DNA of 64,000 nucleotides from the NCBI GenBank assembly GCA_963716565.1, contig OY970318.1, forward strand, positions 256,830 to 320,829, given 5' to 3'. Source of the stretch: an uncultured Candidatus Saccharibacteria bacterium (GTDB taxonomy: Bacteria; Patescibacteriota; Saccharimonadia; Saccharimonadales; CAIOMD01). Positions 1 through 64,000 of this stretch are shown one piece after another; the first letter of the stretch is position 1; the number at the start of each line of letters is the position of its first letter. The notes under the pieces are model-generated. The model searched no databases. It had not been told where the DNA came from and saw only the letters and a list, made by a program, of their open reading frames with translations. Both the position numbers and the translations under genes were made by a program.

Positions 1-568
1 TAATCCCGTTGGCTCCCAAGAAGGCCGTCAACTTGACTAGCTCTTGAGCACCAACCTCTGGCGGTACGCCAGCTGTGCCAGCCCCGTTAGGACCTAGGTA
101 GATGAAGTTGAGGCTGGAGTCCTTATCGAACGTATAGACACCGTTGCCATCCTTCTCGGGCCTATTTTCGCCCCATGGCATCGCCAAGCGGACAAACCCG
201 TACTTCACTTCCTGGTTGGCCGAAACGATAGCCTGGATTCCTTGGTCCAACCATAGATTGTACTCCCCGTTGCTCAGAGCATCGCGGATGTCCGTCAACT
301 TCTGCATGTAGCCTGCCGGGTCCAATTGATCGGCCTCCCATGCAGACTGCAGAGCAGGCATGTCGGCTTTGTACTGCTGCAACAGCGCGGCAACTTCTTG
401 CGTATAGCTCTGTGCAGCTGCCTTCTTCTCTGCATCGGTCACGATGACGTGGACGACGAAGGAGTAGATGAGGGCAACCAAGCTCCCCAACAGGATGAGC
501 CACAAGAAGGTTGTCCGTGCCATCTTCAGCACCTTGCGTACATTGCGCTTCTGTTTCTTATCAGCCAT
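1..568 (-). CDS. hypothetical membrane-anchored protein, 3' end cut by window edge
   Basis: Absent from the ORF track because it runs off the edge. The reverse frame from ATG (568-566) is open to position 2; I checked every codon and found no stop. Begins MADKKQKRNVRKVLKMARTTFLWLILLGSLVALIYSFVV (basic N-terminus plus one hydrophobic helix). AAAGG motif 6 nt upstream. Visibly more G+C-rich than its neighbours. Confidence 0.6.
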   Translation of the reverse strand, partial: MADKKQKRNVRKVLKMARTTFLWLILLGSLVALIYSFVVHVIVTDAEKKAAAQSYTQEVAALLQQYKADMPALQSAWEADQLDPAGYMQKLTDIRDALSNGEYNLWLDQGIQAIVSANQEVKYGFVRLAMPWGENRPEKDGNGVYTFDKDSSLNFIYLGPNGAGTAGVPPEVGAQELVKLTAFLGANGI

Positions 569-844
569 CACAGGCCTTTCTCTCTAGTTTGTCAATAATG
601 CTTGTCGGGCGTAAAACCTCCCGAACATGCTATGTTATTGTAGCATTATTAGAGCCTTTTGTCAACGTTCCACAAGATACAGCTCATAAATATCCATAAA
701 AATTGATGGGGTGCAGAAGGTAACTTCGTTGCGCCTGCAACGCATGCTCAAAACAAGTTTTTGCGCGTGCGTTTTGTCTTCGAACCTGCGATATGCGCCA
801 GCAAGCTGTCGCTCGCAGAACCAACCCCTTGTCTCGGCCAATTC

Positions 845-865
845 AAAAACCCGACTTTCGCCGGG
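845..865 (-). terminator. rho-independent terminator downstream of tRNA-Trp
   Basis: Minus strand reads CCCGGC-GAAA-GTCGGG followed by TTTTT, about 9 nt after the tRNA CCA end. Confidence 0.55.
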
Positions 866-874
866 TCCTTGAAT

Positions 875-950
875 TGGCAGGGGAGACAGGGGTCGAACCT
901 GCGACAACCGGTTTTGGAGACCGGTGCTCTACCAACTGAGCTACTCCCCT
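875..950 (-). tRNA. trnW: tRNA-Trp (anticodon CCA), CCA encoded
   Basis: Reverse complement is AGGGGAGTAGCTCAGTTGGTAGAGCACCGGTCTCCAAAACCGGTTGTCGCAGGTTCGACCCCTGTCTCCCCTGCCA. It has a 7-bp acceptor stem, anticodon stem CCGGT/ACCGG with loop CTCCAAA, T-loop GGTTCGA, and is 76 nt long. Confidence 0.92.
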
Positions 951-1010
951 AGATCTCGTTATAACTAATAAAGCTTATAACAGATAAGATTATATCACCA
1001 AAATTATTGC

Positions 1011-1280
1011 TTATCTAAGATGTTTGTTTATCCAGAGGGTTTTGATTTTTTGGAGGGCTAGGGTAGAGAGTAAGAAGGCAACAGGTGGCACTAGGGCGGT
1101 TAGCCATGGCTGGTTGGCATTAATCCAAACCGAATATAAGGCAATTATTAGGTAGGTGGCAACAAATATAATTGCTCGGCGGGTTTTGCTAACTTCCCAA
1201 GCTTTATCAGCCGTTACTTTTTGATTCCGCTTTTCAATGTCCTCAACTCGTTTTTCTAAATCAGTGCTATTCATAACCAT
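1011..1280 (-). CDS. small membrane protein (two predicted TM helices)
   Basis: 89-aa ORF. Charged N-terminal helix followed by two hydrophobic stretches (AIIFVATYLIIALYSVWI, WLTALVPPVAFLLSTLAL). Confidence 0.5.
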   Translation of the reverse strand: MVMNSTDLEKRVEDIEKRNQKVTADKAWEVSKTRRAIIFVATYLIIALYSVWINANQPWLTALVPPVAFLLSTLALQKIKTLWINKHLR

Positions 1281-1344
1281 ATATTAACAAAGTAGCACCT
1301 CAAAACTATATATTCTTTCACTAAATAATGGGATAATATCTGGC

Positions 1345-3207
1345 ATGAAAGAAGAAGAACTGCAGTTTGCCAGCATAGCAGCAATAAGGACGCTTTACGA
1401 TGCCGGTAATGATATGTTGGATGCGGTCTGTTCTGCAGTATTGCTTGTTTTTGAAGATGGTTTTACAATCCAAGACTTAGCAAAAAGCTATACTGCTGTA
1501 TATTCAGTCGATATGCCAATAGACATGCTTACGACTGTACTAAAACGACTAAGAAAAAAGGGGTTTGTTGAGTATGTATCTTTAAAAGAGCCATCCTCAA
1601 AGGTTTCGCTAACCAGCGAAGGATCAATAGAAAAAAATGTTTACGAAGAATCTGTTAAGGGCGTACAACGAGAATTTGGCAGTTTGATCAACGATTTTAA
1701 AAAACACCTAGAAAGAGAAAATGTCAACGTCGATAAAGCAGAAAAATTGTTGTTGTCATTTATCGACGAGAACCTGGGTCTCACTTCATCCGTAATATCA
1801 GGTAATGGTGGCAGGCCCAGTAACAATTCACCGGTAGCAGAATTTATTATTAAGATTGAAAAAAGCAGCCCTGATAAATTTGAAATTCTGCAAAGAATAT
1901 TTTTTGGCAGACTCTACTTGAATTTAATGAAGACCAGAACCGATTATTCTAGGGATGCATCGTTTGGCGAACTTGAGGTTATTTTTGATACTAACATTAT
2001 ATTTAATATTTTAGGGCTACATGGCAAAGACGCTAGAGAGAGGGCGTTGGAGTTACTGTCTGTTTTGGGCAGGAACAAACAAATAAAGCCGGTAGTATTG
2101 GACGTTACCATAGAAGAAGTAAAAAGAGTGTTGCGAGCGTACGAGACACAAAAAGGTGAATACTATGATCAATATGCCGTTGATTCCCTGTATCAGCAGA
2201 TTAAATCTCGAGGCTTTGATTCGCACAAGGTTGCCTTACTTATTGAAGAAGTACAGGAAGAACTAGAAAAATCTGGCGTATTGGTTAAATACACTACTAA
2301 TGAACTTATAAAAGAGGCTGAGAGTAACACAAAGTTGCTGAACAACATTTCCACTTGGGCTGAGTTGCTTGGTAATGACAAAAGAGAAAATGCCGTTATC
2401 CATGACGCTATAGTAATTAGTACATTAAGGATGTGCCGGGGCAAAATCAGTTCTGGGTTATTAGAGAAAAATAAAGCAGTCCTAATAAGTAACGATACAA
2501 GCTTAAAAGAATTGTCATTGGAAGACCTAAAGAAACACGGTGGAGTGCAATTGGTTTGGAGGCCTGTTGAAATAATATCTTACTTATGGGTAAGAGATAT
2601 CGGCAATGAAGAGATTGCTACCTCGGTTATCCGCCAGGGTATCATGGCTTATGCCCGAGAGAAAATGATTAATCATAATCTTTGGGAAAAATTTATAAGA
2701 GAGTTAAAAAAGGCCCGGAAAGAAGAGAAGCTTTCCGACAGCCAGATAGGGTATATACTAGCTGCCGAGGAGACTAGACAAATATTAGCAACGGAAAAAG
2801 AAAAAGGCATTGATAGATTGGTTTCTCAGTCTTATGTAAGTAAACTCGCGGAAGACACCAGCAAGTTAGCAAAAGGAAGTAGCAATTACCAAAAAGTAGT
2901 CAATCAGGCAAGACAAAAATCCAGATCTTTTGCAGTGATATTAGTTAGCGTGCTAGCAATAATAATCGTCTCAATTTTAACTGTTGGGCTCTTCTTTATC
3001 GTCCATGCTTTTGGTTGGAATAATTTGGAACCAATCATATGGGTTATTGGTAGTATGGCAATTATTATGGCAACATTAATATTCGGCAAGCCACCAGAAG
3101 GTAGCAAGAAGTTATTAGAATTACGCGAAAAGGTAATTACAAAAACCGAGAAAGCGATTTGTCGTAAATTAGCGAATTATCTAGATATTGTTGATTTAAA
3201 GAGCTAA
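1345..3207 (+). CDS. large hypothetical protein with a PIN-like central region and C-terminal TM helices
   Basis: 620-aa ORF. The acidic motif series FDTNIIFNIL / VTIEEVKRVL / IHDAIVISTL / LISNDTSL resembles the PIN nuclease D-E-D-D pattern. Two hydrophobic helices lie near the C-terminus (FAVILVSVLAIIIVSILTVGLFFIV, IIWVIGSMAIIMATLIF). TGGGATAAT -10 box 7 nt before the ATG. Confidence 0.75.
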   Translation: MKEEELQFASIAAIRTLYDAGNDMLDAVCSAVLLVFEDGFTIQDLAKSYTAVYSVDMPIDMLTTVLKRLRKKGFVEYVSLKEPSSKVSLTSEGSIEKNVYEESVKGVQREFGSLINDFKKHLERENVNVDKAEKLLLSFIDENLGLTSSVISGNGGRPSNNSPVAEFIIKIEKSSPDKFEILQRIFFGRLYLNLMKTRTDYSRDASFGELEVIFDTNIIFNILGLHGKDARERALELLSVLGRNKQIKPVVLDVTIEEVKRVLRAYETQKGEYYDQYAVDSLYQQIKSRGFDSHKVALLIEEVQEELEKSGVLVKYTTNELIKEAESNTKLLNNISTWAELLGNDKRENAVIHDAIVISTLRMCRGKISSGLLEKNKAVLISNDTSLKELSLEDLKKHGGVQLVWRPVEIISYLWVRDIGNEEIATSVIRQGIMAYAREKMINHNLWEKFIRELKKARKEEKLSDSQIGYILAAEETRQILATEKEKGIDRLVSQSYVSKLAEDTSKLAKGSSNYQKVVNQARQKSRSFAVILVSVLAIIIVSILTVGLFFIVHAFGWNNLEPIIWVIGSMAIIMATLIFGKPPEGSKKLLELREKVITKTEKAICRKLANYLDIVDLKS

Positions 3208-3313
3208 TTATATCTTTGTCAAAACGTTATCTGAGACATACTGCTATAGAGCCGTCCCGGCGACCAAACGCGAGGGACAATTACTCCCTTTAATAATCTG
3301 TTATTATTAACTT

Positions 3314-4003
3314 ATGAAAAGAATTGGAATTATTGGAGGTGTCGGGCCGCAAGCGACGGCATTTATATACCAGAAGGTAATGCTGTCAGCTCAAAAAAAT
3401 CACAATGCTAAAAACAATGATGATTATCCCGACTTACTGATAGCTTCTGTGCCTATCCCTGATTTTATATCCGATAAAAATAATCTTGCAGAAGCAAAAA
3501 GGATGCTCATAGAAGCCGCCCAAAACCTTGAACGCGCTGGCTGCCAGGCACTCTGTATTGGTAGTAACACAGTTCATATATTGCTTAACGAGCTCCAATC
3601 GCAAGTTAGCATTCCATTTATATCAATGGTTGAACTCGTCACCAACAAATGCAAAGAACTAGGCTACACAAAGACCGCCTTATTGGGTACTCCAGTGCTT
3701 TTAAGTTCAGGCCTATACGATGATGCTTTTAGCAAACAGGGCATAGAGCTACTTAAGCCGAACGAAAAACAGGTTGATGTATGCGATGCGGTTATACGGA
3801 GTGTAATTGCCGGCAGTGACAAGATACCCAATAAGCAAGAATACGTTGATGTTATTACTTCAATGTTCCAGCAGGGAGCTGACGCTATTATTCTAGGCTG
3901 TACAGAACTACCACTAGTTTTAGATTATGAAGTCCTTGGTAAACGAGTACTGAGTTCTGACGAAATTTTGGCAGACGGCATTACTGAATTTTGTTACAAG
4001 TAA
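3314..4003 (+). CDS. Asp/Glu racemase family protein
   Basis: N-terminal IGIIGGVGPQAT, central GSNTVH, C-terminal ILGCTELPL. These are the hallmark motifs of the aspartate racemase family; the first catalytic Cys position is Ser. Confidence 0.85.
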   Translation: MKRIGIIGGVGPQATAFIYQKVMLSAQKNHNAKNNDDYPDLLIASVPIPDFISDKNNLAEAKRMLIEAAQNLERAGCQALCIGSNTVHILLNELQSQVSIPFISMVELVTNKCKELGYTKTALLGTPVLLSSGLYDDAFSKQGIELLKPNEKQVDVCDAVIRSVIAGSDKIPNKQEYVDVITSMFQQGADAIILGCTELPLVLDYEVLGKRVLSSDEILADGITEFCYK

Positions 4004-4039
4004 GTATTGGTTCTTTTCCATCCAGGCACCACTATAGAT

Positions 4040-4075
4040 CTAATCAAACATGTCTTCGCCGAGGCGTTTTTTAAA
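4040..4075 (-). pseudogene. relic 3' end resembling the C-terminus of the helicase gene at 5205-6737
   Basis: Minus strand reads FKKRLGEDMFD-stop, compared with LKKHFGEDIFD-stop at the true helicase 3' end. 28 of 32 nt are identical (4044-4075 versus 5209-5240). Confidence 0.4.
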
Positions 4076-4093
4076 TTTTGTTATTATTAATCC

Positions 4094-5167
4094 ATGAAAG
4101 ACGAGCTAAATAGCCTAGGTTTTACCGATAGCCTAATAAACGAAGCCAAAAAATATAGCGGCTTGTATTTGGGCAGGGTTGTTTCGCAGTCAAAAGATTT
4201 ATATAAAGTAGCAACCGAAAATTCGGTTATTAACGCCGAGATATCTGGCAAGCTTCGCTATTCCTCTAACACTCTTTCAGATTACCCAGCAGTAGGCGAT
4301 TTTGTAATGATAGACAGAAAAGAAGGCTTGCACGGCAACGCTATTATCCACCACATTTTGCCTAGATATAGCTCGTTTGTAAGAAAGGCGGCCGGTACCT
4401 CTAACGAGTCCCAAGTTGTCGCCGCCAATATAGACACAGTTTTTATATGTATGTCTTTAAATAACGACTTTAATTTGCGTAGGCTAGAACGGTATTTATC
4501 AATCGCATGGGAAAGTGGAGCAGCACCTGTAATAGTGCTCACCAAATCAGACTTGTGCCAAGACCTGGCGGCTAGATTTGATGAAATAGAAACAGTAGCT
4601 ATTGGCGCTGATATTTTGGTTACTTCCAGCATGTCGGATGGTGGCTATGAAGCCATCCAAAAATACATCAAAACCGGCCAAACTGTGGCCTTTATAGGTT
4701 CGTCTGGCGTTGGTAAATCTACCTTAATTAACCGCTTACTCGGCAAAGATGTAATTGAGACTAAAGAGATCAGAAAAGACGATAAGGGCCGCCATGCTAC
4801 CACCAGGCGTGAACTGATTGTTATACCTACCGGCGGGGCAGTTATTGACACCCCCGGAATGCGCGAGCTTGGCTTAGAAAGCGTGAATTTATCTAAAACG
4901 TTTGCCGATATAGATGAATATTCAGCACTCTGTAAATTTAAAGATTGCCTGCACGAAAGCGAGCCAGGTTGCGCTGTAAAAAACGCCATAAAAGAGGGCT
5001 TGCTAACCGAAGCCCGACTAGATAGCTACCGAAAACTTAAAAAAGAAGCTAAATACGATGGCTTAAACTCCAAACAGATCGAAAAAGAAAAAATAAACGA
5101 CATGTATTCAGCCTTCGGCGGCCTAAAAAACGCCCGCAACTTTATAAACACCAGAAATAAACCATAA
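4094..5167 (+). CDS. rsgA: ribosome small-subunit biogenesis GTPase RsgA
   Basis: Circularly permuted GTPase motifs LTKSDL, GSSGVGKSTLINRL and DTPGMRE, plus the C-terminal zinc knuckle CKFKDCLHESEPGCAV. Confidence 0.93.
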   Translation: MKDELNSLGFTDSLINEAKKYSGLYLGRVVSQSKDLYKVATENSVINAEISGKLRYSSNTLSDYPAVGDFVMIDRKEGLHGNAIIHHILPRYSSFVRKAAGTSNESQVVAANIDTVFICMSLNNDFNLRRLERYLSIAWESGAAPVIVLTKSDLCQDLAARFDEIETVAIGADILVTSSMSDGGYEAIQKYIKTGQTVAFIGSSGVGKSTLINRLLGKDVIETKEIRKDDKGRHATTRRELIVIPTGGAVIDTPGMRELGLESVNLSKTFADIDEYSALCKFKDCLHESEPGCAVKNAIKEGLLTEARLDSYRKLKKEAKYDGLNSKQIEKEKINDMYSAFGGLKNARNFINTRNKP

Positions 5168-5204
5168 AGTTCGAAGCGTATTTACTAGAGACAGCTAATG
5201 TAGG

Positions 5205-6737
5205 CTAGTCAAAGATGTCTTCGCCGAAGTGTTTTTTGAGGCGGGCGATTATGGAGCCCTCTTGGCGGCCAAGCAGCTTGCTTAGCTGTTTTATACCTTT
5301 GCCATCACTAAATTGTATAACCAGTCTTTTGTCATCGGCTTCGGTCCAGGGCTTAAAAGCATTGGGGTAGGTTAGTCGCATTTTAGCTAACTTTTCATTC
5401 CAGCCACTTTTGGCCTTGGGTTTTACATCTATATCTTTAATAGGATCGTCGGCGTGCTCTAGGTAATCTTTAATAATAGCGGCAAACTCTTCTAGGGCAG
5501 TTTGGCTGCGCTCCCTTAAATTAGCATCTATTTGCATAGCTTCAGGGCTAACTCTTAATGCCATACTGTTTAGACCATCTAACTCTAAATGCTCAATGCT
5601 GCGCACTCGGCTAAGCGCCACATAGCCCATACCCTCAACAAAAGCTCGACTTAAATCTATACGAGCGGCATCTAAGGTCATGCCTTGGCTTTTGTGCACA
5701 GTTATGGCCCAAGCCAACCGCAGGGGCAGCTGCGTTAAAGAGGCTCTAAGTTTATCGCCGTCTATCAGCTCCCAAGTATCTGGCTTAATGGTTATTAATC
5801 GGCCATCGGTAACGCGAATTCGGGGATTATTAGTGGTAGGCTCGAAACCTTCTACCACACCCAAAGTACCGTTTACATACTTACGTTCGGTACTGTTTTT
5901 AATGCACATTACCCTAGCGCCAACTTTGAGCTCTAAAACTTCTGGGGCCAGACAAGAACGCTTTAGATTTTCTATATATTTTTTGCTACCAGTGGTAACC
6001 ATATCGTAGGTATTGCTCTCGTTTTCTATCTTATTTAGGTGGTGGTAGTTAATGCTATCTACGTCGGCATTGGTAGTTAATAATTTAGTTATGCTGGCGT
6101 CCGCTTCGCCTAGGTCTTGCCCCCTAGAATTAAGCAAATCTAGCTGCCCGCGAGTTAACCGGCCAGCCCTAATACCATTTAGAATATCGGCATATATTTG
6201 GTCGCTTTTATGGCGATGCTGCTCGCTTAAATAGCAAACCGTGAAAAGCTCGTTGCGCCAGGCCGCCGAAGAGGTTATAAAACCACCATGTTTGCTATCT
6301 GAGCGATTGATTGGCGGCAGCTGAAAGAAGTCGCCCGATAAGATAACCTGCAACCCACCAAAGGGTTTATCGTTTTCGCGCACTTGCCGGCAAACTTGCT
6401 CAATCATATCTAGCCTAAAATCGTGCAGCATGCTTATTTCGTCGATTACTAAGATATCGGCCTTATTTATTAGGTCATGACGTTGTTTACCCATCTTTGT
6501 AATATGGCCAGCAGGTAAAGTATCGTGAACGCCAATACCAGCCCACGAATGTATGGTTGTACCATGCAAATGCGTGGCTGCTAGGCCCGTCGTAGCCGTA
6601 ACGGCTATACTTTTACCGTTAGCTTTGGCACGGCGGATAAACTGGTTCAAAACATAAGTTTTGCCAGCACCGGCGGCACCGGTGAGCAATACTGATGCAC
6701 CAGCATGTAATATAGCTAAAGCTTCTTTTTGAGTCAC
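5205..6737 (-). CDS. Pif1/RecD-family ATP-dependent DNA helicase
   Basis: Walker A LTGAAGAGKTYVL, Walker B VIDEISML, and the SF1 motifs QLPPI and TVHKSQG. GTG start. Confidence 0.9.
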   Translation of the reverse strand: MTQKEALAILHAGASVLLTGAAGAGKTYVLNQFIRRAKANGKSIAVTATTGLAATHLHGTTIHSWAGIGVHDTLPAGHITKMGKQRHDLINKADILVIDEISMLHDFRLDMIEQVCRQVRENDKPFGGLQVILSGDFFQLPPINRSDSKHGGFITSSAAWRNELFTVCYLSEQHRHKSDQIYADILNGIRAGRLTRGQLDLLNSRGQDLGEADASITKLLTTNADVDSINYHHLNKIENESNTYDMVTTGSKKYIENLKRSCLAPEVLELKVGARVMCIKNSTERKYVNGTLGVVEGFEPTTNNPRIRVTDGRLITIKPDTWELIDGDKLRASLTQLPLRLAWAITVHKSQGMTLDAARIDLSRAFVEGMGYVALSRVRSIEHLELDGLNSMALRVSPEAMQIDANLRERSQTALEEFAAIIKDYLEHADDPIKDIDVKPKAKSGWNEKLAKMRLTYPNAFKPWTEADDKRLVIQFSDGKGIKQLSKLLGRQEGSIIARLKKHFGEDIFD

Positions 6738-6784
6738 GGCCGTTATATTGTAGCGGATTGCTAAAACTTAAGCAGAATTTTAAA

Positions 6785-7219
6785 TTATTTTAAGTTTATA
6801 TACGCTTCAATAACTTTATCTTCAGGAGCGACAATCGTAAATTTGCTGGCATCAGAGGAAACAATCCATTTAAAATCGTCATGCTCTTCACTAAGCTGGA
6901 CTTGTTCGCTTAATGCTTCACATACAAAATATATGGCAATAATCTGGTTGGGGCTACCCTTAATATTCGGCCACCATTCACCAACATAAATCGGTTCACC
7001 AACGTTTACTTCTAAGCCACACTCTTCTTTAACTTCACGCTTAAGCGCTTCCAGAAAAGGTTCCCCCAGATTGACTCGGCCACCTGCCAGCTGGTATTTG
7101 CCACCATTTGTACCTTCATCGTAACTACTGGCTTCACGCAAGAGCAATATTTTACCATTCTTGTTAATGATTAGGGCCTTTACGGCAATTCTTTGAGTTA
7201 CGGTTTGTTTACCGGGCAT
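6785..7219 (-). CDS. Nudix hydrolase
   Basis: Complete Nudix box GGRVNLGEPFLEALKREVKEECGL (GX5EX7REUXEEXGU). Confidence 0.9.
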   Translation of the reverse strand: MPGKQTVTQRIAVKALIINKNGKILLLREASSYDEGTNGGKYQLAGGRVNLGEPFLEALKREVKEECGLEVNVGEPIYVGEWWPNIKGSPNQIIAIYFVCEALSEQVQLSEEHDDFKWIVSSDASKFTIVAPEDKVIEAYINLK

Positions 7220-7223
7220 GTTC

Positions 7224-7706
7224 TTACACCTGGGCTAAAACAACAATGTAGTTATGACCATAGGCCTTGGCGCACTTAGGACAGGTAGTGTAGTAAAAGT
7301 AGAACTTTTTAGCGGTTTTACCTTGAGCAACCACGTATTCTTGAGCTTGTTTTAAGAATTTTGGCACTTGGCTGAATGGCCCATCAAAAACTCTGCACAT
7401 AAAGTTACCGCTAATTGTTACGTTTTCGGCATTGGGTACTTCTTTGGTGGTAGAAACGTATAGCTGGGACTTCCATGGCGATGGGTCGTAAGACAACATT
7501 AAAAAGTCCATGCCCGTGGCTTTGGCGTTAGCGGCATCTATTTTTTGCATCATGCCAGTAATAACTTTGCCATAACCAATAGGCATGTGCATTATTTGCT
7601 TTACTTCATCTTTTACAAACTTTTTGTCTTGCCATCTAAGAGTTTTGCCATCCCAAAGTTTTGGGTCAAAAATTGGGCAACAGCCAGTTTCTTTTATAGC
7701 ACTCAT
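7224..7706 (-). CDS. conserved hypothetical protein (Cys-containing)
   Basis: 160-aa ORF, 4 nt from the downstream Nudix gene (operon). N-terminal GCCP and C-terminal CPKC motifs. No family recognised. Confidence 0.65.
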   Translation of the reverse strand: MSAIKETGCCPIFDPKLWDGKTLRWQDKKFVKDEVKQIMHMPIGYGKVITGMMQKIDAANAKATGMDFLMLSYDPSPWKSQLYVSTTKEVPNAENVTISGNFMCRVFDGPFSQVPKFLKQAQEYVVAQGKTAKKFYFYYTTCPKCAKAYGHNYIVVLAQV

Positions 7707-7800
7707 TGTTTTTTCCTTTGCTTATAAACCTATTTTAGTACAACAAAGACACTATTAAATAATAGCTTTGATATAATCTGTGCATAAATCAGTTGCCTCT

Positions 7801-8418
7801 ATGGCCCAGTCCCAAGCAGAAATCACACTAAGCATTGTTGAATCAAAAGATCGCCGTACATTCAAAACACCGGATGTTGCCCCGTTTAAAAGAATAGTTG
7901 GTCTTAATGTTGGCTCCGACACCGAAACCTTACGTGATGCCGGCCGTATTGGCTACGATAGAAGCCGCATACAAATAGAAAAACTTGAAGTGCCAAAAGA
8001 ATTCGCCGCAAGGCTAGGCAGCTTCTTTCTAAAATACCTAGTGGAAGACCCCCGAGACAAGTGGGGACATCAACTTTACCCCCCTTATAATTGCCATCGC
8101 TTTGGCTACTGGATGACTGGCAGGCCAGACCCTAACTTAGAAGCTGCTCCGTCACCACCAAATGACATCGTTGAGCGGGGGACAGCGACTAAAGAGCCCC
8201 TAGCTTTAGGCAGTCTGGGAGTTTTAGGCCATAGGCAAGCCAACGCCGCCGAGGCTGTTGGTGTAGCAGTCCACAGCTTGATAGGTCTCGGAGAAGATAG
8301 GGAAGAATGCCTGCAAGTTATGTCCTTCCACGGATGCTTAGGCATAGACTCCTATGATAATATCCGTAACCATTACTTTAGAAATGACCAGCTATCCGAA
8401 ATCTATGTAGAGTTGTAA
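7801..8418 (+). CDS. hypothetical protein
   Basis: The track ORF starts at GTG 7780, only 2 nt after a TGATATAAT -10 box. ATG 7801 is therefore the more plausible start. Contains NCHRFGYW and HSLIGLG motifs, a possible Cys/His hydrolase (unverified). Confidence 0.5.
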   Translation: MAQSQAEITLSIVESKDRRTFKTPDVAPFKRIVGLNVGSDTETLRDAGRIGYDRSRIQIEKLEVPKEFAARLGSFFLKYLVEDPRDKWGHQLYPPYNCHRFGYWMTGRPDPNLEAAPSPPNDIVERGTATKEPLALGSLGVLGHRQANAAEAVGVAVHSLIGLGEDREECLQVMSFHGCLGIDSYDNIRNHYFRNDQLSEIYVEL

Positions 8419-8505
8419 TTTTTAACGCTTGTTATCTATACTAATACGGTCAACCCTTGCTAAGCTTTGAAAAATAATTTGTAATTGGTAAACTATACTC
8501 TAGAT

Positions 8506-9171
8506 ATGCAGAAGAGCAGGCTAAGCCAACCCATATTCATCTACATGTACGGACTGCCAGGTAGTGGCAAGTCTTTTGTTGCTAGGCAACTTAGCGAGCT
8601 ACTTGGGATAGCCCACATCAACAGTGAGCAAATTCGCCAAGAATTATTCGAAAAACCCCGCTATGATAGCGCCGAACAACGCATTGTTAAGCACATGATG
8701 CTATTTATGGCAGAGCAGTTCCTAAAAAACGGCACCAGTGTTATTTTCGATATTTCAGTCAACAGAATTAGCGAACGCAAAGTTTTAAGAGAATTCGCCA
8801 AAAAGTTAGACGTAAAAGACTTGCTAATTTGGGTACAGTTAGACCTCGATTCGGCTTGGGCCCGATGCGAAGCCAGAGACCGCCGTACTATTGATGATAA
8901 ATATTCCGAAGACCTAAGCAAAACCATGTTCGAATCGTTTATTCAAAATATGCAGAACCCTAACGAAGAAAGAGCCTTAGTATTAAGTGGCAAGCACCTA
9001 TTCAACAGTCAACGAACTTCCTTACTAAGACGACTTTACGAAATGAATGTACTGAGCGAAGAAAATTTAGATCAAAAAATTGCTAAGCCAGAGCTCGTTA
9101 ATTTGGTTTCTAGAGCTCAAGTTAATGCCGGCCGTGCAGATTACTCGAGACGCAACGTAATTGTCAGGTAG
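8506..9171 (+). CDS. P-loop kinase/ATPase (AAA_33/zeta-like fold)
   Basis: Walker A YGLPGSGKSF. TATACT -10 box 6 nt before ATG 8506; the track start at 8485 lies upstream of that promoter. Confidence 0.78.
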   Translation: MQKSRLSQPIFIYMYGLPGSGKSFVARQLSELLGIAHINSEQIRQELFEKPRYDSAEQRIVKHMMLFMAEQFLKNGTSVIFDISVNRISERKVLREFAKKLDVKDLLIWVQLDLDSAWARCEARDRRTIDDKYSEDLSKTMFESFIQNMQNPNEERALVLSGKHLFNSQRTSLLRRLYEMNVLSEENLDQKIAKPELVNLVSRAQVNAGRADYSRRNVIVR

Positions 9172-9176
9172 CTCTA

Positions 9177-9878
9177 ATGCCCGTCAAGCAGTTCCACATT
9201 GACGGACTCGGTGAGATAAAAGTATTTAAAAGACGTCACACCAAAAAGATTAGCTTAAAGGTTGTTTCGGGTAAGATATACATCACACAGCCTACCTGGC
9301 TGCCGTATGCTAATGGGTTACAATTTGCAAGCAGTCACCGCTCATGGATAGACGATCAATGTAAAACTCAGCCTAGTTTTTTACCACAAGCCGATTCCAG
9401 TATTGGTAAAAACCACACCCTAAGATATCGGCCATACCACATATTAAAATCGAAAGTTAACCCTGATGAAATCATTATATTTGTACCAACTCATTTACAC
9501 ATCCATAGCCCTGAAGTACTAGAAGTCACTAGAAAGGCAATTATTAAAGCCCTAAAAGCTGAAGCCGAGATCATCTTACGTCAACGCTTAAACGACTATG
9601 CCAACAAATTTGGACTTAGCTATAAAGACGCTCGATTCAAAAGTATGCGCACCAGGTGGGGCAGCTGTACCAGCAACCACGATATTACCCTAAATGTCTC
9701 CCTGCTGTTATTGCCCTATAGACTCATCGACTATGTAATACTCCACGAGCTAATGCACACTAAATATCTAAACCATTCTGCCGATTTTTGGGGCCAGCTG
9801 GAATTAATCCTGCCTGATTACAAAACCCGTCGCAAGGAGCTAAAAAACGTGCAGCACTCAGTTATGTCTTTGCACTAG
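9177..9878 (+). CDS. YgjP-like (DUF45/M48-type) zinc metallopeptidase
   Basis: RWGSC motif plus the HEXXH site ILHELMHTKYLNHSADFW, typical of the YgjP family. Confidence 0.85.
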   Translation: MPVKQFHIDGLGEIKVFKRRHTKKISLKVVSGKIYITQPTWLPYANGLQFASSHRSWIDDQCKTQPSFLPQADSSIGKNHTLRYRPYHILKSKVNPDEIIIFVPTHLHIHSPEVLEVTRKAIIKALKAEAEIILRQRLNDYANKFGLSYKDARFKSMRTRWGSCTSNHDITLNVSLLLLPYRLIDYVILHELMHTKYLNHSADFWGQLELILPDYKTRRKELKNVQHSVMSLH

Positions 9879-9972
9879 AGCTTTAAAGATTCCTCTTTAG
9901 CGCCAAAGACAAACAAATCTATTATTGGTTATTGCTTTATCACTTTAAAACTGCTATATTGACTTGCGTTGA

Positions 9973-9999
9973 CCTAAAGATATTACTTTAGGCTTTTTT
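9973..9999 (+). terminator. hairpin plus U-run upstream of secE
   Basis: CCTAAAG-ATATTA-CTTTAGG followed by CTTTTTT. Could terminate the upstream gene or act as a leader hairpin for secE. Confidence 0.4.
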
Positions 10000-10000
10000 A

Positions 10001-10423
10001 ATGGTTAGACATATGAAACTCAATAAGAAATCTACCCCAAAAGTTGTGCACCACAAAGCACCCGAAACTGTTCGTGAACGCGCTACGAAACAGATGTTGC
10101 CACGCCAACCAAAATCATCTAAATTACGCAATAAAATTTACCGTCCACTAAGCGTTTTAAGGCAGGCAGCTATTAAGGAATTTAATCCTGTAAAAGTTAC
10201 ACAAAATGGCCGCATGGGCCGATTCCTAAGCAAACGCTTTAATCTAGTACCTGGTTTTATCGTAAACGCCTGGAAGGAACTAAGGCAAGTTAACTGGCCT
10301 AGCCGCAAAGACGCCTTAAGAATGACGTTCGCAGTTATAGTTTTTGCAGTTGTATTCGCCATTTTTGTACAAGTCTTCGGAATTCTGTTCGAAAAATTAT
10401 TTAAGTTTATCCTAACTTCTTAA
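10001..10423 (+). CDS. secE: preprotein translocase subunit SecE (with basic N-terminal extension)
   Basis: C-terminal KELRQVNWPSRKDALRMTFAVIVFAVVFAIFVQVF is the SecE signature plus TM helix. Lies immediately upstream of nusG. Alternative start at ATG 10013. Confidence 0.85.
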   Translation: MVRHMKLNKKSTPKVVHHKAPETVRERATKQMLPRQPKSSKLRNKIYRPLSVLRQAAIKEFNPVKVTQNGRMGRFLSKRFNLVPGFIVNAWKELRQVNWPSRKDALRMTFAVIVFAVVFAIFVQVFGILFEKLFKFILTS

Positions 10424-10450
10424 AAGGCTCGTCAAAGAAAGGAACATTAT

Positions 10451-10996
10451 ATGACCCAAAAACGTTATGACTCTAGCAAGCAATGGTATGCCATTCATAC
10501 TTATAGTGGCTACGAAGAGAAGGTGGCCGAAAGTATCCGCCAAAGGGCAGCTAGTTTAGATATGGCCGATAAGATTTTTGATGTGTTAGTACCCAAAGAA
10601 AAGCAAATAGAAATTAAGAACGGCAAGCGTAAAGTTGTAGAAAAGCGTATTTTTCAGGGCTACGTACTAGTGCACATGAAGCTAAGCGAAGATGCCTGGT
10701 ACATTGTGCGCAACACCCCAAATGTAACTGGTTTTGTTGGCAGTGGAACTGAACCTACACCCGTCAGCCAAGACGAAATGGACAAAATCAACAAGCGTAT
10801 GGGCGTTGAACAACCTAAGCACAAAATTGACTACAAGGTTGGCGAAGTTGTTAGCATCACCGATGGACCATTCAAGGGCTTCGATGGCTCTATTAACGAA
10901 ATCGACACCCAAAAGGGCAAGATTAAAGTTTTGGTTAACATGTTTGGCCGAGAAACCCCAGTAGAATTAGACAGTTTACAGGTAAAGAGAGTTTAA
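10451..10996 (+). CDS. nusG: transcription termination/antitermination factor NusG
   Basis: WYAIHTYSGYEEKV NGN domain and C-terminal KOW (GEVVSITDGPFKGFDGSINEID). secE-nusG-rplK synteny. Confidence 0.96.
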   Translation: MTQKRYDSSKQWYAIHTYSGYEEKVAESIRQRAASLDMADKIFDVLVPKEKQIEIKNGKRKVVEKRIFQGYVLVHMKLSEDAWYIVRNTPNVTGFVGSGTEPTPVSQDEMDKINKRMGVEQPKHKIDYKVGEVVSITDGPFKGFDGSINEIDTQKGKIKVLVNMFGRETPVELDSLQVKRV

Positions 10997-11010
10997 AGGA
11001 GATTTAAAAG

Positions 11011-11439
11011 ATGGCAAAAGTTATAAAAGCTAATTTAAAGATGAAGATAAAAGGCGGGCAAGCTAGCGCGGCGCCTCCAGTTGGTAGCACCCTAGGCCAA
11101 TACGGTGTTAATATGATGGATTTCATTAATCCATTTAACGAACAAACCAAAGACCGCATGGGCCAAGATTTAACTGTACATATCGCTATTTACGAAGACC
11201 GCTCTATTTCGTGGCGCGTTGTTGGTACTCCTACCGATGATTTAATCCGCCAAAAACTGGGTATCGAAAAAGGTTCTGGCAAACCCAATACCGAAAAGGT
11301 TAGCAAAAAGCTAAGCCAAAGCGCCTTAACCGAAATTGCCCAAGCCAAAGCCGCTGATATGAACACTGATGATATTGAAGCCGCTAAAAAAATGGTGGCC
11401 GGCACTGCCCGCAGTATGGGCGTAGAGGTAGAACAATAG
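11011..11439 (+). CDS. rplK: 50S ribosomal protein L11
   Basis: KGGQASAAPPVGSTLGQYGVNMMDF and conserved synteny. Confidence 0.97.
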   Translation: MAKVIKANLKMKIKGGQASAAPPVGSTLGQYGVNMMDFINPFNEQTKDRMGQDLTVHIAIYEDRSISWRVVGTPTDDLIRQKLGIEKGSGKPNTEKVSKKLSQSALTEIAQAKAADMNTDDIEAAKKMVAGTARSMGVEVEQ

Positions 11440-11684
11440 AATGAGCGGTAGTATATACGAAATAGACCCTACAAGATCGGAATCCGGCTCTAATTTATTG
11501 CATGTCAACGAAGCAGAGCTGTGCATAGACGGAGTCCATCGTTTAACGGTAACACCAGACACCCTTAAAGCCGCTCGAGATTTTTTTGCTAGGGATTTCG
11601 CTGACAGACAACAAGCTGATAATAGTTAAATTAATTTGTGGGAGGCCATCGATAAGCCGTTAACACCACGAAAGGATACAAATC

Positions 11685-12662
11685 ATGGCAGAAGCCAAAA
11701 AAACAGTCAAAGCAACTAAAACAGCGGTTAAAAAACCAGCAGTTAAGAAAGTTGTTAAACCAGTAAAAGCCGAAGAGGTTGTTAAAGCAGCCCCTGAGGT
11801 TGTTGTAGAAGAAAAAATTAGTAAAGTGGCCAAAGCCGGCAAACACAGCGTTAAGGCTTTAAAAGAAGCTGAAGCCAAAGCCATAAAAGAAGAGCGCAAA
11901 GCTCACAAAGAAGCAGCCAGTGAGACCGAACAAGTTGCTACCAAGCCTAAAACCGTAAAAGTCCGCACTCACCTAGAGCGACAGGGCAAAAAACTTCAAG
12001 ATGCTAGCAAATTAATCGACAAGACCAAAGATTATACCTTAAAAGAAGCTTGCGATTTAGTTGTTAAAACTAGCCCCGTTAAGTTTGATGCAACCGTAGA
12101 ATTACACGTTCGTTTAGCGGTAGACCCCAAATTGGCCGACCAGAATATTAGAGCCAACTTGGTTTTGCCAAGCGGTACCGGTAAAACATTGCGCGTTGCC
12201 GTTATGGCCGAAGCTGATAAAATTGATGAAGCCAAAAAAGCCGGTGCCGACATTGCAGCCGCCGACGAATTCTTACAACAGCTAGAAAAAGGCAAAATCG
12301 ATTTTGATATCTTGATTGCTACCCCAGCCCAAATGCCAAAACTTGGCAAGTATGCTAAGCTGCTTGGCCCTAAAGGTTTGATGCCTAACCCTAAGAGTGG
12401 CACTGTTACCCCCAACATTGCTAAGGCCGTTAAAGAAGCCAAAGCCGGCAAGGTAGAATACCGCATAGACAGCAACGGCATCATCCACCTGGGCATTGGC
12501 AAGGTTAGTTTTGGCGCCGATAAAATTTTAGACAACCTAAAGGCCGTACTAAACAGTGTCAAATCTGCCAGGCCAGCTAGTGTTAAGGGAACATACGTCC
12601 AAAGTATTTTTATAACTAGCAGTATGGGCCCATCAATCAAAGTCAGCTCCAGCGACATTTAA
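11685..12662 (+). CDS. rplA: 50S ribosomal protein L1 with ~98-aa Lys/Ala-rich N-terminal extension
   Basis: From about residue 99 it aligns to canonical L1 (KFDATVELHVRLAVDP, LGPKGLMPNPKSGTVT, AKAGKVEYRIDSNGIIH). GAAAGGA Shine-Dalgarno 8 nt upstream of ATG 11685. Confidence 0.93.
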   Translation: MAEAKKTVKATKTAVKKPAVKKVVKPVKAEEVVKAAPEVVVEEKISKVAKAGKHSVKALKEAEAKAIKEERKAHKEAASETEQVATKPKTVKVRTHLERQGKKLQDASKLIDKTKDYTLKEACDLVVKTSPVKFDATVELHVRLAVDPKLADQNIRANLVLPSGTGKTLRVAVMAEADKIDEAKKAGADIAAADEFLQQLEKGKIDFDILIATPAQMPKLGKYAKLLGPKGLMPNPKSGTVTPNIAKAVKEAKAGKVEYRIDSNGIIHLGIGKVSFGADKILDNLKAVLNSVKSARPASVKGTYVQSIFITSSMGPSIKVSSSDI

Positions 12663-12775
12663 ACAACATTTTTTACTTTAGCTAAAGCATAATATTCTGC
12701 TATTATATGCTTAAGCGGTGGGTGGTTATTTTTAACCAATAGCCGTTTTTTTGATGCTTTAAGCGAGGGTAAAAA

Positions 12776-13492
12776 GTGACCGGTATCTATAGCAACATTC
12801 AGATCAAGCAGGCCATAAAAGACGGCCAAGTTGTATGCTTGCCATACAATCCGGATAACGTCGGCTACGCTAGTTTAGATGTAACTTTAGGCCAATATTT
12901 TTACCGCCTAGAGCAAGTAAACGAGCGCACTATTTACAATCTTTTCGACCGCGAAAGCGTAGAACGATATTTTGAGGGCCCGTTTAAGGCTATGTCTCAT
13001 GAACAATTCTGCAACTTAAATGGAATCAAACTACTTAGCAACATTCCCCCTGATCACCCTGTAATTGCCTTAAAGCCAGGTGAAAGAATACTGGCCCATA
13101 GCCACGAATTCATCGGCATATTACCACCCGGGGCTTGCGAGCTAAAAGGCCGCTCCAGCTGGGCGCGCAATGGCATAGCCGTCGGCTTTGATGCTAGCTG
13201 GGTTAACCCTGGCTACGTTAATCGCTTAACCCTTAGCATTTATAATCTAAACCAACGCGAAACTATTCTTTTGCCGGTTGGAGAACGAATTGCCCAAGTC
13301 GTTTTTTACCAAACGGGCCCAGTTGAAGGTTTTTATGGCGAGCCAAATGATAAAGCCATGCGCGGCAAATATCAGCAGGGAACTAAACTAAAAAACATAA
13401 TGCGCACCTGGTCGCCGGATCAAATGTTACCAAAACTATATCTAGACAAACGCCAGCCGCCAACCAAGATAGATGGGATCGCATATGATTGA
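12776..13492 (+). CDS. dcd: dCTP deaminase family protein
   Basis: LKGRSSWARNGI, GYVNRLTLSIYN and GERIAQVVF are dUTPase-superfamily Dcd motifs. GTG start with GAGGGT Shine-Dalgarno. Confidence 0.85.
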   Translation: MTGIYSNIQIKQAIKDGQVVCLPYNPDNVGYASLDVTLGQYFYRLEQVNERTIYNLFDRESVERYFEGPFKAMSHEQFCNLNGIKLLSNIPPDHPVIALKPGERILAHSHEFIGILPPGACELKGRSSWARNGIAVGFDASWVNPGYVNRLTLSIYNLNQRETILLPVGERIAQVVFYQTGPVEGFYGEPNDKAMRGKYQQGTKLKNIMRTWSPDQMLPKLYLDKRQPPTKIDGIAYD

Positions 13493-15779
13493 GCAGTCTA
13501 AAGGCTTTTATATTGTTTTAGAAGGTCCGCAGGGTACTGGCAAGACGACTCAGATTGATCTTTTGGCTAAGCGGCTCATTGGCGAAGGTTACGCTGTAAG
13601 ATTATTCCGCGAACCAGATTCCCAAACCGATTTAACCGCCCAAGCCATTAGGCGCTTAACGCAAGACCCTCGTTACCCAATGAATACCAAAACCGAAGCC
13701 TTGCTTTATAACGCCGCTCGTTCGCAATCGCTAGAAGTTATCCGTAGGGCTAAGGCTAGCGGAGTAATTTGTATTTGTGACCGTAATTACTTAAGCAGCC
13801 TAGCCATCCAGTATTATGGCCGCGGCGATATTCCAGATTACGACACTATCAATTCCATTATTGAATTTGCCGTAGGCGACATGCAACCCGATATAACAAT
13901 TATTTTGGATGCTCCTTCAGAAGTCTTAGCCGCTCGCAGCCAACAACGTGGACAAGGCGAAAGGTTCGATTCACTAGCCTTAGAATTTTTAGAAAGAGTC
14001 CGGGCTGGCTATTTAATAGAAGCTCGATCTAGAAATTACCCAGTATTATTAGCCACCGACCCACCAGAGGCAATCCACGAAAAAATATGGGGGTTTTTAC
14101 ATGGTAAGTCTATTAAATCAGCCTTTGCGGCCGTAAAGCAGCCAACAACGTTGTCATCTGCCGAGTTAGTGCTAGACACCAAGAAACCATCCAACTTGCT
14201 AAAAAAGACTAAGAATGGCTGGCAAATAACCAACGAGGGCCAGGCCTACTTAGAGAACATAGTCACCAACACCAAGAGTAATATCTACGCCTTAACTGAA
14301 AATATAAGTTCTATAACAGCGGCGGCCGCTATGGCTCGCCTCAGCCGGCGCTTTGATGACTTGCGCATTACATTACTCGATGAATTTTCTGATGGCACCG
14401 CCAACCAACAAGACTTACTAAAAAGAGTTGTTACTGCTTACGGTGATGACTCGGTACAACAATTAGTTGGCCAGTATATCGTCGTAGAAGGCGCCAGTAT
14501 TCTTTTGACCAAAAAGATTGAATGGGGCCGACTAGCAGCTTATTTGGAACAATCCACCCGCTACATCTACTACGATCAAAAAGACGATAAAGGCCGTTAT
14601 AAATACTTTGTACCAAGCAATTTAGACGCCAAAACTAAAAAGACTTTTATTAAAACCATGAACGCCATCTTTGATAAATATTCCGAAATGGTTCACAAGG
14701 CTACGGAATATGTACGAACTAATTCTAAAGTACCTAAAAAAGAGCAAGACGGGGCCTGGATGTCCGCAACTAGGGCCCAAGCCTGCGATGCCATAAGGTC
14801 AGTATTGCCGATGGCCACTAAATCAACAGTAGGCGTATTTGTATCCGGCCAAGCCCTAGAAAATATGATTATTCGCTTAAACGCCGAGGAGCTGTTGGAA
14901 GCTAGAGAAGCCGGAGCCCAAATATTAACCGAAGCTCGCAAAGTGATCCCCGCCTTTCTAGAAAGAGCCGACAAGCCCGATCGTGGCGGAGCAACTTCTA
15001 TGTACCTAGCCAAAAAGCGAGAAGATGTTAAGAAGCTAGCTAAAAAATACTTGACTCAGACTTATGCCAACTCAAGCGAAAGCGTTGAGCTAGTTGACGT
15101 TAACCCCCGCAACGAGCTAGATATTGTGGCCGATATGATTTACGAACACAGCGATTTATCACTTACAGCTATTCAACAAGAGGTAAACCGCTGGTCTTAC
15201 AAGCAAAAAGAAGAAGTCTTTAAAGCTTATATTGGCGAAAGATTAAACCGCCGCCACAAGCCCGGTCGCGCCTTAGAAAAGATTAATTACCATTGGGATA
15301 TCTTTTGCGAATATGGCGTTTTTAAAGATCTAATGCGCCACCGCCTAGTCAGCGACATGGAATGGCAAGCCCTAACTGCCAGGTATGGTTACGACATACC
15401 AGAGTTAGTAGAAAAGGCCGGCTTAAGCGAGCAGTTTATTGATTGTTTTGATTTAAGCCTAGAGCTTTACAGTGCCCTGCAAAAAGCGGGCTATGAGCTA
15501 GAAGCCCAGTATGCCACCCTGCATGGGCATTTAATGCGCTGGAAGGTGTCATTTAACGCCCGCGAAGCTTTCCACCTATTTGAGCTTAGAACCTCGCCCC
15601 AGGGCCACCCTAACTATCGCCGCTTAGCCAAGCAAATGCACGAGAAGGTAATGCAAATCCACCCCCTATTGGCCGAATCGATGATTTTTGTGAATAAAGA
15701 TGAAGACCCCGAACTAACCCGCTTAGCCGCCGAACGTTATACCCAATACAAACTCAAGCAACAACCCAAAAAACAGTAG
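13473..15779 (+). CDS. tmk-thyX: fusion protein: thymidylate kinase (N-terminal) + long-form flavin-dependent thymidylate synthase ThyX (C-terminal)
   Basis: N-terminal region: YIVLEGPQGTGKTTQ P-loop and DRNYLSSLAIQ (Tmk). C-terminal region: two ThyX-like halves, one degenerate (WGRLAAYLEQSTRY) and one with an intact RHR (MRHRLVSDMEWQALTARY). Alternative start at ATG 13485. Confidence 0.85.
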   Translation: MGSHMIEQSKGFYIVLEGPQGTGKTTQIDLLAKRLIGEGYAVRLFREPDSQTDLTAQAIRRLTQDPRYPMNTKTEALLYNAARSQSLEVIRRAKASGVICICDRNYLSSLAIQYYGRGDIPDYDTINSIIEFAVGDMQPDITIILDAPSEVLAARSQQRGQGERFDSLALEFLERVRAGYLIEARSRNYPVLLATDPPEAIHEKIWGFLHGKSIKSAFAAVKQPTTLSSAELVLDTKKPSNLLKKTKNGWQITNEGQAYLENIVTNTKSNIYALTENISSITAAAAMARLSRRFDDLRITLLDEFSDGTANQQDLLKRVVTAYGDDSVQQLVGQYIVVEGASILLTKKIEWGRLAAYLEQSTRYIYYDQKDDKGRYKYFVPSNLDAKTKKTFIKTMNAIFDKYSEMVHKATEYVRTNSKVPKKEQDGAWMSATRAQACDAIRSVLPMATKSTVGVFVSGQALENMIIRLNAEELLEAREAGAQILTEARKVIPAFLERADKPDRGGATSMYLAKKREDVKKLAKKYLTQTYANSSESVELVDVNPRNELDIVADMIYEHSDLSLTAIQQEVNRWSYKQKEEVFKAYIGERLNRRHKPGRALEKINYHWDIFCEYGVFKDLMRHRLVSDMEWQALTARYGYDIPELVEKAGLSEQFIDCFDLSLELYSALQKAGYELEAQYATLHGHLMRWKVSFNAREAFHLFELRTSPQGHPNYRRLAKQMHEKVMQIHPLLAESMIFVNKDEDPELTRLAAERYTQYKLKQQPKKQ

Positions 15780-15892
15780 CGTTTTAAGATACAAAACTGC
15801 TTGCTATAACGTCAAGACTATTCTAAAGTTGAGTTAGCTAATTTTTAATAGGTTACAAACAGATTCGTAAAAACGGAGTAGCTACTGGTGAA

Positions 15893-16600
15893 GTGGCTCT
15901 TGGTGGCACTGAGGATTCGGGTATTGAGGGTTTGCCACCTGAGCGGTTGGTGGTACTGTTCAATCATGCCTACGTGCGCCAAAGTGAAATCGAGGCTCTA
16001 AGGCACACACAAGATCAAGAAGACCCCCTCAGCGGGCTGCCAATCTACTTACAACTAGAACACGAGCAGGCAAAATCTGAGCACCAGATAATCACAGACT
16101 ATATTGAAAACCGTGACTTTGATAGTGCTACTTTGCACCTTTTCGCCATAAATTTTAAAGATAAGTTCCTTAGGCTCTCTACCGCTGAACGTTTTTTGGA
16201 TTGCAGTTACCAGCCTACTGACGTGACTAACCATATCTGTGACGTTGTTAAACAGTTTTATCATCCACCACTCGATTTAAAAGAGCTAGCAATTAAGGGC
16301 ATATCTAGCCAAGAATTAGACTACCTATTCCGCTGTCGACAGGTGGCTATAGAGGCTACCCATAAATTAATGAAACATCCCGATATCGGCACTATAAACA
16401 TTTCATATCTACTGCCGATACCAGATGAAATCGGACGTATCTTAAGAGTTTATATGCCAACTCTGCCAGCTGATATCGCTAAGGATATAGACCCTTGGAT
16501 AAAAAAGACCGGCTATAAACCACCCGTTCGAATTCCGGCCGCTAGACGACTTGGCAAAACGGCTCTGCCAGTTTTTGAACAATACACTCTAGCAGCATAG
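15893..16600 (+). CDS. hypothetical protein
   Basis: 235-aa ORF with GTG start and no recognisable motifs. No competing ORF. Confidence 0.5.
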   Translation: MALGGTEDSGIEGLPPERLVVLFNHAYVRQSEIEALRHTQDQEDPLSGLPIYLQLEHEQAKSEHQIITDYIENRDFDSATLHLFAINFKDKFLRLSTAERFLDCSYQPTDVTNHICDVVKQFYHPPLDLKELAIKGISSQELDYLFRCRQVAIEATHKLMKHPDIGTINISYLLPIPDEIGRILRVYMPTLPADIAKDIDPWIKKTGYKPPVRIPAARRLGKTALPVFEQYTLAA

Positions 16601-16639
16601 TACTCTTGAAATTCTTAAGATATTTTGTTAAAATCATAT

Positions 16640-16750
16640 GTGAATCTGCCAAAGACAGCGACGTCTAGGTAACCCTAGCTTGAAAATGTCGCCGAGGAAG
16701 AATAATAAATCCTACGATGTCTTTGGTTGAATGGCCAAAGATTTTTTAAT
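16640..16750 (+). promoter_or_regulatory. ribosomal protein L10 (rplJ) leader with terminator/antiterminator alternative
   Basis: Terminator hairpin TCTTTGG (16720-16726) / CCAAAGA (16735-16741) followed by TTTTTT. The upstream segment CCAAAGACA (about 16649-16657) can pair with TGTCTTTGG instead. Sits directly 5' of rplJ. Confidence 0.55.
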
Positions 16751-16812
16751 TTTAGGCAACGACGCAACTTAATAATTTTGGTCGAAAAATTAAGTAATTA
16801 AAGGAGTAATGA

Positions 16813-17340
16813 ATGGCTCTATCCAAAGAGAAGAAGGCCGATGTTGTTAGCGAAGTCACCGATTTACTCGATGCTTCTAAAATGACTGTTTTGGCCGATT
16901 ACCGCGGTGTTAACGTTAAGAATATGCAAGCTTTAAGAAAAGCTGCAAAAGATAACGGCACAACCGTAAAAGTCATCAAAAACCGTTTAGTTATTAAGGC
17001 CCTAAAGAACACTAAAAACTGCAAAGCTACCGACACTAGCGCCCTAAAAGCCCAGCTACTATATGCTTTTAACGCCAATGACGAAGTAGCACCAGCTCAA
17101 GCTTTAAGCAATTTTGCTAAAAGCGAGCCCAACTTGCAGTTTGTAGGTGCCATTACGGCCGATGGTCGCTTTATTGGTATCGACGACGTTAAAGCTTTAG
17201 CCAACTTGCCAAGCAAGGATCAGCTAAGAGCTCAGCTAATTGGTACTTTAGGCGCACCACTAAGTGGTTTTGTAAATGTCTTGAGTGGTAATTTAAGAGG
17301 TTTGCTATACGTCTTAGACGCTAGAAGCAATAATTTATAA
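16813..17340 (+). CDS. rplJ: 50S ribosomal protein L10
   Basis: AAGGAG Shine-Dalgarno, typical L10 N-terminus ([22 protein letters not shown]), and synteny with rplL. Confidence 0.95.
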
Positions 17341-17369
17341 GTAAATTAAGTCATATAAAGGAGAATACT

Positions 17370-17780
17370 ATGAGCGAAGAAACCAAAGCTAAGATTGAAG
17401 CACCAAAAGAATTCGAAAAACTAGTAGCCGAATTAGACAAAATGAGTGCTCTAGAAATCAGCAAATTCGTAAAATTCTTAGAAGAGTATTGGGGCGTTAG
17501 CGCTGCAGCTCCTGCTGTAGCCGTAGCTGCCGTTGCCGCTGGCGACGCTGCTCCTGCCGAAGAAGCTAAGAGCGAATACGACGTCGTTCTAAAAGACGCC
17601 GGTGCTCAAAAAGTAGCCGTTATTAAGGCTGTCAAGGAAATAACTCAACTAGGTTTAGGCGAAGCCAAAGCCCTAGTTGACGCTGCCCCTAAGACAATCT
17701 TAGAAAAAGCTAAAAAAGAAGACGCCGAAGCTGCCAAAAAAGCTTTAGAAGAAGCTGGCGCTACCGTCGAATTAGCTTAA
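17370..17780 (+). CDS. rplL: 50S ribosomal protein L7/L12
   Basis: Ala-rich hinge and C-terminal domain [28 protein letters not shown]. Confidence 0.97.
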
Positions 17781-17797
17781 ATATAACAGCATAAAAA

Positions 17798-17835
17798 GCC
17801 ATCCGAGCAAAAAAAGCAAGGATGGTTTTTTATTT
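17798..17835 (+). terminator. putative terminator after rplL
   Basis: CCATCC (17799-17804) / GGATGG (17820-17825) followed by TTTTTTATTTT. The loop is long (15 nt). Confidence 0.5.
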
Positions 17836-17965
17836 TGGTCTAAGAAGTAAATCATTGACTTTTCCACAACTAACATATAATATTATTGCTAATCAAGTAG
17901 GTTACGTGTTAGCGTAAAGCTGTAAATATAAGTTATGGGGATGAAACAAAAAGCGAGGTCCCACC

Positions 17966-18475
17966 GTGTCTGACATACCAGAGAAACAAATTAAACGACT
18001 AAAAGCCCTTATTTCTGATGCCGAAACTAATCTAGCGGCCGCTAAAGAGTTGCTAATCAGTTTGGTTGGCGATGATCCAGTTGTTACTGCTAGTGCCCGC
18101 GAAGAAATTTCCGGTAAAGTACTAGAAGGTGTCTTTGATGGCCAGAATATGGTCGGTTCCGATGGCAAAACCTATCCGGTACCAGCTAACTACGCCAGCA
18201 AGTCCAAATTAGTCCAAGGCGATATTCTAAAACTCACCATTGGTGATGACGGCGCCTTTTTATACAAGCAAATTGGCCCTATACCACGCAAACAAGTAGT
18301 TGGTTTGCTTGTGCAAAGAGAAGGTCATTACTTTGTAGAAGTTGGGGACAAATCTTATAGAGTATTACTAGCCAGCGTCACTTACTTTAAAGCCAAGCCT
18401 GGTGATCAAATCAGCGTGAATGTTCCAGAAGGCGATACCGACGCCGAATGGGCCGCCATAGAAGCCGCCCTGTAG
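17966..18475 (+). CDS. hypothetical protein
   Basis: 169-aa ORF with GTG start and GCGAGGT Shine-Dalgarno 7 nt upstream. The antisense 88-aa ORF was rejected. Confidence 0.6.
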   Translation: MSDIPEKQIKRLKALISDAETNLAAAKELLISLVGDDPVVTASAREEISGKVLEGVFDGQNMVGSDGKTYPVPANYASKSKLVQGDILKLTIGDDGAFLYKQIGPIPRKQVVGLLVQREGHYFVEVGDKSYRVLLASVTYFKAKPGDQISVNVPEGDTDAEWAAIEAAL

Positions 18476-18567
18476 CGCTTATACACATTTGAACAGTTTA
18501 GCTCTGTAGTAACTACAACAGTTTTTTTGCTGTCTTGTGGTTATACTTAGGATGAAAACGAGGGAAT

Positions 18568-20019
18568 ATGGGGCAAGCTCTATACAGAAAATACCGTTCT
18601 AAGAGTTTAAGTGAGGTAGTCGGCCAAGAACCGATTACTACGGCTTTGGCAAATGCTCTTAAGAATAACCAAATAAGCCACGCCTACTTATTTACCGGCC
18701 CGAGGGGAATAGGCAAAACTACAGTTGCCAGAATATTAGCCTACGAAATCAACGGCCTGGAATACACTAGCGACGAACTGCCCATTGATATTATCGAAAT
18801 CGACGCCGCTAGCAACCGCCGCATAGACGAAATTCGCGACTTACGCGAAAAGGTACGTATAGCACCGGTAAGCGCCAAATACAAGGTTTATATTATCGAT
18901 GAAGTCCACATGCTTACCAAAGAAGCTTTTAACGCTTTATTAAAAACTCTAGAAGAACCGCCGGCCCATGTGGTGTTTATTTTGGCCACTACCGAAGCCC
19001 ATAAATTACCAGAAACCATTGTTTCGCGCACTCAACGTTACAGTTTTAAATCAATACCAGTCGACGATATAGTTGGACACTTAAAAAGTATCGCTAAAAA
19101 AGAAAAAATTACCATCGATGATGAGTCCTTGCTACTGGTAGCCAACCACAGCGGAGGAAGCTTAAGGGACGCCATAAGTTTGCTGGACCAAATCCGTCAT
19201 AGCGGCAGTTCTATCACCGCGGCCCAAGTGCGTCAAAGCTTTGGCCTGCCATCCAAACAAATCATCGACAAAATAATAGCAACGTTTAGTACGAATGATC
19301 CGGCGCAGGTAATTGAGCTACTGAAAAAGGCCAACGAAGAAGGTGCTTCGGCTACATTAATCGCCAGCCAGTTGCAAAGTGATATACGCCAAAGTATTGC
19401 AATTGGTAAGCCAGTACTACCAATTGAAGAAGCCGTAGAACTAACTAAATCTTTGCTTTTGGTCGAAACCAGCCAGCAGCCATTTATTCAGCTCGAGGTA
19501 ATCTTAATTGGGGCTCAATTAGCTCGAAACCATCATCCAAACTTAGAACCAAAAAACGTTAAATTGCAAAAGATTGAACCACCACAAACGCTTTCTGAAC
19601 CGGCTCGTGATAGCTTAAAAAATAACAAACCAGACCTTAAAGATTCCAATCAAAAAGAGGTCTGGGATGAAGTTTTAAAACACATAAAAAAAGATCACGA
19701 CACTTTGTATGGTGTTATTCGCATGGCCAAACCTGAATTTGACCAGCCAAAACCCGGTAATATCACGCTAAACTTTAGTTTTCCGTTTCATTACAAACGC
19801 ATAAACGAGTCTCGCCACAAGCAAATCATCACCGATGCCTATAAAGAGCTGGGAGTTGCAGAACCGCAAATCCACTGTATACTGCTATCAAAAGATCAGG
19901 CCAAAGATAAGCCGACCGGCCAGCCCGAAACATTGGCCGTGGACGCCAACCAAACTTCATCAAATCCTGTAGACGATATTAAAAACATATTTGGTAAGAA
20001 CGTAGAGGTATTAAGCTAA
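18568..20019 (+). CDS. dnaX: DNA polymerase III subunit gamma/tau
   Basis: GPRGIGKTT Walker A, IIDEVHML, SRTQRY sensor. Confidence 0.95.
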   Translation: MGQALYRKYRSKSLSEVVGQEPITTALANALKNNQISHAYLFTGPRGIGKTTVARILAYEINGLEYTSDELPIDIIEIDAASNRRIDEIRDLREKVRIAPVSAKYKVYIIDEVHMLTKEAFNALLKTLEEPPAHVVFILATTEAHKLPETIVSRTQRYSFKSIPVDDIVGHLKSIAKKEKITIDDESLLLVANHSGGSLRDAISLLDQIRHSGSSITAAQVRQSFGLPSKQIIDKIIATFSTNDPAQVIELLKKANEEGASATLIASQLQSDIRQSIAIGKPVLPIEEAVELTKSLLLVETSQQPFIQLEVILIGAQLARNHHPNLEPKNVKLQKIEPPQTLSEPARDSLKNNKPDLKDSNQKEVWDEVLKHIKKDHDTLYGVIRMAKPEFDQPKPGNITLNFSFPFHYKRINESRHKQIITDAYKELGVAEPQIHCILLSKDQAKDKPTGQPETLAVDANQTSSNPVDDIKNIFGKNVEVLS

Positions 20020-21392
20020 TGGCTAAAGACACAGCAGTTGTACCACCGCAGAATATTGACGCCGAAGCTAGCATGCTAGGTGCCATATTAATCGATAGCG
20101 ATGCTATTGTACGTATTGCCGATGCGGTTAGCCCCGACGATTTTTACGATGAACGCCACCAGCGCATTTTCGAAGCTATTAGAAAGCTCTACGAAAAGCA
20201 CCGCCCAATCGACGTCTTAACATTGTCTAACCAACTTAAAGAAGATGGCTTGCTGGATATTGTTGGTGGCGCTTCCTACTTAACCGAATTGACCAACTAC
20301 GTACCAACCGCTGCCCATGTTGAGCATTACGCCGAGATTGTAGCCCAAAAGGCTATCCGGCGCCGTTTGATAAAGGCTTCCCAAGATATCGTTGGACTAG
20401 GCTATGACGAAACTAAGCCAGTACAAGAATTAATCGAAGAAGCTGAAACTCAACTATTTAATGTTAGCCAGCAACAAGTTAAACAAGATATCGTTTCGCT
20501 AGAAGATATATTAGCCGAAAGTTTTGAGCGTCTAGACGAGTTGCATAAAGACAAAGGTAAAATTCGCGGCGTTCCAACCGGCCTAAAAGATGTAGATAAT
20601 ATCTTAGCCGGTTTACAGCGTAGCGACCTTATAGTTATTGCTTCTAGACCTAGCATGGGCAAGACTGCACTGGCCTTAAACATCGCCCATAATATCGCTA
20701 CTAAGTCTGAATTGCCGGTCTTAATATTTAGCATCGAAATGAGCAAAGAACAAATTGCCGACCGCTTGTTGGCCATGCAATCCGGCGTTGATGCCTGGAA
20801 GATTAGAACTGGCGACCTTAGCGACGCCGATTTCGAAAAACTATCCCCGGCCATGGGCACGCTTGGCGAAGCCCCCATATATATAGACGATTCTCCAACC
20901 ATAACGGTTAGTGATATGCGTACCAAAGCTCGTCGCGAACAACACCAACGCCAGCTTGGCGCCATTCTTGTAGACTACTTACAGTTAATGAGCGGCGGTT
21001 CAAAATTTGGCAACGATTTTAACCGCGTGCAAGAAATTAGTGAAATTAGCCGTGGCCTAAAGGCTATCGCTAGGGAATTAAACGTACCAGTAGTAGCTTT
21101 GAGCCAGTTAAGCCGTTCAGTAGAAGCTCGCAGTCCGCAAATCCCTCAGCTAGCCGATTTACGCGAGTCTGGTTCTATTGAACAAGATGCCGACGTTGTA
21201 GCCTTTATTTATCGCGAAGATTACTATAATCCCGAAACTAATCGAAAAAACATTACTGACATCTTTATTAAGAAGCACCGTAACGGCCCCATCGGCAACG
21301 TTGAACTCTACTTTGATAAAGAGCACCAGAAGTTTAAGAGCCTAGACAAAAAACGTTCTGCCGATGTGCCAGATATTCCGTTCGAAACCTAA
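20019..21392 (+). CDS. dnaB: replicative DNA helicase DnaB
   Basis: PPQNIDAEASMLGAIL N-terminus, SRPSMGKTALAL Walker A, LVDYLQLM, and LSQLSR RecA-like motifs. ATG overlaps the dnaX stop. Confidence 0.97.
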   Translation: MAKDTAVVPPQNIDAEASMLGAILIDSDAIVRIADAVSPDDFYDERHQRIFEAIRKLYEKHRPIDVLTLSNQLKEDGLLDIVGGASYLTELTNYVPTAAHVEHYAEIVAQKAIRRRLIKASQDIVGLGYDETKPVQELIEEAETQLFNVSQQQVKQDIVSLEDILAESFERLDELHKDKGKIRGVPTGLKDVDNILAGLQRSDLIVIASRPSMGKTALALNIAHNIATKSELPVLIFSIEMSKEQIADRLLAMQSGVDAWKIRTGDLSDADFEKLSPAMGTLGEAPIYIDDSPTITVSDMRTKARREQHQRQLGAILVDYLQLMSGGSKFGNDFNRVQEISEISRGLKAIARELNVPVVALSQLSRSVEARSPQIPQLADLRESGSIEQDADVVAFIYREDYYNPETNRKNITDIFIKKHRNGPIGNVELYFDKEHQKFKSLDKKRSADVPDIPFET

Positions 21393-21433
21393 GATTAAAG
21401 CAACGCCTTAAAGTGTTATACTTTACTAGTAAA

Positions 21434-22669
21434 ATGAAGCTATTTTTGAACAAGATAGGGCAGTGGTTTGCAGAGAATTGGCGAGGCTTGGTTTGTTTTA
21501 TCGCCATTGGAGCGATTGCCTTTACCACGCTAGGTTTAAAGTTTAATAATCTGGTGCCCGGCCAGACACAATACGAAACCGAAACCCTAGCTAATATCAG
21601 CAGCTTCCCGGAACCTTGGCACAGAGCGGTCAATTTGCCATACTTAATGCCCGCCTATCTTATAGGCAAACTGGTAGGCAACCCGCTATTAGGCGCCCGC
21701 ATTACCAGCGTTATATTTACTCTGTTAGCCACGGTTGCATTCTTTTTTGTGCTTAAGTTTTGGTCTAAAACCAAGCTAGCCTTTGTTGGCAGTTTGTTGT
21801 TTATAACTAGTAGCTGGCTATTAAACATTAGCCACCAAGCCACACCGTTAGCCTGGATGACTTTAGCGCCACTTTTAATCATCCTAAGCTTAACGTGGTA
21901 CCTAAAAACCAAAAAACACAGCTCCTTGGCCTTTTATAGTTTTGCCGTTAGTCTGGCATTAGCAGCCTACTGCCCATATGCCTTTTGGGTAATCGCCGCC
22001 ACGCTAGCCGTTTTAATTGTTAAGGGCCGCCATAAACTATCCAGGTTCTATACTAGGCATGTACTAATCGCCGCGGCAATTTACTTAGGATTGCTGCTAA
22101 TGATGTTCTTTAGCTTGGCCCATTACCCGGGCCAGATACGCGAGCTGCTTGGCTTCCCAGCCAACCTGCCAAGTATTGGGCAATATTTTTCTAACTTACT
22201 CGGCACAATAACAATGCTATTTGTTAGTGGTGTTAGCTTGCCGGAAATTCATTTAGATAATCTGCCATTCTTAGACGCCTTTAGCGGAACTATGTTCGTT
22301 TTGGGGATTTATTACTTTGTTAAGCGCATTCCAAAGCGCAGTAGTTTAATATTTTTAAGTAGCCTGAGCATTCTTTTAGTCATTTTGCCAATCAGCTCTC
22401 AATATCTAATGTTAGCGGCTGTTTTGTTGCCTTTTGTATACTTGGCGGTTATGAGTGGCATCATTGAGTTGCTAAATCATTGGTTTGCTTTCTTTCCCCG
22501 CAACCCAATGATACGCAACCTTGGCGTTGCGCTGATTTCAATCATGATTGGCTTTACTTGTTATTATCATCTTTACAGCTACTATATTGCTTGGCCAAAT
22601 GCAGCTGAAACAAAGGCCTCGTATTCGTCATATACTTTGCAGACCCCCGTTTCGCCAGACCAAAACTAA
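21434..22669 (+). CDS. polytopic membrane protein (possible GT-C type glycosyltransferase)
   Basis: At least 10 hydrophobic helices throughout. TGTTATACT -10 box lies upstream of ATG 21434, and the track start at 21413 lies inside that box. Confidence 0.7.
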   Translation: MKLFLNKIGQWFAENWRGLVCFIAIGAIAFTTLGLKFNNLVPGQTQYETETLANISSFPEPWHRAVNLPYLMPAYLIGKLVGNPLLGARITSVIFTLLATVAFFFVLKFWSKTKLAFVGSLLFITSSWLLNISHQATPLAWMTLAPLLIILSLTWYLKTKKHSSLAFYSFAVSLALAAYCPYAFWVIAATLAVLIVKGRHKLSRFYTRHVLIAAAIYLGLLLMMFFSLAHYPGQIRELLGFPANLPSIGQYFSNLLGTITMLFVSGVSLPEIHLDNLPFLDAFSGTMFVLGIYYFVKRIPKRSSLIFLSSLSILLVILPISSQYLMLAAVLLPFVYLAVMSGIIELLNHWFAFFPRNPMIRNLGVALISIMIGFTCYYHLYSYYIAWPNAAETKASYSSYTLQTPVSPDQN

Positions 22670-22836
22670 TTGGCTACAAGCTCCTACTTTTCGCTCAACA
22701 TAACGGTTCTGTTATGCCTCACTCAAATTAGAAGCTTTCGCCTAACTAATTTTGGCCAGGCACAAACGCTTACTGCAAAGTATATGACGTGATACAATCT
22801 AAAGAGTAAATTTATATATTTTAAGAGGAGTGATAA

Positions 22837-23130
22837 ATGAGTAAACTCGACCAAGCTAAGATGCTATTAAAGGTTAAGAAACTGCAAAAAGAACTGCAAA
22901 AAATGGTGATTGAGTGCGTTGCCGGCGATGGTGCCGTAAAAGTTGAAATTAACGGCGAACAGAAGCTAAAGAAGATCCACATCAATCCAGAATACGTCGA
23001 CCTAGAAGACATCAGCCAATTAGAGCGTTGGGTTGAAGATGCGGTTAAGGATGCTATTAGCCAAAGCCAAAAGGTTGCCGCCGAAAAAATGCAGCCAATG
23101 CTGGGTAATTTAGGCGACTTAGGGCTCTAG
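22837..23130 (+). CDS. ybaB: nucleoid-associated protein YbaB/EbfC
   Basis: 97 aa with a GDGAVKVEINGEQKLKKIHINPE core, GAGGAG Shine-Dalgarno, and classic dnaX...ybaB-recR neighbourhood. Confidence 0.9.
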   Translation: MSKLDQAKMLLKVKKLQKELQKMVIECVAGDGAVKVEINGEQKLKKIHINPEYVDLEDISQLERWVEDAVKDAISQSQKVAAEKMQPMLGNLGDLGL

Positions 23131-23137
23131 AAAAGGC

Positions 23138-23752
23138 TTGCAAATAATGTCCGTTTTGCCAAAAGCCTTAGAGCAGGCAATTGAAGCGTTTTATAATTTG
23201 CCAGGCGTTGGACCACGTACGGCCGAACGCTTTGCTTATTGGTGCTTGAGGCACGATAAAAATATCTCCGAAAATCTGGCCAAACAGTTGCTAGGCTTGC
23301 ACGACAAAATTAAACTATGTCCCAAAACTTTTGCTTTAATAGATTCAACCGAAGACGTGTCGCCACTATACAGCGACCCTAGCCGCGACAAGACAACTGT
23401 TGCCGTTGTGGCCGAACCATTCGATATTGTAGCCATTGAACAAACCGGAGCCTTTAATGGCACTTACCACGTTCTAGGCGGCCTTATATCCCCAATAGAC
23501 AGCGTGAATCCAGAAGACCTAAAAATAAATGAGCTAGTTAAACGCATTAATGATGATAAAGTTAAAGAAGTGATTTTAGCTACTAATGCTAGCGTAGAAG
23601 GCGAGACCACCGCTATGTATATACAGCAACAATTAACCGGCAAGAAAATTAAGTTAACTCGCTTAGCCAGAGGCCTGCCAATTGGTGTCGACCTTGAATA
23701 CGCCGACATGATTACACTAACTAGAGCCCTAGAGGGGAGAACCTCACTTTGA
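23138..23752 (+). CDS. recR: recombination protein RecR (zinc-finger cysteines mostly absent)
   Basis: HhH LPGVGPRTAERFAYW, Toprim VVAEPFDIVAIEQTGAFNGTYHVLGG, ILATNASVEGETTAMYI. Likely ATG start at 23147. Confidence 0.92.
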   Translation: MQIMSVLPKALEQAIEAFYNLPGVGPRTAERFAYWCLRHDKNISENLAKQLLGLHDKIKLCPKTFALIDSTEDVSPLYSDPSRDKTTVAVVAEPFDIVAIEQTGAFNGTYHVLGGLISPIDSVNPEDLKINELVKRINDDKVKEVILATNASVEGETTAMYIQQQLTGKKIKLTRLARGLPIGVDLEYADMITLTRALEGRTSL

Positions 23753-24743
23753 TACCCGAACTAGATAAAATCCAATCAATTGTTAACGATGCCAATAACA
23801 TTCTAATAATCCAGGCCGATAACCCAGATGGTGATAGCCTTGGCTGTGCCTTGGCCTTAGAACAAATATTGCACGATATGGGCAAGAACCCTAGCCTCTA
23901 CTGCGGCGTAGATATGCCTTATTACTTAAAGTTCATGCCAGGCTGGGATAGAGTTTCTAAAGATATTCCTTCCAAAATCGACGCTTCAATTATTGTTGAT
24001 ACTTCATCTAAGTTATTGCTAGAGCAGCTAGCCAAATCTAACGGTCAAACTTGGGTAGCTTCTAAGCCAGTTATTGTGTTAGACCATCATATTAATGTCA
24101 CATGCGATATACCCTATGCTACAGCAGTCTGCAACGCACCCGATTTTGTTTCGACCGGAGAGCTAGTTTACGAGATTGCCAAACAATCTGGCTGGCCAAT
24201 GAGCGTGCCATTTGGCGAATTCATTACCCAAAGTATTCTTTCGGATTCTTTAGGCTTAACCACCGACGGCACCACCGCTAACACCTACCGCCGCATCGCC
24301 GACTTGATTGACTTAGGCGTTAACCGAACAAAATTAGAAGATGCCAGACGAGCTCTGTCAAAAATGCACCAAACAGTTTTTCAGTACAAGGCCAAGCTCA
24401 TTGAAAGAACCGAGTTCTACGGCCAAAATAACGAAATTGCAGTTGTAACCATACCCGAAGAGGAATTGTTTACTGTGGGCACACTTTATAATCCAGCGCC
24501 TCTAATCTTAAGCGAAATGATTATGGTTGAAGGCATAAAGATAGGTATTGCCTTGAAACTTTACAAAGATAAAGTTACCGGAGCTATTAGGTGCACCGAT
24601 AATTGCACCATAGCTCATAAATTAGCCGAGAGCTTTGGCGGCGGTGGCCACCCATACGCAGCCGGCTTTAAGATTGACAAACCATCAACCGAGTTCGGCG
24701 AAATTAAATCCCAAGTAATCAAAAAAGCCGAGGAGTTAATTGG

Positions 24744-24747
<4 letters not shown>
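23749..24747 (+). CDS. DHH/DHHA1 family phosphoesterase (NrnA-like)
   Basis: DNPDGDSLG, VLDHH and GGGGHPYAAGF motifs. Confidence 0.88.
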
Positions 24748-28396
<3,649 letters not shown>

Positions 28397-28409
28397 ACTT
28401 TAGACAATC

Positions 28410-29576
28410 TCAAGACTTTTTATAAACCGCTACAATTTTAGGACCAACGTTTTCAATATCATATTGTTTGACTAATTCTTTGGCCCATTTAGTAACCTTC
28501 TTCTGAGCCATTTTGTCTTGCAAGAAATGTTGCAAACGGTTAGCAAATTCAACCGAATCCTTAGGGTCAAACAAAACCTCTTCGTTATTATCTAATACGC
28601 CCCTATAACCGGGGTTATTACCACCCAGCACTACTCTAGACCCGGCAATCATTGGCTCAATTAAACTAATACCAAAGCTTTCGCCACCTATGCTGGGGAA
28701 CACCGCAATATCTGCTTCTGCCAGCAGTTGAGCTTTTTTATCTTCCGCCACAAAGCCTAAAAATTTAATGTTCTTTAGCTTGTGATCGGTCGCATATTGT
28801 TCTAATTTAGGCATTAACGGACCCCGGCCACCAATAATAACTTTATACTTTCCTTTGTATTGTTTCTGCAGCTGAACAAGTGCTTTGAGTAAATATTGGC
28901 ACCCCTTGCGTTCGACTAATCGGCCCAAGAAAACAATAGTAGGCGTTTTGTTAATTATCGGCTTGCGCTTTAGCAATTTAAAATTGATAGCATTCGGAAT
29001 AATAATAGTTTCCACACCGTAAGTTTTGCGAGCAAAATCGGCGGCGACTTTAGAAACGGCAATAATTTGATCGAACTGCTTAAGGGTTCGGTGGCTAAAA
29101 GTTCCCAGCACTTTGGTGGCTGCATGGTGTACCCAATTTGCCGGAGCAACATGGAAAGTGCCAATAATCTTGGTTTTGGGCGCCGCCAGGTTAACGACTC
29201 GGCCGCCAAAAAACGGGCTATACGGTACCTGAATATGTATGACATCTAAATCTAGCGCCTTTAACTTGGCTTTTATTAATTTCTTACTAGTGGGCAATGG
29301 GGTGCTTAAACGGTTTTTATTAAACTTTACTTTTATATTGCGAGCCATGGAATGAATGTTTTCAACATCATCTCTAACTTTTGTCTCTCCAACCAAATAA
29401 TGAACCTCGTGGCCTTGGCTAGCAAGCCAGCGGCCAACCGTTATAACATACTGCACAACACCATCTGGGGTGTCCAGAGTATCGTCTAAAACCAATCCGA
29501 TTTTAAGACTTTTACTTACGATGTTTTTTGAGGGCTTTTTTATAGACTTCTTCATAAGCGTTTGCAATCTTATCAA
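28410..29576 (-). CDS. GT4-family glycosyltransferase
   Basis: GT-B fold with C-terminal ESFGISLIEPMIAG (EX7E region). The start may be the internal ATG at 29555, because 29576 overlaps the upstream gene by 65 nt. Confidence 0.87.
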   Translation of the reverse strand: MIRLQTLMKKSIKKPSKNIVSKSLKIGLVLDDTLDTPDGVVQYVITVGRWLASQGHEVHYLVGETKVRDDVENIHSMARNIKVKFNKNRLSTPLPTSKKLIKAKLKALDLDVIHIQVPYSPFFGGRVVNLAAPKTKIIGTFHVAPANWVHHAATKVLGTFSHRTLKQFDQIIAVSKVAADFARKTYGVETIIIPNAINFKLLKRKPIINKTPTIVFLGRLVERKGCQYLLKALVQLQKQYKGKYKVIIGGRGPLMPKLEQYATDHKLKNIKFLGFVAEDKKAQLLAEADIAVFPSIGGESFGISLIEPMIAGSRVVLGGNNPGYRGVLDNNEEVLFDPKDSVEFANRLQHFLQDKMAQKKVTKWAKELVKQYDIENVGPKIVAVYKKS

Positions 29577-30648
29577 AGGTATATTGTTTTACGTGTTCTA
29601 GGCCCCACTCAATTGCTAGTTTGCGAATCTCTTTGTCGTATAACATCAATTCTAGTTTATGGGCAAAATCTAAAGTGTTCTCGGGAGTAACTAAGCTTAG
29701 ACGGCCACGGCCAGACATAACACCAGCATAGCCAGGATTGTTGCCACACACAACCGGTACTCCAAGAGCCATCGCCTCTAATAGTACAATGCCGAAGCTT
29801 TCGCCAAACAAAGCCGGCGAACAATATAAATCAGCACTAGCCATTAACTTAACCTTGTCTTCTTCTGGCACATAACCAATAAAATGGATATCTTTAATGC
29901 CATATTCGGCAACATATTCTTCGAGCTTCTCCCTAGAGACACCACTACCAGCAATCAACAGCTGTACATCGTCATGATGTTGTTTTAATAAGGCAAAGGC
30001 CTGAATTAGATATTTTACACCTTTGCGCTTTTCTAGCCGGCCTAAGTATAAAATCGTTTTCTTTTTGTACTTTTTAACGCGATCGGGCCGCTTGTACTTT
30101 TCTAAATCGATACCATTGGGCACTATGGTGATTGGAGCATCGGTTAGCTCCTTTAGATAATCAGCGCCAGCTTCAGAAACGGCAGTGAAGGTATGAATGT
30201 ACTTCAGAACCTGAGTAGTATGTGGAGTAACCAAGTTAAGCAGGGAACGGCTTACAATTGTATCGGGCAACTTGGCATGAAAAGTGCCAACATTTACGGC
30301 CTTGGACCGAGTTAGAATCTGAAGCGCCAAGAATGGTTGCCACGGCTCGTGAAAATTCAGAATATCAAACTTCTCACGCTCTAATAGTTCTTCAATTTCA
30401 GTAGCGTAAGCATCCAGACCCCAGTCTACCACTGTAGCAAAAGGAGAAGTCATACGTCGACTTCTGCCAACGGTTACAATATTTGGGTTAGTATTTTTAA
30501 AGTTTTTTGTGGGCTTGGGGGTTATTATTAACACCTTGTGACCCTTGGCAATCAGATGCTGTTGCAACTGAAATACTATCTCTTGCACTCCACCCGAAAA
30601 GTGGAACATATTGTAAGGGCAAACCAGACCAATTTTCATTTTTTTCAT
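29512..30648 (-). CDS. GT4-family glycosyltransferase
   Basis: MKIGLVCPY N-terminus, GRLEKRKG, ESFGIVLLEAMALGVPVV. Confidence 0.9.
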   Translation of the reverse strand: MKKMKIGLVCPYNMFHFSGGVQEIVFQLQQHLIAKGHKVLIITPKPTKNFKNTNPNIVTVGRSRRMTSPFATVVDWGLDAYATEIEELLEREKFDILNFHEPWQPFLALQILTRSKAVNVGTFHAKLPDTIVSRSLLNLVTPHTTQVLKYIHTFTAVSEAGADYLKELTDAPITIVPNGIDLEKYKRPDRVKKYKKKTILYLGRLEKRKGVKYLIQAFALLKQHHDDVQLLIAGSGVSREKLEEYVAEYGIKDIHFIGYVPEEDKVKLMASADLYCSPALFGESFGIVLLEAMALGVPVVCGNNPGYAGVMSGRGRLSLVTPENTLDFAHKLELMLYDKEIRKLAIEWGLEHVKQYTFDKIANAYEEVYKKALKKHRK

Positions 30649-30667
30649 TGTCTTCAGTATATCACCT

Positions 30668-31603
30668 CTAGTATTTTGGAGCTTTGTTTAGTTCATCCAG
30701 TATTTCTTTAGTAAAGAAGGCTTTAATTTCGCTGGCATTACTAATGACGGTCGGGGCATGATTAGGCAGCTTGGTACGATAACTTTTGACGCTCTTGAAT
30801 ATCTGCTTGAGGTGCTTCTGGACGACTGAATTATCAAAATATATATCACCGCTGACCGTAACATTCACCAGCGGTAGGTCTACTTTAGTTTGAGTCAAAT
30901 CTAGGTTCATCATAGATACGGTCGTATCCATATAGGTACGAATATCATTTTCTTGCCACAGCACTACCTCAAAGTCTATACGCCTACGACGTTCTTCACG
31001 GTCAACACCTTTAATCTTAGGGTTGTTCCTATCTATTAAATAGTAGGTCAGTTTTATAAATGGTCTTATTAATATGCAATGCCTAGCGAAGGCCGATACC
31101 CATCCGATTCTTAACAGCTTAGGAATATTCCTGAAAGTCCACATAGTACGTTTCTTTAGCTTAAAGTCTTTATGGTGGCTAAACCCAACCATACTAAAAA
31201 GTAAGTCCACTTGCTTAGCTAGCTCGGGATATTTTTGCAGCATACGCGTAAGAATTGCAAAGCCAAAACTCATCGCCCCGATGATGATTCGTCGATTACG
31301 ATAATTCAGCTTAATGAAGGTAGCCAAATAGTCGGCTAAATTATCAACTGATGGATTCTCGCCAATCTTATAAAAACTGTCCATCCCGCCAAACCCAGGC
31401 AGGTCTGGCATCGTTACGTTGCCATAAGTCGCCAAATACTCAGCAATGCCATACATCCGCTCTAGGCTAGAATGGGAGCCATAGATTAGCAGGATTTCAC
31501 GCTTGGCCTTTTTGCGGGCTGGCATTTTTAATACCCGGCCTTTTAGACCATTGATTACCAATGGCAAAATAAAATTAGGCGTGTCTTTGGGGCGCTTTTT
31601 CAT
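30668..31603 (-). CDS. alpha/beta-fold hydrolase
   Basis: LLIYGSHSS oxyanion region and GAMSFG nucleophile elbow. First gene of the minus-strand operon. Confidence 0.68.
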   Translation of the reverse strand: MKKRPKDTPNFILPLVINGLKGRVLKMPARKKAKREILLIYGSHSSLERMYGIAEYLATYGNVTMPDLPGFGGMDSFYKIGENPSVDNLADYLATFIKLNYRNRRIIIGAMSFGFAILTRMLQKYPELAKQVDLLFSMVGFSHHKDFKLKKRTMWTFRNIPKLLRIGWVSAFARHCILIRPFIKLTYYLIDRNNPKIKGVDREERRRRIDFEVVLWQENDIRTYMDTTVSMMNLDLTQTKVDLPLVNVTVSGDIYFDNSVVQKHLKQIFKSVKSYRTKLPNHAPTVISNASEIKAFFTKEILDELNKAPKY

Positions 31604-31681
31604 AGTTACAGCCTATTATCTCATACCAGCTTTTGGGCACACCAAAAAAACAGGTTTTTGCAGACCTAAGTGTTTAAATAC

Positions 31682-32251
31682 CTATAAATCTTCGATTATG
31701 GGGGTTGGGGTTGGAGTTGGGGTTGGAGTAGCAGTAGTAGTTGGGGTCGGAGTCAAGCTAGGAGTAGGGGTTGGAGCTACTGGAATTACAATACTAGCAC
31801 AAGCGGCAGCACATAACGTCTTTAGTTGCTCAGCCGTAGCATTTAGCTCGTCAACATAATCAGCCTGTGCTTCCAGTGCCTCGGCATCGGTATCGGATGC
31901 CGTTCGAGCATCCTCTAGGCTCGCCCGCAAAGAAGCCGATGTAGCTTTTTGATCATCTAGATCCTGTTTTGCAGAACTGTACAATGTATAAAGATAGCCC
32001 GCACCAGCCAAAGCTAATACAAATAGCACCGCAAACAACGTTGCCACTGCTTTTTTGCCCTTTGCCGGCTTGGAAGACAGGGCATTGCTTAGTTGTTGGT
32101 CGACTGTATTAATATCAGACGTGGATTGGTTTAAAGCTGGAGTATTCTGGCCCATAGACACACGGGGCGATATAAAGCCATCAACACTTGGTTGACCTGC
32201 GGGGGCTGGATTGGGGCTTAGGTCTGTTTTGTTGAAGTCGTCAGGGTTCAT
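31682..32251 (-). CDS. membrane-anchored protein with coiled-coil and C-terminal Thr/Pro repeat
   Basis: Single TM helix (VATLFAVLFVLALAGAGYLY) and C-terminal PTPTPSLTPTPTTTATPTPTPTPTP. Confidence 0.68.
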   Translation of the reverse strand: MNPDDFNKTDLSPNPAPAGQPSVDGFISPRVSMGQNTPALNQSTSDINTVDQQLSNALSSKPAKGKKAVATLFAVLFVLALAGAGYLYTLYSSAKQDLDDQKATSASLRASLEDARTASDTDAEALEAQADYVDELNATAEQLKTLCAAACASIVIPVAPTPTPSLTPTPTTTATPTPTPTPTPIIEDL

Positions 32252-32378
32252 TTTTAATACTCCTAATAATGTTAATGCTTCGGTTTAAGTATAGATAAAC
32301 TACCTATTTTCTTCAATACTACTTGAAAAACATAACCGTATTAGCTCATACTAAACATTACTTAGGAGGTAAATATAT

Positions 32379-32441
32379 ATGAAGAGCCGCGATAAGAGTA
32401 AAAGAGAAAAAAAGAAACCAAAGATTAAAAAAGAAAAATAA
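32379..32441 (+). CDS. candidate 20-aa lysine-rich micropeptide
   Basis: MKSRDKSKREKKKPKIKKEK. AGGAGG Shine-Dalgarno 9 nt upstream, TTGAAA-N17/18-CATACT promoter-like sequence, and a perfect hairpin AAAGGAGCCC-TTAC-GGGCTCCTTT at 32461-32484. Too short for the ORF track. Confidence 0.4.
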   Translation: MKSRDKSKREKKKPKIKKEK

Positions 32442-32586
32442 TCATTTTCTAGATAAACCTAAAGGAGCCCTTACGGGCTCCTTTGTGGTGGTGATACCAT
32501 TGCTGGCACCGCCATACTATCTTGCGATAGCAACCACCTCACGATGGCACTTTTATTATTGCTCTTCCAAAAAAGTTTGTCAACAA

Positions 32587-32616
32587 AAAACTCCGCTTTT
32601 TTGCAAGCGGAGTTTT
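32587..32616. terminator. bidirectional terminator hairpin
   Basis: AAAACTCCGCTT / AAGCGGAGTTTT 12-bp stem, flanked by an A-run and a T-run. Lies 16 nt beyond the 3' end of the minus-strand gene at 32632. Confidence 0.7.
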
Positions 32617-32631
32617 ACTTTGTTTTAAATT

Positions 32632-33165
32632 TTATTCAGCTTTTGGAGCCTCAACCTTGGGGGCTGCAGCTTTGCCAGTATAGCTGTCACGAAGTTGGAA
32701 CAAGAAGTACCAACCAACAACAGTACCAATGATGGCGCCGATCAAATGGCCAGCTCCACCGTAGTCGGTAAAGAGTACAACCACTCCGTAAACCAAGTTT
32801 ACGATTGAGCCTAGGAACAAGAAGTTCCAACCAGCCTTCTTAACGGCCTTTAGGCCAGGGAAGGCGAGCAAGTACAACGCACCGCTAACTAGCAAGACAA
32901 TGAAGGCAATCCACATGCCGACACCCATAAAGTCTGTGTCAACGCCTAATGCTTTGTAATACGAGCTATAGTAGCTAAACAAGTCAGCTAACGGGGAATG
33001 TGCCCAATCCCATAACGCGTAAGCACCCCAGGCACAGCCAGCTGCGCCAAGAATTGCCAACCAAGGCAAATATTTAACTAACCAATCTTTTGCGTTCTTC
33101 GGCAACGCAGGAGCACCTTTGAATACTCCGGCTAATGCTTTTTCTAAACCTAGTAATGGACCCAT
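32632..33165 (-). CDS. integral membrane protein
   Basis: Start reassigned to ATG 33165 (MGPLLGLEK), which has an AAGGAGGA Shine-Dalgarno 8 nt upstream. Four hydrophobic helices. The track start at 33348 lacks any signal. Confidence 0.72.
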   Translation of the reverse strand: MGPLLGLEKALAGVFKGAPALPKNAKDWLVKYLPWLAILGAAGCAWGAYALWDWAHSPLADLFSYYSSYYKALGVDTDFMGVGMWIAFIVLLVSGALYLLAFPGLKAVKKAGWNFLFLGSIVNLVYGVVVLFTDYGGAGHLIGAIIGTVVGWYFLFQLRDSYTGKAAAPKVEAPKAE

Positions 33166-33313
33166 TTTTTCTAAATCCTCCTTATTTAAGAACTTATTAA
33201 ATAAATCATAAGCTGTTAGGCAAAACAATACAAGTAGGTATATTGACGCTCTCTTAAACGTACCCATAACCAGCCCGGTCATGATAGTATATTTACTAGC
33301 AATAAGGTGATAT

Positions 33314-34519
33314 ATGTTCAGCAAAAAGAGACCACGATCAACCAGCAATAACAGATTAGCCGATTTTAGCTACTTAAATTCTAGTGACATATATCTAGAT
33401 AGTGCTTGCCAAAGTTTGCGCCCACAACCCGTTATTGATGCCTTAAACAACTATTACACTACCTATAACTCTTGCGGCGACCGGGTAAAATACCAATGGG
33501 GCAAAAAAGTAGACAGTATACTAAGCGATACCCGCCTAGCAGTTTTAGACTTGCTCAAGCTATCTCCAAAGAATTACATCTGTTCTTTTACCCTAAATAC
33601 AACTTACGGGCTAAATTTAATATTGTCCCAACTACCCATAGGCTACAAGCAGGTAGTCACTAGCCAAATCGAACATAACTCGGTGTTTTTACCAACTATA
33701 GAACTGGCCAAAAGGCTAGAAATAAACCGACTAGTATTACCACGCGATAAAAATGGTTCCTTACAATACCGAAGTTCTGATTTAAAACAAGCTGTAGTGG
33801 TAGTTAATGTCGTATCTAACGTCGACGGACAGATTCTGGCTAATCTTAATCAGCTAATCAAAGACACGCACGAGCAAGACGGAATTGTAATTTTAGACGC
33901 CGCCCAGGCTTTAGCCCATCACCATGACTTATTAGCTAAAACCGAAGCCGATGCTATCTGTTTTTCGGCCCATAAAATGTATGCTCCAAGCTTGGGCGTA
34001 ATTGTTATCAAAAAAGAACTGCTCAAAAAATTAGATATAAAGTTTGTTGGTGGCGGCATGATTAGCTCGGTTGATAAACAGGAATATAAGCTGCTGCCAG
34101 ATGAGATGCACACTTGGCTGGAACCTGGTCTGCAAGCCTACGGTGAAATTGTAAGCCTAAATGCCGCCGTTAAGTGGCTTCAAAACATACGGCCTTTTGG
34201 CAAACAGCCAGCAGCTTTTATTAATAACTTATCTCAAAAACTTTACGATGGCTTAAAGGCTATTGATAGTATTGAAATATTAAACCAAAAACCATCGCCA
34301 ACGATTAGCTTCTACCCTAAAGAGGGCGATGCCCACCGTTTAGCTATCTTTTTATCATCGGCTGGTATCATGGCGCGTAGCGGTTCCTTTTGCTGTCATT
34401 ATTACATAAACGAAGTACTAAAATCGCCACCACTCTTAAGGCTATCCATTGGCCTTCATAACACCGAATCCGATATTCAAAAAGCCATTGAAGCGGTGGC
34501 AAAATTAACCAAGGCTTAA
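33314..34519 (+). CDS. class V aminotransferase / cysteine desulfurase family
   Basis: PLP-lysine motif FSAHKMY and C-terminal ARSGSFCC cysteine loop. Confidence 0.86.
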   Translation: MFSKKRPRSTSNNRLADFSYLNSSDIYLDSACQSLRPQPVIDALNNYYTTYNSCGDRVKYQWGKKVDSILSDTRLAVLDLLKLSPKNYICSFTLNTTYGLNLILSQLPIGYKQVVTSQIEHNSVFLPTIELAKRLEINRLVLPRDKNGSLQYRSSDLKQAVVVVNVVSNVDGQILANLNQLIKDTHEQDGIVILDAAQALAHHHDLLAKTEADAICFSAHKMYAPSLGVIVIKKELLKKLDIKFVGGGMISSVDKQEYKLLPDEMHTWLEPGLQAYGEIVSLNAAVKWLQNIRPFGKQPAAFINNLSQKLYDGLKAIDSIEILNQKPSPTISFYPKEGDAHRLAIFLSSAGIMARSGSFCCHYYINEVLKSPPLLRLSIGLHNTESDIQKAIEAVAKLTKA

Positions 34520-34520
34520 G

Positions 34521-35591
34521 ATGTTTTGTATTGCTGCCTTCATAGTTCTGGGCATAATTAGCATATTTTCGGCCAGTAAGCGTAAGCTGGCCAAAAAAGC
34601 CTGGAGCTGTACCTTACGCCGAGTCACTTTTAGACCGTGCGATACATCTTTTAAAGAAGAGGCCAAAAGCCATCTTTTAGCCCGCGTTGCTAACAAGACC
34701 CCTAGGCTGGTCAAGTTGGCAGATGTCGGTATAGAAATTGCTTCGTTCTTGCTAGTAATTCTTACCGTTTGGAGCTTGCTGATAGCAGTGAAGAGCGGGT
34801 TAGATTTATATGTCTGGGGCACCTGCCGGCCAGATAACGCTAATAGTTGTAGTCTAGGCTCCGAGGCCTGTTCCATCGACCAACAACGCAAAAGCCTTTG
34901 GACCTTAACTAAAGAAGGCAAGCCATACGTGTGGTTTGTGGATGAATTCAACAGTTGGGCAGATACGATCACCAACATTCCAACCCGCTTACAGACATGG
35001 GACGCAACTAATTACTTACCCCAAAATCCCAGCTATTATTATCAATACGATGAGTCTAAGCCAACAGCTTTAGAGGTGCTCGATCCTGGTTGTTCGGTCT
35101 GCGCCCAATTATTCAAAAACATCAAGCAGGCAGAGTTCGAAAACAACTACAACTTAACATACATCGTTTACCCTATAGCAGACGTTAAAAATCCGGGCCA
35201 AACTAAATTTAAAAATTCTCACCTGATAGCCCAATATATCGAAGCTATAAAACTACACCCCTTAGCTGTTGCCACACCAGTAGATTGGCAGATTATAGAA
35301 CGTATATTTACCGAAAAAGACGAGCAGGGTATTGACTACCAAATTAAATTCAACAACTTACTCAGCGAAGAAAACGCTAGATATGTCCTAAAATACTGGC
35401 TCGGCGAATTTGGCTACACCAACGAACAAATTGCTCAAATCGAAGCCGACACCAGCAGCGATGAAGTCCAACAAATCATTAGCAATAATATGGACATCGT
35501 TGAAAACCGTATAAAAACCGTAAAAATCCCCAGTATTATTTTTAATGGCGACCGCCAAGACGGGTTGGTAAACACCGACAAACTGCGCTAG
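34521..35591 (+). CDS. membrane-anchored thioredoxin-fold (DsbA-like) protein
   Basis: Two N-terminal TM helices with Cys clusters (CTLRRVTFRPC; CRPDNANSCSLGSEAC) and a CxxC active site, DPGCSVCAQLF, in the C-terminal domain. Confidence 0.68.
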   Translation: MFCIAAFIVLGIISIFSASKRKLAKKAWSCTLRRVTFRPCDTSFKEEAKSHLLARVANKTPRLVKLADVGIEIASFLLVILTVWSLLIAVKSGLDLYVWGTCRPDNANSCSLGSEACSIDQQRKSLWTLTKEGKPYVWFVDEFNSWADTITNIPTRLQTWDATNYLPQNPSYYYQYDESKPTALEVLDPGCSVCAQLFKNIKQAEFENNYNLTYIVYPIADVKNPGQTKFKNSHLIAQYIEAIKLHPLAVATPVDWQIIERIFTEKDEQGIDYQIKFNNLLSEENARYVLKYWLGEFGYTNEQIAQIEADTSSDEVQQIISNNMDIVENRIKTVKIPSIIFNGDRQDGLVNTDKLR

Positions 35592-35618
35592 TACGGCAAT
35601 TGTGCTAACATATAACAG

Positions 35619-36524
35619 ATGGCCCAAAACGTTATAGAACTAAAGAGTGTTACCAAAATGTACGGCAAAAGTCGCGGCGTGCTGGATGTTGACTTGCAAG
35701 TGCCCAAAGGCTCAATTTTTGGCTTTTTAGGCCCTAACGGAGCAGGCAAAACCACCACTATTAGCATGCTGATTGACCTAATCCATCCGTCAAAAGGTAG
35801 TATTAATATTTTTGGGCTGGATTCCCAAAAAGACAGTTACAAAATCCGCCAGCGGGTTGGTTTTTTGGGTGGCGACATGGTTTTAGATGAAGGCTTTACT
35901 GGCTGGCAAGAGCTAGAATATTATGGCTATCTACATAACCATTACGACCAAAAATATATTTCGGAACTAGCCACTAAACTAGACTGCGATTTAAACCGTA
36001 AAATCAAAACTCTGTCCCGCGGTAATCGCCAAAAAGTCGGCTTAATCTCGGCCCTGATGCATAAGCCAGATTTATTGATTTTAGACGAACCAACCAGCGG
36101 CTTAGACCCTTTAATTCAAGATCAGTTCAATCAAATCGTGCTAGATTACCGGCGCCAAGGCAAAACAATTTTTATATCGTCACACATCTTAAGCGAAGTA
36201 GAACAACTCTGCGACCGCGTAGCTTTTGTTAGGGAAGGCCGGCTAATAGCCGAAAAGCCCATAGAAGAATTTACCGTTGGCCTAGCCAAACATATCAAGA
36301 TAATCACCAAAGACAAGTCATTAATAAGCGCTATCAAAAAGTTTACCGGTGTCTCTAATCTAAGGGTTAACGCCCCCTTGGTAGGATTCCAATTTAACGG
36401 TGAAACCAACAAATTGATTAAGCTACTATCCAGCTACGACCTAGATGATTTAAACATCACACCACCCGATTTAGATACAATCTTTGGCCAGTTTTATCAT
36501 TCGGAGGTAAGCAATGCTAAATAA
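35619..36524 (+). CDS. ABC transporter ATP-binding protein
   Basis: GPNGAGKTT, LSRGNRQKV, LLILDEPTSGLD. Confidence 0.93.
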   Translation: MAQNVIELKSVTKMYGKSRGVLDVDLQVPKGSIFGFLGPNGAGKTTTISMLIDLIHPSKGSINIFGLDSQKDSYKIRQRVGFLGGDMVLDEGFTGWQELEYYGYLHNHYDQKYISELATKLDCDLNRKIKTLSRGNRQKVGLISALMHKPDLLILDEPTSGLDPLIQDQFNQIVLDYRRQGKTIFISSHILSEVEQLCDRVAFVREGRLIAEKPIEEFTVGLAKHIKIITKDKSLISAIKKFTGVSNLRVNAPLVGFQFNGETNKLIKLLSSYDLDDLNITPPDLDTIFGQFYHSEVSNAK

Positions 36525-37305
36525 CATCCTCAAAAAAACCTTATACGAAAAGCGCTGGATGGCTATTGGTTGGAGCATTGCGGCTTTTCTATTCACTATC
36601 TTCATAGTATTAGTATTCCCAGTTTTTCGGGATACTCTGGGTGAGACCTTAAAAAATGTGCCCGATTCGCTCAAAAGTTTTATGGGTGATGCCCAAACTT
36701 TTCAGAACTTAAACGCCTACATAGACGTACAGGTAATTTACCAAATGGTATTTATGCCAGTAGTGATGGCCATAATTTTGTGCACCGGCTTAATTGCCGG
36801 CAAAGAAGAGCAGGGGCTTTTACAGTCACTATTTGCCCAACCGGTAAAGCGTGGCCGAGCTTACGCTGATATGTTGTTGGCTAGCTGGTTAATGTTTGTT
36901 GTTGTATCCGCTGGTATCTTTTTGGCGGCCCTTATCGGAGCCTTAATAATTGGTGAACCAATTGATATATTTGGCCTATTCCAGGCCTGTGTTGCAACTT
37001 GGCTGTTAACTGCACTAATCGGCGCCTTTAGCTTAGCTCTGGGGGCCATTACGGCCAAAAGGGGCTTTAGCGGTATGCTAACTGGCATCTTTGTATTCTT
37101 GATGTATATCGTTACGGCGCTAGCGCCATCGGTTCATTTGTTAAAATACCCAAACTATTTATCGCCGTTTAAGTACTTCAACAGCCCCAGTGTTATATTG
37201 AACGGATTAAGATGGCCTAATATTGTGGTGCTGATAACGGCAACACTTGTCTTTAGCACTATTGGCTATTTTGTTTTTACTAGGCGCGACATCTACCAAA
37301 AATAA
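36514..37305 (+). CDS. ABC-2 type transporter permease
   Basis: Six hydrophobic helices. 11-nt overlap with the ATPase gene. Confidence 0.8.
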   Translation: MLNNILKKTLYEKRWMAIGWSIAAFLFTIFIVLVFPVFRDTLGETLKNVPDSLKSFMGDAQTFQNLNAYIDVQVIYQMVFMPVVMAIILCTGLIAGKEEQGLLQSLFAQPVKRGRAYADMLLASWLMFVVVSAGIFLAALIGALIIGEPIDIFGLFQACVATWLLTALIGAFSLALGAITAKRGFSGMLTGIFVFLMYIVTALAPSVHLLKYPNYLSPFKYFNSPSVILNGLRWPNIVVLITATLVFSTIGYFVFTRRDIYQK

Positions 37306-37315
37306 ATATTTTTTA

Positions 37316-39673
37316 TTACTTCTTGGATAACCTACGGCCAATAATAAGTAGCCCTACTGGTACCAATCCTAGCAGGTAGTACCAAGCCGAGAGGCCGGTG
37401 TTGGGGAGCAGGGCATTGCCATTCAGATCAACTGTTGCACTACGCAATAGGGGGTCTGACTGATTACCATAGATATCGTAGGCCAGTACTTCTATGTCGG
37501 AGTGGTAAAGACTCGTGTCCCATGGGCATCGATATACACCGTTTTCATCTGGCGTATCAACGGTGCAAAGCAAAATACCATCTACATAAAATTCTACTTT
37601 TTCGGTGCTAATATTATCTTCAGCTGCGACTTCAATAATATAGGGGTTAGTAGTAATAATCTGCCCATCAATTATATTAATTGGTTGCCCATCGCTAGAA
37701 AGATAACTAAATACCGGGGGAATATCATCTAGGATTCCAGCTATAGAGCCCCGATAGCTGACACCTATCAATCTGGCACCATCACTAGACGAATCCAACC
37801 CTTGCCAGACTTTTGTACCACCGTCGGCATTTTCTTCCCAGCTTTGACCAAAATCATTTGATGAGTAAAGATAGCCAAATAGATTGTTGGCCATGCCTTC
37901 AGCCGCTGCAAGCTTACGTCCATTAGAGGAAGAGTTGACAGCTCCCCACATTTTTTGGCCCAATTCTGTAACCGGCGCCCAGCTTTCTCCGTAATCATCA
38001 GACAAATAAATATAGTCGTCTCTAGCGGCAGCAATCATACGTCTACAATCATGAGAGCAATCTACCGAACTCCAATCCCGATAGCCAGCATCTTCTTTAA
38101 TAACCCAGGTAGCTCCATAATCATCCGAAGTATATATGTTCCTATTAACCGCCACTAATCTATTACCACTATCAGACGCGGCAATAGAATACCAATCTCC
38201 GCTTAACTCTACAAGATCACTAGGCTCCTCTGGGCCGCTTTCTGGCTCTTCGTAATAACCCGGGGCCCATGTCTGGCCAGAATCTACCGACGCATAAATA
38301 TAGCCACTTAAGGTAGCAGCGAACAATTTTGTACCATCATTTGAAGAGGCAACGGCGTTCCACCGTCTTTCGTCAAGATCTGTCTTTTGCACCCACGTAA
38401 CACCAGAATCGGTCGAAATATAGACATAACTATAGTCAGCAGCAGCAATCAATTTTGTACCATCAGCGGAAGATGCAATGCTTTTCCATTCTCGTTTACC
38501 GGCATCAGTTCTAGCTGTCCAGGTTTTACCGTAATCGGAAGACGTATAAATATATCCCCAACGCCCGGTTATAGCTAACTTCGAACCACTATCCGATGAA
38601 GCAATACTTGTCCAGTTGCCTCTAGGCATCGCATCAAATTTTTCTATCCATGTTTCACCATAATCAGTTGATATAGAAAAATACCCGACTTCATCTCCAA
38701 GCAATAACATACTGCCATCAGCTGAAGAGGCTAAATATCGACCCCAACCTTCATCAATGCGAGTTTCAACAGCCCAATTTGCGCCGCCGTTTGTCGATCT
38801 ATATAGGTATCCATCGTCACCATAAGGGCTTACTGCAAATAAATTTGTGCCATCATCAGAATAAACCAGAGAGTCCCAGCTTCTTAGGCCCGTGTTAGTT
38901 CTTTCCGCCCAATTTGCGCCGCCGTCAGCAGAAGTATAAAGATAATTACCATTGTAATGGTTCGGCGCGGCAGCAATCTTGTTACCATCAGACGATATCG
39001 TCAAGAGATTCCACCATTTTTGTCCAGCGCCCACAAGTGTTGTACGAGAAGCCCCCCAATCTGTCGATACGTATAACGATCCGCCATTCGGGTTGCCAGT
39101 CTGCGCCATTAGTAACTTAGAGCCATCCGGAGTTGTGGCCAAGGCCCTCCACAAGTTCCAGCCGTAAGAATTGCGCGTGATCCAACTAGCCCCTGAGTCG
39201 GAAGTAGTATATAGGTATCCATTGTCGGCAATGGCTGCCATTTTTGTTCCATCGTCTGTAATAACCACATCTTGCCAACTCCCTGAACCTAAAATTGTAT
39301 GTTCGGTCCAAGTAATCCCATAATCGTCAGAGCTATAGACATAGTTATTCCCCCATCTATTTATTACAATCAATCTGCTACCATCAGAAGAAGTTTTAAT
39401 CTTTCTCCACTGTCCAGTTCCCGCCGAAGAAAGTTCTGTCCAAGTATTACCAGAGTCATTCGAAGCATACATATAACCACCATAATCAGCTGCATAAAGT
39501 TTAGTCCCATCGTTAGACACTGCCACAGAGTGCCAATATAGTGGGCCGCCAATTTGCTTCTCAGTCCAAACACCGGGGCTCACTGCGGATACGTTTGACA
39601 CAAACAAAGAAGAAGCGAAGCCAGCAGCAACAACTACTGCTAAAAATAATTTTAGTAAGCACGCCTTCTTCAT
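37316..39673 (-). CDS. LPNTG-anchored surface protein with ~13 BNR/Asp-box (SxDxGxTW) repeats
   Basis: Signal peptide MKKACLLKLFLAVVVAAG, with GGAGG Shine-Dalgarno 5 nt before ATG 39673. Repeats include SNDSGNTW, SDDYGITW, TSDSGASW, SADGGANW, STDYGETW, SSDYGKTW and others. C-terminal Ig-like module, LPNTG, TM helix and RRLSKK tail. Confidence 0.9.
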   Translation of the reverse strand: MKKACLLKLFLAVVVAAGFASSLFVSNVSAVSPGVWTEKQIGGPLYWHSVAVSNDGTKLYAADYGGYMYASNDSGNTWTELSSAGTGQWRKIKTSSDGSRLIVINRWGNNYVYSSDDYGITWTEHTILGSGSWQDVVITDDGTKMAAIADNGYLYTTSDSGASWITRNSYGWNLWRALATTPDGSKLLMAQTGNPNGGSLYVSTDWGASRTTLVGAGQKWWNLLTISSDGNKIAAAPNHYNGNYLYTSADGGANWAERTNTGLRSWDSLVYSDDGTNLFAVSPYGDDGYLYRSTNGGANWAVETRIDEGWGRYLASSADGSMLLLGDEVGYFSISTDYGETWIEKFDAMPRGNWTSIASSDSGSKLAITGRWGYIYTSSDYGKTWTARTDAGKREWKSIASSADGTKLIAAADYSYVYISTDSGVTWVQKTDLDERRWNAVASSNDGTKLFAATLSGYIYASVDSGQTWAPGYYEEPESGPEEPSDLVELSGDWYSIAASDSGNRLVAVNRNIYTSDDYGATWVIKEDAGYRDWSSVDCSHDCRRMIAAARDDYIYLSDDYGESWAPVTELGQKMWGAVNSSSNGRKLAAAEGMANNLFGYLYSSNDFGQSWEENADGGTKVWQGLDSSSDGARLIGVSYRGSIAGILDDIPPVFSYLSSDGQPINIIDGQIITTNPYIIEVAAEDNISTEKVEFYVDGILLCTVDTPDENGVYRCPWDTSLYHSDIEVLAYDIYGNQSDPLLRSATVDLNGNALLPNTGLSAWYYLLGLVPVGLLIIGRRLSKK

Positions 39674-39687
39674 ACTACCTCCGCTGT

Positions 39688-42600
39688 TTATAAACTCTTT
39701 TTGTACCAAATTCTTCTATATGCTACCGACCCGATAGCCGGTGTTAGCCCTAGCAGGTAATACCAAGCTGAGAGACCGGTGTTGGGCAAGCTACCTATGT
39801 TGACGTTAACAGTACGGTTTAGGGCAATAGAACGGTTGCCGGAGTCGTCGTAAGCCAGTACCTGAATATCAGAGTGATAGAGGCTGGTATCCCAGGCGCA
39901 GGTGTATACACCATTCACATCGGCGGTGTAATCAGTGCAGATTAGGACGCCATCAACATAAAATTCGACTCGTTCTATGGCATAATCATCCGCTGGCTTG
40001 ACGGCAATAATGTAGGGGTTGGTAGTAATAGTTTGGCCATCGGTTAAGTTAATTGACACGTTAAGGCCAGGCAAGTTAGAGAATGTTGGCGGGGTATCAT
40101 CTGGCAGGCTGTAAGCCCATAGCTCATCACCATGTACGCCATCATCGCCTATAAAGTACAAAGTGTCACCAACTGCCACCGACTCTTCCTCTGAACTGTA
40201 GCCACTACCACCGTCATATATATCTTTGACCATCACCGTTCCATCAGTGGTGCCGTCGGACTTCCAGAGCTCGGCACCGTTGGTGCCATCGCTGGCCTGG
40301 AAGAATAGGACGCCGCTGACGTCAGTTAGATTGTACGGGTAAGAACTTCCGTAAGGATTGATGTCTTTCACCATTACCGTACCAAGCTCGGTGCCGTCGG
40401 ACTTCCAGAGTTCATAACCATAATCGCCGTCATCAGCCTCTAAGAAAAGGGTACCGTTGACGTTGGTTAGATAATAGGGGTCGATGCCATCTTTGATTAG
40501 TTCCGCACCATCATCACCATAATCAACCTTCCACAGGCCGTAAGTGCCATCGTCGTCATCGGCATAAAAGAAAAGGGTACCGTTGACGTTGGTTAGATAA
40601 TCAAGATAATAAGAAGTCATGACTTCTACCGTACCTGCAGTGGTGCCGTCGGACTTCCAAAGTTGATCGCTTGATAAATCACTGTTGTAAGCACGAAAAT
40701 ACAAAGTGCCATTGACGTTGGTTAGCTCTGTCGGATACATGATGTCTTCTTTGACTGGTACCGTACCACCATAGGTGCCGTCGGACTTCCACAGGCCGTA
40801 AGTGCCATCGTCGTCATCGGCATAAAAGTACAACGTGCCATCAGCGTTGGTCAGGTTATCGAGATAGGCATATCCACCATAGATGTCATCCTTGACTAGT
40901 ACCGTACCTGCAGTGGTGCCGTCGGACTTCCACAGCTCCTCGCCATACTCACCATCGGCGGTAAAATACAGGGTGCCATTAACGTCGGTAAGACTCCCCG
41001 AGTGGCTATCTTTAATAGCCTCTGTACCCTCGGCTGTACCATCGGACTTCCAGAGTATATTGTCGTCAATGTCAGCATCGTAAGCAGTGAAATATGCAAT
41101 GCCACCCGCTGCAACCATGGATATGCCATCACCGTAAGGATCTAGGCCGCCACTACCTGGGTTAGTGTCTTTAACCAGCACCGTTCCGGCATCTGTACCA
41201 TCGGACTTCCAGAGTTCCTCGCCATGCGTACGATCAGTTGCAAAGAAATACAAAGTGGCGCCAGCATTAACTAGGTGGTTCGGCTCCGTCGGCTCACTGT
41301 CTATACACACCACGGTAAGCATCGCTGTACCTTCGGCCGTACCGTCACTCTTCCAAAGTGTATATTCGCTACCACTACCGTCGTCTAAAGTAGTAAAGAA
41401 TAACACACCGCTTACATCTGTAAAGTTATAGCTCCAGCCGTCTGGAGGCGATTCGTATTCATTCATACTGTCAACCAACACCGTGCCCCCCATGGTACCG
41501 TCGGACTTCCAAAGCTCATAATCGTAAGTTGCACCATAAGCCGAAAAGTATAATACGCCATTTACATTAGTTAGGTTTGCCGGTGAAGAACTATTCACTG
41601 CCATACCCGCTGGCGATACCATTACATCTTCGACCTCGTGAGAGCCCGGATACACATCTTTAAGCACGTCTGCATCTTCAGCTATACCGTCATATACCCA
41701 GAGTTCTGCGCCATTTATGCCATCATTAGCAGAAAAATAAAGCAAGTCATCTATTACAGTTAGCTCTGCCGGATTAGACCCTTCGGCTAAATTGATATCC
41801 GCAGCTATCTCTGTATTTTCGGCCGTACCGTCAGACTTCCAAAGCTCACGGCCAAGACCATCATCTGCAGTAAAGAACAAAGTGCCGTTAAAATTGGTGA
41901 GATCACTTGGAGAAGAGCTAGAACTGGTATTAATATCCATGACCATCTGTGCGGTAGTACCGTTAGACTTCCAAAGCTCAATACCGTTTTCGTCGTCATC
42001 TGCAGTAAAGAACAAAGTGCCATTAACGTTGGTAAAATTATTTAGGCTATTCCCATCGAATATGTCCCCTACCAGCACTGTGCCTTCAGCCGTACCATTA
42101 GACTTCCAAAGCTGCCTGGATCCGGTACTGGCATAGGCACCAAAGAACAAGGTGCCATTAACATCTGTCAGGTTGTTCGGATTTGAGTTGTTGGGGTCAC
42201 CATTGGCAGTGGGCGATATCGTTTCGGGTATAAACTGCACACCAGGGAATATGTCTTTAACCATTACCGTGCCTTCAGCCGTACCATTAGACTTCCAAAG
42301 TTCATTACCATTGACTCCATCATTGGCCGCAAAATACAAAGTGCCATTTACATTAGTCAAATTGCTAGGGCTAGAGCCAAATGGGTACCCCAATTCGGCC
42401 GACGAAACCATCCCCGGCTCAGGAGAATAATCTTCGTCTACACCAGGGAATATGTCTTTAACCATTACCGTGCCTTCAGCCGTACCATTAGACTTCCAAA
42501 GTTCTGTACCGCCTATGCCATCGGCCGCCGAAAAATATAGGATTCCATTAACTTCAGTAAAATAACTAGGGTTGGAGCTATTTGGATCACCGTAAGACGC

Positions 42601-42903
42601 CGTCGACATCGTCGGTCCATAATACGTATAAATGCCTGGATATATATCCATGAACATTGCCGTGCCCTCGGCGGTGCCGTCAGACTTCCAAAGCTCTGTA
42701 CCGTGCACTTCATCGTAGGCCGAAAAATACAAAGCACCATTATAGCTAAACAAATTGGCTGGGCTACTCCCGCCAACGCAGTCACCCCAAATGTCTTTTA
42801 CTATATATGGGTCGGGGTTTGGCGCCGCGTTAGCACTAAAAGGCAACAGGGCCGAACAAACCAACCCGCAAATCATGGCTATAGCTACAAATAATTTTTT
42901 CAT
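39688..42903 (-). CDS. LPNTG-anchored surface protein with ~17 ELWxxDGT repeats
   Basis: Signal peptide. Repeated G(T/N)ELWKS(D/N)GTAEGT(V/A)MVKDI units. Same C-terminal Ig-like + LPNTG + TM + basic tail module. Confidence 0.9.
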   Translation of the reverse strand: MKKLFVAIAMICGLVCSALLPFSANAAPNPDPYIVKDIWGDCVGGSSPANLFSYNGALYFSAYDEVHGTELWKSDGTAEGTAMFMDIYPGIYTYYGPTMSTASYGDPNSSNPSYFTEVNGILYFSAADGIGGTELWKSNGTAEGTVMVKDIFPGVDEDYSPEPGMVSSAELGYPFGSSPSNLTNVNGTLYFAANDGVNGNELWKSNGTAEGTVMVKDIFPGVQFIPETISPTANGDPNNSNPNNLTDVNGTLFFGAYASTGSRQLWKSNGTAEGTVLVGDIFDGNSLNNFTNVNGTLFFTADDDENGIELWKSNGTTAQMVMDINTSSSSSPSDLTNFNGTLFFTADDGLGRELWKSDGTAENTEIAADINLAEGSNPAELTVIDDLLYFSANDGINGAELWVYDGIAEDADVLKDVYPGSHEVEDVMVSPAGMAVNSSSPANLTNVNGVLYFSAYGATYDYELWKSDGTMGGTVLVDSMNEYESPPDGWSYNFTDVSGVLFFTTLDDGSGSEYTLWKSDGTAEGTAMLTVVCIDSEPTEPNHLVNAGATLYFFATDRTHGEELWKSDGTDAGTVLVKDTNPGSGGLDPYGDGISMVAAGGIAYFTAYDADIDDNILWKSDGTAEGTEAIKDSHSGSLTDVNGTLYFTADGEYGEELWKSDGTTAGTVLVKDDIYGGYAYLDNLTNADGTLYFYADDDDGTYGLWKSDGTYGGTVPVKEDIMYPTELTNVNGTLYFRAYNSDLSSDQLWKSDGTTAGTVEVMTSYYLDYLTNVNGTLFFYADDDDGTYGLWKVDYGDDGAELIKDGIDPYYLTNVNGTLFLEADDGDYGYELWKSDGTELGTVMVKDINPYGSSYPYNLTDVSGVLFFQASDGTNGAELWKSDGTTDGTVMVKDIYDGGSGYSSEEESVAVGDTLYFIGDDGVHGDELWAYSLPDDTPPTFSNLPGLNVSINLTDGQTITTNPYIIAVKPADDYAIERVEFYVDGVLICTDYTADVNGVYTCAWDTSLYHSDIQVLAYDDSGNRSIALNRTVNVNIGSLPNTGLSAWYYLLGLTPAIGSVAYRRIWYKKSL

Positions 42904-43009
42904 TTACCCTCCATTAATGCACTAAAATCCCTAGTTATCCAAAATTATACAGGTAATGCTAAGGGTTGTATATAACCCTTACGTTTAAGACAAGAAAACG
43001 ATAGTTGTT

Positions 43010-45283
43010 CTAGGCTTTGTTGGCCATTCTTCTGCGAATAATCATAATGCCCATAGCTGGTACTAATCCTAGCAGGTAATACCAAGCTGAGGGGCCGGTG
43101 TTGGGCAGGCTGCCATTGTTGTTTAAAGTAACTGTTACGCTACGGTTTAGGGCAACCGATTGGTTTCCGGCAGTGTCGTAGGCTAATACTTGGATATCGG
43201 AGTGGTAAAGAGCAGTGTTCCAGTTGCAAGAGTAGACACCATTGGCATCGGCAGTGTTGTCGGTGCAAATTAATACTCCATCCACATAAAACTCTACATA
43301 ATCCACCTCTACGTTGTCCGAAGCCTTCACATAGATTGCGTAAGGATTAGTGGTAATGGTTTGGCCATTAGTAAGATTAATAGCGGTATTTATACCGGGT
43401 AAATCAGTAAATATGGGTGGAGTGTCATCTTCTGGGAAAGCGTATTTGATAATAAAACCATTATCATCTTCATCCATCCCAGAGAAATATACTCCAGAAT
43501 TATCTAAAACAACTCCGTAGGCTCTGTCATTGTATTCGGTGGGATTATAGTTTATTACACCAGCGGTGCCAAAGTCGGCATCTAATGCGCCAGTGGTTAA
43601 ATCGCGTCTTTCTAAGCGAAGCTGTGTGTCTGAAGGGCCTAGGATATGCTCTTGACCAACCACATATAAATGATAATCATTCAAAACAACATCTACCGCT
43701 TCATCATAATCTTCATCACTTAAGTTCAAGGCAATTACGCCATCTACGCCAAAATCTTCTATCAGGTCACCGTTGATTAAGTCACGCTTTTCTATGCGCC
43801 ATTGGTAATCATTATCTGTCATATCTCGCCCGACTAAGTACAACCCACTAGAATCTAATGCCATCTCAATAATATGGTCAGAGTAATCTATAGCCACGTT
43901 TTCTTCAACCACACCATCTACGCCAAAATCGGTGATCAAGTCGCCATTTGTTAAATTACGCTTCTCGATGCGCCACTGGCCGCCACCATCATCATCCGGC
44001 GATGAATCAAAACCGCCAATGTATAGTCCCGAATCATCCAATGCAACACTATTAATTACATCTGCTCCACTACTTATATTCTCTGTAACCATACCATCTA
44101 CGCCAAAATCTTCAATGAGTTCGCCAGTGGTTAAGTCACGCTTTTCTATACGCCACATGTCACTTTCATCATCATAGTATTCATCGTAGCCAACTAGGTA
44201 TATAGCAGAATCACTTAAAGCGATATCATATATTTCTCCATACGACTCTGGGCTAACATGGCCGGTCCCACCAAAATCTCCAATAAGCTCACCAGTTGTT
44301 AGGTCACGTTTTTCTAGCCACCAATAATAATCACTGCTGCCTGCAATATATATCCCCGAAGAATCAACTTTTAATGCATAGGCGTAAGGAGAATAAGGTG
44401 AAGAAACTACTTCGCCATCTTCACCAAATTCAGGCACTAAATCCCCAGTAATCGCGTCTCGTTTTGTTATAAACCACTCATCATCGTACTCACAAAGTGA
44501 ATATAAATAATCACCGTCAGTATGTAAATAATCCGACCATACCTCGCAATTTTCAGTTGTTGTCTCCCATCCAAAGGATGGGTCTCCCATAGGCCCTTGG
44601 GCATTAATAAGCACACCAGCTTGGCCATCTGTTACTCTAAGTTTTACTTGAGTAGTAGAAAGAGCATCAGCCAAGGCCCTGGGTTGCCAAAAGTTATTAT
44701 AGGCATTCTCCGGTGGTTCTTCTACGCTTATTGTTACTAAAATAGTTTCACCAACCGTGGCATCATCGGCAATTTTGGCTTCCATAATGCCACTCTGGTA
44801 GCCACTGCTTTCTGAAGTCTCACCAAGGATAGTATTAATATAAAAGGAACTTTGTCCTGCCTCAAAGTCTTCAGAAAAAAAGACAAATGCTTCTTCATCA
44901 CCATCTTCGTCAGGATTAGTAGCAACTTCTAGTGGGCTATAGCCCAGCATCTCTGGCCCGAAACTTTGGAATGCATCAAAATATTCAAAGAGTTCTGGAT
45001 TAGTAAAAATATTATCGTAAGTTACTCCGCCATTATTATCACCTTCACCTACATTCCATGTTTTAAAACGAAAATATACAACATCACCTGGGTTAACCAA
45101 CATTGTTTGCCCACCAGAATTAGTTTCGGCCGAAAAGTTTGCCCAAGTAGTCTGGTCTTCAGCACGGGCAACTTCTAATTTGTTTCTGATATCGTAATCA
45201 CCGTATGAATACCCAGCAGATACGATGCCCGGCATTATTGCTAACACCATGCTTAGAGTAAGCGCCACAAATATCTTTTTCAT
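43010..45283 (-). CDS. LPNTG-anchored surface protein with W-x-I-E-K-R-D-L-x-x-G-x-L-x-x-D-F-G repeats (beta-propeller-like)
   Basis: Signal peptide. At least 6 repeats of the type WRIEKRDLTTGELIEDFGVDGMV. Same C-terminal module ending in LPNTG, TM helix and RRRMANKA. Confidence 0.88.
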   Translation of the reverse strand: MKKIFVALTLSMVLAIMPGIVSAGYSYGDYDIRNKLEVARAEDQTTWANFSAETNSGGQTMLVNPGDVVYFRFKTWNVGEGDNNGGVTYDNIFTNPELFEYFDAFQSFGPEMLGYSPLEVATNPDEDGDEEAFVFFSEDFEAGQSSFYINTILGETSESSGYQSGIMEAKIADDATVGETILVTISVEEPPENAYNNFWQPRALADALSTTQVKLRVTDGQAGVLINAQGPMGDPSFGWETTTENCEVWSDYLHTDGDYLYSLCEYDDEWFITKRDAITGDLVPEFGEDGEVVSSPYSPYAYALKVDSSGIYIAGSSDYYWWLEKRDLTTGELIGDFGGTGHVSPESYGEIYDIALSDSAIYLVGYDEYYDDESDMWRIEKRDLTTGELIEDFGVDGMVTENISSGADVINSVALDDSGLYIGGFDSSPDDDGGGQWRIEKRNLTNGDLITDFGVDGVVEENVAIDYSDHIIEMALDSSGLYLVGRDMTDNDYQWRIEKRDLINGDLIEDFGVDGVIALNLSDEDYDEAVDVVLNDYHLYVVGQEHILGPSDTQLRLERRDLTTGALDADFGTAGVINYNPTEYNDRAYGVVLDNSGVYFSGMDEDDNGFIIKYAFPEDDTPPIFTDLPGINTAINLTNGQTITTNPYAIYVKASDNVEVDYVEFYVDGVLICTDNTADANGVYSCNWNTALYHSDIQVLAYDTAGNQSVALNRSVTVTLNNNGSLPNTGPSAWYYLLGLVPAMGIMIIRRRMANKA

Positions 45284-45434
45284 TTTCTCCCCTCACTTAT
45301 TACCAATATTCTAGCGGTTATTTATACCAAAGTAAACAACCCTTATGGTTCAGATACTATTAGGCGACACATTGTTGACAAGTGTAAAACGTTGTATAAT
45401 TTAAAGCATAAGCGTAAAACAAAAAGGACAAAAA

Positions 45435-46205
45435 ATGAAAACGAAAATCGTCGGTTTAACAGTAGCTTTTTTGTTGGCCGTATATTCAATGGCTGGCATC
45501 GCATGTGCCGGTTACGATAGCATTGCCGAATGTTCGGCCGTAACTAGCACCCTACCATCGGTAACCGTTGGAGAAACTTTTGTGCCTGGCGTAAATAGAA
45601 TTGCCACTATTAGCGTTAGAATAATTGGCACAGGGGCGACTACTCAATCTGTTGATTTGCGAGATGCTAGCAATGTTTATTTGGGCGGGCAAGCAATTAC
45701 TACCGACCAAGCAGATTGGTTCACGGTAGCTTTTGAAACACCTATCGCCGTTAACCCAACCGCAACCTATAAAGTTACCTTTAACAACGCCTCACCAGAC
45801 TGGCAGATTGCTTACAGTGAAGACGCTGATTGTTATTCGGGTGGGGCAGCTGATTTTGGGGGCATTTTTAGAGATATCAACTTTAGGGTTACCGGCTTCA
45901 ACTATGTTGCTCCGACACCTACGCCAACTCCGGTAGCCACGCCAACACCCACTCCCGCACCAACCGCCACGCCAACACCCACTCCCGCACCAACAATAAC
46001 CCCTGATACTAGCGCTAATAATTCACTTACAGCCGCTTCGTTTGATGATGCCAATGATATACAGCTATTAGCCAGTGGCACCGAAAGCTCAAGCAAAAAA
46101 CCTTTGTCTAACTTAACTAAAATCCTAATAGGCGCCGGGGCCTTGGTGGTTGTAGCCGGCGGCATCTTCGCTTACCTAAAATTTTTCAAAAACAAAAAGA
46201 AATAG
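45435..46205 (+). CDS. secreted, C-terminally membrane-anchored protein with Thr/Pro linker
   Basis: Signal peptide, PTPTPTPVATPTPTPAPTATPTPTPAPT linker, and a C-terminal TM helix with KFFKNKKK tail. Confidence 0.75.
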   Translation: MKTKIVGLTVAFLLAVYSMAGIACAGYDSIAECSAVTSTLPSVTVGETFVPGVNRIATISVRIIGTGATTQSVDLRDASNVYLGGQAITTDQADWFTVAFETPIAVNPTATYKVTFNNASPDWQIAYSEDADCYSGGAADFGGIFRDINFRVTGFNYVAPTPTPTPVATPTPTPAPTATPTPTPAPTITPDTSANNSLTAASFDDANDIQLLASGTESSSKKPLSNLTKILIGAGALVVVAGGIFAYLKFFKNKKK

Positions 46206-46241
46206 ACTATTGTCCATAAGATACGGTTCTAAAAACTCTAG

Positions 46242-46535
46242 CTATTTTTTGTGGATTACTTTGCCTAGCCAGTCCAAAGCCATAACTTTGCCGGCTACTA
46301 ACACGCCAACCGCTACAGCTACAAAGGCAGCTCGCGGATGCGTTGCCATTGGGGCGACATGCCACAAAAGAGCAGCTCCCACTAATTCTAGCCAACCCCA
46401 AAATACACCTAGCACGGCTGGCGCTTGCATGCCAAATACGGGCATTTTTGTACCTTTCGCCGCTGTAATAAAATGGAGTAACCCAAATACACCTAAAACT
46501 CCCACTACAAATCCTAATATTAATACACTTGTCAT
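46242..46535 (-). CDS. small integral membrane protein (3 TM)
   Basis: AGGAGG Shine-Dalgarno upstream of ATG 46535 and three hydrophobic helices. Preferred over the overlapping + strand 113-aa ORF. Confidence 0.6.
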   Translation of the reverse strand: MTSVLILGFVVGVLGVFGLLHFITAAKGTKMPVFGMQAPAVLGVFWGWLELVGAALLWHVAPMATHPRAAFVAVAVGVLVAGKVMALDWLGKVIHKK

Positions 46536-46786
46536 AATTAATTCCTCCTAATTACATCATACACCCCCAAGCAACTCATACCGGCAAGCACAAGCACAAT
46601 AACAGCGTAAATTTGCAAATTTGGCTGAACTATTATGAAATTATCGTCTATTGTGCTATAGTTAATTTAAGCGAGTAGTTACTATACTTCTCCGTAATCA
46701 TAATTCGTCATAAAAAACTTACTATAATCGCGGCGGGAATACTAATAACGCAAGCGATATAATTTTAATAGAGGGAACAAAAGAAC

Positions 46787-47074
46787 ATGGCAATGAAACT
46801 TTACGTAGGTGGCCTAGCATATAGCGTTACCGAAAAAGAACTAGAAGAACTGTTTGCCGGCCAAGGCAAAGTTGTAAGTGCAGTAATAATTAAAGATCGT
46901 GACAGCGGCCAATCTAAAGGCTTCGGCTTTGTAGAGATGGAAGATGTTAAAGAAGGCCAAAACGCCATCAAAGAACTAAGTGGCAAAGATTTAGGCGGAC
47001 GCCAGATCATTGTTAACGAAGCACGCCCACAAGAAGATCGCTCGGGCGGCGGCAGCTTTAGAAAAAGTTACTAA
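46787..47074 (+). CDS. RRM-type RNA-binding protein
   Basis: RNP-2 LYVGGL and RNP-1 KGFGFVEM, with a Gly-rich tail. Confidence 0.92.
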   Translation: MAMKLYVGGLAYSVTEKELEELFAGQGKVVSAVIIKDRDSGQSKGFGFVEMEDVKEGQNAIKELSGKDLGGRQIIVNEARPQEDRSGGGSFRKSY

Positions 47075-47143
47075 AACTTAGACTAAATACTTGATTGCAA
47101 AGAAGTCGGCTCTACGGAGCCGCTTCTTAATTGAGGCAAACTT

Positions 47144-48184
47144 ATGACAAAGATTAACCAACGTATCGAAATAGTTAGCTCGACTCGAAAGATTCTTAGC
47201 TCTATGAGCCAAAGGTCGCGAAACGACGCCCATAGGGTGTTATCTAAACATTTCGCCCAGGTCGACATAACTATGATCGACGATCCGGCAGATTTAGTAG
47301 CGTTAGTGGAACGCCAGCCAGACTTAGTATTCTTGGGCATGGGCTTTATAACCCCTAACAATCCTGATGAGCCCAAAACTAAAATCTGGCTAGCTGATTA
47401 TTTAGAACAGTACGGCATAGCTTTTACTGGGTCTAGGCAAACTTCGCACGAACTAGAGCACAAAAAATCCCTGGCTAAGCAATGCGTACGTAGCGCCGGC
47501 TTTGCCACTTCGCCATTTTTTGTCGCCAAAAAAGACGCAATATTAGCCCCAGAAAACATTAACCTTATGTACCCATTATTTGTTAAGCCAGCTAGCAGTG
47601 GCGGCGGTACGGGTATCGATTGCGACTCTGTTGTTTACTGTTTTGAGCAATTAAGAGCTAAAGTTCTTTCGATTGCCCGAAACATTAAATCGGATTCACT
47701 CATAGAAGAGTACTTACCAGGGCGCGAGTTTAGTGTAGCTATATTAAAAGACGCCACTTCGGCAGAGTATATGCTAATGCCCTTAGAGCTTGTCGCTCCG
47801 ACCGATAAGAATGGAACACGGATGCTAAGCCAAAAAGTAAAGTCTACCGATAGTGAACAAGCTACAGCAATTACCGACAAAGCCATAAAGGATTGCGTTA
47901 CCACGCTGGCTATCAACGCTTTTAATGCCCTAGGCGCTCGAGATTACGGACGAATAGACATCCGTATGGACAAAAATGGCACACCGCACTTTTTAGAAGC
48001 TAATCTAATACCTAGTTTAATCAGCGGCTATGGTTCGTTCCCTAAAGCCTGCCAGCTAAACATTGGCATGGACTACGAAACTATGATTTTGGACATTGCA
48101 AACCTTGGATTGGCGCGGGCTAACATCATCAACGAACTTGTATTCACGCCAGTCACCGCAATCCCAGCCCTAGAATTAGTTTAA
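47144..48184 (+). CDS. ATP-grasp enzyme, D-alanine--D-alanine ligase family
   Basis: VKPASSGGGTGI, EEYLPGREFSVAIL, ARDYGRIDIRMDKNGTPHFLEANLIPS. Confidence 0.83.
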   Translation: MTKINQRIEIVSSTRKILSSMSQRSRNDAHRVLSKHFAQVDITMIDDPADLVALVERQPDLVFLGMGFITPNNPDEPKTKIWLADYLEQYGIAFTGSRQTSHELEHKKSLAKQCVRSAGFATSPFFVAKKDAILAPENINLMYPLFVKPASSGGGTGIDCDSVVYCFEQLRAKVLSIARNIKSDSLIEEYLPGREFSVAILKDATSAEYMLMPLELVAPTDKNGTRMLSQKVKSTDSEQATAITDKAIKDCVTTLAINAFNALGARDYGRIDIRMDKNGTPHFLEANLIPSLISGYGSFPKACQLNIGMDYETMILDIANLGLARANIINELVFTPVTAIPALELV

Positions 48185-48891
48185 GTTGGCGAGCAGTAGT
48201 AGGGGCTACTAACAAAGGATGCTTGATTAGAGGAGGTTGCGTTAGGAGAGGTCACTACTAATTGTTCCCAAAATGTTACTGGGTCAGGAAAAGGCAACGC
48301 ATAAGCTCTTCCTTCAAAAAGGCTTAGAAATCTTTCGAAGATATTTGGTTGATTCATCGCCGGAAGAGGGTTCCCCCATGTGCTGCCCCAACTCGTTGTT
48401 ACTGTTTGCGAGCCTGCGCCAGTAAAATTCAGTGGCGCACCTGCCGTAGTGCCGCCATCCGAACCAAGCCAATAGTAAGCAACCACTCCAGCGGCATTCG
48501 TAGTTATCGTCCCCGTAAAATTAACTGTTCTGAATATGCCAGTACAAACCGTTTGCGTATCTGCAGATGCCGTAACGCCTGTTACCGCAAAAACTATTGG
48601 GGTTGGAGTAGAAACAGGGGCAGGAGTTGGACTTTGGTTGTTAGGTGTTGGAGTTGGTGTAGGGGTTGGTGTCAAGGCCGTGGTTGGAGTAGGCGTTACG
48701 CTACTGCTAGTTTGCGATGTGTTTGACCCAGCAGTTGGGGTAGTGGGGCCACCGGTTTTCACGCTATCGTCATCGTTTAAATAAAGTGCATACACAAGAC
48801 CGCCAGCCATTATAATCAACACTAAAATTAACAGGGCAAATAACCTAACCTTTTTAGAGGTCATTTTTTTGAAGGGCCCAAACTTAAACAT
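48181..48891 (-). CDS. membrane-anchored extracellular protein with Thr/Pro linker
   Basis: N-terminal TM helix (LFALLILVLIIMAGGLVYALYL), then TPTPTTALTPTPTPTPTPNNQSPTPAP. AAGGAA Shine-Dalgarno. Confidence 0.7.
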   Translation of the reverse strand: MFKFGPFKKMTSKKVRLFALLILVLIIMAGGLVYALYLNDDDSVKTGGPTTPTAGSNTSQTSSSVTPTPTTALTPTPTPTPTPNNQSPTPAPVSTPTPIVFAVTGVTASADTQTVCTGIFRTVNFTGTITTNAAGVVAYYWLGSDGGTTAGAPLNFTGAGSQTVTTSWGSTWGNPLPAMNQPNIFERFLSLFEGRAYALPFPDPVTFWEQLVVTSPNATSSNQASFVSSPYYCSPT

Positions 48892-48978
48892 TTGTTTTCC
48901 TTTTTTATTTTGATTTAACTACCACTGTTGTATCAGATTACACGCAGTGAGTCAATAGCGCTTATGCTTAGCGAAGAT

Positions 48979-49551
48979 TTATACTTCCTCAAAAACTTGG
49001 TCTTTGGGGTAGAGCAGCATAAAAGGGTAGCCAACGTAGTTCCGCTCTATCTTTGTACAACCAACTCGTTTTAAGAACTTTACCATCTCGTCTGTAACTA
49101 CTTTAGGGTCGGCCGCCTTATCTGAACCTTTATATTCAACCTCTACAAAATCGCCCAAATCGGTAATTTTATCAATGGCCACTTCGTAATCTTGGTAATC
49201 CCAAATTTTGCGGGTTTTTTCAACAATCACTATCGGTTTTATATCTATAGCCTTAAAGATTTTTCTTATCTGGTCTGGGTTCTCAACAGCTGTTTCGTAT
49301 TCATCGCAATAATGGCTTTTGCCATCTTTTTCGAAATGCCAGTATTTATAGTTAATCGAATTCTTACCAGACTCCCTAATACGCAGCCATTCAGCAATTG
49401 GTTTTTTGGCTAAGAAGTTACGATGAGCAGGAGAATAATACTCATCCTTTTGGTATACTTCGCCCTTAAATTTGGCGTTCTTTTTTAAGAACACTTCTAA
49501 TTTATCGGCGCCTTTTACCCTAACTTGAATCTCAATTTCTTTATCGCTCAT
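48979..49551 (-). CDS. CYTH (triphosphate tunnel metalloenzyme / class IV cyclase-like) domain protein
   Basis: N-terminal EIEIQVRV (an EXEXK-like motif with Q in place of K) and C-terminal FVEVEY strand. Length and pattern fit CyaB/ThTPase-like proteins. Confidence 0.72.
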   Translation of the reverse strand: MSDKEIEIQVRVKGADKLEVFLKKNAKFKGEVYQKDEYYSPAHRNFLAKKPIAEWLRIRESGKNSINYKYWHFEKDGKSHYCDEYETAVENPDQIRKIFKAIDIKPIVIVEKTRKIWDYQDYEVAIDKITDLGDFVEVEYKGSDKAADPKVVTDEMVKFLKRVGCTKIERNYVGYPFMLLYPKDQVFEEV

Positions 49552-49598
49552 GGTTTGTAATATAGCACAAAAAAATAAACGTATAACTTACAAAAAAC

Positions 49599-50180
49599 CT
49601 AGGGGTTCCTTAGCTCTGGATTACTCGGGCCTTCGGGTCCTTGTAGGCGTTCGTCATATTCTCGGCGAGCTTTTTCGGCGATGATTTTAAACTTTTCGGG
49701 GTCTTGCAACCAAGTCTCATAATCCATTCCATCAACCTCATGGTCTACAGTTTGGCCGTCACCCAATCTTTCGCCGATTATTGGCACCCTGGCCCCCTCG
49801 GCAGTTACGGCGTATCCTTCATAATCTACGTACCAGCCAAAATCTACCAACTCCCAATCCCTAACTCTTTCGCGTTCATCGCGAGTCATCTCCCATATTG
49901 TCCCAAGTATTTTACCTTCGGGATCGGCTAGGGCAACGTAACTCTTAAAATCATCATCCCAACATTCTTTTAATAAAGCCCTGGGCGAAATGGGTGCCGG
50001 TGCTTTAGGTAAAACCGTATCCGGCACTTGGTCTAGTCGCTGTATGGCTAAACGATAGCCCTCTAACACAGCCTGCTGGCCAACTAACTCTTTTGCCGGC
50101 CTGCCTAAGATAGCGGCTATCATTTGAGGATCGCGATTAGCACCGTATCCAAAATATAATACTGTTTCGTTTTCGCTCAT
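49599..50180 (-). CDS. gamma-glutamylcyclotransferase (AIG2/GGCT-like) family protein
   Basis: N-terminal LYFGYGANRDP motif (YGSN-type). Confidence 0.7.
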   Translation of the reverse strand: MSENETVLYFGYGANRDPQMIAAILGRPAKELVGQQAVLEGYRLAIQRLDQVPDTVLPKAPAPISPRALLKECWDDDFKSYVALADPEGKILGTIWEMTRDERERVRDWELVDFGWYVDYEGYAVTAEGARVPIIGERLGDGQTVDHEVDGMDYETWLQDPEKFKIIAEKARREYDERLQGPEGPSNPELRNP

Positions 50181-50749
50181 AATTTTACTTTTACTAGGCC
50201 GCCGTGGCCGGGAATAATAAAATCGGCTCTGCCCAAAATCTTCTTACGGCTGGCTTCTAGAACTTTCTGATTAGCCCCTTCGGTTGGATCCGTAATAGGC
50301 GTAAAATCTTCGTACCACCAAAGGTCTCCAGCAACACAAACAACGCCCTCGTTGGTATCAACCAGCAGGGAGCAGTGGTTAATGGTGTGGCCGGGCGTAT
50401 GAACTCTTTTTATGCCTTTAGTTATTTCGTATTCTTCATCTTCGAAAAAGCGATGCCCATCTTGTTTGTGGAATCCCCACCTATCAATAACTTCGGCGTT
50501 TCTAAAAATAGCAATATCTCTGGCGTGATCTAAATGTTCGTGAGTAATAAAAACATAGTTTATGTCTTCGATTTTCAAACTAAATTTGGCTAAGGCTTCG
50601 GCGTATTCTTTGGTGGATTCATGAGTGCCTGGGTCGACCACAATATTAAAGCCATCTGTTCTTACAAGCGTGGTGGTTGAAGCGTACCTATGAAATTCCT
50701 CACATAATTCGTGATTATAACCTTTTAGCAAGACATCAACTTTTGGCAT
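50177..50749 (-). CDS. MBL-fold metallo-hydrolase
   Basis: ITHEHLDH (HxHxDH), HTPGHT, and a late IPGHG motif. Confidence 0.9.
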   Translation of the reverse strand: MPKVDVLLKGYNHELCEEFHRYASTTTLVRTDGFNIVVDPGTHESTKEYAEALAKFSLKIEDINYVFITHEHLDHARDIAIFRNAEVIDRWGFHKQDGHRFFEDEEYEITKGIKRVHTPGHTINHCSLLVDTNEGVVCVAGDLWWYEDFTPITDPTEGANQKVLEASRKKILGRADFIIPGHGGLVKVKL

Positions 50750-50763
50750 ATAAGTCAGTATAA

Positions 50764-50805
50764 CAAAAAAATCCCAGCGACTCCTGCTGGTACAGGAGCC
50801 CTGGG
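50764..50805 (-). terminator. rho-independent terminator after the zinc-finger gene
   Basis: Minus strand reads CCCAGGGCTCCTG-TAC-CAGCAGGAGTCGCTGGG followed by ATTTTTTT. Confidence 0.6.
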
Positions 50806-50869
50806 GGTGTCACTTTACTGGGCAGAGTAACTATAGCCAAGTGAAAACTGTAGTTACTGATTGGGCCGC

Positions 50870-51172
50870 CTAGCCAGACGGATCGTCCTCGGGATACTCC
50901 TCGAGGAATTCCTCGTAGGTCATGATCGGGCCGATAGGCCCAACGCCGGTGCCGTGTGGCAATCCACGAGCGGACTGCTGAACTACGATGACGCCCTCCA
51001 GCCGCTTGCGACCCTTGAACGGGGTGTAAGTGACTGGCGCCCAACCTTTGCCACCGCAGTAGGCACAGGTTACGTATACGCCATCCGGTTCTCCGAGCCT
51101 ATGGTAGAGACCAGTGCCATCACACTCCGAGCAAGTTGCTCGCTCTGTAACGGCGCCCTCTGATACAGCCAT
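50870..51172 (-). CDS. small DnaJ-type zinc-finger protein (two CxxCxGxG motifs)
   Basis: CSECDGTG and CAYCGGKG. AAAGGAAG Shine-Dalgarno 5 nt before ATG 51172. Sits in a strongly G+C-rich islet. Confidence 0.7.
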   Translation of the reverse strand: MAVSEGAVTERATCSECDGTGLYHRLGEPDGVYVTCAYCGGKGWAPVTYTPFKGRKRLEGVIVVQQSARGLPHGTGVGPIGPIMTYEEFLEEYPEDDPSG

Positions 51173-51331
51173 GTGGCTTCCTTTCACTTCTGGCTACTGC
51201 AGGAACAAAGTATATTATAGCATATCTATGCTTTTATGTCTAGTATGTTATCCCCTTGAGATCGAGGCTTTAGCACTCATAGCACAAACAGCATCACAAC
51301 TGCCAGCAGGGTAAAGTTGAGATAATCAGTC

Positions 51332-52021
51332 CTACTTTTTTATGACTAGAGTTTCAATAAGATTATCGTGGTTTTTAGAAGGTGCGGTGCGATTAAAGCC
51401 TATGTAAAGCGTCTCATCATACGAAGTCATATATTTAACTTCTAGTACCACGCCTGCAAGACGTTCAGCAAGCTCATTTTCAGAAAAGAAGTGTCGCCTA
51501 GGCCTCTTTATTTTGCCAGTCACTGGCTCAATATCGGTATATTCTGTAAGGCCAGTAATGGGGTCATATGTAGAATCATCCGCCTTTGCACAATCGCAAT
51601 CTTTGGAGCGAACGACTATGTACATTTTGCCACCGACTTTTAAGATTCTTTTTAATTCTAGCAGCGTATCTACCAAATCTTTTTTGGTTAAATAATGTAA
51701 AACTAGCCTGGCGTAAATAAAATCAAAATAGTCATCTTTATAAGGTAGCGGCTGCGACACATCTTCTAGTTTTATTTCTATCTGACTGCTTAGATTCGCT
51801 TTTTTAAGATATTCTTTGGCGATTTCGATTCCATTTTTATCAATAGTGGTAGCAATAATATGACGATTTGGGTTCATCGCAGCCATTACGGCTTCGGCCT
51901 GGCCGCCCGTAGAAACTCCAACACTGTATATATTTAAATCATCCTCAGAAATGGCATCGATGCCATGCCTTTCGCTTTCAACAAGCAATGCCGTATTAAC
52001 GCCTAACGTATCGGGGTTCAT
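51332..52021 (-). CDS. class I SAM-dependent methyltransferase
   Basis: Motif I-like IYSVGVSTGG, acidic loop IEIKLEDV, and LKVGGKMYIV. Confidence 0.82.
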   Translation of the reverse strand: MNPDTLGVNTALLVESERHGIDAISEDDLNIYSVGVSTGGQAEAVMAAMNPNRHIIATTIDKNGIEIAKEYLKKANLSSQIEIKLEDVSQPLPYKDDYFDFIYARLVLHYLTKKDLVDTLLELKRILKVGGKMYIVVRSKDCDCAKADDSTYDPITGLTEYTDIEPVTGKIKRPRRHFFSENELAERLAGVVLEVKYMTSYDETLYIGFNRTAPSKNHDNLIETLVIKK

Positions 52022-52416
52022 ATTAATGCCTTTGCTGCTTGGTATACGTGTTGTTCGTAAACGTCATTACTGGATTTTAATGTCTCAACGTCTATAAACT
52101 GTGCGTCTGTTACGCCTTTACCAAAGATAAATTTTGTGGAGTCGATGGTGGTATCAAAAACAATCCATACAACCCATATTTGGCCATTTGGATGCTTGTA
52201 TGTTGCAGTGTAAATAACGTCTTTAATTACTGCACCATTCACGCCAAGTTCTTCCTTCAATTCTCGTAATATGCCTTCTTGGGGCTGCTCGCCATGGTGC
52301 AAACCACCGCCAGGAAGACTCCAAGTATCTTGATCTTCCTTAACTACCAGTACCTTGCCGTCTTTATCGCGCACAAGTGCCTTAACCGATATCCGATAAA
52401 AGGTATCCGAAATCAT
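52018..52416 (-). CDS. Nudix hydrolase
   Basis: Nudix box GGGLHHGEQPQEGILRELKEELGV. Start reassigned to ATG 52416, 6 nt after a TGCTATACT -10 box. Confidence 0.88.
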   Translation of the reverse strand: MISDTFYRISVKALVRDKDGKVLVVKEDQDTWSLPGGGLHHGEQPQEGILRELKEELGVNGAVIKDVIYTATYKHPNGQIWVVWIVFDTTIDSTKFIFGKGVTDAQFIDVETLKSSNDVYEQHVYQAAKALI

Positions 52417-52432
52417 ACCGCCAGTATAGCAA
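52414..52432 (-). promoter_or_regulatory. leaderless promoter-start module TTGCTATACTGGCGGTATG (copy 1 of 3)
   Basis: Extended -10 TGCTATACT, a 6-nt spacer GGCGGT, then the ATG. Identical 19-mers occur at 54073-54091 and 54901-54919. Confidence 0.6.
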
Positions 52433-52510
52433 AAGATTAAAGTATGGTAATTTACCCCCTGGGCCTGGCACGCTATAAGCGCACCAAGCCACAGAGGGGC
52501 GGGTAGGGGG

Positions 52511-53170
52511 TTAACGCGGCTGGATGATCTTTTTGGCATACTCTAACGCGACCAGCGTTTTCTTGGTAGCCCGTAGAATCTTTTTTGGTACTTTGCCGTC
52601 CGGCCACAATACGCAAAGGGTAGCCGGGTTGAAGCAGCGAAGAATAACCTCGTCGCGCCAAACACCGCCAACCAAGGAGCATTTTGGCAACCGACCAAAC
52701 TCAACATAGCCCACGCCAGCCAGTGCCTTTGCCGAAGCAGTGTTGCCATCTCTGTAGCCTGAATCTATACCGTACAGCCCAAGCTCATTGAAGGCGTACC
52801 ACGTTCTGAACCGATGGGTTACAGAAGCTATGCCTTTGCCCCACCAGTTAGTATCAGCCAGCACAATGCCGCTTTCGTAATAGTGGGCACTTCTACGACC
52901 CAAGCCAGTAACACCTATCAGCTCTTCTTTGTCGTCTTGCTTGACGGCCACCAGCCACTCTACAACGCCTTGGTCGGTTCGAGCCTTTTCTAGCCACTCT
53001 TCTTCGTCTTTGATGGTCATGCTGCCACCGATAGTAATGAACTCGTTTACACGATAGTTGCACAGTAGGCTCGATAGCTTTTCGGCATCACCCGGCTGGG
53101 GCCCCCTCATCACAATCGTGAAAGGTTGCCCGGCATTGGCTTGCTCCACTTCAAATCGCGGACCAAACAT
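52511..53170 (-). CDS. GNAT family N-acetyltransferase (RimJ/RimL-like)
   Basis: WWGKGIASVTHRFRTWYAFNELGL acetyl-CoA binding region. AAAAGGAGG Shine-Dalgarno. G+C-richer than its neighbours. Confidence 0.83.
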   Translation of the reverse strand: MFGPRFEVEQANAGQPFTIVMRGPQPGDAEKLSSLLCNYRVNEFITIGGSMTIKDEEEWLEKARTDQGVVEWLVAVKQDDKEELIGVTGLGRRSAHYYESGIVLADTNWWGKGIASVTHRFRTWYAFNELGLYGIDSGYRDGNTASAKALAGVGYVEFGRLPKCSLVGGVWRDEVILRCFNPATLCVLWPDGKVPKKILRATKKTLVALEYAKKIIQPR

Positions 53171-53255
53171 TTTGTTAACCTCCTTTTAGTAGGAACTAGC
53201 CCCATCTTGTGATGGAGCCCAAACGACCTCTCGCTACTAAAAAGTTTTTGATTTA

Positions 53256-53281
53256 AAAAAGCCTCCTTTGGCGGGAGGCTC
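53256..53281 (-). terminator. hairpin terminator
   Basis: Minus strand reads AGCCTCC-CGCCAAA-GGAGGCT followed by TTTTT. Confidence 0.5.
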
Positions 53282-53475
53282 TTTGGGATTCACCAATTTT
53301 TGTCTATCAAAAAACCTCTCCACTAATAATCTGTTCTTTATCGCCTAAGAACATATTTGCAGAAATATAACTTGTGGATTGATTATCATTACGCATGATT
53401 TTTAATATTAAACATAAACTCAATACTTGTCAAATTTTATTCGACCATTAACACCGCTGAAAATGCAAAAAGATT

Positions 53476-54075
53476 CTAAAACTTAATGCGGTTTTTTCTG
53501 GCTTTTAAAGATACCGCGTCTAGTTTTTGTATGAATGGGTCAACCTTGCAACATTCTGTTGTATCCCTTAATAATTCTTCTATGGCGGGTTTGTGTTTGC
53601 TAGTAAAAGTCATAACCGACTCACTCAAAAACTGCAGTTGGCCCTCCAGCCTATCTAGCGCCTTTAAAACTTTGGCCTCATTAGTTTTTTGGTCTTCGAA
53701 CTCTACAAATAAATCGTAAACTTCTTTACCACTCGACCCAAGCATTTTTTGAATCTTCTTCATGGCTTTTAATTCTTGTTCGTGCTTAGACTTACCGGCT
53801 TTTTTATTGTTGATGTGTTGGAGTATGGGTATATCTTTATATTCAATTTCTACTAAGTCGTGAATAATAGCCATTTTTAAGGCTTTTAAAAGATCAATTC
53901 TAATTTTTAGTTTTGGCGCTACCAAAACTAACATCAAAGAGACCCGCCAACAATGTTCTGCCACGCTTTCGCGGTCGTTATTACTTTTAGAAGCCTGCCG
54001 AAGTTCCACTTTTAACTTTTCGGCATAGTGAATAAAATCAACAACTACCTGCGCCTCATCCTCAACCGATTTCAT
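53476..54075 (-). CDS. HD-domain phosphohydrolase (YfbR-like)
   Basis: VAEHCWRVSL (His) and AIIHDLVEIE (HD) motifs. Confidence 0.87.
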   Translation of the reverse strand: MKSVEDEAQVVVDFIHYAEKLKVELRQASKSNNDRESVAEHCWRVSLMLVLVAPKLKIRIDLLKALKMAIIHDLVEIEYKDIPILQHINNKKAGKSKHEQELKAMKKIQKMLGSSGKEVYDLFVEFEDQKTNEAKVLKALDRLEGQLQFLSESVMTFTSKHKPAIEELLRDTTECCKVDPFIQKLDAVSLKARKNRIKF

Positions 54076-54091
54076 ACCGCCAGTATAGCAA
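54073..54091 (-). promoter_or_regulatory. leaderless promoter-start module (copy 2 of 3)
   Basis: Exact TTGCTATACTGGCGGTATG on the minus strand, ending in the HD gene ATG. Confidence 0.6.
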
Positions 54092-54123
54092 AAAGGATTT
54101 AGCTTATACCGTGCTCGCTTTAA

Positions 54124-54903
54124 TCAATTTTTTGTAAGAGCGATCGCACTGAACTTTGGTGCAAAACCGATACGCTTATAGAATTCGTAAGGGTAGTGGC
54201 CAGCCTCGGTCGCCAGACAGTGAAGGGTGTTACCATTTTTTATCGATTGTCTAACGGCATAAAGCGACACGGCCTTGCCAAAACCCTCGCCCCTAACAGT
54301 TAGTAAAGAACCAACGTTAGAAATATAGCCAATACCACCGTAATTAGTTAAAGATGACACGCCCACGGGCTTATCGTTTTTGTACGCCATAAAATATTGA
54401 ATACGCCCAGACTCGTGGTGTTTCTGCCAAGCGCTTTTGGCTGTATCCAAGTAATCGCCCAGTTCGCCATAGGGGTTTTTGGGATCGTCTTTTTTATAAC
54501 AATTATTAAAAGTATCTATAAAAATTTCTAGGCCAGCTTCGCTATCAATAGTTTTTATAGTGTCAAATTTTGCTGTATCTATTACCGTTTTAGAATCATA
54601 AAATTCCCAGCAATCTTCGGCACTCTTGGCGTAGCCTTTTGACTGCAGCAGCTTTTTAAAACTCTCTAGTTCTTGGCAATCCTCAAAATAAATAGTTGGT
54701 TGGCGATTGATTTTTTTAAAAGCATCTTCTATTTGCCGAATTTCGGCATCCGAAAGCGTCTTGTTGACAAAAGCAAGGTTCCACCAACAAGAAGAATCAG
54801 TTTTTGAATAGGCTAATTTAGCAAAACCAAGCTCGCTGGTTTCATCAAACATAATGTCGCTTTGCAGTTCAATATACTTTTGCAAAAACTCTTGATTACT
54901 CAT
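54124..54903 (-). CDS. GNAT family N-acetyltransferase
   Basis: VRGEGFGKAVSLYAV (R/QxxGxG/A motif) in the C-terminal half. Confidence 0.83.
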   Translation of the reverse strand: MSNQEFLQKYIELQSDIMFDETSELGFAKLAYSKTDSSCWWNLAFVNKTLSDAEIRQIEDAFKKINRQPTIYFEDCQELESFKKLLQSKGYAKSAEDCWEFYDSKTVIDTAKFDTIKTIDSEAGLEIFIDTFNNCYKKDDPKNPYGELGDYLDTAKSAWQKHHESGRIQYFMAYKNDKPVGVSSLTNYGGIGYISNVGSLLTVRGEGFGKAVSLYAVRQSIKNGNTLHCLATEAGHYPYEFYKRIGFAPKFSAIALTKN

Positions 54904-54919
54904 ACCGCCAGTATAGCAA
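54901..54919 (-). promoter_or_regulatory. leaderless promoter-start module (copy 3 of 3)
   Basis: Exact TTGCTATACTGGCGGTATG on the minus strand, ending in the GNAT gene ATG. Confidence 0.6.
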
Positions 54920-55012
54920 GGATTAGTTAGGCCAACTGCATTTAAAATCTGTTATTATTTTCTTAGATCCGAAGAGCATCAGCAAAGGGCTGTCTACAGA
55001 TTGGAGTTTAAA

Positions 55013-55849
55013 ATGGGAGAGAAACGCAAGACAAAGCCAATGATTTGGCAAGAGATCTACAACAAGGTTGTAGACGAAGTCAGCAAGGGCATGATCTTCT
55101 CGTTCAACGCCATCCAGCTCGGCGAGTTCGTTGACACGGTCGTAGAAGAAGGGTGGTCCCGAGGCTACCTCGACAAGCAGCTTCGCAAGTTGTTGTCGCT
55201 CGCAAGACAAGGCAAGCTGGGCCTGATGAAGTATCATGCCGACCATTTCGGCCTTGATGCCAAGATGGTCAAGCTTGCCGATGCACTCGAAGACAACGAC
55301 TTTCAGCGGAACTTCGACTTGGTGGTTGGTGTTCTCGGCAGCAACAACTACACCGTCGTTTCGGCAACTGGCCTATACCACTACCTAAGGGAAGTCCGTG
55401 CGCACGGCCTTATCGGACCCGAAATAAGCGAGCAAGTGCAAAGGCTCTGCAATTTCGTTCTCGAAGGCAGGCTCGGAGAACTCAACACCAAGAGGGCGGC
55501 CAAAGAGTTCGGGTTTGATACGTCAATCGTGTATCTGTCCTACGCCCTGTACAAGGGCAAGGCAGACCAACAAAGCCGTATCACTACAGACGACATCGTG
55601 AAGGCGATCAACCAAGAGTGTCGCGGCTACGATACCGTCGCGCTCGATCTTCTGGCGAAGTTCATAGAAGAGGTCAAGGCTGCAGAGTGGGGCCCACATA
55701 AGCTCCACCAGCAGCTCAAGGTCTTCTTCCGTCTTGCGCACAACCGCAGGCTGTCTGATGTAGGGCCCGAAAACGATTTTCTCGGGCTCGACCCAGCAGT
55801 CATGACCCGCCTGATCGATGCCTACGAGCAGGCCCACCCCCGTCTGTAA
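55013..55849 (+). CDS. hypothetical protein built from three ~85-aa internal repeats
   Basis: GGAG Shine-Dalgarno 6 nt before ATG 55013. G+C-rich. Each repeat ends in an FG(L/F)D...L..A.E pattern: HFGLDAKMVKLADALE, EFGFDTSIVYLSYALY, DFLGLDPAVMTRLIDAYE. Confidence 0.62.
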   Translation: MGEKRKTKPMIWQEIYNKVVDEVSKGMIFSFNAIQLGEFVDTVVEEGWSRGYLDKQLRKLLSLARQGKLGLMKYHADHFGLDAKMVKLADALEDNDFQRNFDLVVGVLGSNNYTVVSATGLYHYLREVRAHGLIGPEISEQVQRLCNFVLEGRLGELNTKRAAKEFGFDTSIVYLSYALYKGKADQQSRITTDDIVKAINQECRGYDTVALDLLAKFIEEVKAAEWGPHKLHQQLKVFFRLAHNRRLSDVGPENDFLGLDPAVMTRLIDAYEQAHPRL

Positions 55850-55893
55850 CTCCTATGCGCCTAGTAGGGCACAACAAGCTTTTCGGTGAATTA

Positions 55894-55919
55894 AAGGAGG
55901 CTTTGGCGCGAGCCTCCTT
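55894..55919. terminator. hairpin between convergent genes
   Basis: AAGGAGGCT-TTGGCGCG-AGCCTCCTT. There is no clear U-run on the + strand and only a short T-run on the minus strand. Confidence 0.45.
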
Positions 55920-55967
55920 CACCCAAGAAATATAATATTTATAAGATATTTAATGACTCAGCTAGAG

Positions 55968-56375
55968 TTACATATAACCTAGTTTTTCGAACAGGATGCG
56001 CGAAGGGGGAACAATGTCGTATTTTGGCAAATCTTCTTTGGCGACCCACTCGATTTTTTCTATGCCTTCGCCAACAACAATTTCGCCGCTTTGGTATTCG
56101 CACAGAACATCTAAGTAAACAAAGAATTTTTTAACGCCATCTAGGTCGTTTTTAATTTCGGTGTCCCACGAAAGCTTATTTTTTACAGTAATATCAATAC
56201 CAGCCTTGGCTCTTACTTCGGCCTTAACCGCGTCATCGGGGCTAACATCTGGTGTAGCCGTTGCCCCGAATATGTACCAAGTTTCTTTATAGGGCGGGGA
56301 ACCATCCGGCTTTTTGCGCATTAAAATTTTGCCGTCTTTTTCGACTATCGCTATTATAAGTACTTTAGTTTCCAT
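55968..56375 (-). CDS. Nudix-fold protein with degenerate Nudix box
   Basis: GATATPDVSPDDAVKAEVRAKAGI occupies the Nudix-box position, but the REUXEE glutamates are replaced. TGTTATACT -10 box 6 nt before the ATG. Confidence 0.72.
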   Translation of the reverse strand: METKVLIIAIVEKDGKILMRKKPDGSPPYKETWYIFGATATPDVSPDDAVKAEVRAKAGIDITVKNKLSWDTEIKNDLDGVKKFFVYLDVLCEYQSGEIVVGEGIEKIEWVAKEDLPKYDIVPPSRILFEKLGYM

Positions 56376-56476
56376 AATGTGAGTATAACAAATATTGACT
56401 TCCTAGCCCCTTTATGGTATCATATACATTATCATGGCAACCGCTGTGACGAATCGTCTCCCGAAAGGAGAAGAGG

Positions 56477-56758
56477 TTGATAATTTATTTGGATTGCAAT
56501 GCGTTACGCAGAATGGCTAGAAAGGCCCTCCGAGAGGGCACTTTGCCACCAGAATGTGACTACGTAGAAGAATCCGATCTTCTGGACATCTGGTGTTACA
56601 AGGGCGATCCTCGGATCTATTGCTCCTTCGCCGGATTGTCAGAGACAGAGTGCACACCCAAGGGGGGCTCTGTCGACGACTATATGGTTCACATAGGGTC
56701 CAGGATGGCAGTCGGGATTCTTGATCTCGGGTCTGCTGAAATTACCTGGGTCAGCTAA
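56477..56758 (+). CDS. hypothetical protein (G+C-rich orphan)
   Basis: 93-aa ORF with TTG start and AAAGGAG Shine-Dalgarno 6 nt upstream. TGGTATCAT -10 box at about 56416-56424. Confidence 0.5.
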   Translation: MIIYLDCNALRRMARKALREGTLPPECDYVEESDLLDIWCYKGDPRIYCSFAGLSETECTPKGGSVDDYMVHIGSRMAVGILDLGSAEITWVS

Positions 56759-56921
56759 ATAAAGGCAGACCCGGGCTTAGCAAACGCAACATATCGATCG
56801 GATGGGCCCTGTAATCTAGCCCGGCTAGATTGCATTGACGCTTCGCGAGTATTGCATCACCGGCCAACCTTGGCCCAACCTCTGCTGTTGGGTGATATCG
56901 CAAGATAACACCTAACAGCTT

Positions 56922-56972
56922 CCGCTCACTAAGTGTGTGCTTAGTCTGACGAGTCGAAAACGACGAAAGCGA
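56922..56972 (+). ncRNA. type III hammerhead ribozyme motif, copy 1
   Basis: CGC-U-C (predicted cleavage after 56927). Helix I ACUAAG-UGUGUG-CUUAGU, then CUGACGA. Helix II GUCG-AAAA-CGAC, then GAAA and GCG. All invariant core positions are present. Confidence 0.8.
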
Positions 56973-56980
56973 AAAACAAT

Positions 56981-57373
56981 CTAGCGTTGCCACTGGGTAA
57001 TATGCGGGGAGAAGTCTACCTGATAATCGGGTATGCCAATCGCTATGCCATATTTTGTGGCTTCGTTGTATTGCTCTTTGTTGGAGCGGTCGGTTATATG
57101 AAAAACCTTATCACGATAGATTATGTAGTGCTCTTTATCACTTCTATAATCAGCGTACCAATCATGTTCTTCGTCTAATGCTTTGCTAAGTTTTTGGGCA
57201 ACTTCGGCCGCTTTTTCTGCCGGCACTTCAACTTCGTGCATAATCCATTGCTTTACCCACGGAGTTTTATGTTTTTCGGTCGCTGGCTCAACCTCGGTTG
57301 ATACAATTTTTACGTCTTCTAATACAGATAAGTCTGTTAAGCTTTCTTCAATAATAGTGCCTCGAAAATCCAT
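56981..57373 (-). CDS. hypothetical protein
   Basis: 130-aa ORF. TGGTATCAT -10 box 6 nt before the ATG. No family recognised. Confidence 0.68.
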   Translation of the reverse strand: MDFRGTIIEESLTDLSVLEDVKIVSTEVEPATEKHKTPWVKQWIMHEVEVPAEKAAEVAQKLSKALDEEHDWYADYRSDKEHYIIYRDKVFHITDRSNKEQYNEATKYGIAIGIPDYQVDFSPHITQWQR

Positions 57374-57517
57374 ATTTTTATGATACCAGAAATCGCTAGC
57401 CGATAATGCCTTAAAGAGATATAATGTACTCGCTCGTTTTGAGTTGTTTCTACAAGATTTTTAAACCAAGAACTTGTTTTGTTTGAAAATCTTAACAGAG
57501 GCGAGCCGGCCATAAAA

Positions 57518-57558
57518 ATACGCAATTAATTTTTTGTTAAATAAAATTGATTGCGTAT
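57518..57558. repeat. AT-rich inverted repeat just upstream of tRNA-Gln
   Basis: ATACGCAATTAATTTT / AAAATTGATTGCGTAT: 16-nt arms with one mismatch and a 9-nt loop. Confidence 0.6.
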
Positions 57559-57578
57559 TAAAAGGCCGAGATCGCCGA

Positions 57579-57653
57579 TGGGACGTGGCCAAGTGGTAAG
57601 GCACCAGGTTTTGGTCCTGGCATTCGGGGGTTCGAATCCCTCCGTCCCAGCCA
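57579..57653 (+). tRNA. trnQ: tRNA-Gln (anticodon TTG), CCA encoded
   Basis: TGGGACG acceptor pairs with CGTCCCA. Anticodon stem CCAGG/CCTGG with loop TTTTGGT, T-arm GGGGGTTCGAATCCCTC, 75 nt. Confidence 0.9.
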
Positions 57654-57810
57654 CGAAAGTACCGGGTTTTATGCCCAGTTTTTTCGTGGCTTGACCAGGA
57701 AGCAAACCAACTGCTTGGTTTGCGTGGGATTCGAACAGGCGGAGCAATGTCGAGCTATTCAGCGAGACCGCGAGCCGGGCCCGAACGCAAAAAGCAAAGC
57801 TTTTTGACGT

Positions 57811-57838
57811 GTGGGTCGAAATCCCTCCGTCCCAGCCA
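57811..57838 (+). repeat. duplicate of the tRNA-Gln 3' end (T-arm half + acceptor + CCA)
   Basis: ATCCCTCCGTCCCAGCCA (57821-57838) is identical to 57636-57653. The preceding GGGTCGAA resembles GGGTTCGA of the tRNA. Confidence 0.85.
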
Positions 57839-57916
57839 AGTGATACGCATGGAATGGAAGTCCCGGAAGTCCAGGTTGCCCTGATTTGAAACGACGATAA
57901 CTGTATACTAGGTGCA

Positions 57917-58420
57917 ATGAAAGTTTTCATAACATCAAGCTCCGGTGTTGGTAAGACAGCTGTCGTCGCTGAGCTAAAAAAGCGGGGTTATACAGCTTAC
58001 GATGCTGACGACCACGAGCTTAATTTAACTAGGTTAGAAGTTAAAGAAACTGGTGAACCGGTGGAATGGCCGAAGGGTTATGTTGATTGGCATTATTACT
58101 CTTGGAGCGCTAATGAAGAAAGACTAAAAGAGCTCCTTGCTAGCGCCGAAATCGTTTTTATAAGCGGTTTTTTGGGTAATCAAGAGAAGCTGTATCATTA
58201 TTTTGATAAATTAATTGCATTAACCATTGACCCGCAAGAACATGAACGACGGCTGCGGAGTCGCCCAAAACGCGAGGTCGGTGACGATGAACAAAACATC
58301 CAACGAAGGCTAGAAAGATATTCTGGGCATATAGAAAAGTTTATTGCCACTGGCTTTATTCTTATTGATAATTCTGGTCCAGTTACACAGACTGTAGACA
58401 AAATCGAACAAGTTATTTAG
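57917..58420 (+). CDS. P-loop kinase/NTPase
   Basis: Walker A SSSGVGKTAV near the N-terminus. 167 aa. TATACT -10 box 7 nt before the ATG. Confidence 0.75.
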   Translation: MKVFITSSSGVGKTAVVAELKKRGYTAYDADDHELNLTRLEVKETGEPVEWPKGYVDWHYYSWSANEERLKELLASAEIVFISGFLGNQEKLYHYFDKLIALTIDPQEHERRLRSRPKREVGDDEQNIQRRLERYSGHIEKFIATGFILIDNSGPVTQTVDKIEQVI

Positions 58421-58539
58421 AGGTATAGCGAAAGAAAGTTAAAAAGGTCCTAGGCCGCGATGCTTAGCCAAGCATAAGCATTATTTTCTACATTTGGAAT
58501 TTTAGTAATATCAAATCCCGAAACTGTTAAACTAGTGAC

Positions 58540-59196
58540 ATGAAAATATTCTTATCATCAGCCGGCATCAGAACCGAAGAGCTGGCACAAAGTTTGTCAA
58601 ATCTCGCAGGCAAACCATTAGATCAAATTAATGTTGCAGTTATTAATGAAGCTTCTGCCGTAGAACCTGGAGATAAAACCTGGTTCATTGACGAGATCAA
58701 TTATTTAAGAAAATACATTGGCGGTGAGATTGATTTTGTTGATTTATTGGCCCTTAACATAAAAGAAATTGCAGAACGACTTGAATTTGCAGATGTCATA
58801 TATGTAGTTGGGGGCAACCCGGACTATCTACGTTTCTTATACGACAAGACTGGTTTTAGTAAACTCCTTATCGATGATCTACTTAATAAAAAGGTTTATG
58901 TGGGCAGTTCGGCTGGCTCGATGGTACTTGGCAGGCGTGGCTCTACTAATGAATACCAGCATTATTACGGTGAGGATCGTACATTTGGGACAGAAGATTA
59001 CTTAGGTGTCGTTGACTTTGTTATAAAACCACATTTTGAAAGCGCAGACTTACCGAAGAATCACAAAGATATTCTACTAAAAGCTAGCATTGATGAGCGA
59101 CTTCAAATTTATGCTATCAAAGACAGTCAAGCCATAATAAAAGATGAAGAGAAAATATCTTTTGTAGGCGGAGAAGTATTTTCTGCAGGCTCTTAA
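58540..59196 (+). CDS. peptidase S51 (dipeptidase E-like) family protein
   Basis: VVGGNPDYL and GSSAGSMVLG (Ser nucleophile) motifs. Confidence 0.83.
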   Translation: MKIFLSSAGIRTEELAQSLSNLAGKPLDQINVAVINEASAVEPGDKTWFIDEINYLRKYIGGEIDFVDLLALNIKEIAERLEFADVIYVVGGNPDYLRFLYDKTGFSKLLIDDLLNKKVYVGSSAGSMVLGRRGSTNEYQHYYGEDRTFGTEDYLGVVDFVIKPHFESADLPKNHKDILLKASIDERLQIYAIKDSQAIIKDEEKISFVGGEVFSAGS

Positions 59197-59228
59197 TTTC
59201 GAATTCTGTTCGCCAGAAGAACCCAAAT

Positions 59229-59627
59229 TTATTTCTTTATAACAGCAGTGACTTCAATTTCAACTTTGTTGCCTTTACGCGTCATGGCATTTACTTCTAG
59301 CACCGTGCTAACTGGCCTACTATTCGCGAACCATTTGTCCCTAATTGCTGACACTTTTTCGAAATCGTTCATGTCAGTTAAAAATATTTGGGCTTTTACA
59401 GCATCGTCCATAGAAGCACCGGCCGCATTTAAAGTTCTTTCGACAGCCTTAAATACGAGTTCGGTTTGTTCTTCTACATCATCTGTTATTGCTTCGTTAT
59501 TTTCGTTCTTTCCAACTTGTTGGCCAGAAACAAAGATTAAATAGGCATTGCCAATATCAATCTTCTTGGCGGGTGAATAGAACCCCCGCGTTTGTTGCCA
59601 ATCATCCGGATAAATATTCTCAATCAT
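59229..59627 (-). CDS. RidA/YjgF/L-PSP family protein
   Basis: FVSGQ, KAQIFLTDMNDF and VEIEVTAV motifs. Start reassigned to ATG 59627, 7 nt after a TGATACAAT -10 box. Confidence 0.86.
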   Translation of the reverse strand: MIENIYPDDWQQTRGFYSPAKKIDIGNAYLIFVSGQQVGKNENNEAITDDVEEQTELVFKAVERTLNAAGASMDDAVKAQIFLTDMNDFEKVSAIRDKWFANSRPVSTVLEVNAMTRKGNKVEIEVTAVIKK

Positions 59628-59767
59628 GCCTTTTATTGTATCAGACCCGTTTTTCTGTTTTCGAAGCACTACTATAATTGACTTTTTTCGTTCTTTATGT
59701 TATCCTAGGCCCATAACTACAACCCGTAGTTTGAGTTGGGGAACCGACTTGAAAACAAGGAGATTGG

Positions 59768-60122
59768 CATGCCACTGCATATACTCGTAAAAGAAGATTG
59801 GCAGACCAAGCACGGACCACCCGGATTTACGCCGTTGCTTCAAGCACAGCGCCAGTTCGAACTGGCGTTTCCGGACAACGTTGGGTTCACATTGACCGAC
59901 TTTCTTGTCGGCATCGGGAACAACGAGCCAGAGGGCAGCAAGCGCGTTAGAACCAGGATAAGCAGCCCGTTCCACGAGCTAGAGAACGCCGTCGTGGTAC
60001 AGTGCGGCCCACCGGAAGCCAGTGACAACTTCGATGCCATGGTCCAAGTCGTTCGCGATGTTGCGGATGGGTTCGTAGCGCAGATGCAGACGAACGCCAA
60101 GCAGTTCGCCGCCGAATCCTAG
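59768..60122 (+). CDS. hypothetical protein (G+C-rich orphan)
   Basis: AAGGAG Shine-Dalgarno 7 nt before ATG 59768. 117 aa with no recognisable motif. Confidence 0.55.
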
Positions 60123-60141
60123 GCCTCTGGACGCCAGCTTA

Positions 60142-60171
60142 GGTAGGGGGCGCACTATAGCGCCCCCTACC
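60142..60171 (+). terminator. perfect 12-bp GC-rich hairpin
   Basis: GGTAGGGGGCGC-ACTATA-GCGCCCCCTACC, 20 nt after the stop codon. No U-run follows. Confidence 0.5.
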
Positions 60172-60191
60172 GACAGCGCCTCCTTGTTCTC

Positions 60192-60244
60192 TTTACTTCA
60201 TAAGTGTGTACTTATGCTGACGAGTCGAAAACGACGAAAGTAAA
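60192..60244 (+). ncRNA. type III hammerhead ribozyme motif, copy 2
   Basis: UUUAC-U-U (predicted cleavage after 60198). Helix I CAUAAG-UGUGUA-CUUAUG, then CUGACGA. Helix II GUCG-AAAA-CGAC, then GAAA and GUAAA. Helix III is 5 bp plus A15.1-U16.1. Confidence 0.85.
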
Positions 60245-60294
60245 ATACTTTGCTTATGCTTGCAAGCTTATTGTTTGCAGAATATTATGAAAAC

Positions 60295-60528
60295 ATGAAT
60301 TACGAATTTGGAGGCGTTAACCATGGAGAAGAAGAGCCCAATTATGGTTATAGCCCTGAATTCACAGAGAAGATGCGCTTGAAAACTCAGGGTCTTTGCC
60401 CAGAAGATGAATATAAAGGTCAGCCTTGCATGTGCGCCAATTGCCCATATCCAAACGAATGCATTGATGCCGCTTGTGATGCTTGCGAGGGCCCCGTTTT
60501 AGAATGCGACCCAACCGAAAACAACTAA
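60295..60528 (+). CDS. small Cys-rich protein (8 Cys)
   Basis: MNYEFGG...CPEDEYKGQPCMCANCPYPNECIDAACDACEGPVLEC. TATTAT box 6 nt before ATG 60295. The track start at 60250 would lie only 6 nt past the ribozyme 3' end (60244) and upstream of that box. Confidence 0.5.
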   Translation: MNYEFGGVNHGEEEPNYGYSPEFTEKMRLKTQGLCPEDEYKGQPCMCANCPYPNECIDAACDACEGPVLECDPTENN

Positions 60529-60565
60529 CCCAACCCTGTTTTCTGTTTTTTGATATCATATGTTC

Positions 60566-60949
60566 ATGAAAACAATACTTGCTGATGCAATAAGCGGGCT
60601 CATCTTAAAAGATGGGACGGTCTTTGAAGAAATGTACAAATTGCTCGAATCCTATCCTAATTCAAAAATTGTACTAAGCGGGGCAAACGATGAAGAGTGG
60701 AAACAATTCAATTTAGATATTTCACCATACGAAATCTTTACCCTCAAACACAACCCCGAAAAAACCGACCCGGCATATTTTCGCACTCTACTAGAGCACT
60801 ATAACCTGAGCCCTGATGATGTCATTTACTTTGAACACAACGCCCAGGCTGCCCAAACCGCTGAATCGCTTGGTATTTGTACATACTTTTACGATCACAC
60901 AAAAGCAGATATAAGCGCCCTCAAAAACTTCCTAGATAAAAACTTGTAG
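60566..60949 (+). CDS. HAD-like hydrolase fold protein (degenerate motif I)
   Basis: LADAISG sits at the DxDGT position, and FEHNAQAAQTAESLG resembles HAD motif III/IV. TGATATCAT -10 box 6 nt before ATG 60566. Confidence 0.55.
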   Translation: MKTILADAISGLILKDGTVFEEMYKLLESYPNSKIVLSGANDEEWKQFNLDISPYEIFTLKHNPEKTDPAYFRTLLEHYNLSPDDVIYFEHNAQAAQTAESLGICTYFYDHTKADISALKNFLDKNL

Positions 60950-61222
60950 AACCTAGCCCCATAACCTTAACCAACCCCATTTTTCTGTTTTTGGTACAAT
61001 CTAACTACGTGGTGATAGACATTGAACTTACACTAAACAGATTTGGGCTGGGGAAGATTTCTAAAAACAAATTCCAGCTATTTTTTATTAGGTTTTCTAG
61101 GTGGAATGTTCCAGGCAAGCATTCGATTTCCTTCGAAATCAACTGGCGCACCAAAGATAAAAAATCCGGACTGAGCTAAATCCACCCCAAATCATTTTTC
61201 TGTTTTTTGATATCATCTGAGT

Positions 61223-61681
61223 ATGAAGAAACCATTGAAAGAACTCGAAAAGCAAATCCGCGAGCAAGCTGTAAAAGATGGTATCACGCATTTATCTACG
61301 GGTATCGCAATTATTAAAGATGGTAAAGTTTTGATTGTTCGCCGAGAGCCCAATGATTTTTTGGGCGGTTACTATGAACTGCCCGGCGGTGGAATTGATA
61401 AAGACGAGACGTTCTACGAAGCCGTAAAAAGGGAAGTATTAGAAGAAACCGGTTTAGAAGTTACTGCCATAACAAACATACTAAAGGGTTTCGATTACAC
61501 AACCAATAAAAAACCACGCGTTAGGCAAACTAACTTTACAGTTAGCGTTTCGCCTGGCGAAGTACAATTATCTAAAGAACATGATGATTACAAATGGATA
61601 AGCCCAGACGAGGTTGATGGATTTAACATGACCAAAGAGATAAAAACCTCCATCGAAGACACATTCAAGGATAGCCTTTAG
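61223..61681 (+). CDS. Nudix hydrolase
   Basis: Nudix box GGGIDKDETFYEAVKREVLEETGL. TGATATCAT -10 box 6 nt before the ATG. Confidence 0.9.
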   Translation: MKKPLKELEKQIREQAVKDGITHLSTGIAIIKDGKVLIVRREPNDFLGGYYELPGGGIDKDETFYEAVKREVLEETGLEVTAITNILKGFDYTTNKKPRVRQTNFTVSVSPGEVQLSKEHDDYKWISPDEVDGFNMTKEIKTSIEDTFKDSL

Positions 61682-61700
61682 GGGGCTTGGCAAAAACTTT

Positions 61701-62192
61701 ATGCAGAAATTTACCCAGAAATATACACTAGCGCACATTATTAAAAACCTGCCCGATGGCTATGAATTTTCTATGGAAGATTGGCCCCTACACGTAACCT
61801 TAGCTGATGTATTCGCAATACGGGGCAACCCACAAGATTTACTCAAACTTTTAGATAGTAAGCTCAGCAGCCTTAAACCAATAAAATCACAGGTTATTGG
61901 AGAAGATTGGCTTGGCATAGAAAACAAAGTTCATGTAATGCTAATTAATAAAACTGACACTCTGCAATCTTTGCATGAAGCTATTATTGATGTGCTAGAA
62001 GAATTTAAGGCAACCTTTAACACTCCTCAATTTATGCATGAAGGATTTAAGCCACACTCCACAGTCAAGGACAACAAGCAATTACGTGTTGGCGAGGAGG
62101 TTAACATTAACTCCGTGACTTTAATTGATATGTTCCCAAACAATAACCCTTGCCAGCGAAAAGCTTTGGGTACGATACATTTTTCAAAGTAG
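61701..62192 (+). CDS. 2H phosphoesterase superfamily protein (LigT-like)
   Basis: Two HxTx motifs: LHVTLA and PHSTVK. Confidence 0.68.
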   Translation: MQKFTQKYTLAHIIKNLPDGYEFSMEDWPLHVTLADVFAIRGNPQDLLKLLDSKLSSLKPIKSQVIGEDWLGIENKVHVMLINKTDTLQSLHEAIIDVLEEFKATFNTPQFMHEGFKPHSTVKDNKQLRVGEEVNINSVTLIDMFPNNNPCQRKALGTIHFSK

Positions 62193-62260
62193 CTTAGCTG
62201 AAGCCTTTGTTGTGCTTATAGCTGTAAGCATATACAATGCTTATGATTAATAAATAAAGG

Positions 62261-62914
62261 ATGGGCATGAACAAACTAGCAAAAGCAACGAAAGAACACA
62301 GCAAGTTAACAGATCAAACCGGCAGTATGCATTTAATGATAATTTTAGCAGTGGTTGTGGCCGCTGTTATTGGCGCCGGCATCTACGTGTGGAAATCACA
62401 GGATTCTAAAGATGCAGATACCGCCACTACGCAAGAACAAACAACAGATGACACTCAACCAGCAGTTTCTGGAGTAAGCACTACTCTATTGGGCGGCAGG
62501 CTAACAATGCTAGTTCCAGATGGCTGGACAAAGGGCACGGAACAAAACCTAATTAAAGATGTAGACGGCACCAGTTTTAGAGTAGCAATCCAGGCCCAAG
62601 GCGTGGACTTTTTGGCATCAGATACTGTTGGCGGTTATGCTACCGAGGTTTCTCAAGTAGAAACAACTCAAGGCACTACGCTTTACATTCTTAAGCTAGG
62701 ACTAACCGAAAGCACAACTAATTATGTTGTTAGCACATGTACTGCGAACGCTGGTTTTGGGTGCGCCCCAGTACTTGACGATAGCAAGCTATACGTAACG
62801 CTAGCTCCGCTTGGCGACGGCAGCTCAACTATAGCTCCGCTTGATTACACACTACCAGCAACCGCTACGGCACTTACCGATTTTGAAGCAATTGCCAGAG
62901 CACTACCTTTGTAA
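62261..62914 (+). CDS. membrane-anchored extracellular hypothetical protein
   Basis: N-terminal TM helix (LMIILAVVVAAVIGAGIYVW) followed by a Thr/Gln-rich linker. Confidence 0.62.
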   Translation: MGMNKLAKATKEHSKLTDQTGSMHLMIILAVVVAAVIGAGIYVWKSQDSKDADTATTQEQTTDDTQPAVSGVSTTLLGGRLTMLVPDGWTKGTEQNLIKDVDGTSFRVAIQAQGVDFLASDTVGGYATEVSQVETTQGTTLYILKLGLTESTTNYVVSTCTANAGFGCAPVLDDSKLYVTLAPLGDGSSTIAPLDYTLPATATALTDFEAIARALPL

Positions 62915-62949
62915 GTCTCCAAACACAACAAGATAGTACTTACATTATA

Positions 62950-62979
62950 AAAACCCAGGATTATAGCTCCTGGGTTTTT
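62950..62979. terminator. bidirectional terminator
   Basis: AAAACCCAGGA-TTATAGC-TCCTGGGTTTT between convergent genes. Confidence 0.75.
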
Positions 62980-63016
62980 AGATTTTCTACTACTCCAACC
63001 TCATTTTTTTGTTTTG

Positions 63017-64000
63017 CTATAATCCAACGATTTCCCACATAGCATCTTTGTTACGCCAGAATTCATCGTCCCACGAGCTAGACAGTTCCACTAGCAAGCC
63101 GGGCACACCAAGCTTTTCGCCAACCCAATCTTCGAAGGCCCCGCTAATGCTGTAATCGAAAACACTGCCCAAAGAATAGTAGGGAATAAACCAATAGTCT
63201 GCGTTGTAGGCATAGCTTTTGCCAACCGCTTCGGCATCACCAGCAATATTAGACTGCACCATGCCACCGTAACTATGGTAAGTAATCGCAAAGCGAATAT
63301 TATGCGATTGAATATAGCTGGCCAAAGCTGCAGTTTCTGGCTCTGAAAGGGGCGCTGGGCCACCAGTAGCAACCAAAATACCATTGCTATCGGGCTCCGT
63401 AACCATGCTAGACCAATCACTGGTAGGGAAGTTGCGGTTTAAATTAACGCCGTTGGCGTTCAAGCGGCTGCCACTAGCCACACCGTCTGGATTGGTAGAT
63501 GGAACAATCACCAAACTGACGTTTGTAGGAATTCTGTCTGGGCTAGCATCAAGTTCGTTTATCCATTTTTCTAGCAAAGTTTTTGAATTAGTTTCACTGC
63601 CATGCATGGCACCAACAAACAAAATAGTTTTACCGGCTGTACCAAACTGGCTGGCGATTATAGCCCTGCCTTGTACTGACGTACCTATGCTAAAGTTCGT
63701 ATGGCAGGTTGTCCTAAAATCGTAAGACCAAGCTGAGTTGCCACTAAACCCATAATTGCTTTTTATGTCGTTAGTTAATGAGATGTTCACTCGAGCACAA
63801 AGCGGGAAACCGCTATCTGGGTTGATAGCAATTGAGTTGCCGCTAATACTCACAGCAGCTGACGCACTAGCACCATTGACCTTCAGCGATACCACATCCG
63901 CTAATGATTGAGCAGCATCTAAAGTTTGATCAAAATAAACAACCAAATTGTTGTACAGACCCACTCCCGAGCTGCCAACATTGGTTTCGCTAACTTGTGG
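63017..64000 (-). CDS. M14 zinc carboxypeptidase family protein, 5' end beyond window
   Basis: HGSETNS (HxxE), NPDG, NANGVNLNRNFP and YHSYGG motifs. The frame stays open from 63964 to 64000, so the GTG in the track is probably internal. Confidence 0.85.
   Translation of the reverse strand, partial: PQVSETNVGSSGVGLYNNLVVYFDQTLDAAQSLADVVSLKVNGASASAAVSISGNSIAINPDSGFPLCARVNISLTNDIKSNYGFSGNSAWSYDFRTTCHTNFSIGTSVQGRAIIASQFGTAGKTILFVGAMHGSETNSKTLLEKWINELDASPDRIPTNVSLVIVPSTNPDGVASGSRLNANGVNLNRNFPTSDWSSMVTEPDSNGILVATGGPAPLSEPETAALASYIQSHNIRFAITYHSYGGMVQSNIAGDAEAVGKSYAYNADYWFIPYYSLGSVFDYSISGAFEDWVGEKLGVPGLLVELSSSWDDEFWRNKDAMWEIVGL

What the first reader, a model, noticed from the sequence alone, without database searches (positions are those of the whole stretch)
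56410..60300. The two hammerheads covary and both mark the 3' boundary of G+C-rich orphan cassettes
Between the copies the 23-nt catalytic block CUGACGAGUCGAAAACGACGAAA is identical. The helices differ by compensatory changes. In helix I, A-U becomes C-G and C-G becomes A-U (ACUAAG/CUUAGU versus CAUAAG/CUUAUG). In helix III, CGC/GCG becomes UUUAC/GUAAA. That pattern is what selection on structure produces, so these are unlikely to be chance matches.

Both copies have the same architecture: own promoter, Shine-Dalgarno-led G+C-rich orphan ORF, GC hairpin(s), then hammerhead. They may act as ribozyme 3'-end processors or insulators of acquired cassettes. Copy 1 would cut read-through before it becomes antisense to 56981-57373. 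Copy 2 would separate the orphan mRNA from the downstream Cys-rich gene. Alternatively, they may be remnants of a ribozyme-bearing mobile or phage element. I am not aware of this association being described for this kind of genome.
Basis: partly seen in the sequence, partly recalled or inferred. Interest (0 to 1): 0.85.

Follow-up and report, generated by a model that had tools for sequence, protein, structure and literature searches.

The report
Hammerhead ribozymes ending swappable gene cassettes
Two genuine self-cleaving hammerhead ribozymes each sit at the end of a small, foreign-looking gene cassette, and the same layout recurs in over a hundred genomes of the ultra-small Saccharibacteria, which gives a testable clue to what bacterial hammerheads do.

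Summary
Window 56923-56971 and 60192-60244 (+) are complete type III hammerheads. They share an identical 23-nt core/helix II block and differ by compensatory changes in helices I and III.

They belong to a compact (~49 nt) hammerhead family that Rfam's thresholds miss. A capped genome scan returned 119 loci; 99 are labelled Saccharibacteria and most others belong to other candidate phyla radiation (CPR) lineages. Across 41 distinct members, helices I and III covary strongly.

The cassette layout generalises: a strong extended -10 promoter, a Shine-Dalgarno (SD) site, a small G+C-enriched ORF, hairpins, then the hammerhead.
- 82.5% of hammerheads lie 15-200 nt after a same-strand ORF, against 25.7% of random positions.
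- One conserved chromosomal slot holds 10 unrelated ORF families.
- A related contig lacks cassette 2, and its homology resumes within about 9 nt of the ribozyme's 3' end.

Best reading (inferred, not shown): the ribozyme forms the mRNA 3' end. Cleavage would leave the end nearly flush with a stable helix. In both window cassettes a predicted helix pairs the 3' UTR with the cassette's own ribosome-binding region.

Self-cleavage, in vivo RNA ends, the mobility mechanism and the function of the two orphan ORFs remain untested. This is a new variant of a known kind.

The parts
56395..56423 (+). Cassette 1 promoter: -35 TTGACT (56395-56400), 17-nt spacer ending in an extended -10 TG, and -10 TATCAT (56418-56423). 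The transcription start is inferred at about 56430.
   Evidence: Consensus scan gives 10 of 12 matches with TG. The motif TTGAC-N15-TGNTATNNT is found only here and at cassette 2 in the 64 kb, with 0.04 expected. The two promoters align.
56477..56758 (+). ORF1 (93 aa, TTG start), preceded by SD AAGGAG at 56465-70. It is an orphan and its coding status is uncertain.
   Evidence: ORF list. No homologue other than itself. No Pfam, PHROG or PADLOC hit. GC1/2/3 is 0.50/0.45/0.56, a weak coding periodicity. AlphaFold2 (AF2) mean pLDDT is 43.6.
56759..56922 (+). Structured 3' UTR of cassette 1. It holds hairpins at 56813-56831, 56862-56875 and 56885-56918. The segment CAACCUCU (56876-56883) is complementary to the SD/start region AGAGGUUG (56472-56479).
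   Evidence: The fold of the 498-nt transcript has z = -5.8. The long-range helix appears in both the MFE and the centroid structure. The 8-nt perfect complement is matched by 4-9% of shuffles.
56923..56971 (+). Hammerhead ribozyme 1, type III. Predicted cleavage is between C56927 and A56928.
   Evidence: Sequence, fold, model R1 at 69.4 bits. Rfam RF00008 gives only 18.2 bits against a gathering score of 48.5.
59678..59706 (+). Cassette 2 promoter: -35 TTGACT (59678-59683), extended -10 TG, and -10 TATCCT (59701-59706). The transcription start is inferred at about 59713.
   Evidence: Homology with L164 on the RidA side ends at window 59650, so the left cassette boundary lies within 59651-59677.
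59769..60122 (+). ORF2 (117 aa, ATG start), preceded by SD AAGGAG within GAAAACAAGGAG (59751-59762). It is an orphan but probably coding.
   Evidence: GC1/2/3 is 0.64/0.38/0.68, a coding pattern, with GC3 far above native genes at 0.31-0.42. The only full-length match is itself; four other weak hits are short stretches in much longer proteins. It is called as a gene on a 799,209-bp contig and on a 2.7-kb Logan contig. AF2 mean pLDDT is 45.7.
60123..60191 (+). 3' UTR of cassette 2. It holds a 12-bp GC hairpin at 60142-60171. The anti-SD segment CUCCUUGUUCUC (60180-60191) abuts helix III of the ribozyme.
   Evidence: Local fold. In the 486-nt transcript fold (z = -4.1), the SD/anti-SD helix is in both the MFE and the centroid structure. 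The 9-nt perfect complement is matched by about 1% of shuffles.
60192..60244 (+). Hammerhead ribozyme 2, type III, with a 5-bp helix III plus the U-A pair. Predicted cleavage is between U60198 and C60199.
   Evidence: Sequence, fold, model R1 at 67.1 bits. Homology with L164 resumes at about 60248-60253, so the ribozyme is the last element of the insert.
60260..60528 (+). Downstream neighbour, not part of the cassette: the Cys-rich ORF (60295-60528) with its own promoter TTGCAA-17-TATTAT (60260-60288).
   Evidence: Promoter scan. The gene and promoter are conserved at 82% nucleotide identity in L164, which has no hammerhead upstream.
56981..57373 (-). Convergent neighbour of cassette 1 (130-aa ORF). 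Its stop codon lies 10 nt beyond HHR1.
   Evidence: ORF list. No Pfam hit.

Best explanation
Both sites are functional-looking type III hammerhead ribozymes. They belong to a compact family (7-bp helix I with a GUGU-type loop; helix II GUCG-RAAA-CGAC) that is abundant in Saccharibacteria and other CPR bacteria and has relatives in phage contigs.

Each ribozyme is the last module of a self-contained accessory-gene cassette of about 0.6 kb:
- a near-consensus extended -10 promoter;
- a leader with an SD site;
- a small G+C-enriched ORF, probably acquired horizontally;
- one or more stable hairpins;
- the hammerhead.

Proposed mechanism. The ribozyme is transcribed at the end of the mRNA, folds, and cuts after position 17 (C56927 and U60198). 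The cassette mRNA would then carry a 2',3'-cyclic phosphate end only a few nucleotides beyond a stable helix. The ribozyme body and any read-through RNA would leave as a separate 5'-OH fragment. In effect the ribozyme does the work of a terminator hairpin: it sets a precise, structure-protected 3' end and uncouples the cassette transcript from whatever lies downstream.

In both window cassettes the 3' UTR next to the cut is complementary to the cassette's own SD/start region. The finished mRNA is therefore predicted to close on itself, which may limit translation to the co-transcriptional period or stabilise the RNA.

What is shown: the motif, its covariation, its non-random position, cassette replacement between conserved ends, and the predicted structures.

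What is inferred: cleavage itself, the consequences of the new 3' end, and the role of the fold-back helix.
For: Core and helices:
- Every conserved core position is present: C3 U4 G5 A6 N7 G8 A9, G12 A13 A14, the A15.1-U16.1 pair, and H17 = C or U.
- 128 of 134 pattern hits form the type III fold.
- Helices I and III show 3-5 pair types per position, are 100% paired, and score 0.766 for covariation against 0.206 in shuffles.
- Loop 1 positions U12, G13 and U16 are at least 90% conserved, which suggests a tertiary contact.

Position relative to genes:
- 99 of 120 hammerheads lie 15-200 nt after a same-strand ORF of at least 70 aa, against 25.7% of random positions.
- Only 13% lie inside long ORFs, against 72% of random positions.

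Cassette nature:
- L045 and L076 share flanks at 92-93% identity, but the ~600 nt between the leader and the ribozyme are unrelated.
- One conserved slot holds 10 ORF families, and the same family appears in different slots.
- L164 lacks cassette 2, and its homology to the window begins about 4-9 nt past HHR2.
- The cassettes are G+C-enriched relative to flanks by +4.8% on average, in 89 of 99 cases (p = 2e-14).
- ORF families show an excess of third-position and synonymous change, so they are coding.

3'-end design:
- In 110 non-redundant predicted post-cleavage ends, the last 80 nt fold with mean z = -3.55.
- A median of only 3 nt is left unpaired at the 3' end.
- An upstream segment often mimics the ribozyme's helix III 3' strand.

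Fold-back helix:
- The window transcripts fold with z = -5.8 and -4.1, with the SD/3'-UTR helix in both the MFE and the centroid structure.
- In the main Saccharibacteria class, leaders pair better with their own tails than with other cassettes' tails: -11.1 against -7.4 kcal/mol, permutation p < 1e-5.

Precedent: bacterial hammerheads flank single genes of varying identity in prophages and cleave during in vitro transcription (PMC3088659).
Against: - No cleavage assay or RNA-end data exist for any member of this family.
- Rfam's type III model scores the window copies at 18-19 bits, against a gathering score of 48.5.
- Helix III of copy 1 has only 3 bp plus the U-A pair, which could make it slow or dependent on its context.
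- The window's SD/3'-UTR complementarity is short: 8 and 9 perfect bp, matched by about 4-9% and about 1% of shuffles. A duplex-energy test on longer segments did not discriminate.
- In the main-class example L076 the MFE pairs the tail with a local 3'-UTR arm rather than with the leader. The fold-back may therefore be an alternative state, or a by-product of direct repeats.
- Two neighbouring G+C-rich cassettes use ordinary hairpins or a terminator, so the ribozyme is not required for such cassettes.
- Many of the 126 loci are orthologous, so the counts overstate the number of independent observations.
Confidence: 0.6

Rival explanations
1. Expression throttle or switch. The ribozyme exists mainly to lower or gate expression of a potentially harmful acquired gene. 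Cleavage would remove a stabilising 3' structure or expose the mRNA to decay. Alternatively, competition between the leader or local arm and helix III would make cleavage conditional, as in a riboswitch-like device.
For: - The helix III 5' strand has alternative upstream partners that mimic the ribozyme's 3' strand, so ribozyme folding could be regulated.
- SD sequestration is predicted in both window cassettes.
- Perreault et al. raised regulated cleavage for phage hammerheads (PMC3088659).
- From general knowledge: glmS and the mammalian CLEC2 3'-UTR hammerheads reduce expression through cleavage.
Against: - Predicted post-cleavage ends are hairpin-flush, which would be expected to protect the RNA rather than expose it.
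- The promoters are near-consensus, which suggests high expression is wanted.
- No ligand-binding or sensor element is evident in a 49-nt ribozyme whose loops are invariant in length.
Confidence: 0.2
2. Inherited baggage. The hammerheads are relics of phage or mobile-element transcription units (moron-like modules). They are carried along with the cassettes and have no present role for the bacterium.
For: - Close type III relatives with the same helix II block occur in viral contigs L001, L032, L033, L014 and L008/16/26, some in clusters of four.
- Some cassette proteins match phage families: phrog_301 'secreted protein' at E = 4e-14, a borderline Pfam Tad4 anti-Thoeris hit, and STIV_B116-like.
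- The window region is a mosaic island that includes a tRNA-Gln with a 19-nt repeat of its 3' end.
Against: - The core is invariant and the helices are kept by compensatory change across about 100 species-level genomes.
- The ribozyme stays while the gene in front of it is replaced. A relic would decay, and this one is the most conserved part of the locus.
- The main Saccharibacteria variant was absent from the 36 viral contigs that carry the block.
Confidence: 0.12
3. DNA-level recombination site. The conserved ends (promoter/leader and the hairpin plus hammerhead) act mainly as homology arms or as attI/attC-like sites for cassette exchange. RNA cleavage would be secondary.
For: - Cassettes are swapped precisely between the conserved leader and the ribozyme block.
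- In main-class cassettes, a leader segment and a 3'-UTR arm form direct repeats bracketing the ORF. The tail is their inverted copy, which recalls integron core sites and attC.
- The right edge of cassette 2 coincides with the end of HHR2.
Against: - Covariation preserves RNA pairing, including G-U wobbles on the transcribed strand.
- All catalytic nucleotides are invariant, which DNA homology alone does not require.
- No recombinase was found next to the loci examined (der-cassette-cobW-like in L076). The whole window was not screened for one.
Confidence: 0.06
4. Circular-RNA or retrozyme-like element. The two ribozymes would excise the 3.27-kb interval between them, or each cassette RNA would be circularised.
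For: - Both copies are on the same strand, 3,271 nt apart.
- The cassette RNAs are unusually structured and their ends are brought together.
Against: - The interval contains a tRNA, minus-strand genes and independent promoters.
- Each cassette has only one ribozyme. Its 5' end would be a primary triphosphate, which cannot be ligated to a cyclic phosphate.
- In other genomes the hammerheads occur singly at separate loci.
Confidence: 0.02

Closest known systems
Type III hammerhead ribozyme (Rfam RF00008, clan CL00010)
   Same: It has the complete catalytic core, the A15.1-U16.1 pair, a non-G nucleotide at position 17, and three helices with helix III open. Cleavage would yield a 2',3'-cyclic phosphate and a 5'-OH.
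   Different: It is much more compact than the viroid and satellite seeds: a 4-bp helix II with a tetraloop, and a 7-bp helix I with a 4-nt loop. It therefore scores 18-38 bits against a gathering score of 48.5. It is encoded in a bacterial chromosome, not in a circular RNA replicon.
Clustered hammerheads flanking individual genes in prophages (Perreault et al. 2011, PMC3088659)
   Same: These are DNA-encoded hammerheads placed between genes whose identity varies, for example the anti-restriction gene ardA. They were proposed to cut long transcripts into single-gene mRNAs and they are active during in vitro transcription. Multi-hammerhead loci of this kind also exist in other CPR genomes and in viral contigs here.
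   Different: In the window and in the main Saccharibacteria class there is one ribozyme per promoter-driven monocistronic cassette. The ribozyme is at the 3' end only. The cassettes sit in conserved chromosomal slots without prophage genes. The ribozyme is coupled to a flush 3' hairpin and to leader or SD complementarity.
Phage 'morons' (general knowledge: an extra gene with its own promoter and terminator and atypical G+C)
   Same: It is an autonomous promoter-gene-3' element unit with foreign base composition, inserted between resident genes. The neighbouring cassette 51235-50775 is a textbook example with an intrinsic terminator.
   Different: The 3' element is a ribozyme instead of a terminator, and the host locus is not a prophage.
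Fold-back inhibition of hok mRNA in hok/sok (general knowledge)
   Same: A 3'-terminal segment pairs with the 5' translation-initiation region. The full-length mRNA is therefore compact, stable and poorly translated. The exact 3' end decides which fold forms.
   Different: No antisense RNA or toxin has been identified. The 3' end would be set by self-cleavage rather than by exonuclease trimming. The pairing is predicted, not demonstrated.
Integron gene cassettes (attC)
   Same: Unrelated small ORFs share a structured 3' element and exchange at fixed chromosomal positions.
   Different: These cassettes carry their own promoter. They occur singly rather than in arrays. The 3' element is a catalytic RNA motif. 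No integron integrase was seen near the loci examined.
Synthetic ribozyme insulators and 3' hammerheads used in expression constructs (general knowledge)
   Same: The engineering logic is the same: a self-cleaving ribozyme gives a defined transcript end that does not depend on genetic context.
   Different: This would be a natural and widespread counterpart.

Membership tests
Hammerhead ribozyme, type III | Conserved core: C3-U4-G5-A6-N7-G8-A9 and G12-A13-A14 | tested here: met
   CUGACGA ... GAAA is present in both copies. These columns are invariant in all 41 aligned family members. That invariance was partly imposed by the search pattern.
Hammerhead ribozyme, type III | An A15.1-U16.1 pair and a non-G nucleotide at cleavage position 17 | tested here: met
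   U56926/A56968 with C56927, and U60197/A60239 with U60198. U-A is present in 41 of 41 members.
Hammerhead ribozyme, type III | Three helices around the core, helices I and II capped and helix III open, supported by covariation | tested here: met
   Helices I and III are 100% paired, with 9 of 15 pairs changed on both sides. The covariation score is 0.766 against 0.206 in shuffles and at most 0.131 when the partner is slid. Helix II could not vary because the search pattern fixed it. CM hits with other helix II sequences exist in L048.
Hammerhead ribozyme, type III | Reaches the Rfam RF00008 gathering score | tested here: not met
   18.2 and 18.7 bits against 48.5. Relatives score 22-38 bits. 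This is attributed to the model's viroid-type seeds. It is a curation threshold, not a biochemical criterion.
Hammerhead ribozyme, type III | Loop-loop tertiary contact that allows activity at low Mg2+ | not testable with these tools
   The only indirect sign is that loop 1 positions U12, G13 and U16 are at least 90% conserved and loop 2 is RAAA.
Hammerhead ribozyme, type III | Site-specific self-cleavage | not testable with these tools
   This needs in vitro transcription or mapping of RNA ends.
Prophage gene-flanking hammerhead clusters (Perreault 2011) | Several hammerheads within one polycistronic prophage transcript, flanking genes on both sides | tested here: not met
   Each window cassette has its own promoter and a single 3' ribozyme. 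The two copies are separated by a tRNA and by minus-strand genes. No phage structural or integrase genes were detected among the ORFs scanned between 47 and 61 kb.
Moron-like autonomous accessory cassette | Own promoter, a single ORF, a 3'-end element, and atypical base composition relative to flanks | tested here: met
   GC3 is 0.68 in ORF2 against 0.31-0.42 in native genes. Presence or absence of the cassette is shown by L164.
hok-type fold-back mRNA | A 3' end that pairs with the translation-initiation region | tested here: inconclusive
   The helix is predicted in the MFE and centroid folds of both window transcripts, but it is only 8-12 bp long. The main class shows leader-tail covariation, and there is also a competing local hairpin.
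Integron cassette | An attC site recombined by an IntI integrase, with promoterless cassettes arranged in arrays | tested here: not met
   The cassettes have their own promoters and occur singly. No integrase lies adjacent in L076. The window was not exhaustively screened for recombinases.
Retrozyme or viroid-like circular RNA | Unit-length RNA excised by ribozymes at both ends and then circularised | tested here: not met
   There is one ribozyme per unit. The interval between the two copies holds unrelated genes on both strands.

The most novel reading that the evidence does not exclude
Saccharibacteria, and more loosely other CPR bacteria, may possess a previously undescribed gene-cassette system. 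A few conserved chromosomal slots would each consist of a strong promoter/leader and a hammerhead ribozyme. These slots would be filled interchangeably with unrelated, often phage-like or anti-defence-like, small genes.

In this reading the ribozyme is the functional 3' terminus of the module. After self-cleavage the mRNA end snaps back onto an upstream mimic of helix III, or onto the mRNA's own leader/SD. The result would be a sealed transcript whose translation is gated.

The same ribozyme family also forms dense arrays of non-coding units around a type IV-A-like DinG helicase in a Parcubacteria genome (L048). That hints that CPR bacteria use hammerheads generally as a protein-free RNA-processing device.
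Probability: 0.3. Interest if true: 0.85.

Novelty: new variant of a known kind. Interest (0 to 1): 0.7.

Why it matters
Hundreds of hammerheads have been known in bacteria and phages since 2011, yet their biological role is still described as unclear (PMC3088659).

This family has a stereotyped position: the last element of monocistronic cassettes whose genes are swapped while the ribozyme stays. It also occurs in cultivated, sequenced strains (Nanosynbacter TM7-008, TM7-053 and TM7-087). A specific hypothesis therefore becomes directly testable with existing cultures and RNA-end mapping. The hypothesis is ribozyme-made, hairpin-flush 3' ends, possibly with fold-back control of translation.

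The finding also flags two further points.
- A large ribozyme family escapes standard Rfam-threshold annotation.
- It marks hot spots of accessory-gene exchange in the reduced genomes of episymbiotic bacteria. Some of these carry phage-like proteins, including a borderline anti-Thoeris (Tad4) match.

Full-text searches found no paper linking hammerheads with Saccharibacteria, Patescibacteria or CPR. The searched library lacks most subscription journals.

Tried and rejected
Searches and analyses that gave nothing useful:
- Rfam at gathering thresholds shows no hammerhead. Only sub-threshold hits appear.
- The generic CUGANGA...GAAA descriptor and the covariance model with filters off find no third copy in the window.
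All were the main Saccharibacteria class, and none resembled the window's helix I/III variants.
- BLAST against cultured phage genomes gave only chance-level 23-nt matches.
- ORF1 and ORF2 have no homologues by word-indexed search. For ORF2 a full HMMER scan returned only short multi-stretch hits to long proteins, which I treat as spurious. There were no Pfam, PHROG or PADLOC hits. Single-sequence AF2 models had pLDDT 44-46, too low for a fold search.
- RNAduplex on 50-75-nt leader and tail segments did not discriminate from random segments. I replaced it with an exact-complement test and full-transcript folds.
- A synteny search of window proteins against all fetched loci found nothing. The exact-protein look-up for the 130-aa neighbour found nothing, and for RidA only the same small Logan contig. 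More distant RidA homologues are not syntenic.

Ideas rejected:
- Chance match.
- Excision of the 3.27-kb interval as one RNA, because of the genes on both strands and the tRNA between the copies.
- A second ribozyme in the conserved leader. It lacks a CUGANGA core and has no Rfam hit.
- The hammerhead as a universal end of G+C-rich cassettes in this genome.

Full report
**1. The observation**

The 23-mer CTGACGAGTCGAAAACGACGAAA occurs exactly twice in the window, at 56946-56968 and 60217-60239, both on the + strand. No match appears in 100 shuffles, even with three mismatches allowed.

Read in context, each site is a complete type III hammerhead.
- Copy 1 (56923-56971): CGC-U-C, helix I ACUAAGU/GCUUAGU with loop GUGU, CUGACGA, helix II GUCG/CGAC with loop AAAA, then GAAA-GCG.
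- Copy 2 (60192-60244): UUUAC-U-U, helix I CAUAAGU/ACUUAUG, the same core and helix II, then GAAA-GUAAA.

All canonical core positions are present, as are the A15.1-U16.1 pair and a non-G nucleotide at position 17. Predicted cleavage is after C56927 and after U60198. The MFE and centroid folds give the three-way junction.

Rfam does not report either site at its gathering score. With a permissive threshold the type III model matches both at about 18 bits against a cut-off of 48.5.

A descriptor scan and a covariance model find no further copy in the 64 kb.

**2. The family**

*Where it occurs.* Scanning public collections with the helix II block produced three sets of loci.
- Viral contigs: 36 loci, a mixture of type I and type III hammerheads, some in clusters of four.
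- Metagenomes: 8 loci.

Of the 119 genome loci, 99 are labelled Saccharibacteria, Saccharimonas or Nanosynbacter. These include the cultivated strains TM7-008, TM7-053 and TM7-087. Most of the others belong to other CPR lineages. A few bins are labelled Bdellovibrionales, Micavibrio, Nanoarchaeia or Atopobium.

*Fold and covariation.* 128 of 134 pattern hits have the same compact type III fold. An ungapped 49-column alignment of 41 distinct sequences was tested for pairing.
- Pairing is 100% in helices I and III.
- Nine of 15 pairs change on both sides, with 3-5 pair types per position.
- The covariation score is 0.766 against 0.206 in shuffles (0 of 500 reach it) and at most 0.131 when the 3' partner is slid.

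Caveats: helix II was fixed by the search pattern, six unpaired hits were excluded, and many members are orthologues. Covariance-model hits with other helix II sequences do exist (L048).

No searchable paper links hammerheads with Saccharibacteria, Patescibacteria or CPR.

**3. Position and cassette nature**

*The window cassettes.* Both start with a promoter of the form TTGAC-N15-TGNTATNNT. This motif occurs nowhere else in the window, and the two promoters align with each other. Each cassette then has an SD-led ORF, hairpins and the ribozyme.

*Generality across loci.*
- 82.5% of hammerheads lie 15-200 nt after a same-strand ORF of at least 70 aa, against 25.7% of random positions (p = 1e-37).
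- Only 13% lie inside long ORFs, against 72% of random positions.
- The upstream ORFs fall into 38-47 unrelated families, depending on the clustering thresholds.
- The segment from ORF to ribozyme is G+C-enriched relative to its flanks in 89 of 99 cases, by +4.8% on average (p = 2e-14).
- Families with several members show an excess of third-position and synonymous change, so they are coding.

*Evidence of exchange.* In the main Saccharibacteria class the cassette lies between a conserved promoter/leader and the conserved ribozyme.
- L045 and L076 share flanks at 92-93% identity, yet the ~600 nt between leader and ribozyme are unrelated.
- One slot, next to a cobW-like gene, holds 10 ORF families in 35 genomes.
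- The same ORF family appears in different slots.

*Boundaries of cassette 2.* The JGI contig L164 has RidA at 93% nucleotide identity. It also has the Cys-rich gene with its promoter at 82% identity, but no cassette and no hammerhead. Its homology to the window begins about 4-9 nt after HHR2 and, on the other side, ends at 59650. HHR2 is therefore the last element of a ~0.6-kb insert, not part of the Cys-rich gene's leader.

*Qualification.* Two neighbouring G+C-rich cassettes end without a ribozyme.
- ORF 55013-55849 (+ strand) ends in a hairpin.
- ORF 51172-50870 (- strand) is followed by a classical intrinsic terminator ending about 50775.

The hammerhead is therefore one of two kinds of 3' end in this mosaic island. 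The island also contains a tRNA-Gln with a 19-nt repeat of its 3' end.

**4. What the cassettes encode**

The window ORFs.
- ORF1 and ORF2 are orphans, with no family hits and unusable AF2 models.
- ORF2, and the neighbouring hammerhead-less ORF 55013-55849, have a clear coding GC1/2/3 pattern. Their GC3 is about 0.7, against 0.31-0.42 in native genes, which is consistent with recent acquisition.
- ORF1 shows only weak periodicity, so its coding status is open.

Hits for representatives of main-class and other family cassettes.
- phrog_301 'secreted protein', E = 4e-14.
- Pfam Tad4 (Thoeris inhibitor), 27.4 bits against a cut-off of 25. This is borderline: the L076 orthologue gave no Pfam hit at E ≤ 0.01.
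- STIV_B116-like.
- AAA_28.

The cargo therefore looks like phage-type accessory genes.

**5. Mechanism**

*What can be computed.*
- For 110 non-redundant loci, the 80 nt ending at the predicted cut fold far better than shuffles (mean z = -3.55). A median of only 3 nt is left unpaired at the 3' end.
- In many cassettes an upstream segment mimics the ribozyme's helix III 3' strand. After cleavage the mRNA end can therefore snap back into a long terminal hairpin.
- In the window, the full transcripts from the inferred start to the cut fold with z = -5.8 and -4.1.
- In both window transcripts, the MFE and centroid structures contain a long-range helix between the SD/start region and the 3' UTR: 56472-56479 with 56876-56883, and 59751-59762 with 60180-60191.
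- These complements are short. They are matched by about 4-9% and about 1% of shuffles respectively.
- In the main class, leader segments pair better with their own tails than with other cassettes' tails (permutation p < 1e-5).
- However, a local 3'-UTR arm competes with the leader and wins in the MFE of L076.

*Inference.* The ribozyme acts as a protein-free 3'-end-forming element. It would leave a cyclic-phosphate end flush with a helix, which should be a poor substrate for 3' exonucleases. It would also detach the cassette mRNA from read-through. A fold-back onto the ribosome-binding region is a possible further layer. None of these steps has been observed.

**6. Comparison with what is known**

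The closest precedent is the arrangement described by Perreault et al. (PMC3088659). There, hammerheads flank single genes of varying identity in prophages, including ardA, and they cleave during in vitro transcription. The authors state that the function is unclear.

The present case differs in four ways.
- There is one ribozyme per promoter-driven cassette, at the 3' end only.
- The cassettes sit in conserved chromosomal slots of CPR genomes.
- The gene is exchanged while the ribozyme is retained.
- The ribozyme is coupled to a flush hairpin and to leader complementarity.

The arrangement works like a moron whose terminator is a ribozyme. It also resembles hok-type fold-back mRNAs and, at the DNA level, integron cassettes. 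It fails the defining tests for prophage clusters, integrons and retrozymes (see the membership table).

**7. Verdict**

The function is plausible but untested. This is a new variant of a known kind. It is of good interest because it makes the open question of what bacterial hammerheads do testable in culturable strains.

Noticed in passing
L048:2477-6526 (JANLIU010000041.1, Candidatus Parcubacteria): At least 11 hammerheads of the same compact family lie on one strand, 130-300 nt apart, with no ORFs between them. Each is preceded by a GCUGGGG...CCCCGC hairpin. Many units contain a conserved structured piece of about 80 nt. The array brackets a 592-aa helicase that matches PADLOC typeIV_DinG (CAS-IV-A associated, E = 1.3e-40). 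It looks like a ribozyme-processed non-coding RNA array.
   Followed up: partly
window:57579-57838: tRNA-Gln (57579-57653) is followed by a G+C-rich 166-nt stretch and then by an exact 19-nt repeat of the tRNA's 3' end (57635-57653 and 57820-57838). This is the footprint of an element once integrated at the tRNA.
   Followed up: partly
window:50775-51235 (- strand): A further G+C-rich (0.60) cassette. It has an extended -10 promoter, an SD site, a 100-aa CxxCxGxG zinc-finger-like ORF (51172-50870) and a classical intrinsic terminator. This is a moron-like unit without a ribozyme.
   Followed up: partly
window:55013-55921: A G+C-rich (0.54) orphan ORF of 278 aa, with a coding GC3 of 0.70. It ends in the hairpin AAAGGAGGCU...AGCCUCCUU, with no T-run and no hammerhead.
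   Followed up: partly
L040, L045, L051, L076 and other main-class loci, about 550-850 nt upstream of the hammerhead: A conserved leader follows the promoter (CAGCUUUUGUUGACAAG...CUUGUCCGAAAGCGCACUUUGACAAGCAG). Part of it is repeated as the 5' arm of the 3'-UTR hairpin, so direct repeats bracket the variable ORF. Its GAAAGCGCAC resembles the ribozyme's own 3' end, GAAAGCGAAC. The meaning is unknown: RNA switching or cassette recombination.
   Followed up: partly
Non-Saccharibacteria CPR loci (e.g. L041, L052, L080, L089, L102, L109, L117, L151), 2-6 nt after the hammerhead: A conserved GUUCUUUA-like motif follows the ribozyme. Its function is unknown.
   Followed up: no
L039, L070, L054, L134: Hammerheads of the same family occur in bins labelled Bdellovibrionales, Micavibrio, Nanoarchaeia and Atopobium. 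Either other predatory or episymbiotic lineages share the family, or these are mis-binned Saccharibacteria or CPR contigs.
   Followed up: no
L164 against window:59223-60519: In a close relative, RidA and the Cys-rich gene are directly adjacent and convergent. In the window they are separated by cassette 2 and have a different relative orientation. The island is therefore rearranged between relatives.
   Followed up: partly
window:59229-59669 (- strand): The longest RidA ORF (146 aa, GTG start) is probably 14 codons too long. Homologues are 132 aa, which places the start at 59627 (MIENIY...).
   Followed up: no
window:16631-16756 (+ strand): A ribosomal protein L10 leader (Rfam RF00557, 45.6 bits, just above its gathering score of 44) lies upstream of the ORFs at 16813-17780.
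   Followed up: no

Follow-up and report, generated by a model that had tools for sequence, protein, structure and literature searches.

A stretch on the + strand at 56920..56974 is very probably a genuine self-cleaving hammerhead ribozyme of type III. This assignment is supported by the consensus sequence, the best-matching Rfam family (a local alignment to Hammerhead_3), a leave-out covariance model, covariation among relatives and the minimum free energy (MFE) fold. The motif (copy 1) is one of two such copies in the window, i.e., the whole 64-kb stretch of DNA that was analyzed. Copy 1 is positioned in the 3' UTR of a small, foreign-looking gene, and we think it rather likely that it acts there as a constitutive transcript separator, a 3'-end-forming element. 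The locus adds one more example to an RNA class that is already well known; it is nothing new in kind. Added interest comes from its stereotyped 3' end, a hairpin followed by the ribozyme, and from its context of variable gene cassettes.

Two type III hammerhead motifs in the window

The hammerhead core requires C3-U4-G5-A6-N7-G8-A9, G12-A13-A14, a pair between A15.1 and U16.1 and a nucleotide other than G at H17. In copy 1, every feature of the type III consensus is found within 56923-56971(+). Helix III is open and consists of 4 bp (C56923-G56971, G56924-C56970, C56925-G56969 and U56926-A56968), the last being the U16.1-A15.1 pair. On its outer side, there is a mismatch (C56922xA56972), followed by a possible extension (U56921-A56973, U56920-A56974). 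Helix I is closed and has 6 bp (56928-56933/56940-56945, + strand), capped by loop 1 (UGUGUG, 56934-56939, +). The core CUGACGA (56946-56952, +) leads into helix II, which is also closed (GUCG, 56953-56956, with CGAC, 56961-56964, +) and has the loop AAAA. G12A13A14 is at 56965-56967 (+). By hammerhead numbering, the scissile bond is predicted at 56927..56928 (+), which is 3' of C17 (C56927) and 5' of A1.1 (A56928). The first-pass annotation had described the core, the three helices, the A15.1-U16.1 pair, the C at H17, the type III topology and a predicted cleavage after 56927, as well as a short helix III with a mismatch and then UU/AA. All of this was confirmed base for base on the + strand.

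Copy 2 is located at 60192..60244 (+) and was recognized by pattern match, the leave-out covariance model, the MFE fold and Rfam Hammerhead_3. Its site at 60217 was brought out by a loose search for the box pattern CTGANGA...GAAA, which by itself is not enriched in the 64-kb window (5 matches vs 2.2 expected). Helix III has 6 bp (60192-60197/60239-60244, +). H17 is U60198, and cleavage is predicted at 60198/60199 (+). Helix I (60199-60204/60211-60216, +) has the loop UGUGUA, and it is followed by the core (60217-60223) and by helix II with its loop (60224-60235), both on the + strand.

The two copies, both on the + strand and separated by 3271 nt, share 88% identity over 48 nt; the 23-nt core, helix II and loop 2 are identical. 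Of the pairs next to the core, 10.1-11.1 is G-C and 15.1-16.1 is A-U in both copies, and 1.1-2.1 is A-U in copy 1 and C-G in copy 2. From copy 1 to copy 2, there are compensatory changes in helix I (A-U to C-G, C-G to A-U) and in helix III (G-C to A-U, C-G to U-A), and H17 changes from C to U, which is permitted. Both copies have type III topology, with helices I and II closed by loops and the 5' and 3' ends in helix III. When folded without constraints in a context of 114-151 nt, the MFE structure of both is the three-way hammerhead junction.

As the copies have the same orientation and are 3271 nt apart, they might jointly excise a 3.27-kb RNA (56928-60198) with 5'-OH and 2',3'-cyclic-phosphate ends for circularization in the manner of a retrozyme or viroid. 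Such ends, which result from hammerhead cleavage chemistry, can be ligated by RtcB. However, both strands of the interval hold genes, and it also has separate promoter-like sites as well as a tRNA gene. Moreover, the copies share only the 48 nt and have no LTR-like flanks, and the ribozyme is usually single in relatives. Paired excision is poorly supported, and we consider it extremely improbable. A retrozyme-like circular RNA was rejected on the gene content of the interval.

Covariance models, relatives and covariation

The best Rfam match of both copies is Hammerhead_3 (RF00008, clan CL00010), aligned in the correct register. At permissive thresholds, it scores 18.2 bits for copy 1, 18.7 bits for copy 2 and 28.2 bits for a Nanosynbacter relative (L074), while the gathering score is 48.5; this threshold is a criterion of the curated model, not a biochemical one. 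At the gathering score, Rfam finds no hammerhead in the whole 64-kb window nor in 36 related loci. In the window, it reports two tRNAs and an L10 leader and nothing else; at E<=1, there is nothing else relevant over 50000-64000. The curated model thus recognizes the architecture but would not annotate the copies. The first-pass annotation had named a covariance-model score below threshold as an argument against the assignment. The best family agrees with the type III topology that it proposed, but its objection formally applies because the score is below gathering. In our view, the low score stems from how the Rfam model is made up and not from the motif, which a family-specific model separates cleanly. 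This leave-out model (R2), built only from relatives in other genomes, scores 71.3 bits for copy 1 and 72.2 bits for copy 2, and it has no other match at E<=1 in the 64 kb. The first covariance model (R1), run with filters off, finds just the two copies in the window, with the next best match at 11.6 bits. The motif is more than chance, given that the full motif recurs with compensatory changes and given the scores of the leave-out model.

Relatives were fetched with a core pattern of 22 specified bases in its AAAA-loop version, using one genome per species. This pattern returned 44 loci in species genomes, 40 of them from Patescibacteria, as well as 4 viral contigs. The 44 genome loci are from Saccharibacteria (35), other Patescibacteria (5), Bdellovibrionales MAGs (2), a Nanoarchaeia MAG and an unclassified genome. 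An exact scan of viral contigs for CTGANGAGTCGNNNNCGACGAAA gave 36 loci, mostly type I hammerheads and a few of type III. All 46 distinct sequences with an AAAA loop 2 have the type III layout. A fixed-length template (helix III of >=4 bp, U16.1, H17, a 6-bp helix I and the 6-nt loop UGNGUR) fits 44 of these 46; the other two have a 5-nt loop 1. Judging from these genomes, the subfamily is common in Saccharibacteria and is found mainly there and in other Patescibacteria.

The pattern was taken from the fixed core, helix II and loop 2 of the window. These parts contribute no comparative information, and independent evidence comes only from helices I and III, U16.1, H17 and loop 1. U16.1 and H17 were outside the search pattern. 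All of the 46 distinct sequences have U16.1, and at H17, they have C, A or U, but never G. In an ungapped alignment of 44 sequences, pairing reaches 98% in helix I, where 6/6 pairs have changed on both sides, and 100% at the inner four pairs of helix III, which show up to five pair types. Covariation in this alignment scores 0.636 vs 0.175 in shuffles (0/500 reach 0.636) and <=0.13 in slid registers. Loop 1 is conserved as U-G-N-G-U-R, and columns 19, 20 and 22 are >=90% conserved, which suggests a constrained role. Fast hammerhead cleavage at physiological Mg2+ needs a tertiary contact between stem/loop I and stem/loop II. Loop 2, the other side of such a contact, was fixed as AAAA by the search. 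Many of the 44 loci are one syntenic site in related species, and the sequence counts overstate the number of independent events; the covariation nevertheless covers several unrelated contexts and several phyla. As far as can be judged from this alignment, the motif is under structural selection.

A sequence that resembles a hammerhead by chance, or one that has decayed and lost catalysis, might show some of the same features, e.g., as a remnant in a bidirectional terminator region between convergent genes. The score below Rfam gathering, the short helix III, the lack of enrichment of the loose box pattern and the hairpin-rich surroundings between convergent genes would all fit such a relic. 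It is at odds, however, with the perfect core, which both copies share with all 46 distinct relatives, with U16.1 and H17 as just described, with the extensive compensatory covariation and with conservation across classes of Patescibacteria and on viral contigs. An inactive relic is poorly supported, and we regard it as very improbable.

Gene units and a proposed role of the ribozyme

The window, which the relatives indicate to be from a Saccharibacterium, has a G+C content of ~40%, an L10 leader and housekeeping-type genes. Each ribozyme copy closes a G+C-richer island. The two units have a common layout: a promoter-like site, a G+C-rich orphan ORF that is preceded by a ribosome-binding site, a hairpin and the ribozyme. 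The promoter-like site of unit 1 is at 56395..56423 (+; TTGACT-17-TATCAT with TG, 10/12 matches) and that of unit 2 at 59678..59706 (+; TTGACT-17-TATCCT with TG); both are consensus matches only, and they have ATTGACTT-N8-CTTTATGnTATCnTA in common. The 5' leaders are short (~45-55 nt), and the RNA from the predicted start to the cleavage site would be about 0.49-0.5 kb in both units.

ORF1 (56477..56758, +, 93 aa) is G+C-richer than its surroundings and has a TTG start with AGGAG before it; copy 1 is in its 3' UTR. ORF2 (59769..60122, +, 117 aa), which is G+C-rich and has copy 2 in its 3' UTR, starts with ATG, has AAGGAG 7 nt upstream and is called as a gene in public assemblies. GC1/2/3 is 0.50/0.45/0.56 for ORF1 and 0.64/0.38/0.68 for ORF2, while the host GC3 is 0.31-0.43. 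Coding periodicity is clear in ORF2, and its composition is foreign; both are weaker for ORF1. A word-indexed search among 5.8 billion proteins found no homologues of ORF1 or ORF2 other than each query itself, and neither has a match in Pfam or PHROGs. An exhaustive HMMER search with ORF2 gave weak multi-stretch matches to PKD-repeat giants only. These were regarded as repeat-inflated noise and not as homologues. An AlphaFold model from a single sequence (pLDDT 45.7) was disregarded.

From the stop of ORF1 at 56758, it is 165 nt to the motif, as the first-pass annotation had stated. This 3' UTR has several hairpins, the last of which is strong (56884..56919, +, ~15 bp, GCAA loop, from folds) and ends 3 nt before helix III. 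The GGTGATATC-GCAA-GATAACACC hairpin that had been reported upstream of the motif turned out to be the inner part of this longer one. The fold of 56880-56985 has z = -5.05. After the predicted cleavage, the hairpin would be 8 nt from the new 3' end. In unit 2, a 12-bp G+C-rich hairpin without a U tract (60142..60171, +, GGTAGGGGGCGC-ACTATA-GCGCCCCCTACC) is located between ORF2 and copy 2. Neither ORF1 nor ORF2 has a predicted intrinsic terminator before its ribozyme, and none is called in 59500-60700. Another G+C-rich island in the window has a similar U-less hairpin at its end but no ribozyme. A CUCCU tract before copy 2 and in relatives was considered as an anti-Shine-Dalgarno mimic. This was rejected because the tract of the relatives is the 3' strand of a stem that encloses the 3'-UTR hairpin.

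Copy 1 is followed by a convergent, conserved hypothetical gene (56981..57373, -, 130 aa), which is outside the ribozyme unit. Its stop codon is 9 nt past the motif end at 56972, in agreement with the initial description. Homologues of this widely conserved gene are found in unrelated contexts, with no hammerhead adjoining. After copy 2, there is a co-directional, small Cys-rich ORF (60295-60528, +). Relatives of the S51 peptidase in metagenomes lack both synteny and a hammerhead. A megablast of 54000-64000 against a phage collection gave no match. When the window is compared with all fetched loci, the ribozyme alone (36-65 nt) is shared at the islands.

In relatives, the upstream side of the ribozyme is similar. 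A same-strand ORF ends <=400 nt upstream in 40 of 51 motif instances. This ORF typically has 80-200 codons, with its stop 45-130 nt before the cleavage site, and it is often G+C-richer than the locus. The 60 nt upstream of helix III fold with a mean of -16.3 kcal/mol vs -10.3 in shuffles (p=5e-10); the downstream 60 nt reach -7.9 kcal/mol, which differs from the upstream value (p=4e-7). The last paired base of the upstream hairpin is 0-3 nt from helix III in 33/46 loci.

On this basis, we propose the following course of events. RNA polymerase would start from the promoter-like site (56395-56423) and would read through the hairpin into the ribozyme, which would fold and cut between C56927 and A56928. 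The upstream product (~0.5 kb) would carry the hairpin and an 8-nt tail with a 2',3'-cyclic phosphate. Beyond its terminal hairpin, the cassette mRNA would keep 4-8 nt of helix III plus H17 only. The hairpin and the cyclic-phosphate tail may together provide a defined, exonuclease-resistant 3' end. The downstream product would begin with a 5'-OH and contain the body of the ribozyme. At copy 1, the downstream RNA would be antisense read-through into the convergent 130-aa gene, while at copy 2, it would be the leader of the next co-directional ORF. Because the downstream RNA would be detached in both settings, the proposed role is transcript separation, with the ribozyme as a constitutive separator at the boundary of a moron-like gene cassette. 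Transcript separation unifies the convergent and the co-directional contexts. From the geometry, we infer stabilization and insulation as a consequence. Some points count against this mechanism. With just 4 bp, helix III of copy 1 is short, and if transcription efficiently stops at the U-less upstream hairpin, polymerase would seldom reach the ribozyme. The mechanism fits earlier work. In bacteria, hammerheads are found beside single genes whose identity is not constant, and they have been proposed to process transcripts (PMC3088659). For a role in the 3' UTR or in processing, there are suggestions but no proof, and what hammerheads do in bacteria is described as largely elusive (PMC6765202).

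The ribozyme might instead mainly serve the RNA downstream of it. The 5'-OH and a structured cap would then insulate the translation and stability of that RNA from the upstream cassette, as in intercistronic processing or a natural "RiboJ"-type insulator. In several independent contexts (L014, L055, L068, L070, L003, L032 and L033), a ribosome-binding site and start codon follow the ribozyme after 10-30 nt on the same strand, and in L055, one gene is bracketed by two ribozymes. The co-directional ORF after copy 2 points in the same direction, as does the processing of polycistronic RNA proposed in PMC3088659. At copy 1 and at the commonest site in Saccharibacteria, however, there is no downstream mRNA to serve because the downstream gene is convergent, with its stop 0-9 nt from the ribozyme. 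Moreover, the upstream hairpin and the upstream same-strand ORF are what all contexts have in common. We therefore consider a main role in the downstream RNA unlikely.

Cassette sites in related genomes and known systems

The commonest site in Saccharibacteria adjoins a convergent RNase HII-YraN-like gene. At this site, at least six ORF families that are unrelated by BLAST fill the slot between the flanks. Saccharibacteria genomes with 85-94% identical flanks have a cassette of ~500 nt without detectable similarity. The replaced part reaches from the promoter/RAGATH-10 to 4-17 nt before the cleavage site and encodes unrelated ORFs. The GC3 of cassette ORFs is up to 0.68-0.70, compared to 0.31-0.43 for the host, and some cassette proteins of relatives match PHROGs (phrog_301, phrog_2169, phrog_30542) whose annotation is secreted, membrane or moron protein. 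RAGATH-10 (RF03147) is found 350-600 nt upstream of the ribozyme, on the same strand, in 13 Saccharibacteria loci. There, it is located directly before the ribosome-binding site of the ORF and, together with the ribozyme, brackets one small, variable ORF. In the window, there is no RAGATH-10 at the gathering score, and none at E<=1 in 50000-64000.

It is tempting to speculate that the type III hammerhead and the promoter/RAGATH-10 leader are the fixed boundaries of a hypervariable single-gene cassette site in Saccharibacteria, with the units in the window as dispersed copies, but we hold this to be decidedly unlikely. At such a site, unrelated, G+C-rich and partly phage-moron-like ORFs may be swapped between otherwise near-identical genomes. 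A further step would be that the ribozyme is a conserved 3' "bookend" of a mobile or exchangeable cassette, which has the promoter with or without RAGATH-10 at its 5' end. The ribozyme would then be needed for capture or exchange, via recombination homology or via an RNA intermediate with ribozyme-defined ends, and not simply for mRNA processing. The exchange of ~500 nt between conserved flanks, the number of unrelated ORF families at one site, the composition of the ORFs, which are G+C-richer than the host, and the matches to moron or secreted-protein PHROGs are consistent with this. The same holds for the two units in the window, which have only the promoter-like 5' end and the ribozyme 3' end in common. 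On the other hand, only ~6 nt of a type III ribozyme stay with the upstream RNA after cleavage, and an RNA-mediated copy of the cassette would therefore lack the ribozyme. No integrase, reverse transcriptase or transposase adjoins the units in the window, and apart from the 48-nt ribozyme, their flanks are free of target-site duplications and terminal repeats. A functional RNA that is conserved beside a fast-evolving or replaced gene would also be expected without any role in mobility. Capture or exchange that depends on the ribozyme thus appears improbable to us, and transcript separation remains the reading that we prefer.

If the ribozyme is required for the acquisition, exchange or expression of foreign genes, it would be part of a previously undescribed ribozyme-bounded gene-cassette system, which would give bacterial hammerheads a concrete biological role. 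Apart from this, the locus adds a covariation-supported subfamily that is missed by current Rfam thresholds and whose members are mostly from the ultrasmall, epibiotic Saccharibacteria and from other Patescibacteria. The stereotyped layout (promoter, foreign-looking ORF, hairpin, ribozyme and often a convergent gene) leads to a testable hypothesis, namely that the ribozyme defines and protects the mRNA's 3' end and insulates the cassette. In vivo testing is feasible because some carriers of the ribozyme are Nanosynbacter strains, which are cultivable and now genetically tractable (PMC10633639). For genome annotation, it means that G+C-rich orphan-ORF islands in these genomes are probably organized transcription units and not noise.

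In the literature searched, which contained neither the RAGATH source text nor the Nat Chem Biol paper of 2015, no paper connects hammerheads with Saccharibacteria, TM7 or Patescibacteria. The name RAGATH implies, however, that hammerhead-associated genes of such genomes had already come to the notice of the Breaker and Weinberg groups.

Among known systems, the type III hammerheads of RF00008 have the identical catalytic core and the same junction of three helices, of which I and II are capped and III is open. The subfamily described here differs in its score (18-28 bits vs the gathering score of 48.5) and in its compact form, with a helix I of 6 bp and a UGNGUR loop, a helix II of 4 bp and an AAAA loop, and a helix III of 4-8 bp. 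It is chromosomal in bacteria and does not belong to a viroid, satellite or eukaryotic repeat, and a hairpin abuts the 5' strand of its helix III. The hammerheads of bacteria and phages (Perreault et al. 2011, PMC3088659) are likewise intergenic, are associated with non-constant genes, are found in multiple copies per region and have a proposed role in processing. That study, in which the Saccharibacteria/Patescibacteria lineage is unmentioned (text search "TM7": 0), singles out a difference of two base pairs between stem I and stem II in type III, commonly with a loop-loop pseudoknot. The difference of two base pairs is also found here, but with the AAAA loop, there is no obvious Watson-Crick pseudoknot between loops 1 and 2. 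Also in contrast to those hammerheads, the motif is outside any recognizable prophage and has no integrase or phage structural genes nearby. Retrozymes and viroid-like elements, in which two hammerheads inside long direct repeats bracket a short unit (non-coding or with one ORF) that is cut out and circularized, differ from the arrangement in the window, where the copies are 3271 nt apart and share only 48 nt. With the 13 related RAGATH-10 loci, the window shares the hammerhead subfamily, but its units have the short leaders of ~45-55 nt in place of RAGATH-10.

Phage morons are autonomous insertions of promoter, gene and terminator that have a deviant base composition. The units in the window resemble them in that each combines a promoter-like site and a 3' end signal of its own with just one small ORF whose G+C content is deviant, and the cassette proteins of relatives match moron, membrane and secreted-protein PHROGs. 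They differ in that they are part of a bacterial chromosome, that ORF1 and ORF2 are without phage homologues and that each unit ends in a hairpin and a ribozyme instead of a canonical intrinsic terminator.

Hammerhead copies in the window

Besides copy 1, the predicted type III hammerhead ribozyme that ends one promoter/orphan-ORF/hairpin unit, the window has a second type III hammerhead at 60192-60244 (+). Copy 2 has the same core, helix II and loop 2, while its helices I and III carry compensatory changes relative to copy 1. H17, the nucleotide 5' of the predicted scissile bond, is U60198. Copy 2 likewise forms the end of a second promoter/orphan-ORF/hairpin unit (59678-60244, +).

Genomic surroundings

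The window codes for a ribosomal protein L10 leader (RF00557; 16631-16756, +), which was identified by Rfam barely above the gathering threshold (45.6 bits versus 44 bits). The leader confirms the window as part of a bacterial chromosome.

Several additional G+C-rich islands are devoid of a hammerhead. The first (55001-55849, +) codes for a 282-aa ORF that has three internal repeats (GC3 = 0.70) and ends in a U-less hairpin (55895-55920). The other two are the 105-aa ORF at 50870-51187 (-), which is CxxCxGxG zinc-finger-like, and the 219-aa ORF at 52511-53170 (-). The region resembles a patchwork of foreign genes set in a genome of ~40% G+C.

The gene convergent to copy 1 (56981-57373, -) codes for a 130-aa protein in which no Pfam domain was found. 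Sequence identity is 68-80% across more than 300 protein clusters, and these occur in very different genomic contexts, non-Patescibacteria contigs among them. Judged by these comparisons, conservation is unusually high for a small uncharacterised protein.

A tRNA-Gln gene is located at 57579-57653 (+). Directly 5' of it is an inverted repeat (57500-57576) with 34-nt arms that are 74% complementary and a 9-nt spacer; its only Rfam match is to mir-302, at noise level. A copy of the tRNA-Gln 3' end (57813-57838, +; 26 nt, 88% identical) follows the tRNA at a distance of 185 nt and is contained in a G+C-rich stretch (57600-57900). It may derive from an integrated element, as an att-like remnant, or represent a fragment of a tRNA pseudogene.

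The intergenic motif TAACCnAACCC...TTTTCTGTTTTTTGATATCAT is present at three consecutive gene junctions (60526-60570, 60968-60992 and 61183-61227, all +), in each case after the stop codon and ending a few nt short of the next start codon. The motif is a possible promoter for mRNAs that have a short leader or none.

Related units in other genomes

Thirteen loci (L074, L040, L042, L043, L046, L049, L053, L054, L056, L059, L060, L062 and L080) carry a unit with RAGATH-10 (RF03147). In Saccharibacteria, the single unit (e.g., L074, 3119-3850, -) consists of RAGATH-10, a small variable ORF (the cassette), hairpins and a hammerhead of the same subfamily, and is adjoined by a convergent RNase HII-YraN-like gene. 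Genomes with 85-94% identity in the flanks have unrelated ~500-nt ORF segments. Some cassette proteins match phage moron or secreted-protein PHROGs.

Locus L055 has two hammerheads of this subfamily (3322-4592, -), 1248 nt apart, which flank a single gene, a G+C-rich AAA_28 NTPase. A GGGAGGTCC...CCTCCC hairpin lies upstream of each hammerhead, and an RBS downstream. Three viral contigs have clusters of four hammerheads, with types I and III mixed, spanning ~1.5-1.8 kb (L008, 7070-8851; L016, 6591-8083; L026, 8618-10110). There, the hammerheads flank short genes, and the same arrangement has been described for prophages (PMC3088659).
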